Assembly (NCBI GenBank): GCA_002269645.1
Contig: NIVC01002817.1
Span: forward strand, 1 to 64,000
Length of the DNA stretch: 64,000 nt
Direction of reading: 5' to 3'
From: Macrostomum lignano
Lineage: Eukaryota
In this document: in pieces, positions 1 through 64,000 of the stretch
Layout of the letters: every line of letters starts with the position of its first letter
Position numbering within the stretch: the stretch's first letter is position 1
Program-made: the position numbers and the translations under genes
The notes under the pieces: model-generated
Databases searched by the model: none
The model's input: the letters and a program-made list of their open reading frames with translations, nothing else
What the model was told of the DNA's origin: nothing

Positions 1-887
1 AATATCTGGGCAGTCGTGGTGAGCTGTGTAGGCATGCTAATCCACAATATCAGTGCATAAGCAGTTTGAAGAGCAAAGTGAAGAAGCGCCGCCGCAGCGG
101 GTACATCTGAGTAAGACAGGGTATAACAAAGAGAATGAGTAAAGAATGGCATGCATAGCGCATTTGCACAATGCCCGTGAGCTGGGTTTAGTAGAGAATA
201 TTACAGCTAAGGAGAAATTGTACACAAAAATAGCTACAGACAGAAGCAATAAAACTGAATAAATCGTGAAAAATGAGGCCACAGGCTGGTTGTCAAATCA
301 AAGCGAACTTGAATTCACTTCCATTCTACTGGCAGTAGCATTATAAAAGCCACCTTACTCTCTTATTGTGGTTAGAAAAGGAAAAAAAGACTGTAAAAAA
401 GGGACAATAGACAGGTGAAAGTAAAAAAACTGATAAAACCAGGTATTGAACGGATTAGACTATGGAACTGGTTGTATCACAATGCAATAAAAAAGTTCGC
501 TAGTAGAGTTTAAGAACAGTAGAGCAGCTACGTGACGCGAATAACGCAAGGACTACTACTATCAGTAGTCTGACTGGACTTTCACCAGGTCAGCGAGTTC
601 GAATTCTGGTGCATTCTAGTCGAAATATTTCGGCCTTCAAAACAATTCCTAGAAACGAAAAACGTCTCTTATCTTAATTTTAGCTCGTATTGGTCCCTGC
701 AATCAATGTCGAGATAATTTGGAAAGGCACGAACAGAGAGACTGCATGCTGGGTGAGACTGAGAAATAATCAGTCAGATTCTGATTCCCGATATGTTGTG
801 TAGACCACTTTTTTTGAAGTTCAGATACAAACAGGGAAGAATTTTTTTCTTGCTGTATTCATGTTTAAATTCTCGGCTCTTTCGTAC

Positions 888-1255
888 GGGGAATTCCCCG
901 GTTAGGTAGGTGGGCTTGGAATTCCTTGGCATGGGGAATTCCCCGGTTAGGTAGGTGGGCCTGGAATTCCTTGGCATGGGGAATTCCCCGGTTAGGTAGG
1001 TGGGCCTGGAATTCCTTGGCATGGGGAATTCCCCGGTTAGGTAGGTGGGCTTGGAATTCCTTGGCATGGGGAATTCCCCGGTTAGGTAGGTGGGCCTGGA
1101 ATTCCTTGGCATGGGGAATTCCCCGCTTAGGTAGGTGGGCCTCGAATTCCTTGGCATGGGGAATTCCCCAGTTAGGTAGGTGGGCTTGGAATTCCCGGTT
1201 CGATAGGCGGGCTAGGAATTCCTTGGCATGGGGAATTCCCCGGTTAGGTAGGTAG
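888..1255. repeat. 45-bp tandem repeat (~8 copies) containing palindrome GGGGAATTCCCC
   Basis: Unit ggggaattccccggttaggtaggtgggcytggaattccttggcat read directly; 15-aa periodicity in ORFs 774..1157 and 926..1255. Confidence 0.95.
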
Positions 1256-1483
1256 GCTAGGAGCTTCTTGCAACGGGGGAAAGCAATTAATCGATACTGC
1301 AGGTAATCTCGGTGAGGGGGACATTATTTGTGTAGGAAAGAGAATTCCTCTGTAGGGAATATAATTCCTTTTTAAGCAGAAATTCTGAGTAGGGGGAATT
1401 TCCCAGATAGTTTGAAGAGTGCAGAGTCAAGGCAGGCATGACAGACAGACAGTTTCAGACCCGACTTCAGCCGGGCCATCGGC

Positions 1484-1790
1484 TCAGAACAGCACAGGCG
1501 AGGCCGCCCCGTTGTTGTCGGCGTCTCCGGTGGTGGCCACCTGCAGGGAGGCTGGCGCTGCCGGCCCCGCCTTGTTGACCTGGCCGCCTTCGCCCAGGCC
1601 GGCGAAGCTGTCGCTGTCTGGCGGCACTATCACGTCAGTGTCCTCCTGGCCGCCGGAGTACAGGTCCCGCTGCACAGCGGCCTGAGTCAGCTGCTCGGTG
1701 GTGGTGAGCAGGCGGGCCAGCGGCAGGCAGCAGCCGCTGCAGGTCTCCGTGAGCAGCGGCCGGGCGTTAGTGAGCAGCGGCTTCACGAAA
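1484..1790 (-). CDS. SLC9A6: NHE6-like terminal exon 9
   Basis: [30 protein letters not shown], the conserved NHE6/7/9 cytosolic motif; ccgcag acceptor; TGA at 1484-1486. Confidence 0.85.
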
Positions 1791-4700
1791 CTGCGGTGGA
1801 AATGCGGAGATGTGAGGGCTGATGAGACAGATTCTCAAGGACTGAGGCAGCGGAGAGGCAGATTCTCAAGGACTGAGGCAGCGGAGAGGCAGATTCTCAA
1901 GGACTGAGGCAGCGGAGAGGCAGATTCTCAAGGACTGAGGCAGCGGAGAGGCAGATTCTCAAGGACTGAGGCAGCGGAGAGGCAGATTCTCAAGGACTGA
2001 GGCAGCGGAGAGGCAGATTCTCAAGGACTGAGGCAGCGGAGAGGCAGATTCTCAAGGACTGAGGCAGCGGAGAGGCAGATTCTCAAGACTGAGGCAGCGG
2101 AGAGGCAGATTCTCAAAGACTGAGGCAGCGGAGAGGCAGATTCTCAAGGACTGAGGCAGCGGAGAGGCAGATTCTCAAGGACTGAGGCAGCGGAGAGGCA
2201 GATTCTCAAGGACTGAGGCAGCGGAGAGGCAGATTCTCAAGGACTGAGGCAGCGGAGAGGCAGATTCTCAAGGACTGAGGCAGCGGAGAGGCAGATTCTC
2301 AAGGACTGAGGCAGCGGAGAGGCAGATTCTCAAGGACTGAGGCAGCGGAGAGGCAGATTCTCAAGGACTGAGGCAGCGGAGAGGCAGATTCTCAAGGACT
2401 GAGGCAGCGGAGAGGCAGATTCTCAAGGACTGAGGCAGCGGAGAGGCAGATTCTCAAGGACTGAGGCAGCGGAGAGGCAGATTCTCAAAGGACTGAGGCA
2501 GCGGAGAGGCAGATTCTCAAGGACTGAGGCAGCGGAGAGGCAGATTCTCAAGGACTGAGGCAGCGGAGAGGCAGATTCTCAAGGACTGAGGCAGCGGAGA
2601 GGCAGATTCTCAAGGACTGAGGCAGCGGAGAGGCAGATTCTCAAGACTGAGGCAGCGGAGAGGCAGATTCTCAAGGACTGAGGCAGCGGAGAGGCAGATT
2701 CTCAAGGACTGAGGCAGCGGAGAGGCAGATTCTCAAGGACTGAGGCAGCGGAGAGGCAGATTCTCAAGGACTGAGGCAGCGGAGAGGCAGATTCTCAAGG
2801 ACTGAGGCAGCGGAGAGGCAGATTCTCAAGGACTGAGGCAGCGGAGAGGCAGATTCTCAAGGACTGAGGCAGCGGAGAGGCAGATTCTCAAGGACTGAGG
2901 CAGCGGAGAGGCAGATTCTCAAGGACTGAGGCAGCGGAGAGGCAGATTCTCAAGGACTGAGGCAGCGGAGAGGCAGATTCTCAAGGACTGAGGCAGCGGA
3001 GAGGCAGATTCTCAAGGACTGAGGCAGCGAGAGGCAGATTCTCAAGGACTGAGGCAGCGGAGAGGCAGATTCTCAAGGACTGAGGCAGCGGAGAGGCAGA
3101 TTCTCAAGGACTGAGGCAGTGGAGAGCAGATTCTGAGGCTGCGGAGGCAGATTCTCAAGGACTGAGGCAGTGGAGAGGCATATTCTCAAGGACTGAGGCA
3201 GCGGAGAGGCAGATTCTGAGGCAGCAACATAAAAAGCTCACTTCTTGTCAATCTTCCGCCATCCCAATGCAATGCAAGACCTGTCGCGCAGGCTCGGCTG
3301 GGAAGCCGCCTGTAAAAAATAAAAAAATATGAAATTGCAGAGACAGACTAAACATTGGCATGACAAAAAAACTCAAAGAAATCGCAGTTACGAACCTCCC
3401 TGTGGAGTCTTGCCGGTCAAGACGCTGACGATTTGGTTCCTCTTCAACTCCAACTCTGCGATGCAAGTGAATATGAATTATGAGCGCGCAATGGTTAACA
3501 GTCATTGAGCATGGTACACACAGTATGCTCTTATGTACACTCAAATTCAGGACAGCTTGTGGAGGTGTTGACAGTCAGTTCTATTTGTACGCCCGTATTT
3601 GAAAACAAAGCAGAATGGGGTGTACCTGTGTACACCCTAACCTAGAACACGTTGAGTTGGCGATTTGCACCCCATAGCTAACTGACAGTTAAACTTAGGC
3701 GTCTTCTGAGCCTCTAAAAGTGTTCAAAGTGTGCTCAAGACGGCAGAAATCAATGATCTTAAATAGGTCGAGAGGTTCTGAACACAGAGCAGATGTTCTT
3801 GGATGGCTGATCTTTTAGTCCCATGATCCTTGACCCCAGTGTACAGATGTATAAGTGTACAGATGTATAAGTGTACAGATGTATAAGTGTACAGATGTAT
3901 AAGTGTACAGATGTATAAGTGTACAGATGTATAATTGTACATATGTATAAGTGTACAGATGTATAAGTGTACAGATGTATAAGTGTACAGATGTTATAAG
4001 TGTACAGATGTTATAATTGTACAGATGTATAAGTGTACAGATGTATAAGTGTACAGATGTATAAGTGTACAGATGTTATAAGTGTACAGATGTATAAGTG
4101 TACATATGTATAAGTGTACAGATGTATAATTGTACAGATTTTATGAGTGTACAGATGTATAAGTGTACAGGTGTATAAGTGTACAGATGTATAAGTGTAC
4201 AGATGTTATAAGTGTACAGATGTATAAGTGTACATATGTATAAGTGTACAGATGTATAATTGTACAGATTTTATGAGTGTACAGATGTATAAGTGTACAG
4301 GTGTACAAGTGTAAAGATGTACAAGTGAACAAGTGTACAGGTGTACAAGTGTACAAGGTTTTTTCCAACGCCACCTGCAGGAAGTGACCGAGGGACACGA
4401 GACTGCAAGCAGAAGGACCCCCTGGCCGCAGGCTTACTCAATGTGCATCCACTGCAGCATCTGGGTGGCGAGGCCGCCGCACACCAGCACGGTGATCATG
4501 ACCAGGATGAGAGTGGTAGAGAAGATGATCTTCCTGGCATCCGATGAGGTGTTCCGAATGGCCAGGGCGAACGCCATGGCGCCCCGCAGGCCGGAGAAGG
4601 CCAGCACGTGCATCCGGGACAGCCCGATGGCGCAGCCGCTGCGCCTGCGGCCAATATTGGCCAGGCCGCACAGGGGGTAGACGCACAGCACCCTGCCGAT

Positions 4701-7700
4701 GATCATAGCCAGGAATCCCGCCACAATGAACACCGGGTCCCACAGGTGCGAGCTGTAGGTGAACACGCTGACCCCGATGTACACAAAGGTGAAATTTTCA
4801 GCTAGAAAATTCAACAGGCCAAAGAATGACATTGTGGTGGCCTTGGACTCGTCAGACAGGTTGTTATAGGTGTAGTGCGCCTGGCAGATGCCGCAGAACA
4901 GCACGGCCACAATGCCGGTGCTCTTCACCGCCTCGGCCGCCAGGAAGGTGCTGTAGCTCATCAGCACGAACAGGCTGGTCTCCAGCAGCGGTGCTCGCGG
5001 ACCTGGGCAATGGGTGAGCCAGGCTTTGAATTTGAAATAGTAGAAACCCAGATAGTGGCCTCTGGAACCTGCTCATAATCAACTTTTCGGATCCCGCATT
5101 TTTAAATCCCACAGGGATCAGTAGCCTGATTCTCCCGAAATCCTCACAGTGGGATCAGTAGCCTTATTCTCCCGAAATCCCTACAGTGGGATCAGTAGCC
5201 TGATTCTCCCGAAATCCTCACAGTGGAATCAGTAGCCTGATTCTCCCGAAATCCTCACAGTGGGATCAGTAGCCTGATTCTCCCGAAATCCTCACAGTGA
5301 AATCAGTAGCCTGATTCTCCCGAAATCCTCACAGTGGGATCAGTAGCATGATTCTCACGAAATCCTCACAGTGGGATCAGTAGCATGATTCTCCCGAAAT
5401 TCCTACAGTGGTATCAGTAGCATGATTCTCCCGAAATCCTCACAGTGGGATCAGTAGCCTGATTCTCCCGAAATCCTCACAGTGGGATCAGTAGCATGAT
5501 TCTCCCGAAATTCCTACAGTGGGATCAGTAGCCTGATTCTCCCGAATTCCTCACAGTGGGATCAGTAGCCTGATTCTCCCGAAATCCTCACAGTGGGATC
5601 AGTAGCCTGATTCTCCCGAAATCCTCACAGTGGGATCAGTAGCCTGATTCTCCCGAAATCCTCACAGTGGGATCAGTAGCAGGATTCTCCCGAAATCCTC
5701 ACAGTGGGATCAGTAGCATGATTCTCCCGAAATTCCTACAGTGGGATCAGTAGCCTGATTCTCCCGAATTCCTCACAGTGGGATCAGTAGCCTGATTCTC
5801 CCGAAATCCTCACAGTGGGATTAGTAGCCTGATTCTCCCGAAATCCTCACAGTGGGATCAGTAGCATGATTCTCTTGAAATCCCCACAGTGGAATCAGTA
5901 GCATGATTCTCCCGAAATCCCCACAGTGGAATCAGTAGCATTGTTCTCCCAAATCCTCAGTGGGATCAGTGATGACTCTTAAAGAAATCCCACAGTGGGA
6001 TCGGAAATGACTCTTATAGAAATCCCACAGTGGGATCAGTAGCCTTATTCTCCGAAATCCTCACAGTGGGATCAGTAGCCTGATTCTCCCGAAATCCTAC
6101 AGTGGGATCAGAGATGACTCTTCTCTTTCCAAAACGCTCACCCGAGACTCACCTGCGTGAACTTGGTGATGAGGGCGGTGAGGCAGCCCAGCAGGCAGCC
6201 GATGCCGATGGCGCCAAGGAACACCCGGCGAAGCTGCCGATGGCCTTCAGCACGGAGATGGCGGCGGTCTCTCCGGCCGCCGCGGCCGAACCGTAGGTCT
6301 CGATAGACTCGGACAGCACTATGGCAACGGCGTCGTTAAGGACGCTTTCGCCGAATACAAGAGCGTAGAGATCGGGCTCGACGCGGAGGTCGCTGAATAT
6401 TGCCAGGACGGTGACTGGAAGAATGCGATGAAAACAAAGGCTTGCCTGACTTGAAAGCACATCAGATGCCGATGGCAAAGAAGCTGTTTTAAAAATTCTC
6501 ACCCGGATCTGTGGCCGATATGAAGGCGCCGAACAGGAGGCACTCGCTGAGGCTGACGATCGAGGCGAGCCTGGCGCTGGCCCGGCTGATGCCGAATGTC
6601 ACGCCGCTGCGGGAGTTCAACGGCGATTTGGGAGAACAGTTGGGATCTGGGATGAGGCAGACTCTATGGTAGGGGTTTGCAGAAGAGAGATGGGAATGGG
6701 ATAAGAGAAGGGATTAGAGAAAAGATAAATGAGGGAGAGAAGAGAGGAGGGAGAAGGGAAAAGAGAGCAGACAGAGGAGAGGGGAGAAAGAGAGCTTAGA
6801 AGAGACATAAACCTTGAGCAGGCCGGGCCGGATTGCTATTGTGAACTTTCAAAAGTCAGGAGGGTCGAAGTTTTCCAACCCCTGCTCTATGGGGATCAGG
6901 GATGAGGGAGTCTATATGGGGATCAGGGATGAGGGTGTCTATATAGGGATCAGGAATGAGGGTGTCTATATGGGGATCAGGGATGATGGTGTCTATATGG
7001 GGATCAGGGATGAGGGAGTGTATATGGGGATCAGGGATGAGGAAGTGTATATGGGGATCAGGGATGAGGGAGTGCATATGGGGATCAGGGATGAGGGAGT
7101 CTATATGGGGATCAGGAATGATGGTGTCTATATGGGGATCAGGGATGAGGGAGTGTATATGGGGATCAGGGATGAGGGAGTGCATATGGGGATCAGGGAT
7201 GAGGGAGTCTATATGGGGATCAGGGATGAGGGAGTCTATATGGGGATCAGGGATGAGGGTGTCTATATGGGGATCAGGAATGATGGTGTCTATATGGGGA
7301 TCAGGGATGATGGTGTCTATATGGGGATCAGGAATGATGGTGTCTATATGGGGATCAGGGATGAGGGAGTGCATATGGGGATCAGGGATGAGGGAGTCTA
7401 TATGGGGATCAGGGATGAGGGAGTGTATATGGGGATCAGGGATGAGGGAGTGCATATGGGGATCAGGGATGAGGGAGTCTATATGGGGATCAGGGATGAG
7501 GGAGTGCATATTGGGATTAGGGATGAGGGAGTCTATATGGGTATCAGGGATGATGGTGTCTATATGGGGATCAGGAATGAGGGAGTATTGCAAATCTGGA
7601 GTCAATTTATGAAATCAAAGATGCAGTTCAAAAGTGACAGATCAGATGAAATCCAAGAAACATGGGTTGCTGAACTCACCCGATAACAAAGCACGATATG

Positions 7701-10700
7701 GTGGTGCCAAGAAATGCCAGCATCAGAATCGAGCCAATATTGCGAAAGAAGTGTTTCTGGAACAATAATGTGGGCTTTAAATTTATTGCTTGTAAAAGCT
7801 GTAAGCATAATCTGATCAATGACGTTTTGAAAGCCTCATAGTGGGATTGGGGTCATGCGATGGGATTTAAGGGACCTGCAAGCGTCGTGTCATGAAGGCA
7901 CATTGGAAACATCATGAAGGCACATTGGGGACGTCATGAGGGCACATTGGAAACATCATGAAGGCACATTGGGGACGTCATGAAGGCACATTGGAAACAT
8001 CATGAAGGCACATTGGGGACGTCATGAAGGCACATTGGAAACATCATGAAGGCACATTGGAAACATCATGAAGGCACATTGGGGACGTCATGAAGGGACA
8101 TTGGGAACGCCATGGAGATGGGGATGCATGGAGATTGGGGACGCCATCCTCACCCTCTTCATGCTGAAGCCGGCAAAGAAGATGATGGGTGGCAGTATGA
8201 AGTTGAAAAACACTTCGGGATTAAACGTCGCCTTCTCGTCTAAAATCGGGGCGTTGATATCGTTGCCATAGAGACGCCGCTTATAATCGTACTCGTAGAT
8301 TTGCGATTCGTTCAGAACGGACATGTTGACGAGGACTTTCTCCGGCGGCAGCTTGTTAGACTGCTCGGGTGAGTCCTCGATAGAGATCATTGTGATGCTA
8401 GGCTGGTAGCTGGGAGAGCCGTAGCGAATGATAACGCCAACTATGAGACCTGGGTTGGAGATAGGACAGAGTGTACTTTAGTTTTGAATCATTAGCCATG
8501 ATGGCTGGGTTCATTTTTTCGGAGTTTTTGGAGTTTTTTTCGGGTTCATTTTTGCATCCAGGTGCCAATTGCTAGGTGGCACCTGGATGCACCTGGATGG
8601 GGTTCAAAATTCACTTTTCATTTTTAATTTAATGCTAACTTTGTAAGTCTATCTGAGACTTTTTGTTAAGTAATTGTTAGTGATTCTCAATATTAATATA
8701 AACTATCCTATGCCATTAAGTTTGTATACAGTCCACCACTGTCATTAATTGAATTAGTAGAAACAGAAATGATAAATTTCCATGTAATTCACGGCCTGCG
8801 AGCTCAGAGTGAATTTTATCTAGCATGGACAAGTGGAGAAAATTTGCAGCAAAAAAGTACCAGCTCTGAATTTGAATACCAGAAATTCATCTCCAAACTT
8901 TCTCGGCTGGCAACTTCAAGTACACACATGAGTCAATGAACAGTTATTTAACCTTTTTTTACATATCTATAGTGAACATCCACTGCTTAAAAACCAACTG
9001 CTACGGCATGAAATATTGTGGGTTTAAGGAAAATCGATTCTTAATAGCAACGAGCATAGACACCTGTTTGAGTTTTCACTTTACATACATAAATTTTGAC
9101 CAAATAAGACCAATTTAGCAGTAAAGATTGGTTATGAGTACCAAAGTCTGGCAGGAACAAGTTTTGAAACTCGTTACTTTCAAATTATTAACGGTAGCAA
9201 AATACGGCTAGCCGAAACGCCAGATAAAAAATCCACCAGAAGATCTTCGAGTAAGGAACTGGAACTGGTGCAGATAAAAGCGGACAATCCAACAAGCCGT
9301 CAGAGTTAACAAGCTAAGAACTGTCAATGAATGTCAAAAAAGATTCGCACCAGCGATACGCCCAATCGTGTGAACTCGACAGTCTTTTCTTTGATAGTCT
9401 ATATATGCAAGTCTGATTTAAGATGCCATCTCCAATTAACAAAAACTCATAAGCCGACAGTAACCGAATTCGAAGAGCGCAACTCCAGTAACAAGTAAGT
9501 TTCGTCGACAATAATTTCCATTCTTCCTTTTTAAAAATAAAACAAATCAATATTCTACTCTCTACTCAATAAGTGGATAGTAGCACAGTAAGCGCAATAT
9601 AACTATTTTGCATTCCAATTACTACGAATATTCACAGAATGAAGGCCGTCATTGCTCTTCTGTGCCTCGTGGCCGTGGCCTCCGCTGCATACACCCCCGC
9701 CCAGCGTGAGGAGGTCCTGGATGACCTCGTCCACGAGATTGTGCCCTTCCTGTCTGTGGACTGGAACTGCGTCAAGAACGCCGGCATCTCCAGCTCTATG
9801 TGCATCCTGAAGAACCTCATCAGCTGCGGCGTGGCCATCAAGCCGCCGCTCATCGCTGTCTGCCTGGTTGCCAGCTGCGGCGGAGACGCTGCCAAGCTGG
9901 CGTACTGCATCAAGCTGTGAAGCTGGCAATGCCCCTTACATTGCTTTAAAAATTGTCGACTAAATATATATTAATTCGACAAGTACAGCTTATATTGCAG
10001 CTTTCGTCTTAGGCTTCTTTAATTATGATAACAATCGAAAATTCATGATGACAGACTAATAGCATACAAATATCTCAATCTGAGCTACAATTTAGCTCGT
10101 AGTAAACCCTGAAAATGTTCAAATTTTCGGAGCTCATTTACGATGACTGATTAGTGCTCAATAAGTTCGCGAAAAAAACACTTTTAAAATATTCTGGCAC
10201 TAATTTTTTTCCGCATATACCCCCATCTAATGAGACTTCTCAACGTAGTTTCCAGACAGATTGATGCATTTCTTCATCTGATGAAACCAATGCTGTAAAA
10301 CAGTCCCTCAATTTCACCTGAGCTCTGCTCTCAGCTCCTCTTCGAGCTCCTTGCGAGAGTCAAAGTGCTTTCCTTTGAGATTCTTCTTGATATCTTCGAG
10401 AAGAGGAAGAAGTCCGCTAAGAAGTCTTTGGCCGCTCCTGACATAACAAAATGGGAAGAGGTGAAAGCAATGAACAAGAACACGGTCATGCCAAGGGACC
10501 AAACAGGACGGCAAACAGAGAACAGATACTGCACCATCTGCAACAGAGAGTTCAAGACTCACACGGGACTGAAGATGCACAACACCAGGATGCATCGAGA
10601 ACAGAGACAAGAGGAGAAGAAGTTCCCAAGATGCGGAGACATCCTAAACAACAAGGCCAGCGAGACGAACCACCTTTAGATCTGTAAAGGCGCCCTGAAA

Positions 10701-13700
10701 GGGACATGCCCGTACTGTCTCCAGCCCAGGAGCGCCAGCAACATGGCGAGGCACATACGCAACTGTGCGCAGTACAATGACCTACAAACAGGGTACCAAC
10801 AAGAAGAAGAGGACCAAGACGCCTACACGACGGACAGGCCTGAACCAACCGACGCACCGAGAAGAGCGAAGATTGCTTGCCCGGGCTGCAGCAAGAGCAT
10901 CTCGAAGACAAATATAGCAAGACACCGGAAAGTCTGCACCGCGGAACCGACTCAAAGCCAATGAGTGGCATGCCTCATAGGAGGTCGAATTGTCATATAA
11001 GGACAAGGACAAGGCCGCTCCTGAGAGAGTAACTTCAGCACCTGCGGTGAGCAGACACCTGAGTACCAGTTACCAGTCACTGTGGCACCTTCCTCGAATA
11101 GGATGGGTAGCAGAATGCCACACCGCATGCTGCCAAGACCTTGCCGACACTCGTAGGAATTTGACAGGGGCATCCTCTTCGAAGGCGATCCCCTGCCTGC
11201 TCTGGAATTTTGTCTCTGAGAAGTACACCCATGTTTCATCACCTGTCAGGATGTTGTCCAGTGTCCACCAATAATTTCGAAGCCCCCTTGTCAAATTTGT
11301 TGAGCATGAAGGTTGCGAACTCAATATGAACTTGCATCTGGGTTGGGTTCAGGTGATGGTTACCCAGCGCCCGGATACTTTCACTCGTCGATCTTCCTCA
11401 ATTAGCCACTGCTGCCTCCTGACCAACTTGTATACCATTGTATGGGATGAGGCTTCATCACTCAGGGCTTGTTGAAGCAGTGTCTGCATGCATTCGGAGG
11501 CAGACTGGCCAAGTCGAAACTGGACAAGAATTGCGACTCCTCTGTCACACATGGTCAATCAAGTGCAGTAAAGATTATTAAGTTGCATCACTTTTTCAGC
11601 CACTGCATCGCAGAATCTCAGTCAAAGATGCTGAAAATCTACATGAAATGTTTTAACATTGTATGAAATAAACAAACTTCAGTATATTTGCATGGAAAGG
11701 AGATTCATTTTTTGCGAACTTATTAAGCAGCTCTTGTACAAGTAATTTAGGACTGTGTGAAATGTATAAATTATAATGATGGAGTATGTAAAAAACAGAA
11801 TGTATTCGTATTTCTCTGCATTTCTGTATATATCTTTATGTCTTTTATGGAGCTGGTTTCAATTTTAACTCGATTTTTACCTAGCTATAAGAAACATTCA
11901 TGTACTAGAACAAACTCTGAGGGCATGACATATTAAGGGTTTAGTTTAAATAGATTCTTAATAACAATGAGCAGAGCGACCTATTTTACTTTAAACTTTA
12001 GATACATAAAAAAGATTTTGTTTTTGGGGCTCTTGAAACTCCCCACCTTTGTCAAGCTGATATGGGGTAGATACACCAAGCTTGCCAGTTTGCTAAGCTA
12101 GGGGAGGGGTTTGGCAGTCTATCTAAGGTTTTTTATTTTTTGGGCCATATGGGGTTTTTTGATCCCTTGAAAATCGCATTGGCAACTGGATTTTTGGCAT
12201 CAGAGGCCAATCTGGCAACTTCATTTCCTTGTGCTAGTTGCCACTTTTAGAAAATTATTTTGCAAGTGTAATAAAAGTGCCATATGAATCTAAGTTGTGG
12301 CAAATACTAAGTTGCAAAAATTGACAATATCAATAACAAGTCCCAGACAAGACTCATTCCTATAGTCATACAGTGCAGTGCATACATGTTTAATGAGCCT
12401 TTGAAACATACATGCACAACCCCCCTGATTTACACTGGCTATGCAACTTACTTTTTAACAAAAAATGTGACTTACCTGTGAAAAAAACCCTAAAGCAAAA
12501 TTTTTACATAAAATATTATTTTTATAGTTCCTAGTGAAGAATATATTCCAATCAAAAATAAACTTTACTATTTTGTTCTAGGCCTACTAATTATTTCTAT
12601 TTTTTCAAATGGTACAGAACAGGTTTTATTCTGCAGAAATTATTTGCCTCCTTTACTGCTTGTTGCATTGTTTTTGTGCTTGTTAATTATACAATATTAT
12701 TAGTATACAAATTCATTAGAACACTTAATTGGATACTTTATTGGTCTACACTTTATTAGATAGCTAAATACTTTCTAGAATACCTATGGAATACTAGACT
12801 CCAGAAGGTTACAAGTACGCCGGAAAATTCCAGCATAAAAATGACCCCTTTCAAAGTTGGTGTACAAATTTTGGCCTACAAACAAAGTCTTACCATTTTT
12901 GGTATACAAACTTTGGCCTACAAACTCATATTGTATGACTTGTGCCTGAAACTTTTAATGTAAATTTATGTAATTTACGTAAAAAAAATTCAAGAACTAT
13001 TTCAAAATAAGTTTAAATTTCTTTTCATTTCTATTTCTAGATGACTAAAAGAAGATGACTGAGTAATATTACTTAATTCAGATTTAACTATTGTTTTACG
13101 CTTTTTTAACCTAAATGACCTTTTTTAGAAGAAATTTTGATGTATATATTAGGGGAATTGTTACCCTTTTTGGAGTACACTGCTATACACTTAGATGAGC
13201 TAGGATTATTGTTCTGGTATACATTACTATACAATCTAGACCTTGGATAGAATATAGGTATATGTTATTAACATAGTCTAGTATAGAAAAAAAGGGCATC
13301 TAGTGGATTAGGGGTTGGGTCTACTAGTTTTATAAAGTTTAGTTGATGATTAATAAGGGCATGGTTAGGCAGCTTCATAGGAATTTTTAAAAAGCCACAC
13401 TTAGAGACATGGCAACTGTGTCTATAATGCAAAAACTTAGACACAGTGGCCATGTCTCTAATAGTGACTAGGTCTATACTTATAGACACAAGTATCTATA
13501 AGTATTTGCATTATAAACATAGCACCATGTCTATAAGTATAGACCTAGGGCCTAGTAACTATTGAAGACATGGCTACCATGTCAATGAAACTTGCATAGC
13601 AGCCATAGTCCAGAAGGTGGCCTTTATGCCGGAATTTTCCGGCGTAATTTTGCACTCGCTGACAATCTTGGCGTACATTTGGCGTATAGAATATTCAGGT

Positions 13701-14896
13701 TCAACATGAAGTGTAAACAACCCGCGTACAAGAAATAGAAAAGTTCAGGGCTGATGCAATTGTGTAGTTAAATATCAATTAACCAAAGCTCTTCTGAATA
13801 TAAACGGTTAACAAAACAGGAAATATTAACGAAATTTACGAGAAAAACAAAATTAAAACAAAGAATATTAGTTTTTGGAAAAAATCAGCCGTTTTCAAGT
13901 AAATAATTATTTTTAAGTTTTATAAAATACAAATTCTTTAAAAAGTTGGCGTATAAACAACTTTTGACTTGGCGTAAAAAAATTTTGAACTTTACGTCGG
14001 CGTAAAATTGAAAAGACACGAATTTTCACTCCAGCGTACGCCTGCCATGATCCGGACTATGGCATAGCAGCCATGTCATTAGGCCTAATATTGAATGGGT
14101 TGACACTTAAAGACACAGTGGGTGGCCATGTTATTAATATAAAATAGGTTCACACTTAGACACTGTAGGTAGCTATGTCTAATATAGGAACTTATAGGCA
14201 TGGCTGCCATGCTATGTATATAATCATTGATTGGATGAAAAGATTGACCAACTGAAAGTTAGAGTTTTTTAAATGTAATTTAATTTAATTTTTAAGAATA
14301 ACACAAAATCATAGCAATTGTCTTAATCCATTAAGCTACTGCCACTATTTGATTATGAGAGAGGCTTAGAATGTGTTTTATATTGATGATTATAGCCATG
14401 CCTAAAAGCTCAAATATTATAGACATGGCCACCATGTCTATAAGTACTTCATTTAAAAAGTAAAAGGAACTACAGAATGGCAACTCATAGCCTGAGTCAT
14501 AGGCCTTTGTCAAAATATATCAGTAGACCTACAATATGTAAGAAAAAAATATTATAGCTACTTGACAAATGGGCACACAGAGGGCTAGCCTGCCATACAT
14601 TGTGACTATGCCCCCTATGGTTTTAATATGGCTAGGAGAAAACAAGAGGTTGTGATCACATTGACATGCAAAGAATTTTATAGTTTCTTACCATATAAAA
14701 TAGCCAGACCAGTTTCATGAATAAACCGAAATCGTCGATGCTTAAAAAGCCATACAGTAAGGATAGTGACAATCAGTAAACCCAGATACAAAAGAAGAGT
14801 CATGCTATCTGAAACATGATTAATTTGAACTCTTGATTCCTGGGAGGTTTCAATGCTTTTATCTATGCTTGTCTCTTTAGACGACTTAGAAGACAT
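1484..14896 (-). CDS. SLC9A6: Endosomal Na+/H+ exchanger (NHE6/7/9 clade), 9 coding exons
   Basis: Exons 14896-14692, 8449-8154, 7756-7680, 6606-6503, 6414-6153, 5002-4438, 3455-3392, 3309-3242, 1790-1484, all GT-AG with matching phases. Motifs [83 protein letters not shown]. Two apparent 1-nt deletions (6224-6226, 4990-4991). Confidence 0.93.
1829..3225. repeat. 31-bp minisatellite (~45 copies) filling NHE intron 8
   Basis: Unit gattctcaaggactgaggcagcggagaggca, nearly homogeneous. Confidence 0.97.
3242..3455 (-). CDS. SLC9A6: NHE6-like exons 7 (3455-3392) and 8 (3309-3242)
   Basis: VGVEEEPN... then ...GWRKIDK(N), which joins FVKPLLT as in NHE6 WYNFDHNYLKPLLT; phases consistent. Confidence 0.8.
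3838..4345. repeat. 16-bp minisatellite (~31 copies), NHE intron 6
   Basis: Unit gtgtacagatgtataa. Confidence 0.95.
4438..5002 (-). CDS. SLC9A6: NHE6-like exon 6 (apparent 1-nt deletion at 4990-4991)
   Basis: VREH(P)[19 protein letters not shown]...[15 protein letters not shown]...WMHI; gcccag / gtaag. Confidence 0.92.
5110..6110. repeat. 37-bp minisatellite (~27 copies), NHE intron 5
   Basis: Unit cagtgggatcagtagcctgattctcccgaaatcctca. Confidence 0.95.
6153..6414 (-). CDS. SLC9A6: NHE6-like exon 5 (apparent 1-nt deletion at 6224-6226)
   Basis: [34 protein letters not shown]...; adding one base restores [24 protein letters not shown] and the phase-0 donor. Confidence 0.9.
6503..6606 (-). 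CDS. SLC9A6: NHE6-like exon 4
   Basis: [10 protein letters not shown]...[17 protein letters not shown]; ccgcag / gtgag. Confidence 0.9.
6887..7585. repeat. 27-bp minisatellite (~26 copies), NHE intron 3
   Basis: Unit atggggatcagggatgagggagtctat; source of the spurious [12 protein letters not shown]. Confidence 0.95.
7680..7756 (-). CDS. SLC9A6: NHE6-like exon 3
   Basis: [26 protein letters not shown]; ttccag / gtgag. Confidence 0.9.
7890..8110. repeat. 22-bp minisatellite (~10 copies), NHE intron 2
   Basis: Alternating catgaaggcacattggaaacat / catgaaggcacattggggacgt. Confidence 0.9.
8154..8449 (-). CDS. SLC9A6: NHE6-like exon 2
   Basis: [11 protein letters not shown]...[27 protein letters not shown]; cccag acceptor, gtgagg donor. 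Confidence 0.92.
9639..9920 (+). CDS. Small secreted Cys-rich peptide precursor (93 aa), nested antisense in NHE intron 1
   Basis: Signal-peptide-like [16 protein letters not shown], acidic spacer, six-Cys mature region; strongly C/G-ending codons in an AT-rich context; AG acceptor (ttcacag) 1 nt before ATG; TATA-like tatatatg near 9400. Confidence 0.8.
   Translation: MKAVIALLCLVAVASAAYTPAQREEVLDDLVHEIVPFLSVDWNCVKNAGISSSMCILKNLISCGVAIKPPLIAVCLVASCGGDAAKLAYCIKL
10145..11739 (-). mobile_element. Decayed mariner (Tc1/mariner) transposon with TIRs
   Basis: Fragments in several frames: N-terminal [68 protein letters not shown]; inverted ends share aataagttcgc(g)aaaaaa at 10160-10177 and 11708-11724. 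Confidence 0.85.
10430..10964 (+). pseudogene. Decayed four-zinc-finger coding fragment (C2H2 + three C2HC-like), resembling the N-terminus of R2/NeSL-type non-LTR elements
   Basis: One frame, broken by TAG at 10677: CTIC..HNTRMH, (F)PRC..HL*IC, CPYC..HIRNC, CPGC..HRKVC. Confidence 0.6.
13603..14062 (+). mobile_element. 460-bp MITE, termini CCATAGTCC/GGACTATGG, 8-bp TSD CATAGCAG
   Basis: Inverted termini and identical 8-bp flanks (13595-13602, 14063-14070) read directly. Confidence 0.85.
14692..14896 (-). CDS. SLC9A6: NHE6-like exon 1
   Basis: MSSKSS...[30 protein letters not shown], donor G|gtaaga, phase 1. Confidence 0.9.
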
Positions 14897-16547
14897 AGTT
14901 GAATTTTATCACGTCTTACGGTCTGTCTTTAAATCGAAGAATGTTGCGATTTTAGCATTGATCAAATTTTTGAGCAATAGAAAACAATTTAAACAATACG
15001 TAGGGGATAGAGCGACACTGCAACGTTCGTTAACCGCTTAACCGCTTCTTTCGCGTTTCAACTTTTTGATTTCCAAGAAGCATACTTGAATATTGATCAG
15101 ATTTAACAAAAATTGAAGTCTAAGAGAAATATGAAAAATTTTTGCATCCAGCGTATACGAAAATATTTGAATATAAAAAGCTTTTACATCACTTTTCATA
15201 ATCCTCTTTTTCTTGAAAGACATGCCAGCTCATTCTCCCCACCTGAACGCTACTTTTAAAATTACCCTAAACTGACATATCATGAGCAACATACGAAAAT
15301 GTCTCCGACATTGCTGCACTAAGTTTTAGTATTTTAATATGGAAATAAAATGAGTATTTTCCTCAAGTGGCCCATAAATAAAGTATATCAGGCCACCGGT
15401 TACGATATTTTTAAGGTACACTGCAAGTTTTTGGACTAAGCTGCCGTGAATTTGCAGAGGTTAATAATGAGGAATTTTACAAAATTCAGTGTATGACTGT
15501 ACTCATAACAAAAGATCAAGACAATTAAGTACATTTAAAAAACTGGTTATGGATAAAAGTGACGATTAGATTAGACATATGAATTCGTGTGCAGGAAAAA
15601 GTGATCCCAGCTCATAACTAACGTTTATTAAACTTTGTTAGCTGACGGTGTCGGTTGGAAAATGATAACATATTTGCTTGAACCGATCTGGCACTTTTAT
15701 TATTAAAGTTTTAGTCGCAAGCTAGACGCTGTCATGTCTACCATGGTATATCATTGTGTAGATTAAGCAGACTGCGCGAGACAAGCAAGTCCGCATATTG
15801 CAAATTATTTTCCTGCCATTAATACATTACATCGCACTATACAGACACTTATACAGAAGCAACATAATATTAATAAAATGGCTACATAGGCTTGCCAGTG
15901 TCAAAAAAAACTTAATTATAACCTAAGATCAGGTGCGCATGCAGAAAAACTGCATTTACGCCGATAAAGTTGCACACAACAAACATCGGTACATACTAAA
16001 CACGCCTTATTTACAGAGCGTCCGTAAAGAATCAGGTCAGTTCAGGACAAGACGAAGATTAAAAAAGAGAAAAAAGACAGGTTATGGCTTAGTGTGCACA
16101 TAGAGACATGCACTAACACGCACAAGTATGATATAATAAAACTTAATAACGCGGGCAGTTAAGACAGACGGAGAAAAAGCAAAATTCGACAGAAGCAAAA
16201 GTTGAAGCGTGTAAAAACGGTTGCCAAAGCATTCGATGAACAAAAAAAATTAGTCTGACCAAAAACAACAAAGACAAAATCCGAGACGCAGTAAATATCA
16301 GTGTGTGAGTCGCTAAAGTACACTGTCACGATTCGTGCGGAACAATGCAGATTGATGAAACAAACTGTGGGGGGAAGCTGATGCTGGCTGGGTCCAAGGA
16401 ACCAGCAGGTGCTAAAATAGATCATAAGAATAGTTTCAGCGAATTCAGAAGCTTGCAAGTGGAGCCCGACTCTGAGGACTCCTGTTGTCTTTTTCATTTG
16501 GGAATTAATTAACTTGCATTCAAGCAAGACTGAGTTGCACAAAGCTG

Positions 16548-17790
16548 GGTCAGCCAGCAACTGAGAACATGGGAGACTGGCCCAGCAACTGAGGATCTGG
16601 GAGGCTGGCCCAGCAACTGAGAATCTGAGGACTGGCCCAGCAACTGAGAATCTGGGAGGCTGGCCCAGCAACTGAGAAGCTGAGGGCTGGCCCAGCAACT
16701 GAGGATCTTGGAGGCTGGCCCAGCAACTGAGAATCTGAGGGCTGGCCCAGCAACTGAGAATCTGAGGGCTGACCCAGCAACTGAGGATCTTGGAGGCTGG
16801 CCCAGCAACTGAGGATCTGGGAGGCTGGCCCAGCAACTGAGAATCTGAGGGCTGGCCCAGCAACTGAGAATCTGGGAGGCTGGCCCAGCAACTGAGAATC
16901 TGAGGGCTGGCCCAGCAACTGAGAATCTGAGGGCTGACCCAGCAACTGAGAATCTGAGGGCTGGCCCAGCAACTGAGAATCTGAGGGCTGGCCCAGCAAC
17001 TGAGAATCTGAGGGCTGACCCAGCAACTGAGAATCTGAGGGCTGGCCCAGCAACTGAGAATCTGAGGGCTGACCCAGCAACTGAGGATCTTGGAGGCTGG
17101 CCCAGCAACTGAGGATCTGGGAGGCTGGCCCAGCAACTGAGGATCTGGGAGGCTGGCCCAGCAACTGAGAATCTGAGGGCTGGCCCAGCAACTGAGAATC
17201 TGGGAGGCTGGCCCAGCAACTGAGAATCTGAGGGCTGGCCCAGCAACTGAGAATCTGGGAGGCTGGCTCAGCAACTGAGAATCTGAGGGCTGACCCAGCA
17301 ACTGAGAATCTGGGAGGCTGGCCCAGCAACTGAGAATCTGAGGGCTGACCCAGCAACTGAGGATCTTGGAGGCTGGCCCAGCAACTGAGGATCTTGGAGG
17401 CTGGCCTAGCAACTGAGGATCTGAGGGCTGACCCAGCAACTGAGGATCTTGGAGGCTGGCCCAGCAACTGAGGATCTTGGAGGCTGGCCCAGCAACTGAG
17501 GATCTTGGAGGCTGGCCCAGCAACTGAGAATCTGAGGGCTGGCCCAGCAACTGAGGATCTTGGAGGCTGGCCCAGCAACTGAGGATCTGGGAGGCTGGCC
17601 CAGCAACTGAGAATCTGAGGGCTGGCCCAGCAACTGAGGATCTTGGAGGCTGGCCCAGCAACTGAGGATCTGGGAGGATGGCCCAGCAACTAAAAAATCT
17701 GGAAGGCTGGCCCAGCAACTGACACACTTGAAGGCTGGCCCAGCAACTGACACACTTGAAGGCTGGCCCAGCAACTGACACTCTGGGAGG
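16548..17790. repeat. 27/28-bp minisatellite (~45 copies), intergenic
   Basis: Unit gctggcccagcaactgagaatctgagg with ggagg/ttggagg variants; source of spurious ORFs 16159..17810. Confidence 0.96.
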
Positions 17791-18797
17791 CTGGCGCTGG
17801 ACCAATCCAATAATATGTAGTGCGCTCAGAGAAGCCGGCCAGAATCCATGACAAAGTTATTCAGTTGCTAAGCAAAAGCCCGCTGGTTGATCTGTCCAAT
17901 AGTGCAGTTCTGCCTCTCCAGAGTAAGAGCCCAAGCAGAGGAGCTGGCAATATAGAGGCCAACAGAGTTTAAGGAGATTGACAGTCAGGAAAGTCGGTGG
18001 CTCACAAAAAGGAACTATCATTAGTTAATGATATGCCGATACACCGGTACGTCGAGTGTGCAGGTGTTTCAACATACCGTAGCGAGGTCCTGATAAATGT
18101 ATAAAAACTTAGAATGCACAACATCGAATAACACAAATCATGAATATGTTTTCACAAATAAACTGAATGTTTTTAAAACTTATGATCAGTCTCGGATATG
18201 AATATGAAATTAGCGGCGGAATTGTTTAACTGACAGAGAGATCAGACACGGGGGCGGCACGGGGGTATTAATAATTTATAAGTTAATATCAGCATATCAA
18301 ATACCCGAACGAATAGGCAAACACAACACGCAAAGTCGAAGGCTGCTGGGGCCTATCAGTAAGACATGAATAAAAGCAGGGGGACAAGCAAGAAAATTGA
18401 GAAAAGCAACAACGGCAAAGTTCGGTATACGCGTCAATAATTGATAGGAACAGTGAATGCACAGTAATAAAAATTGGGCAATAATAAATTCACAAGAAGC
18501 TGCTTTTAGATTTCTAAAGTATAAAAACGCTTGTGAATTTTCTAATATTCGCACTCTGCGCCACCTGACTCGCAGCGGGTTGGGAGATTGTTTGTTTTAA
18601 AAACATTTGGTTCAAATTCGCGCCAAATGTTCGTAAAATCATTCCGGGTTGCTTTTAATCACTTTCCCGGTTTTATTGCTTTGTATGGCGCCAATTTAAA
18701 CTGACAAATTAACTCTACTTTAGTAAAACAAGTTTAAGAACTAAAACTAAGCCAGAGGGTTTAGTTAACAAGCAAGGGTTAAACTAGGCATCACAGG

Positions 18798-19763
18798 TCA
18801 CTGCTGCCCGAACCCATATTCCGTGTCTATGCCCGGATGGCCCTCCTTCTTGAACAGGCGCTCGGATTCCTCCTGCATCGATTCTTTGATCTTTTGAATG
18901 GCGGCGCTGTCGTTCTGGTCCTGCGGCCCGGGCGGGCCGGAGGGCGGCGGCGGGCCGCCCATGCCAGGGTGGGACTGCATGGCCTGCGACTGCTGCATGT
19001 GCATGTGCGGCTCCGTGTAGTGCAGGTACTCGCTGACCGGCGGCGGGCCCGGCGGCATCCCCGGGTGAGGACTACTGGACGGGCCGCCGCCACCGCCAGG
19101 GCCGCCGCCAGGGCCGCCGCCGGGGCCGCCGCCGCCCCCTCCGGCGCCGCCTCCGCCACCGCCGCCGTTCATCAGGTGACCGCCGGGCGGCATGTCGGAC
19201 GGCATCATCTGCGAGCCGTCGTGCATGTACGGCGGCCCGTGGTGCCCCATCGGCGGCACGTTCATCTGGCGCGGCTGCGGCGGCCCGTACATGGACTCGC
19301 CGCTAGCCGTGGAGTCCTGCGGCGAGGGCATCACGCCAGGCGTGCCCGGTCCCGGCGGGGGGCCGCCGCTGTAGGGCGAGGGCGAGGGCGCAGAGTACGG
19401 CCCTGAGCTGGGCGGCGGCGCCCCGCCCATGGGGTTCCAGCCGGGCCGGGGGCCGCCGCGGTACATGGGGTTGGGCGGCGGCAGTCTGGGCGGCATGCCG
19501 GGTCCTCCACCTGGTGGGCCGCCGGCGCCTCCGCCGCGCTGCATGCCGGGGGGCACCGGGCCGCCGCGGATGTCGACCGGGCCCATCGGGGGCTGCGGGC
19601 CCCCGCCAGCGCCGCCGCCGCCGGGACCGGGCGGACCGCCGGGGAAGAAATCGGACGGCGGCATCGGCGAAGGCCCGCCAGCCTGGGGATTCGGGTGCGG
19701 CGGCATGCCGGGCGGGAAGCCGGTGTTCACGAAGCCCTGCAGGTCAGGGTGCGCGGGCGGCAT
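18798..19763 (-). CDS. SSBP3: SSBP Pro/Gly-rich terminal exon
   Basis: 321-aa ORF with SSDP-like [19 protein letters not shown] and the C-terminal [13 protein letters not shown] motif. Confidence 0.88.
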   Translation of the reverse strand: MPPAHPDLQGFVNTGFPPGMPPHPNPQAGGPSPMPPSDFFPGGPPGPGGGGAGGGPQPPMGPVDIRGGPVPPGMQRGGGAGGPPGGGPGMPPRLPPPNPMYRGGPRPGWNPMGGAPPPSSGPYSAPSPSPYSGGPPPGPGTPGVMPSPQDSTASGESMYGPPQPRQMNVPPMGHHGPPYMHDGSQMMPSDMPPGGHLMNGGGGGGGAGGGGGGPGGGPGGGPGGGGGPSSSPHPGMPPGPPPVSEYLHYTEPHMHMQQSQAMQSHPGMGGPPPPSGPPGPQDQNDSAAIQKIKESMQEESERLFKKEGHPGIDTEYGFGQQ

Positions 19764-22700
19764 GGCTGCTGGCTTTTTGCTGATTCACATGTGAGATTAG
19801 AGCTGACTCTCATGTGAGATTAGAGCTGACTCTCATGTGAGATTAGAGCTGATTCACATGTGAGATTAGAGTTGATTCTCATGTGAGATTAGAGCTGATT
19901 CCCATGAGTTTAGAGCTGATTCTCATGTGAGATTAGAGCTGACTCTCATGTGAGATTAGAGCTGACTCTCATGTGAGATTAGAGCTGATTCACATGTGAG
20001 ATTAGAGCTGATTCACATGTGAGATTAGAGCTGATTCACATGTGAGATTAGAGCTGACTCGCATGTGAGATTAGAGCTGATTTACATGTGAGATTAGAGC
20101 TGATTCACATGTGAGATTAGAGCTGATTCCCATGAGTTTAGAGCTGATTCTCATGTGAGATTAGAGCTGACTCTCATGTGAGATTAGAGCTGACTCTCAT
20201 GTGAGATTAGAGCTGATTCACATGTGAGATTAGAGTTGATTCTCATGTGAGATTAGAGCTGATTCCCATGAGTTTAGAGCTGATTCTCATGCGAGATTAG
20301 AGCTGACTCTCATGTGAGATTAGAGCTAATTCCCATGTGAGGTTAGAGCTAATTCCCATGTGAGATTAGAGTTGATTCTCATGTGAGATTAGAGCTGATT
20401 CTCATGTGAATTTAGAGCTGATTCACATGTGAGATTAGAGCTGATTCCCATGTGAATTCAGAGGTGATTCCAATGCGAGTTCAATTTTCTTGTCGGCACA
20501 AACCCGCACTCACATAGTCGTGAAAGGCCTTGGCCTCGCTGGTGTGCTCGCAGGTGTCCCGACGCTCAGGCGCGGCGCTGTACAGATCCCAAAACACACT
20601 GCAAGGCAGTTCATACAGTTAAAGGCAATATGCACTAGGGACCCATAATCAATTGCAGCGGACACTGAATGCGACAGCTGAACTCACCACCACCAGGAGC
20701 AGAGGAAGCCAGGCGGCTCGCCCAGCGTGATATTTTTCTCCCAACGAATCTCTGACAGAAAGGTTTGAGCAGCCTTGGAGGCGCCGATGTGGACCAGGTA
20801 CTCGTACACGTACAGAGCCAGCCTACAAGCAGTTGCAGACATTTATTGCATTAACATTTCAAGGGGTCATTGCTATTAAGAAAGACGCACCAGTGACATA
20901 AAACTCTTCAATCTGCTACTTAACAGAAAAGGCAAACTTAGAATAACAGTTAACTACTTTGATGACAGGATTTGATGGTGTTGATTTTCGTAAAAAGAAA
21001 TAATCAAAGCAAAGCACAAATGTTCTGTATTTTCAGATAAATTGTTCCTCTTTAAAATTAAATTCAAATTTGCATTTCTTAGATCCTCAATTTTCTTTCC
21101 CTATGCCTTTTTTCTTCTGATTAGCTTTGACTCTTACTTAAACCCTTTCTTAAATTATCTTTTTATCAAGCTTTAATCTTGTTAAATATTGTGTCTGTTT
21201 TATTAGTTGCATTAAACCATTTTTTTGAAAAAGCTTTCTTTGATTGACACTTAAGCTCTGTGTCATCTATATACTAAACCTGACTTGCCTATTTTTTATA
21301 CATAACTGTGTATACTAATGTAAGACCTTAAAAATTCTATATACCAAATATATGCCAAGATTGTCAATGATAGGCAAAGATTTGCTAAAATTTTCTAACA
21401 CAAAGGCCACTTTCTAGACTATGGGGCAGGTGCCATAGTCCAGAGGGTACAATAAGATACATTGGAAAAAATAGAATGTTTCAAAATTTTACACAAAAAT
21501 TTTCTTTAAAAACTCATTTGACTTTGCAAGTGAGTTTTGTAAGAAGTCCTTATACATTGTTATACTTGTAAATAGTAATGGCTTGAAATTATTTTTTGCA
21601 TTGAAATAGAAATCCAAATTTTTGGTTCTTTAGAATTGAAATCAAAATTGAAAATAAACTCAAAATGTTATTCAGTTAAACAAATTTTTGAATTTTCACT
21701 AATCATGCAAAAAAGTTTAATACCTTGCATCTGCATTTATGATCTTTAAAAAATAGGCAAGTCAGGTTTAGTATATAGATGACACAGAGCTTAAGTATCA
21801 ATCAAAGAAAGCCTTTTTAAAAATGACCTTACATGCTTTTTTATAAAATATCTTTGGTGTTTAAACAAAATTACATGAAATTTCTCACTTAAAAATTATG
21901 AAATAGAAAAGGCTGGTGTATTATATATTATACTAAGAATAGAAAGTGTATTTTAATTTACTACTGTTCAAATCAGAGATCTAAATCAATTTCATTAAGG
22001 CTTTTAAAGTCATTAGCAAATTAAAATTCATGCCGATGAGTTCAGCCAGTGGGCTTCTGTGGAGATTTAGGTGGGTGCAGCACAAGGCCTAGAACAATGT
22101 GTGTGCACTGTGCAATCTCTTGCAGAAAAGGCAATTCTTGCCTCCCTTCTAAGTCTTTAAACTGCGCTTCTTTTCACTTCCTATAGATTTTCCTACTTGT
22201 ATAATATGGTCATGAATGTCTAATTGTTAAAATATAACCAAAATTTTGAAATGCTTTTTAATGAAAAGTGTCAAAATTTGAAATCGAAATCAAAATTATT
22301 CTGATGCAAAAATAGGTTTGAAAATTCTGAATATCAAAATAAAAATCAACTTTTGGTCCATCACTACTTATAAAGAACATATTATAAAAATAGTTCTTAT
22401 TTTAAACAAAAAAATTTTGCTATAGGAGTTTTTTCTGTCCTCTATGTAATAGGGTTTCTTAGAAAGCTTAAATTCAAACTTACGCGCAAAAAATGTATGT
22501 TGTTTTACTTTTTGAAATATTCTCAAATAATAGTCTTTTGTTAAAATAAACTCCTTTCAGTTAATACAAATAGGAGCAAAGTTTAGGGAGAGAGAACCAT
22601 CTTGCTCATGCAATTAAATTGTTTACAGCTTGTTCAATACTTATTCTCAGATCATTGATTATTTTTAAGAGTATTTTGCAAAGAAGGTTGAAAGTTGGAA

Positions 22701-25700
22701 TTAGGAATTTTAGAAACAAAAATCCTATTAGTATGAATTCTGAATTCCAAAAATATTGATTCCAAACTTGTTAGCCTACTAACAGTAGTCCATGGGCATT
22801 TTTCTCCTTTTTATATAATTTCCTAGAATTCATACTAGTAGTATTTTTGTAGCTATTTGATTTTGCCATACTTGTAAGTCATAATAACTAAGGCATGGTT
22901 TTTGCTACTTTTGGGGTCATACGAGCTAAATTATTGTTTGTGAGCTTGTTTGATAGCCACCTACGCAATTTAGATTAATGGCAGTTGTTATTTGTCCAGT
23001 AACCAGATAAATAGTGAAGTAGTTATTTGTCTAATCTAGACAAATAGCCATTTTGTTATTTGTCTAGTTAAATTGCTGACATAAGTATCTATTTGTTTAT
23101 TAGTGATGAATATTCTGGATATTTAAGACTTTTATTGTATCCTAAGTAATGTTATGTTATACTAGCTAATGTAAGCAAAGCAAATATATATGCAATTAAG
23201 CCTACACTTGCTTAAATATTTTCTTTCACATCTGCAACCAGTTTGAGTTCCTATATCCTAAAAATGAGATTGCAAGTGCAGCCTAGTAGTGTATAAAGAT
23301 GTACACTAGTATAACAACATAATAATCAAGATACAAATAAGAAGTCATTAAAGTCCAAGAATATTGATTGTAGTTTTTGTAAAATAGATATTATAGCATT
23401 ATCAATTTAACTAGACAAATAACAAAATGCCTATTTATCTGATATTAACCAGATGAATAATGAAACATAGTTACTATCCAATAACTTGACAAACAACCAC
23501 ATTGCTATTTATTTGGTCTCTGGATAAATGATAACTGCCTAGATTAATACTTGCATACTCATCTATAATTTAGGAAAATATTCTATCTTCCACATTTTAG
23601 CAAACATTCCATATCTGCTTCTGTATTTTAATATATGCCAAATAACAATTCCAAATTTATCATCATTTTTATTGACTTTTTACAACTAAAGTTTGACCTT
23701 TTAGAAATATACACCTAAATTTCTTGCATTTTTTTCATTATTGCTACATTAAAATTTTCACTTCAGCCAGTGGCCACATTGATATGCATTCCTATAACCA
23801 GATTTATATTTGTAGCTATGGTAGAACTACTAAAGTTCTTACAATTGCCAAACATTTTATAATTTTATAGCATTATATGATCCATAGTTTGGAAGTTGAC
23901 ATATATACCAAGATTTCCCAGCCTACAACAAGGTACTTGACATTTTTTGGCATACATCAGCTTATATCCTGGCATATATGACACAGCAGAAACATTGTGT
24001 CAATGAAATTTTTTTGTATTGGTGCAAAAACCTACCATATAAATGAGGTGTCGCAAGACTCTAGAAGGTTACATGAATGCGGAAAAATTCTGATGTACAA
24101 ATGATCCCTTTCAAAGTTGGCATACAAATTTTGGCATACAAATTCATGCCATTTTTTTGCATACAAATTTAGGTGAATAAATTCATGCCATACATAAAAA
24201 TTGTAATGTAAATCAATATTTTATGTAAAATAAAGGAAAATGTGTATTGTCTAAAAAGTCAGTGGTAAACTTTTTGCTTCTTTAATATTAACAATAAATA
24301 AAAATAGTATAGTTTAATATTAGAGATTTAGTGTATTTAGATTGTTAACAATGTAAACTTTTCATTATTCTTTTTATAGATATAATTTAAGTTTGTTCTT
24401 GTGCTTGTACTTGTAAAAATGTGCTTGTGCTTGACATATTAGGTTTTCAGCACAGGCTGCAGCGCTACAATCAGCTGGAAGCAATTGCCAATAGGACGTG
24501 GAGCTATGAAATCTCTGCAAGCTCTGCAGCTCAGTCACACATAGATGCGCTTCAGTCGATCTGTCTGGGTCATTTGATCCACATCAGCAATATCTTCTAC
24601 GCCAATTTCAGCTAAGCTTTAAACCACCCGGTGGCACTCAGTATAACTGCATAGATATTTTGATGATGGCTAAGATATATTTTGCTGGAAGACAAGCGTA
24701 CCGAGCTGCGAGAGAACTATAGTGTCTGCCTCATCCAGCTACTCTAAAATGGCACATCGGCGGACTCGGTTCAGTTGGTATAGATAAAGATTGTCAGCTT
24801 ATTATTGAAGCTCATGCATGCTGCAAGTGCTGCAGCCCATTGCAGCGTATCTGCTCTATTGTCCTTGACGAAGTTTATGTGCAGCCTTTCTTACGTCTTT
24901 GTGGAGGCCACGTTATTGGATATGCAGAGGATGCACCACAAAATTTGGCAAGAACTATTCTAGCTATGATGGTTAAGCCATTTATAGGAGCTTCTGCTTT
25001 TGTCGCTCGACTTATTCCTATATATAGTCTACGACCAGAATTTTTGTACGAGCAAATTGTGCGGCTGTTAGAAATTTTGCATGGCCTTGGTGGAACAGCT
25101 GTAGCCATAATCTACGACAATCATTTCATTAATCAAAGCTGTTTCTGAAGATTTCAGTGGGAGAGTGACTCACAACCATGGAAGGCAGTGAATCCAGTAA
25201 ACAAGAATAAACCTTTGTTTTTACTATACGACAGTGTTCATTTGATGAAGAATATTTGCAACAACTGGTACACCCAATTGCACAGACAACTTGAGTTCCA
25301 GTCAATATCAGACAGCGGAGTAACTAGTATAGCTAAATGGAATGATATTATTGAAATTGAGGAGCAATCGCGTGGTCACATAGTTCGACCAACTACACTC
25401 AGTCCGGTGTCTTGCCACTTGTCACCATTGGAACAACAGAAAGTTTTACTAGTGCTTGATGTGTTCAATGATAAAACGGTTGCTGCTCTTCATTTGAATA
25501 GTTGTCTTGAAACAGCAGATTTCGTTGAAAGTGTACTAAAATTCTAGAGTGCGAAAGTCAAACGAGTGCGAAAATTTGACATTTCTACTCCAATTTGCTA
25601 CTCTGATTAAAGGGATGTCAGGCGGCCGAGGAGCAGGATGATTGCATTCACTGATGACAGAGATGCGAAACGCATTGTACCAAACTGTATGAGGCCTTGT

Positions 25701-28223
25701 AGATTTAAGTAGCCATCTCATACAAGATTATGGCTTTTCTTATGTGCTACTTGGTGAGTTTGTTAATAATTAGCAACTGTTAGATGAGTATGCACACTGT
25801 TGTTTTTTATGAAAATCGACAGTGATTGTACTAAACCTTTTAGGTGAATGCCAGTTGGACCGACTTGAGGGAGAGTTTTCCCTTTATCGTCAAGGTCATG
25901 GAGGCTGCTATTATATATCAGTGGATCAGATTATGGCTAGTGCTCGCCTCTATTGCATGCAGCTCTATGCGCAACTTCAAGTTTTGCCACCAGATCACTT
26001 GCCATCCGCATGTTGTCAGCATGATGTCACTGATAAAGAGACTATCAGTTTTGACAAGCTAAGTTTATCCGTTGCTCGAATTTCTACTGAAGAAAAAGCC
26101 TCTCTTTACTACATTTGTGGCTACGTTTCACACAAAGAAAATTTGCCTGACCGAGCAATTGCAACAAGTTTGCCTACTCTGGATACTTCCAATGCTTGTA
26201 GTGAGTTCACCACGCTTGTATCTTGAGGGAAACTAAGCCATCTGCCTGAATGGTTAGTTGTCTTTGCCTGCTTCTATTATGCCTATTCTATTGGTTCTAG
26301 GCAGCGTTGTATTAACGGTTCCATGCTTGTAATTAAGAAAATCTTCAAAAAATTTTTCATGTTCAACTGGACTGACATCTGCTGGGTGGAGTGTCTCGAA
26401 GACTGGCCAACTCCATCTATAAAGGCATAGTGCACAGAGATTCCGAGATGTCCAGACAATCAACCACCATTTGCTCTCGCCGACTCCACAAACTGAAGCC
26501 TAGCTGAATGTTTCTTTCAAACACCTGCATATTTTTAAACTTTGTTATAGCCATCTATGTTTTCCTTATACAGAGTACGGAGTACAGAGTTTTCCAATTT
26601 GTTGCATATCATACTTTTCAATTATTATTTACAATTCTTATGCTAGGAATATTTGCATATATTTATTGTTTGTTTAACTGTAAAAATAATGATTATAGCA
26701 CAAAACTTTTATAATTATCTATCACTTAGTACTTGCTTCTTTATCCAAAAGGCTTATTAAAAAACCATAGACACAGCTAAAGCAAGCGGCCTTTTCTAGA
26801 ATTTCTACCATTCGCGAGTGTAGCATCCTGAGTTGTTAAGTAGTCCTTGCTACACAATCTGGACCCCATAGTCCAGATCATGGTAGGCATATGCAAGAAT
26901 AAAAATTCATGTTTTTTATTAATTTTATGCCGACATAAAATTATAAAAAATATTTCCACTAAGACAAAAATTGTTTATATATCATTTTTTGAAGAATATA
27001 TTTTTTAGGAATTCAAAACCTTTACTAAACTTTAAAACCCTTTTTGTTGCTAAAAACTGATATTCTTTGTTTTAATTAGACTTTCTTGTGATTGTATTAT
27101 TATTTTCTATTTTAGTCTCTGATTATTTTTAAAGATCTTTCAACATTGGTTGATATTTAATTACACAATTACATTAGCCTTGAACTTGGCTATTTTTTGT
27201 ACACCGACTGTGTATACTTTATGTTGAACCTGAAAATTCTATACACCAAGTGTACACCAATATTGTCAGCAAAAATACGCTAGAAAATCTAGCATAAAGG
27301 CCACTTTCTAGACTATGGTCTAGACCCTAGACTAGAGGTCTTATCATTTTTTAACAATAAACCTAGCATATACTACATTCTAGATCATGCAATATATGCT
27401 TGAAAATTTGGGTATGCATTGGCTTTGCATGCCAAAATTAGGTGGGCACAATTGGCGTGCATCACTTTTAAAAAAATAGTATGCATGCATATCTATCTAG
27501 CTTGCACTTAATACAATTATGTGGAAAAGTTGTAAAGTAGAATAAAGTTCATTTTTAAGTGTAAATTTTAAGCTTTATGTTTTTAGCATATAACAAAGCA
27601 GTTAAACAAATTTGTGTGTATTGATTTTGCACTATAAATAATATTGCCAAAAAGCATCAAAAGTAACCAAATTATTTGCCAAAAAGGGTTCAATATACAA
27701 TTTTAAAAGGGTCATTTTCTGTTGCAATATAATAACTTAGGTCATTTATTACTGCAATACCAGTGTATTTTTGAGAATGGGCGTGCACTCAATTTTTTTG
27801 GCATGTATTTGTAATTATTCAATTTTTGTTTGGGCGTGCATCCAGTATGATCTAGACTATGGGGCATTGTATACACTAATATAAAATCTGAACTATGGTA
27901 TATGATTAATTATAAAATGTAAAATTATACTATTCATAATTTTTTAAACCATTATTATTTGACATAATGACAATAGAAACAATATGCACCATTTAATTTC
28001 AAGCCTCTAGCTATTGCACAATTTTACTAATAATATCAAGAATCATTTATTGTTATGCAAATTATTTATAAATATACAGAACTAAAATATAATACTTGTA
28101 TTTTCATTTTAGATAGCTACAGCATAAGTAAGACTTTTACTATTAATATAGTTATGTTGAAACTTACTTCTCCTGTGCCTGTGCATCAGAAGGAACACTA
28201 TTTGCTTTGCCTTTTGCATACAT
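18798..28223 (-). CDS. SSBP3: Single-stranded DNA-binding protein SSBP2/3/4 (Ssdp; LDB1 cofactor), 4 exons
   Basis: Exon 1 28223-28168 [18 protein letters not shown](K); exon 2 20822-20688 [44 protein letters not shown]; exon 3 20598-20514 [29 protein letters not shown] (LisH/LUFS domain); Pro/Gly-rich last exon ~19770-18798 ending [11 protein letters not shown]. Last acceptor unresolved. Confidence 0.93.
19784..20460. repeat. 23-bp minisatellite (~29 copies) abutting the SSBP last acceptor
   Basis: Unit catgtgagattagagctgattct. Confidence 0.95.
20514..20822 (-). CDS. SSBP3: SSBP exons 2 (20822-20688) and 3 (20598-20514)
   Basis: Near-identical to the conserved SSDP N-terminal domain; canonical splice sites. 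Confidence 0.95.
21225..21820. repeat. ~70-bp inverted repeat pair (about 21225-21295 and 21745-21820) flanking back-to-back CCATAG-family termini
   Basis: ctttctttgattgacacttaagctctgtgtcatctatatactaaacctgacttgcctattttt recurs reverse-complemented; ctatgg-ggcaggtg-ccatag at 21419-21438. Confidence 0.75.
24451..26507 (+). mobile_element. Decayed P-element/THAP9-like transposase with an intron, in SSBP intron 1
   Basis: [46 protein letters not shown] (D-x2-H), YVLLG|[25 protein letters not shown] with GT-AG intron 25754-25843, RRLAN; several in-frame stops and frameshifts. Confidence 0.85.
26866..27318 (-). mobile_element. Second copy of the CCATAG-terminus MITE, inverted
   Basis: Same left and right termini as 13603-14062; flanks TCTGGACC / TCTAGACC (7/8 match). 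Confidence 0.8.
28168..28223 (-). CDS. SSBP3: SSBP exon 1
   Basis: 56 nt, donor AA|gtaagt, phase 2 matches exon 2. Confidence 0.9.
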
Positions 28224-28397
28224 ACTGTATTGAGCAAAGCAAAATGGCTCCTTAATAAAATCAGAAATTGATTTTTAAGACAATATTCTTTTGCTTTATT
28301 TGCTAAACTTAACGATGTCCTTACTTAGAAACACACTATATAGCAATTATCAGAACAGCAAAGCTAAAAGAAAAAAGTTTTGTCGTGAAAAGTTACG

Positions 28398-28776
28398 GGG
28401 TCTCCCTAAAACACGCACCGCCCCGCCCCGAACCGCTACACATTATAACATTTTTTGTCAATGCAGTATTTGATTGCAAAGAAAACTATTTGTTGTAAGA
28501 GTAATGGAATAAATATCTTTTATTATTATTATAAATATTATTATTATTTTTATATTCTTGTTTTCATTATTAAATTATATTCTTATTATTTTATTAATAT
28601 TATTATTAATATCACTTATTATTTACCGAATTTTATATTTCATAGTAAAAAAACTAAATTTAATAAAAACTTTGAAGCTTAACAGAAATCGCATTTTGAA
28701 GTGTCTTCAGTTATAGTCCAATTTGTTTTAATGTGTAGCGCTGCAGGGCGGTGCGGGGCGTGTTTTAGGGAGACCC
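28398..28776. mobile_element. 379-bp non-autonomous element with ~46-bp TIRs and 9-bp TSD (MULE- or Merlin-like)
   Basis: TIR gggtctccctaaaacacgc...cgctacacat; identical flanks AAAGTTACG at 28389-28397 and 28777-28785; AT-rich (TTA-like) core. Confidence 0.85.
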
Positions 28777-29462
28777 AAAGTTACGAAAAATATTTATTTG
28801 TAACATACATGTAAACAAAATTTTATTTAAAAAATTACCGCAATATTGCCAACCTATGGAAAATAAAACATTCAGAACATAATTCTTTTTTATGTCCTAT
28901 GCTCATAACTATGGTACCAACACTTTTAGTTTGAATCGGATGTCATAAATTTTGAAAGCCGGCAGAACGTCTGTACGCTTGTCATTATTTGTTTTGCGAT
29001 AATTATACCATCTTGCCGAAAAATTAAAGAGCCACAACTTCTAATGAATTGGAGTCTGATTGCCTGCTTCCTCACATTCTCTGAACCTAAATTGGCTGTC
29101 TGTGAGAGTTAGGCCAATCCATCAGATTTTATGGGCCCATGCAGACCGGCAATTGTAGCATACAGTTCCAAAATCGCTCCATTGGTTGCTTAATTGATGG
29201 CCCACGGAATGAGACTGGTTGATCGCAAAATTTTCTTTCAAAATTCACTTAGTCTACTTATTTGATCTGTTTGGCATGCCAGCGCGAGCATGGCTTCTAT
29301 TTTTTATGCCAGGTCAAGACGTGGAAATTAACGGAGCGGTACATGTAGTTGGAGCGGGCTTGATAAGCTAAGCGAAGCACGTACGCGCATGTAGAGCGTA
29401 AACAACTTGGTTATCGGTGGAGTTACATTTACGTCGCAGTGTACGTCATTAATGGCCGGAGA

Positions 29463-29532
29463 TAGCGCCGCAGGCAGTCATTTTAGCGCTGCAGCCACTC
29501 ATTTTAGCGCTGCAGGCACTCATTTTAGCGCG
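29463..29532. repeat. Three copies of the 21-bp unit also found as a long array at 60045-61030
   Basis: cattttagcgc(c/t)gcaggcact. Confidence 0.85.
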
Positions 29533-30154
29533 GCTAGGTTCCTATTTTACTCTGATAAGTTTCTGCCATAGCAGATGTCATCATGTCTCCAATCTATAGA
29601 GATGTCGAGATTTTGAGATGAGACTCGATTGCATGCAGGGCGCGATTTGAAAATGAAATTTGATTTGCTACAACAAGCCGTAAAGGATACTTAATTTTTG
29701 GTCAAAATTGAGAATAATTCGAATCACTTTTTTATTCCATCCATAGACTTTTTCGAAACGCGACAGGAAAAATAGGCTGAGAATAGAAAACTGGCGTGCC
29801 TATGCTATCAAAAGCAGCAGAGAAAGCAGATATGAAGAATCAAAGGAAGGCTTCTCATTGGGACCAATGAGTATGAAAACTCATTCAAAAATGCCTTAAA
29901 ATAAACCATGGGATGCCTCGCGTGATGTGGAAGCAATGATGCAGGAGCGCAGATTCTGCAAGCCGCCCCCAGTAAACAGCAGTTTACACTGTCACTTTGG
30001 TAACGCAATATTTCAGCGAAAACGCAGAATAAATTTTACTAAGCATCGCCCTTGTCGCGCCCAGCCACCCAACCGGTGATTTGGAAAAATTAATAAAGCC
30101 GACAGCCCAAGCAAAATACAAAAGCCACAAGCCTCATCTGCACAGCCGCTAACA

Positions 30155-30982
30155 ATGCAGGCCTCATCAATTCTGCCGCTTCTCTGCTGCTGCGTCGCTT
30201 TCGGCTGCTCGCTGGGCGCCGAATTCGGCCCGGTGGGCTGCTTCGTGGACGGTCCAACTCGAGACTCAAAGGCAGGTCAACCATCGGGCCGTTACATGTA
30301 CTCGGTGTCCTCGTCAATGGTCCGCCTCAACCACATGACTCTGGAACTGTGCAGCGAGATCTGCGCCTATGGAAACTTTGAGTACTTTGGCATTCAGATT
30401 TCAGTGGAATGCTTCTGTGCAAACTCGTATGGCTCCCTCGGCCAGGCTGCCGACAGCGACTGCAACAGGAACTGCGGCGGCAACTCTGCTCAAGTCTGGG
30501 GACAGATTGGAGAAACTCCGTGTACCGGCAGGTCTACCTTCGTCCAGGTGAGTTCAATTGTTCTAACATAATATTCATTTATTTGGCATGACAAAGTAAA
30601 CTCAGAGTGCACGTGTGAGGGTGTGCAATCCTCAAGGCCGATTTAAACTGTGGTAAATCAGGATAAATCACACATGCTGGTACAGTACAAAATTTACTGA
30701 ATTGTAACTGCTCACTCAGTCAGTCTCACCAGAACTGCTGTGAACTCTCATTTGTCTTTCCAGTGTAGCAAGTACTTCACTTTTGCCGATCGAGTCTACC
30801 TGAACGTGACCTCCTCCAGCGGGCCCTTCTACCGCACCGAGCAGCCCGTGATGGGCCTGAACGAGTGTCTGATTCGCTGCCAGGCCGTGCTGCTCCACCT
30901 GGACGCCTGCCACCTGCTGAGATTCCCCGTTGTGCCGCACGAGCTGAAGGCCGTGGCTGGAGAATTCGCCGTTCGAGTGTGA
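30155..30982 (+). CDS. Secreted WSC-domain protein followed by a PAN/Apple-like exon
   Basis: Signal peptide; GCFVD..MTLELCSEIC..YFGIQISVECFCANSYGSLG....DCNRNCGGN; exon 1 30155-30547 (gtgagt donor); exon 2 starts at 30720 or 30764 with MGLNECLIRC..C..F; frame ambiguity at 30497-30501; 3' end uncertain. Confidence 0.78.
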
Positions 30983-31011
30983 GGGACGGCTTGATTCGGA
31001 ACAAGGACTCG

Positions 31012-31590
31012 TGGTTGCTGAAGACTTTGATTGCTGAAGCCTTTGATTGCTGAAGCCTTTGATTGCTGAAGCCTTTGGTTGCTGAAGACTTTGATTGCTG
31101 AAGCCTTTGATTGCTGAAGCCTTTGATTGCTGAAGCCTTTGGTTGCTGAAGACTTTGATTGCTGAAGCCTTTGATTGCTGAAGCCTTTGATTGCTGAAGC
31201 CTTTGATTGCTGAAGCCTTTGATTGCTGAAGCCTTTGATTGCTGAAGCCTTTGATTGCTGAAGCCTTTGATTGCTGAAGCCTTTGATTGCTGAAGCCTTT
31301 GATTGCTGAAGCCTTTGATTGCTGAAGCCTTTGATTGCTGAAGCCTTTGATTGCTGAAGCCTTTGATTGCTGAAGCCTTTGATTGCTGAAGCCTTTGATT
31401 GCTGAAGCCTTTGATTGCTGAAGCCTTTGATTGCTGAAGCCTTTGATTGCTGAAGCCTTTGATTGCTGAAGCCTTTGATTGCTGAAGCCTTTGATTGCTG
31501 AAGCCTTTGATTGCTGAAGCCTTTGATTACTGAAGCCTTTGATTGCTGAAGACTTTGATTGCTGAAGCCTTTGGTTGCTGAAGCCTTTGA
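31012..31590. repeat. 16-bp minisatellite (~36 copies)
   Basis: Unit gattgctgaagccttt. Confidence 0.96.
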
Positions 31591-32269
31591 TTTGTAAGAC
31601 GGTATGTTGCAAGACAAGACTGTCGAGACAAGAATTTTAGCTTACTGTCTTGTAGCGACAACTTTATGACTATTTCAATGTTTTCGGCTTGAGATCCATC
31701 AATTTTCAGTTTAGTGTCTCGTAGAATAAAAATGCTCTTAACCAAGTCAGTAGAAATTGTTAACTATTCTGTCAATATTTAATGTAAACAGACATGAATC
31801 GAGAATAAATCTGCAGATATGCATCACACAGTACAAAGTCTGAATGGTTGCATTTGGAAGAAAACTGCCGGCCCATGTATTTGATATTCCATTTTTGCTT
31901 GCATAGCCACATTACCATTTCTCATACTGGTTGTACAGGTGGGCAGGCCCGCATGCATATTCGCACCAAACACTAGGAATGCGACAACAACTCCACACTC
32001 CATGCAGGCTTTCATTTCCTTTCCAGTGACACCAAGCTTGTCTGTGCAGTTGGTTTCATGTTTTGAAATTTCAAATTGAAAAGATAAAAGTGATGCTCGC
32101 TGTCTCCGAAATTTTCTCTTTAAAATGTTTAACATACCTGACAACATTGCTTGCAATGCAATTTGAGCAAATTCGTACAGTTCAATTTCTTATTTTTCGG
32201 CTATATAGTCTGAACCACGATTTTCTTTTATTTTACCTGTAACAGGTAAAAAGTACCTGCTGATTAAGG

Positions 32270-32680
32270 CCCAAGCTCGCCCTCTCCGTATGGCTGCTTC
32301 TCTCGCCACCGCTTCCTTCAGGGCCAGGTACCCGAGGAGCGGTGCGCCTTCTGCCGCTCAGGCAGTGAAAACGCCGAGCACTTTATCTGCCACTTCCCGG
32401 TTTTCACCAGGGCCAGGCTCATTCACCTCGGGCCAAACCCGGTTCCCTCCGACGTTTGCAGGCCCGAGAGCATCCCGCTGCTCGCCCGGTACCTCAGGGA
32501 CTTCTTCCCACCGCTGGTGAGGAGGACCGTGCTGCAGGCGAGAGCAACGGGTCCCCCTGAGCGACATCACTTCATTGGAAGTCATTGGTCGCCAGGGGCT
32601 GGGGAAATGGGCAGTCTCCTCCGCTTCCTCGCTGCATCCGCCGGACGCCCCCTGCAGCTAAGTGAATTTAAGTCAAGCCC
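32270..32680 (+). mobile_element. 3' end of a LINE (I/R1/Tad1-like ORF2 zinc knuckle plus tail)
   Basis: Frame not in the ORF track: GCFSRHRFLQGQVPEERCAFCRSGSENAEHFICHFPVFTRARLIHLG, followed by tail ccctgcagctaagtgaatttaagtcaag. Confidence 0.65.
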
Positions 32681-32920
32681 AGGCTCATGAGCTTGTGATG
32701 AAGAGAAATCAACACGGTTCTTTTTGGCATGCATGCGGTTCATTTCTAAAAACAATCGTAATAACACCACGTGTCAGGACAGAACGCACGTTCCCCTGCA
32801 CCTCAATTTTGACTGGTTCTCAGGCCACTGCTAAAAAACGACTGAGTATTTAAACGCTACAGTTGTCTCTAATAAATCTTTTTTGTTTTTATCCGTGACA
32901 TTTTTATAACCATATTCAAC

Positions 32921-33331
32921 ATGAGTGATGCTGACTGCGTTGTTTTTGAAGCACTTTGTCTTGCCAAAATGGAAATTTGCCATTGGCTTCCGCAAGCGAC
33001 TACAACGAAGATGGGCAGAAACTGCAACGAAGAAACTGCAAATAAGAAGTACGTTCTTAATTGGTTTATCTCACGAAGTAAGCGTGGTGATCACTATTGC
33101 GCTTCTACGATGAAGGATTATTTCAGCATGCTGCAATGCCACTTGGTCAGCGAATGCGGAAAGTCATGGAGAAAGTCATCAGCGCCGATGTGCACTGGAT
33201 GCTTCTATGAAGCTGAGCACATGTGACGGCAAGGGTAGTGGACTGCGTCGTGCAGGACCTGTTTCATCTGGCATCGAAGAGAAACTCTGGTCTGAAGATG
33301 TGCTTGGTAAAATGATAGTCCGCGACAACTG
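32921..33331 (+). mobile_element. Decayed Crypton-like (DUF3504/ZMYM-KCTD1-type tyrosine recombinase) fragment
   Basis: LNWFISRSKRGDHYCASTMKDYFSMLQCHL, then in a shifted frame ALDASMKLSTCDGKGSGLRRAGPVSSGIEEKLWSEDVLG, matching the LDA.MK..G.G...A.P....EEKLW...LG signature. Confidence 0.65.
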
Positions 33332-34535
33332 GTGAGTTCCGTGATTTGGGTGTCGGGAAGTGAACGTCTAAATACCCATCGAACTAACTTTGAACTGTCA
33401 AACCAAAAAACTGTTCAACAACTGTTCGCTACGTACAGCATTAAAATTTGCTGCTTTTATTTATTTTTAGTACTTTCCTGTTGTTGCGACTTTCTCAGTC
33501 ATTTCTTTAGTTCACCTTCACTCGTACTCTGTTTACTCTGCTTTCTCTCTGTGTCCAGCTCAATCTTGTTATTCTTATCTCTCTCTCCCAATCAATAAAA
33601 TTGAAAAAGGAACTAGTTCTTAAGAAAATGTGCTTCATTTGCATGAGTATTTTTGTTCCTTGCTTATTGGGCGCCCCGAAGGCCGGAGTACTAGACTGCT
33701 AGTTTTGGGAGAAATTGGAATCTCGGCTTGGGTCTGCAATTAATTGGCCTTGAAGGCCAACCCCCAAGCACAGTGAAGTGTACATCCTAACGATATTTAC
33801 ACTCCTGTGTGTGCGCCTGTGCCGCTGTTACGTATGACTGCGTACGTATCCGCGCGCTTGTGTGCCATGCCTGTCAAAGACGATCTATACGGCTTTTTCA
33901 CTTGGTAAATTTGTTAATCGAATAAGCAGCATTAAGAGCATTAATTTCAAAGCTACAAACAAGCTTATTACGAGTACGAGCGTAGGTTTCCGTATTGATC
34001 GAAAAAACTTATTATTAGTCAATGCACAAAAACTGCTCGCGACATCTATTTTTAAACTGAGGCGTAGGTAAGCAATAGAAAAAGCAACGACCGCCAAAGC
34101 TATCCAAGCAGACCGGCTCTAGACAAGCCGACCTCAATGCCCAAAAGAAAATAACGAGGCTGAGGGCCTGCGAATGCTTGGGGGTTTGATGTTGTCTATC
34201 AGCATCACAGAAAGAAGCTGCTGCGCTAGCGCTAACCCTAAAATACACCGCCTGGAATAATATTCGTTTTGAGACGCAAGTCTCACACTCATAATAGGGC
34301 CTTTAGAGGCCTGCGTGTTTGAAAGTCTTTCTGTCATGCAGTAAGCAGAAGATAACAGAAAAAATAAAACCTGTTGTGTGTGTTCTGGTCTAAAAACACG
34401 ATCACTGCTGCAATTTGTAGATGTAGAACAGGGATGTTAAAAGAGTGTAAAAGATTTTAAATTCAGGACTGTCTCCATGAAGAGATGGCCAAGGAGAACA
34501 AAGTTTAGCAGCGCTCTCGCACTGCCACTGTCGAT

Positions 34536-35976
34536 CTACCACAAGTTGTGCAGCTTGCGCAACTTCTCGCGAAGCACATATGGCGTGCCTGTCAACAGAG
34601 CCTGACGTTTGTACTTTTCAACAAGACCCAAAACTTGCCTTATACTCTGAGAATGTGCGGTCGCAATAAGCAGCTCTTGAGCATCAGAGTTCTCATCATT
34701 ATAAACATCCCGGATCCAGGCCCGACTGACTTCATCGCTTATTTGCTGCAACTCATGCCGCAGAGCCCACAGCAGAGCATTGAAGTTCATGTAAAATTGT
34801 GTTGGGGAATTCGTTGCTTGCATTGGAAAGCATTCGGCAAGAACTGCTGACAAAAATTGAAATTTGGGTCGTTGATCGAACTCAAAGCAGAACTTCCACG
34901 CGGAGTCCCGGCTTCTCAGATGCCGCCAAACGAACTCCGTAGTTGCCTCATTCGCTGACCTCTCAGCGGACCAAGCCATGCCTCTGCTCACCGAGAGGCC
35001 TCTGCACTGACTCACGATTCTCTCTGCAGTTCCTCGGTAGCCAAACTTCAGGCAGGCCAGCGCTCTGAGAGCCTCCCGAGCTGAGCGGGCGCAGTCTGGC
35101 AGTCTGGCAATCAGCTCTGTGAGCGACTCCTGAGACTGCGGGCTGCAGTCGCCGTGGGAGAGACGCACCAGACACTCCCTCACCACGTCGTAGATCTCGT
35201 AGTACTCGAGGCTGTTGGCTTTCCGTATCGGATTCGTGTTTACAAACGGCATAATTTGGAACGGATGGAAGTAGAATGTGCCGGAATCATCTACTTGCCT
35301 GAGACTCTCAATGAACTTTAATAGCAGCTGAGGGAGCTGATCAATCACTGTTCTTAATATAATTGCAATACAGCACAGAGTCCGGTCCATGTTTCCATCC
35401 TTTTGCCCTACTCCTTTGAGGTAAAGATCTACATTGCTCAGGAAGAAGTGCTCCATGATCCGGCCGTGAGCATTGTCGGGCGAGCGACTGCTCTCCACAC
35501 AGCCAAGCAGAATCTGCAGCGACCTCCTCACGAGACTCACGAGGTTCCACTGCTCGACCGGCATCTCCTCCACCATTCGGAACGTGGTAGTCTTCGCGTG
35601 GTACGGCTTCAGGCCTTGCTGGTTGAAGCCGTCCTTGCTGCAGATGACCTTCTTGACCAGGTACTTGAGAGTGACAAACAGCTGGCCTTGGAGAGTAGTG
35701 AGACTTCTGAGCATCCGCTTCTCCAGGAAGCTGGTGCTCACACGGAGCTCCTGGCCTCCTCGACCAGGAGAGGCTGCGTGCACCACGTGACAGGGCGTTG
35801 AGTCGGAGTCGACATCTTGTTGTAGAGCCTGCAGAACAGACTTAGGTATGTTTGAGTTGAAGACTCGAAGAGGCTGGAGCGGCCTAATGCTCGGGTAGCA
35901 GCAAAGAAGATCGGCTAAGACGTTGTCAACGCCGGTTTTAGAGCAGACCCAACTGAAGCGAGTGCCGGGCTTGAGG
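34536..35976 (-). CDS. Exon 3: third catalytic Asp, Mab21 helical bundle and ~290-aa C-terminal extension
   Basis: ttttaattgcag acceptor, phase 1; Mab21 C-terminal signature motifs in the 416-aa ORF. Confidence 0.88.
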
Positions 35977-38113
35977 CTGCAATTAAAAGAGTTCAGCAGT
36001 TAGGGCAGAGCGATCTTCTAAAAAGCAGAAGTAAAACACAAAGCAGCAATGGATTTATAATAAGTGTAGAAATTGTAAATTATTACCGAATCCATCGCGA
36101 GAGATATGTCCATTGAGGTACTCATTCTGGAGGCTCGTCAGGGTGTTGCACTTGCATGGTCCTTTCGGGTGATGAATTCGACCTTGGATCAATCTCATCA
36201 CATCTATGTCAGACTCCTTTGCAGTTGGACCGTCCAAGGTCTTCAGACTGTTGCCCCAGCCTTCTGAGTAGCTTCCAACCACAAATATGCCATCGTATCT
36301 CAGTCTTTTTTGCATAATTTCTTGCAATACATCAGCTACAGCACTTTGGAGGGAAGCTCTGGAGTCCACGAATCCAGATTGAGTAAGAGCTGAGTGCAGC
36401 TTGATACTCAGCTCTGAGTCACTGAGTGCGTCACTGAAATGATTCAGTTCGAATGGATTGGTGTGAGGTATAAATTTTCCCTACTTCAAAGCAGCTGCAT
36501 GAAATTAACCTTAACTTACGTTTCCAGTAAAGTTGAGACTGGACTGCCATTCACATCAAAAGTTATCACCGGTTGACCGAGTTGCACTCCGTTAAGTAGC
36601 TGAGCAATTTTCTGATGACCGAAACGAAATGCAATATCGAGAGGTCGCTCGCCGCTGCTTGACTTAAGGTCAATGTCAGCACCAGACTTGAGCAGTAATT
36701 TCACTACATCACAATGCCCCCTCTGTGAGGCTATATGCAAAGCCGAGTAACCCCGGGCCGAAATGGAGTGAACATCAGCTTGCGCATTGATTAGAGAATT
36801 CACAACTTTAACATGACCATGGTGGGAAGCGATGTAAAGTGGTTGGTGCCCAATGCCTGTCCTAGCGTCAACGTCTGCTGAAGATTTAATGACAGACTCG
36901 ACAGTCAGGTGATGACCCCGCTGTACTGCTGCGTGCAGTGGTAAGTAACCCCACTTCGATGCGAGGTTAACATCAGCTTGAGCTTTGATGAGGCAGTCTA
37001 ACACACGGCTGTGACCATTCTGTGCAGCAATGTGAGCTGCCGTGAGACCGTTAACTGTTTGGATATTAAGGTCAGCATTTGATCCGATCAGGGACTCGAC
37101 GACCTCCCAGTGACCATGCTGCGCTGCTCTGTGCAAAGCTGAAAATCCCTTTCGCGACTGAAGATCGACATCGGCTTTGAACTTGATGAGCAAGTCCACA
37201 ATATCTTTAAAGCCATTAAGCGAAGCTATTTGTAGGACAGAGTCACCAAAACTTGTCGAATAGTTCACATCAGCTAGTGCCCTGAGGAGTAGCCCAACAA
37301 CTTGCACTTGACCACCAAGTGTCGCCGCGTACAGTGGAGACAATTCGACTTTTTCATGAAGACTAACGTCGGCTCCTGCTTTGATGAGTGCGTCGACTAC
37401 CCTCACATGGCCATACCTTGACGCGACACACAGAGGAGATGAGCCATTGCTTGCGAGAATATTTATTTCTGCTTGTGCACTGATGAGCGATTTGACAACT
37501 AGCTCGTGCCCCACTTGAGAGGCGATGTAGATTGGGCAGGAGCCGCTGCTGTTTCGAGCATTGACGTCGGCTTGCGCTTTGATGAGTGCGTCAACGACTC
37601 GCTGATGCCCGTTCTGCGATGCGATGTGGAGTGGCGAGAATCCGTCCAGTGTTTGAAAATTGACATCAGCCTGCGCACCAATCAGCAGATTCACGACGTC
37701 AATATGTCCATTTTGCACCGCTACGTACAATGGCGAAGTGCCACTCGATCCACTTGATAGATTCACGTCGGCTTGAGCTTTTACAAGCAAGTCCGCTACG
37801 TTTAGATGGCCATTCTGGGCTGCGATGTACAATGGGGGCGATGAGGATTCGCCAAGTTTAGAATGAATGTCAGCATCGGCCGCTGCTTTGAGCAGTCTGC
37901 GGACGGAGCGGTGCTGCCCGACCACGCAGGCCAGCTGCAGGGGGAGATCCTTGCTCCTCTGAACTCGCAGAACTCATCAACGCTCATGGCGCAGTTCAGA
38001 CACCGTTCGATCATTCTCAATTCGCCAGCTTCTATGGCAAACAAAAAGTCTCGAGCTGTCAGCTCCTGCTTGTCCTCGCAGTGTCGCTGGAGCGGTGTAG
38101 CTGCCTCCTGCAT
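34536..38113 (-). CDS. Ankyrin-repeat / Mab21 (cGAS-like receptor, cGLR) fusion protein, ~1130 aa, 3 exons
   Basis: Exon 1 38113-36520 (about 14 ANK repeats), donor AC|gtaagt; 86-nt intron; exon 2 36433-36087 (VVGSYSEG...SDIDVM); 110-nt intron; exon 3 35976-34536 (PAVDNVLA, LRVSTSFLEK, LKPYHAKTTTF, MEHFFLSNVDL). Needs +1 nt at 37940-37944 and ~35931. Confidence 0.85.
36087..36433 (-). CDS. Exon 2: nucleotidyltransferase lobe with GS and DxD motifs
   Basis: atttcag acceptor, phase 2; IFVVGSYSEGWGNSLKTLDGPTAKESDIDVMRL; donor G|gtaata. Confidence 0.88.
36520..38113 (-). CDS. Exon 1: ankyrin repeat array
   Basis: 33-aa repeats (S/T)PLxxAxxxGHxxVVxxLIxAxADVN; one missing C in a C run joins ORFs 37802..38113 and 36516..37925. 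Confidence 0.95.
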
Positions 38114-38726
38114 CGGTATGACGACGAACAGTTTTCAATGCTTCCGTGAAATAAACCTCGCGACCTGTGCCTAAAATTTGTACGAATAGACTTCAATGCG
38201 TGCATTATAGCATAGCATAGCATTAGCTATTTAAGTGTGTGCAGGCATTTTCGTTTTCCGCAACTGTTGGCAGCGAAGCTCTGGACCAATTAAAAGCAAT
38301 GTGTCTTTATATCTCTTTTAAACTTTCTGAGTTGATTTTTTAAATACAAGCTTGTTTGTTCTCATTCTGGTTATAAAATTATAAAATTCTGGTGAAAGGC
38401 CACGAGAGCGACCCGTTGAAAAGCAAAATCCGACAAACGTCAACTTAATTCATAGTTTTGACAAGTAGCTCATAGTTTAACCGTTCATTCTCAAAAAGCA
38501 GTGAAGCTCCTTGTACAAAACTTCATTGGTTTGAAATTACCTCAATTTCCATTTCGAATGGTCATCTTCAAAGAAGATCCAAGACAACATGGGCTCAAGT
38601 TATGGGGAAATGACATTAGGACACAGCTACAGTTTCCATGGTTGAATCATTCGCTCAAAAGTCGCCCCATCATCACTCCAAGTCCAGCAGCAGGTCCGTT
38701 GAGCGAAGGCTCGACTCGCTGCAAAC

Positions 38727-41344
38727 CTGAATCTCCAAATTCTCTAACTCAGCCTCCGACTGATGAAGCTCGTCTTGCTGCAGCTCGGCCGCAGCAGCAG
38801 AATCTCGCTGGCGCTTCTTTGCCTCTGCCAGCCGCTCCTGCAGAGCGTCCTCTTGGCGCTGCTGGGCCCACCGGTTGCTTGGGGACACATAGGGATGGTG
38901 TTGAAGTTAATACTCTAAACTCTGACTTCCGACTGTTCTCACTCCTCGACTGTCACTCCTCGACTGTCACTCTCGACTGTCACTTCCCAATTGTCACTTC
39001 CCGACTGTCACTCCCAGACTGTCACTTACCCGACTGTCACTACCTGACTGTCACTCCCAGACTGTCACTTACCCGACTGTCACTCCCCGACTGTCACTCT
39101 CGACTGTCACTCCCCAACTGTCACTCCTTAACTGTCACTTCCCGATTGTCACTTCCCGACTGTCACTCTCGACTGTCACTCCCAGACTGTCACTTACCCG
39201 ACTGTCACTCCCCGACTGTCACTCTCGACTGTCACTCCCCAACTGTCACTCCTTAACTGTCACTTCCCGATTGTCACTTCCCGACTGTCACTCTCGACTG
39301 TCACTCTCGACTGTCACTTCCCGATTGTCACTTCCCGACTGTCACTACCTGACTGTCACTCCCAGACTGTCACTTACCCGACTGTCACTCCCCGACTGTC
39401 ACTCTCGACTGTCACTCTCGACTGTCACTTCCCGATTGTCACTTCCCGATTGTCACTACCTGACTGTCACTCCAAGACTGTCACTTACCCGACTGTCACT
39501 ACCTGACTGTCACTCCCAGACTGTCACTTACCCGACTGTCACTCCCCAACTGTCACTCTCGACTGTCACTCCCCAACTGTCACTCCTTAACTGTCACTTC
39601 CCGATTGTCACTTCCCGACTGTCACTCTCGACTGTCACTCTCGACTGTCACTTCCCGATTGTCACTTCCCGACTGTCACTACCTGACTGTCACTCCCAGA
39701 CTGTCACTTACCCGACTGTCACTACCTGACTGTCACTCCCAGACTGTCACTTACCCGACTGTCACTCCCCGACTGTCACTCTCGACTGTCACTCCCCAAC
39801 TGTCACTCCTTAACTGTCACTTCCCGATTGTCACTTCCCGACTGTCACTCTCGACTGTCACTCCCCGACTGTCACTTCCCGACTGTCACTACCTGACTGT
39901 CACTCCCAGACTGTCACTTACCCGACTGTCACTACCTGACTGTCACTCCCAGACTGTCACTTACCCGACTGTCACTCCTTAACTGTCACTTCCCGATTGT
40001 CACTTCCCGACTGTCACTCTCGACTGTCACTCTCGACTGTCACTTCCCGATTGTCACTTCCCGACTGTCACTACCTGACTGTCACTCCCAGACTGTCACT
40101 TACCCGACTGTCACTACCTGACTGTCACTCCCAGACTGTCACTTACCCGACTGTCACTCCCCGACTGTCACTCTCGACTGTCACTCCCCAACTGTCACTT
40201 CCCGATTGTCACTTCTCGACTGTCACTCTCGACTGTCACTCCCCGACTGTCACTACCCGACTGTCACTACCTGACTGTCACTCCCAGACTGTCACTTACC
40301 CGACTGTCTCTACCTGACTGTCACTCCCCGACTGTCACTACCTGACTGTCACTCCCCGACTGTCACTACCCGACTGTCACTCCTTAACTGTCACTTCCCG
40401 ATTGTCACTTCCCGACTGTCACTCTCGACTGTCACTCTCCGACTGTCACTACCCGACTGTCACTACCTGACTGTCACTCCCAGACTGTCACTTACCCGAC
40501 TGTCACTCGCCGACTGTCACTTAAGTCACTACTTTCAGATCACCTCACAGGCCGCTATTCACCTTTTACCTTCAAGGCAGTTCGCTGCATCCAGCATCGC
40601 CGCGGCCACCTGCCGAGCCTCGCGCCGCCGCCAGAGAGTCTCCCGTTGCCTCTGCCGCTCTTCAGTCAGCTTTGAGTTCAGCAGCTGCAGCCCCACAAGC
40701 AGCTCAGCGGCCTCTGTAGTCGCCGCCTCCGAGCTGCCTTCCGCCTCTCTCGGCTCCTCAGCCGCTACTTCCGGCCGACCAGCACGATCCGGCGAGTCCA
40801 GCCGCCACCGTCAGCTGCCTGCGCCACGCCCGGCCGCGCCCGCCTCGCGTAGTCCGGCAGCGGCTGCTCTCGACGCTTCGCCGCCGCCGCCGCTGCCGTC
40901 ATCGTACCCGCCACCTTCTGCCAAGCGTCGCGGCCGACCTCGCGGAGAAACTCCTCCACGCGGGCCTTCGCGCGGCGCTCCTCACTGAGGCCCGACATGC
41001 GGTCCACCTCCGTGTGAGCGATGGAGGGCCCGCCTCGCTGCGCAGCTCTCCAGACCTCACCCAGCAGCTCAGCCTCACCCAGCATCTCAGCCTCACCCAG
41101 CATCTCAACTCCATCCTGATTAAAAATGTCAAGTTCCATCCTCATTAAACATCTCAGCCTCATCATCACCCAACATCACAGCTTCATCCTTACCGAGAAC
41201 CTCAGCCCGGTCCCGTAATTCCTTCTGTCCGCTGTCAATGCAGTCTCCCAGACTCCTCAGGCCTCGCCTCATCCTTGCGATGCTCTCAATGAATCTGACC
41301 GCTTTGCGCTGCAACAGCTCGGATGACAGTCGGGCAAAGTCCGC
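38727..41344 (-). CDS. Probable exons of an unidentified coiled-coil protein (about 41344-40570 and 38877-38727)
   Basis: GC-rich, Glu/Arg/Ala/Gln-rich frames bounded by cttcag acceptor and gtaaaa / gtttgc donors; internal frameshifts; no family recognised. Confidence 0.4.
38930..40530. repeat. Complex 12-14-bp minisatellite built on GACTGTCAC
   Basis: gactgtcactccc / gactgtcacttaccc / gactgtcactctc variants in higher-order blocks. Confidence 0.95.
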
Positions 41345-41374
41345 CTGAAGGAAATTTGGGGGGGGGCAGATGGA

Positions 41375-44300
41375 AATATGAGGGAATATGGGGAAATATG
41401 GGGAAATATGGAGAAATATGGAGGAATATGGGGAAATATGGGGAAATATGGAGAAATATGGAAAAGTAGGCAGAAATGTGCAGAAATATGCGGAAATATG
41501 GGGAAATATTGAGAAATATGGGGAAATGTGGGGAAATATGGGGAAATATGCAGAAATATGGGGAAATATGGAGAAATATGGGGAAATGTGGGGAAATATT
41601 GAGAAATATGGGGAAATGTGGGGAAATATGGGGAAATATGCAGAAATATGGGGAAATATGGAGAAATATGGGAAAATATGGGGAAATATGGAGAAAAATG
41701 GGGAAGTATGGGGAAATATGGGGAAATATGGGGAAGTATGGGGAAGTATGGGGAAGTACGGGGAAATATGGTGAAATATGGGGAAATATGGGGAAGTATG
41801 GGGAAGTATGGGGAAATATGGGGAAATATGAGGAAGTATGGGGAAGTATGGGGAAGTATAGGGAAATATGGGGAAGTATGGGGAAATATGGGGAAATATG
41901 AGAAAGTATGGGGAAGTATGGGGAAGTATGGGGAAATATGAGGAAGTATGGGGAAGTATGGGGAAGTATGGGGAAATATGGGGAAATATGATGAAGTATG
42001 GGGAAGTATGGGGAAGTATGGGGAAATATGGGGAAGTATGGGGAAATATGGGGAAATATGATGAAGTATGGGGAAGTATGGGGAAGTATGGGGAAATATG
42101 GGGAAGTATGGGGAAGTATGGGGAAATATGGGGAAATATGATGAAGTATGGGGAAGTATGGGGAAGTATGGGGAAATATGAGGAAGTATGGGGAAATATG
42201 GGGAAATATGAGGAAGTATGGGGAAGTATGGGGAAGTATGGGGAAATATGAGGAAGTATGGGGAAGTATGGGGAAGTATGGGGAAATATGGGGAAATATG
42301 ATGAAGTATGGGGAAGTATGGGGAAGTATGGGGAAGTATGGGGAAATATGGGGAAGTATGGGGAAGTATGGGGAAGTATGGGGAAATATGGGGAAGTATG
42401 GGGAAGTATGGGGAAATATGGGGAAGTATGGGGAAATATGGGGAAATATGAGGAAGTATGGGGAAGTATGGGGAAGTATGGGGAAATATGGGGAAGTATG
42501 AGGAAATATGGGAAAGTATGGGGAAATATGAGGAAATATGGGTAAGTATGGGGAAGTATGGGAAAATATGGGTAAGTATGGGGAAATATGGGGAAATATG
42601 AGGAAGTATGGGGAAGTATGAGGAAATATGGGAAAGTATGGGGAAATATGGGGAAGTATGGGGAAGTATGGGGAAATATGAGGAAATATGGGTAAGTATG
42701 GGGAAGTATGGGAACATATTGGTAAGTATGGGGAAATATGGGGAAATATGAGGAAGTATGGGGAAGTATGGGAAAGTATGGGGAAATATGAGGAAGTATG
42801 GGGAAATATGGGGAAATATGAGGAAGTATGGGGAAGTATGGGGAAGTATGGGGAAATATGGGGAAATATGGGGAAATATGATGAAGTATGGGGAAGTATG
42901 GGAAAATATGGGGAAGTATGGGGAAATATGGGGAAATATGAGGAAGTATGGGGAAATATGAGGAAGTATGGGGAAGTATGGGGAAGTATGGGGAAATATG
43001 GGGAAATATGATGAAGTATGGGGAAGTATGGGGAAGTATGGGAAAATATGGGGAAGTATGGGGAAATATGGGGAAATATGAGGAAGTATGGGGAAGGATG
43101 GGGAAGTATGGGGAAATATGGGGAAGTATGGGGAAATATGCAGAAATATGGGGAAATATGGAGAAATATGGGGAAATATGGGGAAATATGGAGAAAAATG
43201 GGGAAGTATGGGGAAATATGGGGAAATATGAGGAAATATGGGTCAGTATGGGGAAGTATGGGAAATTATGTGGAATTATGGGGAAATATGAGGAAATATG
43301 GGTAAGTATGGGGAAGTATGGGGAAATATGGGGAAATTGTGCAGACTTTGACTCTTTTATCCGACTAAAATTTTTATCCAAATTCTGTCGGTTCGCTTTT
43401 TTATCCACGTCGAAAAAACCATCGATTATTTTTATTTACTGTGATAAAAACCCACTGGCTTAATATGCTACTTTAAGTACAAATATGGACATGCTGTAGC
43501 TGAACAAAATATTGTTACATTTCTGTTTTGAAACTTTTAACCTGAACTTATTCAATCTTAGAGAATGACCGGATGGAACAGAGAGATATGGAGAAATATG
43601 GAAAAGTAGGCAGAAATGTGCAGAAATATGCGGAAATATGGGGAAATATTGAGAAATATGGGGAAATGTGGGGAAATATGGGGAAATATGCAGAAATATG
43701 GGGAAATATGGAGAAATATGGGGAAATGTGGGGAAATATTGAGAAATATGGGGAAATGTGGGGAAATATGGGGAAATATGCAGAAATATGGGGAAATATG
43801 GAGAAATATGGGGAAATATGCAGAAATATGGGGAAATATGGGGAAATATGGAGAAAAATGGGGAAGTATGGGGAAATATGGGGAAATATGGGGAAGTATG
43901 GGGAAGTATGGGGAAGTACGGGGAAATATGGGGAAATATGGGGAAATATGGGGAAGTATGGGGAAGTATGGGGAAATATGGGGAAATATGAGGAAGTATG
44001 GGGAAGTATGGGGAAGTATAGGGAAATATGGGGAAGTATGGGGAAATATGGGGAAATATGGGGAAGTATGGGGAAGTATGGGGAAGTACGGGGAAATATG
44101 GGGAAATATGGGGAAATATGGGGAAGTATGGGGAAGTATGGGGAAATATGGGGAAATATGAGGAAGTATGGGGAAGTATGGGGAAGTATAGGGAAATATG
44201 GGGAAGTATGGGGAAATATGGGGAAATATGAGGAAGTATGGGGAAGTATGGGGAAGTATGGGGAAATATGAGGAAGTATGGGGAAGTATGGGGAAGTATG

Positions 44301-45305
44301 GGGAAATATGGGGAAATATGATGAAGTATGGGGAAGTATGGGGAAGTACGGGGAAATATGGGGAAATATGGGGAAATATGGGGAAGTATGGGGAAGTATG
44401 GGGAAATATGGGGAAATATGAGGAAGTATGGGGAAGTATGGGGAAGTATAGGGAAATATGGGGAAGTATGGGGAAATATGGGGAAATATGAGGAAGTATG
44501 GGGAAGTATGGGGAAGTATGGGGAAATATGAGGAAGTATGGGGAAGTATGGGGAAGTATGGGGAAATATGGGGAAATATGATGAAGTATGGGGAAGTATG
44601 GGGAAGTATGGGGAAATATGGGGAAGTATGGGGAAGTATGGGGAAATATGGGGAAGTATGGGGAAGTATGGGGAAATATGGGGAAATATGAGGAAATATG
44701 GGTAAGTATGGGGAAGTATGGGAAAATATGGGGAAGTATGGGGAAATATGGGGAAATATGAGGAAGTATGGGGAAGGATGGGGGAGTATGGGAAAATATG
44801 GGGAAGTATGGGGAAATATGGGGAAATATGAGGAAGTATGGGGAAGTATGGGGAAATATGGGGAAGTATGGGGAAGTATGGGGAAATATGGGGAAATATG
44901 AGGAAATATGGGTAAGTATGGGGAAGTATGGGTAAATATGTGGAATTATGGGGAAATATGAGGAAATATGGGTAAGTATGGGGAAGTATGGGAAAATATG
45001 GGGAAGTATGGGGAAATATGGGGAAATATGAGGAAGTATGGGGAAGGATGGGGAAGTATGGGGAAATATGGGGAAGTATGGGGAAATATGGGGAAATATG
45101 AGGAAGTATGGGGAAGTATGGGGAAGTATGGGGAAATATGGGGAAGTATGGGGAAGTATGGGGAAATATGGGGAAATATGAGGAAATATGGGTAAGTATG
45201 GGGAAGTATGGGAAAATATGTGGAATTATGGGGAAATATGAGGAAATATGGGTAAGTATGGGAAGTATGGGAAAATATGGGGAAGTATGGGGAAATATGG
45301 GGAAA
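41375..45305. repeat. 10-bp satellite GGGGAA(A/G)TAT in two blocks
   Basis: Blocks about 41375-43335 and 43588-45305; source of all MGKYGE/PHISPYF ORFs. Confidence 0.97.
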
Positions 45306-45555
45306 TTGTGCAGACTTTGACTCTTTTATCCGACTAAAATTTTTATTCAAATTCTGTCGGTTCGCTTTTTTATCCACGTCGAAAAAACCATCGATTATTT
45401 TTATTTACTGTGATAAAAACCACTGGCTTAATATGCTACTTTAAGTACAAATATGGACATGCTGTAGCTGAACAAAATATTGTTACATTTCTGTTTTGAA
45501 ACTTTTAACCTGAACTTATTCAATCTTAGAGAATGACCGGATGGAACAGAGAGAT
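41448..45555. repeat. ~2-kb tandem duplication (41448-43587 / 43588-45555)
   Basis: A 255-bp unique tail occurs twice (about 43330-43587 and 45300-45555) and the satellite variant order restarts at 43588. Confidence 0.9.
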
Positions 45556-45880
45556 CCTTTCCCCTTCCTTCCTTCCCCTTCCTTCCTTCCTTCCTTCCTT
45601 CCTTCCTTCCCCTTCCTTCCTTCCTTCCTTCCTTCCTTCCTTCCTTCCTTCCTTCCTTCCTTCCTTCCTTCCTTCCTTCCTTCCTTCCTTCCTTCCTTCC
45701 TTCCTTCCTTCCTTCCTTCCTTCCTTCCTTCCTTCCTTCCTTCCTTCCTTCCCTTCCTTCCTTCCTTCCTTCCTTCCTTCCTTCCTTCCTTCCTTCCTTC
45801 CTTCCTTCCTTCCTTCCTTCCTTCCTTCCTTCCTTCCTTCCTTCCTTCCTTCCTTCCTTCCTTCCTTCCTTCCTTCCTTT
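45556..45880. repeat. (CCTT)n microsatellite
   Basis: Read directly. Confidence 0.98.
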
Positions 45881-46026
45881 AGAACTCCGGCAAGATAGAC
45901 AAGAAAATTTTTCTTTATCACAAAACATGATACTGAATATGGTCAGTGTTGAGTATTTACTTTAAATTTCACAATAACATTACCATAGTATTCAAACAAA
46001 ATTCTAAAATGTAATGTCTAATATAA

Positions 46027-48238
46027 TCAGGACACCAAAACACGAGTGCAAACAGGTGTTGAGTCTTTGTGTAATAAACTCCAATTGAAGCTAAGCCACC
46101 TGGCTGATTTTTGCTTGTCGGACCGCGCCCCAAACAGAGCCTTCAGCGCGGCCACCTGGCCGAGTCCGCAGGCCAGCACAGCAACCGCCAGGATGCCGCT
46201 GAATGTCGCAACCCGCCTGTTGAGGTCGTCGCTCAATGCTCGGCCTTCGACTTCCCGGGCCCGGTGCATCGTCTGGGCCGCCTCCGCCCGCACGAGCTGC
46301 TGGTGGACGGCCTCCAGCTCCGATTGCAGCAGCGTCAGCGCGGTGGGCGGGGTGACCCCGGCCTCCTCGGCCAGGGAGGGCGCCCGGCTCCTGTCCAGAG
46401 CGAACTGCACCACCTTGTGTGTCACTGTTGAGAACTCGTTGCCGAAGCAGAAGGCGTACGCGCCGCCGCCCATAAATTTGAACGCCCGTTCGTCTGAGCG
46501 CGCCCTTAGCTTGGAGTAGATCTTCTCGCCTGTCAGTTACGAATGCCAAACGTTATTGATTGTAGAAATATGCAATTAATATTGACAGGAAAGTTGGCAC
46601 GCGAAGGTGTATTCAGCACGCCAGTGAAGTATGAGACAGACTGGGCCTATGGGCTACGGTCTGCGATGCTTCACGCCTGCCCCTATCTTTGGCAGGTCAA
46701 GGCTGGTGGGAGGTCTGCACCCTCTATTTGCCGCTGGCAGCCGCAGACCCCACGCTGTCTCGCAAGTCGACCCAGGGTACTCGTCCCCGCGTGTGTTCAA
46801 GGCAGACCCTAGGGCTGCTGGACAGACTGGGCTCCGGCGCTGGCGCTGGCGACCCTATCCAGTGGCTTCGGCCGAATTTGGGTATGCGGGTCTGGCTCGC
46901 CAACCTGCAGGCCGTGGTACTGCCCAACGTACTCTCTAATGCCTAAGGTGTTGACCGTGCCGATGGGCTGGAAGGCCGGGGAGTAGTCCGGTAGCAAGCG
47001 GTCCCCCTCCTGGTGTCGGGCCAGCCTTGAGGGTTCTATTGGCCTACTGCCCGGTCAGGTGGAGCGGCCGGGTGGGTACCGCGCCCCTTTGAGGGTAGCC
47101 CACCAACCTTTTATCATGGCCTTCGAGCCGACTATGGATAACCACCGTCCATAGCGACGCGTCGGCCGTTCAGGATTAGCGGAATGGGCGCCCGCGCCTT
47201 CCCGCTGTGTCCCCTCCGGGACAGCCCTGCAGCTAAGTCAAGTAAGTCTAAGACAGGAAAGTTGTGGACACCCTGGACTCGGTCCTACATCGTCCTACAG
47301 CCATCGGAAAGGCAACTCCGCCCATTCCGCAGACTCTTGAGTACATGCAATCGGGCAGATACTGTACTCGACACGCACTCGCACACACGCTCACACGTGT
47401 ACACCCTCTGTGCCTTGGGGGTTGGCCCTCGTTGATGCATGAATCGCACTTTAGCCAATTTTCGTGAAGAGGCCCCAAATAAATATCGCGGAGTCGAAAG
47501 CCGTGGTCTGTGACTCGAGAGTCGTCTTCTGAGCTGCTGCCGTCATTCGTTGAGCTATCCTGTCCCCAGAAAGTTAGTACAGGTAGACTAGCATTTTCAG
47601 CTTCAAATGCGAGTGTTTGATGCTTCAAGTATATCCGGTTAATAACGTAAAGTCATCGTCGGTTGTTCGCTTTCGTTGTCAGACGATAAACATGCCCGTT
47701 GAAAACGAGGGTTAATCTTGAATGTAAATTAACGAAAAGTTACTTTTGGTTGGTTAATTTACCGCAGTTTAACTTTGGAAAAAGCGAATTCACGTTAATT
47801 AACCAAACACTGTGTGGGTTATTTCGGTTAACAAACTCGGAAATTAACGTATATTTACCCTCCGTAAAGTCAAGTAACGTCAAGTAACGTTTATTCACCT
47901 AAAATTACGTTAACTAACCTTCGGGCTAATAGTTAATTAGCGCCCAGAATATTAACCCTCGTTTTCAACGGGCAGTACACACAAGTACACATGAGGGACT
48001 TCGGACTTCAGAGGTTCTCACCTGTTGGCGAGCGGACTAGAAAGTCCACATCGTTGTTGCCGCCGCGTACGACGCGGAATCGCAGCAGAAACGAGTCGCG
48101 CGACTCTGATTTATCGAACGCCTGATGGAAGCAGAACTCCTCATTGTCTGGCAGCTCGAAGGCCAGTCGCTTCGGGTACTGGTCGAAGCATTGGGCAACG
48201 GCCGGCAGCGTGGCCAGCAGCAGCTGAAGGATCAGCAT
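46027..48238 (-). CDS. TMED7: p24 family cargo receptor (GOLD domain, p24-gamma; TMED7/TMED3-like), 2 exons
   Basis: Exon 1 48238-48022 (signal peptide, AFELPDNEEFCFHQ, FRVVRGGNNDVDF), donor G|gtgaga; exon 2 from 46529 (YAFCFGNEFSTVTHKVV, coiled coil, TM, GQVAALKALF); stop at 46027, or at 46091 if a base is missing in an A run. Confidence 0.9.
46570..47252 (+). mobile_element. Decayed LINE 3' fragment in the TMED intron
   Basis: Degenerate LTG...HACPYL knuckle; 3' tail gg.aatgggc...ccctgcagctaagtcaagtaagtc shared with 32600-32675. Confidence 0.45.
47693..47974. mobile_element. 282-bp MITE with perfect 24-bp TIRs
   Basis: tgcccgttgaaaacgagggttaat ... attaaccctcgttttcaacgggca; no clear TSD. 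Confidence 0.8.
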
Positions 48239-48831
48239 GATGCAGCGATTTGGCGATCTGTTCTGTCCGACAATCCTGTTCAGACAAATTTCGCACTAAG
48301 ATACTAAAAAACAAAGTGCCCAAGAGCTGACTGAGTTCCGACAGTGTTGCATGCATGGCCTGCTCAATCCTCAATTCTGTGCAATACTTTTCTCTCCTAG
48401 TAGAGGGAACGAGACTCCCTGGCAGGCGCTGTACAACCAGGCAGAGCGTGCGAACGTGTAGAACAATTAATCGATTTTATTTGCTCATGCAGCTTTGGCC
48501 TGGCAAAGCGGATTACTGTCGGCTCGATCCCCACTGTGCTGTTAAGTATTTGAAGTTGTACAGCCTAATGTCCAATTCCGTTTGTAATTTTTCATGACGC
48601 ATATATAATGTCTTTTATCATAAATAACGAGAATTTATTTATAAAAATCACAGCCCAAGCAGGCAAGGAACCGCTCTTACTCTATCCAGATGTTTGTGGC
48701 AGAAGAAAGAAAACACAACAATTTTGGCCTTGTAAATAAAAATATTTGTTGTTTTATGACATTGTGCAAGCACAAATGCACTTTGTCTATTTGTCAATAG
48801 CAGCCGATCGTGGTCTCGAACTTAGGACGGC

Positions 48832-59421
<10,590 letters not shown>

Positions 59422-60044
59422 TGTCTTCAGCTGTCCGGGATGGGGAGGCAATGCAGGAGTAAGCGCAGCTCTGTAGCGTCAGGTGGGGAGCTTGGAGCAG
59501 TGGCAGTCTGAGCCTCCACCTGTGCTGCCGCGGTTATCTTATAGTCTGTGGCCCGGCAGATCTGGAAGGGATCTGCACGGGAAGTCAGGAGAGGAGAGTC
59601 ATGATGTGGGGTTGCAGCCTCACGTCCCATTGTTTGTTCCCGACTGCAAGCTCCCCCTTGCCGGGTGTCTTCTTGCCCCTCCTCTCCTCCTATTCCTCCC
59701 CAACACCGTGTTGCCGGCCCCGCTGTCGCCCGGGGAGACCATGCAGCGGGGCGGGTGATGAGATGATAAGGGAAGAGATAGTAAGGCTGAATAATTGAGC
59801 CAATTTTCAGCTTTCTGTCAAATATTATTTTCGCTGGACTTTTAGCTGTCTGTTTGCAGCCTCAACAGGCAAATATTCACGGTTGTGGCAAGACCATTAT
59901 TTTTTTCTTGAAGAATATAAAAGATTTTTTTATGAAAGCAGATCGAATACTCGTATTTGATTGCTTTGATTGAAATTGGCAAACTATTCTTTTTCATGCG
60001 AAAATTTTTCAATAGCCTAATGATTCAGAAAGCAGCTGCTGATA

Positions 60045-61030
60045 ATTTTGGCGCCGCAGGCACTCATTTTAGCGCCGCAGGCACTCATTTTAGCGCCGCA
60101 GGCACTCATTTTGGCGCCGCAGGCACTCATTTTGGCGCCGCAGGCACTCATTTTGGCGCCGCAGGCACTCATTTTGGCGCCGCAGGCACTCATTTTGGCG
60201 CCGCAGGCACTCATTTTGGCGCCGCAGGCACTCATTTTAGCGCCGCAGGCACTCATTTTAACGTCGCAGGCACTCATTTTAACGCCGCAGGCACTCATTT
60301 TTGTGCCGCAGGCATTCATTTTAGCGCCGCAGGCACTCATTTTAGCGCCGCAGCCACTCATTTTAGCGCCGCAGGCACTCATTTTAGCGCCGCAGCCACT
60401 CATTTTAGCGCCGCAGGCACTCATTTTAGCGCCGCAGGCACTCATTTTAGCGCCGTAGGCACTCATTTTAGCGCCGCAGGCATTCATTTTAGCGCCGTAG
60501 GCACTCATTTTAGCGCCGCGGGCACTCATTTTGGCGCCGCAGGCACTCATTTTGGCGCCGCAGGCACTCATTTTAGCGCCGCAGCCACTCATTTTAGCGC
60601 CGCAGGCACTCATTTTAGCGCCGCAGCCACTCATTTTAGCGCCGCAGGCACTCATTTTAGCGCCGCAGCCACTCATTTTAGCGCCGCAGGCACTCATTTT
60701 AGCGCCGCAGGCACTCATTTTAGCGCCGTAGGCACTCATTTTAGCGCCGCAGGCATTCATTTTAGCGCCGTAGGCACTCATTTTAGCGCCGCGGGCACTC
60801 ATTTTGGCGCCGCAGGCACTCATTTTAGCGCCGCAGGCACTCATTTTGGCGCCGCAGGCACTCATTTTAGCGCCGCAGGCACTCATTTTGGCGCCGCATG
60901 GTACTCATTTTTGTGCCGCAGGCACTCATTTTAGCGCCGCAGGCACTCATTTTAGCGCCGCAGGCACTCATTTTAGCGCCGCAGGCACTCATTTTTATGC
61001 CGAAGGCACTCATTTTTATGCCGAAGGCGC
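60045..61030. repeat. 21-bp minisatellite (~47 copies)
   Basis: Unit cattttagcgccgcaggcact; source of the AAGTHFS ORF. Confidence 0.96.
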
Positions 61031-61084
61031 TATATTTTGGTTCCCTCAAGAAAAAGTATTGATTACTACAGCGACTCACAAGGT

Positions 61085-61165
61085 TGGGTGGGGGGGGGGG
61101 CAAAGCATTGGCATGTCCCCCCCAGAGCTTTTACTGGGGGGGGGATATGTCCCCCCTGTCCCCCC
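61085..61165 (-). mobile_element. Possible terminus of a non-autonomous DNA transposon
   Basis: Reverse strand caggcgcgtcgccaccggggggacaggggggacatatccccccc resembles CAGGGGCG-type MITE ends; partner end not found. Confidence 0.35.
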
Positions 61166-62526
61166 GGTGGCGACGCGCCTGGCTGCGGTGTACACTACTC
61201 ATTCCCTCAATCTTGTCCTTACCTTTAATTCCTTGATAGCTTCTATAAAAGCAGAATTGACATGGAAATCTTGACGAGCTGCCTTTGATTGATGGAGAAG
61301 CTGCGCAACTGAGCGAGTATTCCAAGGTTCTGCCTAGAGAACAGCACTGATGAATAATGACGTATAGCTGACCTCAGTCGGGGCTTTGACAGCTCGATAT
61401 AATCACACTTTGCTCTGTCGCTGAGACCAATTCTTATCTGCTGCGAGCTCTTTGCCTTAGTTTGCAGTTGTTGGCCCTAGCAACTCAACCATTTAGAGCT
61501 TTTTCAGGGTTGACTTGGTTGACATTACGAAATATAATTATAATTGGCAAATAATGTTTAGCCAATCTGTATAGAGGTGGACCGCATGCGATAGACAAGA
61601 TAACAGTCAGTTGCCCTCTCCTGCTATTTCTTCGAGCTCTTTTGAGCTCATTAATTGTATATAAAAATACCGCTGCGGCTGGTCGGTCATCTTGGAAGCC
61701 AGCGCCATGCAGTCTGTGATTGGCTCTGGAGCAACGCGATCCCTGTGCTGCTCTGTTGGAAAACCGAATGAGTGTTTATTCAAGGCCATTGTTTGGCTTC
61801 GCGGGGGGGGGGGCGAACTGCTCAGTTTAGTAGAGCAGCAGATTGTTCAAAGCCACGCAAATACCAATTCCATCGCGCCCGTGCGCTAACTTGGAATTCC
61901 TGCAGTTCTACCCCGCCGAAGATTTGTCCTGAGAAGTTTACAGACAATTTAGAAATTCCCAAATATTTAACTCCTTACATTGTGCGTCATATTGACATAT
62001 TCATGTTTTTTTAGGTTAAGAAAGCACCTCAACAAGAAATCGCAACAACGGCTTTAAATTTGAATTTACTTATGCACGGTGTAATTAGGGGCGATTAAAC
62101 TGCACGCATAAAATGCGATAAGAGGGAGCTTGCCGAGTTTTTACAACATAGTAGTATTCACTGTGTGTACTTTGACAAACGGCCACGATCGATCACGGGC
62201 GTAGCCAAGGTTATTCCTTCAATTTCTATACTGAATGTGGTCCTTTGGGCTTTGGACCATATCAAGAGATGAACACTGGGTCTCCCTTCTATCAAAAGCA
62301 GTAACACTTTTCGTGTAGAAAATGACAACGTGCTATCTACCTATTGTATTTTTCGGTATATCCCGCCTTCAAAAATTCCAAGAAACATTGTTTCCAGCAG
62401 TTCGATCTGCTTGTGGTCCTTGAGAGCATAATTGAGTTTAAATGGAATCAATGATCAATATTAGTACGAATTTCGTACTAATCTAGATGTTTTTTCAATA
62501 TAGGTATACAGTGCTATAATAGTAGC

Positions 62527-62756
62527 TGTTGTGCTTTGAGGCGTGGCCAAATGAATACGATGCGAGAAGCGATTGCAGGGTAGAAAAGTAACAAAGGCTT
62601 GAAAGGCCGGTGCGCACTTATATTATAATTTACCTACTAACCAGCATGATTCAGCAAACCCCCCCACCCGGCCTAGGCCGGTCTGGGCAGACAGACAAAA
62701 CCCCCCAGCCAATCAGAACGCAAGAACCCTAACCGGCGTACAAGCCGTACACAACA
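62527..62756 (-). repeat. Gypsy 3' LTR
   Basis: 7-bp terminal inverted repeat TGTTGTG...CACAACA, with PPT at 62757-62766. Confidence 0.85.
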
Positions 62757-62846
62757 TCACCCCCTCGAAAAAGCAAACAGAAGCAATGCATGGGGAACAC
62801 AACAGTCCATAGAGTGCGCACAGTCAAAAGTTATTCAGTTCGCGAA

Positions 62847-64000
62847 TCAACTCGGGCTGAACCGGACCGGAGCTCTTCTGGTTCGGCCGCTTCGTCTCGG
62901 CGGAGTCGGCGGCGTCTCGTTGGTCGGCGCCCTTGCCGGCGGCGCTAGCGCTGGCGCTGGTGTTGGCGCCATCAGAGCACCGAGTCCGGCATCAGTCGTG
63001 TCGCTATCCGCTGACGGTGTACTCGAAACGCGAACCAGGTTGTCAGAGTGCCATCGCGTGCCGTCGTCTAGCAGCCAGGACTCCGGGCCCAGCCGCCGGG
63101 TGATCCTTCGAGTCTCGCCGAGCCTTGTCGCCAGCTTGTGGGCCGTCTGTGGCCTGCGGACGCGCACGGAGTCACCAGCCTGCAGTCTCGAGGGTCGGGC
63201 TCCTCGGCGCCGGTCGGTGGCCAGCCTGGCCTTCTCCTTGTTGGCCTGGACTCGACGCTCGGTCCCCGATGGCACCGTTGGACTCAGGGGGCGGATGCCT
63301 CGACTCCACTGGCTCAGAGGTCCTCGAAACGGCCGACCGACCATCAGCTCAGCCGGTGTCAGGCCCGTGGTTGCATTCGCTGTCGACCGCTAGCATTGCA
63401 GGAACTCGCGGATTGCCTCCTTGAAGCTGATGCCGTCCTTGAGGTGCGCCTTCAGCGACTCCTTCAGGGTGCGGTTGAGGCGCTCGACATTCGAGTTTGA
63501 CTGCGGATGGTACAGCGAGGTTTTCGCATGCTGAACACCGTGGCTGGCTAGAAATTCCTCGAAGGCGTGGCTGGTGAACTGCGGCCCGTTGTCAGTCACG
63601 ATCTTGCCTGGCAGTCCCCATCGAGCGAACAGGTCCTTGAGGAAGTCGGCGATGACCTCGGCCGTCACCGAAGCCGTAGTCCGAATCTCTGGCCACTTGG
63701 AGTGCAGGTCAATGGCAACGATTGCGAATCGGCTGCTGGCAGGCGCTTCGTGGATCTCCCCGAAGATGTCAAGCTGAATCGTGTGCCACGGCTCTTTGGG
63801 CCACTCGGTCGTCTGCGATGGAGCAGCGGGTCGCTTCCACTTCTCCGCCAAGCAGCAGCTGACGCAGGACTTGGCCAGATCCTCCAGTTGGGCGTCAATT
63901 CCCGGCCACCAGACGGTATCGCGAGCTCGGTACTTCATCTTGACGATGCCGCAATGTCCCTGGTGGATCAGCGCTAGTGCAGTGGCGCGCAGACTCTCGG
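62847..64000 (-). pseudogene. Gypsy integrase with an in-frame TAG at 63390-63392
   Basis: FLQC*RSTANATTGLTPAELMVGRP; TAG replaces the Tyr of the conserved YR.T.H..TG motif; both ORFs share a frame. Confidence 0.85.

Follow-up and report, generated by a model that had tools for sequence, protein, structure and literature searches.

Fusion of ankyrin (ANK) repeats to cGLRs is a known architecture (Li et al. 2023, PMC9980059). The same study lists ANK- or TPR-fused cGLRs in invertebrates such as corals, as the original prediction for the locus described here had suspected. Most platyhelminths lack cGLRs according to Li et al. (PMC9980059), and planarians and tapeworms have been reported to lack both cGAS and STING. 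Macrostomum is the one flatworm lineage known to retain and greatly expand cGLRs. Macrostomum lignano PAA proteins with Ank_2 appear in Table S2 of Li et al. (PMC9980059), and five purified catalytic domains from the M. lignano ANK-cGLR family are entries 89-93 of their Table S3. None of these five is among the 15 enzymes marked as active in that table.

We analyzed a window of 64,000 nucleotides from an M. lignano contig (NIVC01002817.1), the conjecture that the host was a flatworm being thereby confirmed. Over window positions 38832-64000, the match to this contig is 100% identical. The minus strand of the window, from 38113 to 34536, is predicted to hold one three-exon gene, joined from four ORFs, that encodes a fusion of ANK repeats with a Mab21/cGLR domain (Table 1). 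We propose, with a probability of about 0.6, that the gene is a member of the ANK-cGLR family, that the copy in the window has most likely been inactivated recently, and that the intact members of the family are putative ligand-activated synthases. The suggestion that such a gene would reveal an unrecognized branch of immune signaling is not supported, as M. lignano ANK-cGLRs were already cataloged in 2023 (PMC9980059, Tables S2 and S3).

Table 1. Coordinates of the predicted ANK-cGLR gene and its features in the window
Feature	Position	Strand	Description
Exon 1	36520..38113	-	Presumed ATG 38113-38111, N-terminal cap, ~14 ankyrin repeats
Frame disruption 1	37940..37941	-	One base absent between 37941 and 37940, at C5 run 37944-37940
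Intron 1	36434..36519	-	86 nt, GTAAGT...TTTCAG, phase 2
Exon 2	36087..36433	-	Linker helices and N-terminal half of NTase core
G585-S586	36276-36271	-	Exon 2 codons, NTase motif
D607-I-D609	36210-36202	-	Exon 2 codons, NTase motif
H..C.C..H motif	36171-36106	-	Exon 2, conserved in family, spacing H-x4-C-x-C-x13-H
Intron 2	35977..36086	-	110 nt, GTAATA...TTGCAG, phase 1
Exon 3	34536..35976	-	Third catalytic Asp, Mab-21_C helical lobe, C-terminal domain; stop TAG 34538-34536
Frame disruption 2	35930..35931	-	One G absent
Third catalytic Asp D665	35927-35925	-	Exon 3
Mab-21_C helical lobe	about 35822-35334	-	Exon 3
9-nt in-frame deletion relative to sister copy	35547..35548	-	K-P-E lost from conserved EQW-KPE-NLV motif
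Family-specific C-terminal domain	34539..35306	-	~255 aa, model residues 872-1127

Gene model, domains and protein family

The ANK ORF (36516-37925) runs into a GTAAGT donor that starts at 36519, and exon 1 ends with ...VSTLLE and two nucleotides of the following codon (phase 2). Translation resumes in phase at 36433 (...VVGSYSEGWGNSL...ESDIDVM) and, beyond the second intron, at 35976 in phase 1 with ASSPALASVGSALKPA; one base added after 35931 lets exon 3 continue as VDNVLADLLCCYPS... into a 416-aa ORF. Extension of the frame upstream of the presumed ATG is ruled out by in-frame stops, which lie 8 codons 5′ of the ATG in the window copy and 9 codons 5′ of it in a near-identical sister copy. 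The introns of the annotated paralogue P0002 coincide with these two in position and phase. The P0002 intron at the ANK/NTase junction measures 105 nt (versus 86 nt in the window gene), and the one at the codon of the second intron (...GY|ASSPA) measures 80 nt (versus 110 nt). On recheck, the ORFs, splice sites, phases and motifs of the original prediction were all borne out, and its claim of a single gene agrees with the splice phases, with the P0002 introns and with a sister copy that reads through the exons. No second copy of the gene was found within the window by tblastn, and the window had no blastn matches to the P0002 locus. The window also contains BEL/Pao gag and pol (5.8 kb in total, unbroken), and a K2P exon with 99% identity to BOX15_Mlig023486g3; the records of all three K2P contigs show one and the same protein.

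The N-terminal part consists of tandem 33-residue ankyrin repeats. Pfam Ank_2 (E = 5.7e-120) and Ank (E = 7.9e-85, 12 stretches) match the 469-aa ORF, and, when the repeat across the first frame disruption is counted, the 33-residue spacing gives ~14 repeats, the number originally predicted.

The catalytic domain is a predicted Mab21/cGLR nucleotidyltransferase (NTase) that carries the full GS...DxD...D active-site motif. In the family alignment, G53, S54, D75, D77 and H88 (alignment numbering) are invariant. Profile-profile alignment (hhalign) against a cGAS/cGLR profile placed the GS on G212/S213, the DID on E225/D227 and the third Asp on D319 of human cGAS, with AVDNV of the window protein over SVDIT of cGAS, which supports the claim that the catalytic motif is intact. 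The local alignment (97.9% probability) began at the third Asp and continued to the end of the helical bundle; the global alignment (98.9% probability) covered both lobes, with GS and DxD correctly placed. When the profile was compared to PDB sequences with HMMER, the C-terminal lobe alone aligned, to cGLR1 (8gjy, 3.5e-8), mouse cGAS (1.8e-7) and other cGLR1/cGAS entries in the range of 3.5e-8 to 1e-6. Li et al. (2023, PMC9980059) define cGLRs by the motif rule h[QT]GS [X8-20] [DE]h[DE]h [X50-90] h[DE]h. The window protein reads VVGS-X20-DIDV-X53-VDN, and both of its spacings (20 and 53) fall within this rule. It departs from the rule at two minor points, with V in place of Q/T ahead of GS and N following the third Asp; the family sequences accepted by Li et al. 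show both as well (PMC9980059).

Foldseek comparison of the AF2 model ranked MAB21L1, MB21D2 and Sp-cGLR1 first, followed by CdnG, ClCdnE and OAS1. These matches are in line with the Mab21/cGLR fold that had been proposed, and suggest structural homology to cGLR/CD-NTase enzymes, as predicted from a model of low confidence in the NTase core (pLDDT 50-60). Of the Pfam matches expected from the original prediction, Ank was recovered but the Mab-21 families were not: Mab-21_C (PF20266) scored 18.0 bits on the 416-aa ORF, below its gathering cut-off of 24.1, and had no match on the joined 595-aa core, while Mab-21 (PF03281) had no match. Family membership therefore rests on the profile and structure comparisons. 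The paralogues P0002, P0023 and P0027 score above the PF20266 cut-off, at 25-36 bits. With the single sequence as query, Pfam on the joined catalytic part and phmmer versus PDB yielded nothing beyond a weak match to CRM1_C/exportin (E ~1e-3), which was rejected as a chance similarity, seen in one of 12 family members.

The C-terminal domain is conserved across all full-length paralogues. Its profile has no sequence match in Pfam or PDB. The AF2 model of the domain (pLDDT 79) consists largely of helices in a loosely TPR-like arrangement, plus a small beta element, and none of its Foldseek matches is significant (best E 0.27; loosely TPR-like proteins: TRIF-NTD, Fis1, Rap/NprR).

Judged by sequence, the gene belongs to a large predicted family that has so far been found only in M. 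lignano. We found 34 M. lignano matches at 33-68% identity, many of them with ANK and Mab-21_C. The best match to the window protein is 68% identical in the catalytic part and 48% in the ANK part. An exhaustive profile search returned 82 representatives (E ≤ 1e-30), of which the six looked up all come from M. lignano; outside Macrostomum, matches to the family profile span positions ~110-280 only. Every full-length family member has both ANK repeats and a C-terminal domain without known homologue, and the M. lignano sequences of Li et al. can be aligned with the window protein over their whole length.

Frame disruptions and the sister copy

As assembled, the reading frame is not intact across the exons, as had been predicted, and two +1 corrections are needed. 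A sister copy, 98% identical to the window copy, lies on contig NIVC01000876.1, flanking the K2P gene. Its splice sites and three-exon structure are identical to those of the window gene, and it is open across the 896 codons that could be read, out of ~1130. The sister copy has one extra G at each of the two predicted frameshift sites, so that both sites represent 1-nt deletions in the window copy. At the first site, the window reads TCCCCCTG versus TCCCCGCTG in the sister copy. One added base joins MQEAAT...ARISP to LQLACVVGQH..., and the corrected protein reads ARISPLQLACVVGQ, an ANK repeat; the paralogue P0178 has MRGSPLQLACAFGQ in this region. At the second site, CCGGCGTTG in the window corresponds to CCGGCGGTTG in the sister copy, and the correction yields SALKPAVDNVLA, a reading matched by the paralogues (...G[FY]AS[NS]PA...L[KR]PA[VL]D.V.A..LC.YP). 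The positions predicted for the two 1-nt corrections thus match the extra G of the sister copy exactly, but the defects are not plain homopolymer miscounts, given the sister sequences TCCCC[G]CTG and CCGGC[G]GTT. At least two near-identical copies of the gene exist, either allelic or homeologous. On a third syntenic contig (L004), no cGLR copy was found within the 10-kb flank.

We lean toward the window copy being a recently inactivated duplicate, which we consider more likely than an assembly artefact. The residues lost through the 9-nt deletion are shared by most outgroup paralogues (K in 10, P in 7 and E in 11 of 13). When the changes were polarised, five substitutions and one deletion were derived in the window copy versus one change in the sister copy, an asymmetry (6:1) that is suggestive (one-sided P ~ 0.06). 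Ka/Ks between the copies is 0.47, a value that comes from just 25 coding differences and favors neither reading. The earlier assumption that both shifts are sequencing errors is unproven, and the 9-nt deletion and the excess of derived substitutions fit real decay.

The chance that the two frameshifts are long-read consensus errors, and that the copy in the window is in fact intact and functional, with 15 substitutions and the KPE deletion relative to its sister, appears to us somewhat below even. Apart from the two shifts, the frame is clean, with no stop across 1127 codons, and conserved residues are retained: among the 111 positions that are highly conserved in the family, two are altered, which is no worse than in annotated paralogues. 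Moreover, all three of the 1-nt differences between the copies, one of them in the 5′ UTR (38119), are bases absent from the window contig, as is typical of long-read consensus errors, and coding divergence (0.9%) is lower than flanking divergence (~2%). However, neither site has a long homopolymer in the sister copy (C4-G-C and GG, respectively), and the other coding sequence in the window, ~6.7 kb, is free of frameshifts. The 9-nt deletion, which affects a conserved motif, and the derived substitutions (5 versus 1) also count against consensus errors, because indel miscalls cannot yield them.

Proposed function of the family

We hypothesize that the intact family members synthesize a nucleotide second messenger when activated by a ligand. 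The ANK repeats and/or the C-terminal domain would control the catalytic cage, either by binding a protein or another non-nucleic-acid ligand or through auto-inhibition, and the many divergent paralogues may reflect the diversification that is typical of immune receptors.

It is less probable, and in our view unlikely, that the family has the cGLR fold and makes no cyclic nucleotide second messenger, its members serving as Mab21L-like scaffolds or catalyzing another NTase reaction, such as protein or RNA nucleotidylation; with no such product, no STING-type pathway would be implied. The GS, DxD and third Asp are invariant or nearly so among paralogues at 33-68% identity, and this invariance across divergent sequences argues for selection on catalysis. 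The motifs R-x-S...E-K and Y-H-x-K-T, which contact nucleotides in cGAS, are retained as well. A family without such a product would be consistent with top structural matches (MAB21L1 and MB21D2) that have no known product, and with a residue before GS that is V, M, L or F, versus Q/T in the published motif. It would also be consistent with the absence of STING in planarians and in the tapeworms of Table S5 of Li et al. (2023, PMC9980059), and with the 140-enzyme screen of that study, where none of the five catalytic domains from M. lignano bears an "active" note. That screen, however, used ANK-trimmed domains and nucleic-acid ligands only, and its negative result is therefore weak.

If the intact members are synthases, they could also act in a STING-independent cyclic-nucleotide immune pathway, in which ligands other than nucleic acids (proteins or peptides) would be sensed by the ANK and/or C-terminal domain and the product would signal via a receptor new to animals. 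This idea, which we consider improbable, would account for the lack of activity of the trimmed domains with nucleic acids as well as for the reported absence of STING in other flatworms. In the literature, no STING is reported in Schmidtea, and nothing specific is found on STING in Macrostomum; Table S5 of Li et al. (PMC9980059), which does not cover M. lignano, gives a count of 0 STING for tapeworms.

The reading that the ANK and Mab21-like ORFs are separate neighboring genes or unrelated ORFs, joined by coincidence, has in its favor the frames interrupted in the assembly, but ANK and cGLR occur in one protein in dozens of annotated paralogues, P0002 shares both intron positions and phases, and the sister copy is open across all three exons, so that this very improbable reading is effectively refuted already.

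RNAi and transgenesis are established in M. lignano, and the family is therefore open to experimental study, for which the sister copy is the better choice and the window copy probably unsuitable. The M. lignano reference (GCA_002269645.1) has neither a gene model nor an annotated protein for this locus, nor a model for the sister copy on NIVC01000876.1; the cGLR repertoire of M. lignano is therefore undercounted. If the window copy is indeed inactivated, pseudogenes would be interspersed with live copies in that repertoire.

Comparison with known systems

OAS and the bacterial CD-NTases (CBASS) share the Pol-beta-type NTase cage with the window protein. Their Foldseek matches are weaker (E 0.1-0.6), similarity to them was not detected at the sequence level, and their domain context is different. 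In structure, the AF2 model comes closest to MAB21L1 and MB21D2 (PDB 5eom, 5eog, 7lt1; E 3e-4 to 8e-4), at low TM-scores (0.41-0.47 on target). While MAB21L1 is a developmental protein with a single domain, the M. lignano proteins form a large expanded family that keeps the acidic triad throughout.

With human and mouse cGAS (MB21D1), the window protein shares the Mab21 NTase cage, the aligned GS, [DE]x[DE] and Asp residues, and the RxSxS..EK and YHxKT motifs. In contrast to cGAS, it has neither a basic DNA-binding N-terminus nor a zinc thumb at the cGAS position, and its core is shorter, with 53 residues from DxD to the third Asp. Its N-terminal part consists instead of ANK repeats, and a further domain of ~255 aa is present at the C-terminal end. 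The ANK-, TPR- and death-domain-fused cGLRs of corals (Stylophora pistillata) and other invertebrates (PMC9980059, Fig. 1C/4C) resemble the M. lignano proteins in their protein-interaction repeats and lineage-specific expansions, although corals belong to a different phylum.

The closest described systems are the M. lignano ANK-cGLRs of Li et al. (2023, PMC9980059), among them PAA86972.1 (BOX15_Mlig012742g2), PAA45980.1, PAA57558.1, PAA93208.1, PAA68676.1, PAA88786.1 (P0179) and PAA61028.1 (P0180). The window protein is 32-67% identical to them in the catalytic part and at most ~50% identical over the full length. It has the same ANK/cGLR/C-terminal architecture, the same three exons where these were checked, and the same invariant GS/DxD/D and H..C.C..H residues. 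Unlike the cataloged genes, the window copy and its sister are unannotated, and the window copy is frameshifted.

Gene structure of the ANK-cGLR in the window

The region 34536-38113 contains four open reading frames (ORFs) on the minus strand, which the original prediction had joined into one gene; its splice sites, phases, and frameshift sites were rechecked on the minus strand, and all of its coordinates are correct. The ankyrin ORF (469 amino acids [aa]) reaches a GTAAGT donor at 36519, and an 86-nt intron with a TTTCAG acceptor leads, in unchanged phase, to exon 2 from 36433 (...DALSDSELS...IFVVGSYSEGWGNSLKTLDGPTAKESDIDVM...NGHISRDGF). The second intron, 110 nt long, opens with a GTAATA donor (36086), closes with a TTGCAG acceptor, and leads in phase 1 to exon 3 from 35976, which begins with ASSPALASVGSALKPA and, as assembled, then meets a stop. 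With one base inserted after 35931, exon 3 reads on as VDNVLADLLCCYPS... via a 416-aa ORF to a TAG at 34536-34538. Another added base, in the run of five C at 37944-37940, brings the 58 residues that follow the ATG (38113) into frame with the ankyrin ORF, and the sequence across the joint (...ARISP-LQLACVVGQH...) makes up an ankyrin repeat of its own. After these corrections, the model comprises 1,127 aa with ~14 ANK repeats.

Judged from sequence, three lines of evidence indicate that the join into one gene is real. First, a search with the catalytic part retrieved 34 proteins, all from Macrostomum lignano (33 to 68% identity), many of which are one polypeptide with ANK repeats followed by Mab-21_C. 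Second, the paralogue consensus over the exon 2/3 junction and the second frameshift (...NGH..G[FY]AS[NS]PA....L[KR]PA[VL]D.V.A..LC.YPPI.PL) matches the corrected window reading exactly. Third, the annotated paralogue P0002 has two coding introns, whose positions and phases are those of the window copy. The closest proteins in the collection have at most 68% identity to the catalytic part and at most 48% to the ANK part, and the window gene is unannotated.

In many paralogues the protein begins ~15 to 25 residues further upstream, and this added stretch is hydrophobic (...AVAVLMQA...); the window ATG aligns with the M inside it. In-frame stops lie directly upstream of the ATG both in the window (38113-38180) and in a near-identical sister copy (locus L003, 20650-20720), and an acceptor-like TTTTAG is found ~60 nt upstream. 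Therefore, a short 5′ coding exon may be absent from the model.

Features of the window, with the introns of paralogue P0002
Feature	Position	Strand	Details
Frameshift 1	37941/37940		sister TCCCC[G]CTG
Frameshift 2	35931/35930		sister CCGGC[G]GTT
BEL/Pao LTR retrotransposon	50282-56079	-	within 48832-59421, annotated span of K2P gene BOX15_Mlig023486g3
Minisatellite-like arrays	6814-7686; 16159-17810; 30716-31617; 56364-56894; 57648-58040; 59957-61274		
Second retroelement, integrase-core fragments (rve, Integrase_H2C2)	62847-63938	-	at window edge
Na+/H+ exchanger, likely host exon	4434-4967	-	E = 6.5e−23
Pro/Gly-rich ORF, likely host exon	18798-19763	-	no match in Pfam
Signal-peptide and WSC-domain ORF, likely host exon	30155-30571	+	E = 2.4e−13
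P0002 intron	ANK/NTase junction		105 nt
P0002 intron	...GY/ASSPA		80 nt

Catalytic and C-terminal domains

The window protein alone scores 18 bits against Pfam Mab-21_C, below the threshold of 24.1, and three paralogues exceed that threshold. Searched against the PDB, the family profile matches cGLR1 (8gjy, 3.5e−8), mouse cGAS (1.8e−7 to 1e−6), human cGAS, and MAB21L1 (~8e−3), with the matches spanning the C-terminal helical lobe. Profile-profile comparison with a small cGAS/cGLR alignment (97.9% probability, E = 3.7e−13) places AVDNV on SVDIT of cGAS (D319); in global mode (98.9%), VVGSYSEG falls on NTGSYYEH (G212, S213) and ESDIDVM on NEFDVMF (E225, D227). The active-site motif spacings (20 and 53 residues) are within the published cGLR motif. 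GS and DxD are invariant in the aligned family, and the third Asp is nearly so, being replaced by His in one of the aligned paralogues (P0022). AF2 modelling of the C-terminal 595 aa gave a pLDDT of 75, with just 50 to 60 in the NTase core; the closest structural matches are MAB21L1, MB21D2, and Sp-cGLR1, and bacterial CD-NTases and OAS rank next. Taken together, the profile alignment to cGAS, the motif spacing, and the structural matches give computational support to the complete catalytic triad in a cGLR fold that the original prediction had proposed.

Between DxD and the third Asp lies an H-x4-C-x-C-x13-H pattern (window 36171-36106; H620, C625, C627, and H641 of the model), which is strictly or almost strictly conserved across the family. 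This pattern may be a zinc site, at a position other than that of the cGAS zinc thumb.

Of the whole protein, residues 872-1127, which were not singled out initially, are understood least. They are conserved in every full-length paralogue, have no sequence match in Pfam or the PDB and no significant structural match, and yield a confident, mainly helical, loosely TPR-like predicted model.

State of the window copy and its surroundings

The K2P protein is encoded on three contigs, and the flank of one carries the sister ANK-cGLR (NIVC01000876.1, L003 20275-23600; 98.06% identical to window 35241-38571). In the base-by-base alignment, the sister carries an additional G at both predicted frameshift sites and 9 further nt at 35548, coding for K-P-E of the conserved EQWKPENL motif; its splice sites are those of the window copy, and its 896 codons, as far as the locus was read, contain no stop. 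Relative to this sister, open as far as read, the window copy carries three deletions, two of 1 nt each and an in-frame one of 9 nt, and the original prediction probably overrated how intact this copy is. The sister copy (L003 20717-23600) likewise has no gene call in GCA_002269645.1, and the published count of M. lignano cGLRs is therefore too low.

Both frameshifts could instead be assembly errors: the frame is clean in the rest of the window copy, just 2 of the 111 highly conserved positions deviate, and at each of the three places where the copies differ by a single missing nucleotide, it is the window contig that lacks the base. In favor of real decay, neither frameshift site is a long homopolymer, and ~6.7 kb of coding sequence elsewhere in the window is intact. 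The derived changes are also skewed: polarised with 14 paralogues, five substitutions (N251S, I778T, T786M, M803I, and A830V) and the KPE deletion are derived in the window copy versus one change in the sister. Ka/Ks between the copies is 0.47, on only 10 synonymous and 15 non-synonymous differences, and favors neither reading. We conclude that the window ANK-cGLR is an unannotated and likely decaying family member, and place the probability of its being a pseudogene at roughly 0.55.

Over a K2P channel exon, the window shares 99% identity with BOX15_Mlig023486g3, and window 38832-64000 matches contig NIVC01002817.1 of GCA_002269645.1 with 100% identity and the coordinates unchanged; the host is therefore M. 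lignano. The annotated span of BOX15_Mlig023486g3 is 10.6 kb on the window contig versus 3.4 to 3.6 kb on two sister contigs, and the BEL/Pao element, therefore, looks like a copy-specific intronic insertion. Its gag (665 aa, DUF1759) and pol (1,281 aa; Peptidase_A17, RVT_1, Integrase_H2C2, and DUF5641) are long unbroken ORFs. Several tandem-repeat families occupy 38501-45928, where they separate the cGLR gene from a p24/GOLD exon (46027-46473), with GC skew up to 0.87 at 42-44 kb; the interval 38571-45901 measures 7.3 kb here versus ~3.7 kb on the sister contig. The minisatellite-like arrays are open in several frames on both strands, giving long spurious ORFs.

The ANK-cGLR family and published cGLRs

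In an exhaustive profile search, 1.84 billion representative proteins yielded 583 relatives at E ≤ 1e−3 and 82 at E ≤ 1e−30. All six strong matches looked up are from M. lignano, while weaker matches, bivalve proteins among them, cover the Mab21 part only.

The cGLR survey by Li et al. appeared in Cell. In that survey (Li et al. 2023, PMC9980059), 13% of cGLRs have more than a single domain, fusions to ANK or TPR being among their architectures, and Table S2 gives M. lignano PAA accessions with Ank_2 domains. For its 140-enzyme screen, five M. lignano catalytic domains without their ANK repeats were purified (Table S3, entries 89-93); in the Note column, where the 15 active enzymes selected for detailed study are flagged, none of the five has an entry. 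Four of these five sequences can be aligned with the window protein over their whole length and carry the full set of invariant residues. Together with the profile matches, these listings indicate a large expansion, so far from Macrostomum alone, that is already filed under cGLRs. The original prediction was right about the architecture (ANK and cGLR in one protein, as in the paralogues) and the host, a free-living flatworm, and wrong about novelty.

Beyond the gene structure, domain order, catalytic-motif conservation, cGLR fold, and disruption of the window copy relative to its sister, all computed here, we propose that intact family members would be ligand-gated synthases of a nucleotide second messenger, with the ANK solenoid and/or the C-terminal domain in place of the nucleic-acid-binding surfaces of cGAS. 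The expansion may represent immune-receptor diversification. The main rival for function, that the family consists of Mab21L-like non-enzymes or of NTases with a different reaction, is weakly favored by the negative 140-enzyme screen, but the strict conservation of the acidic triad among paralogues that are 33 to 68% identical speaks against it. No publication on what ANK-cGLR fusions do turned up in our literature search. In the planarian Schmidtea, both cGAS and STING were reported absent by a 2026 study.

Some M. lignano gene models, P0176 (1,346 aa), P0021 (1,036 aa), and P0009 (997 aa), have two cGLR modules each. These models could be merged neighboring genes or true tandem fusions; if the latter, they resemble the multi-cGLR proteins of Li et al.
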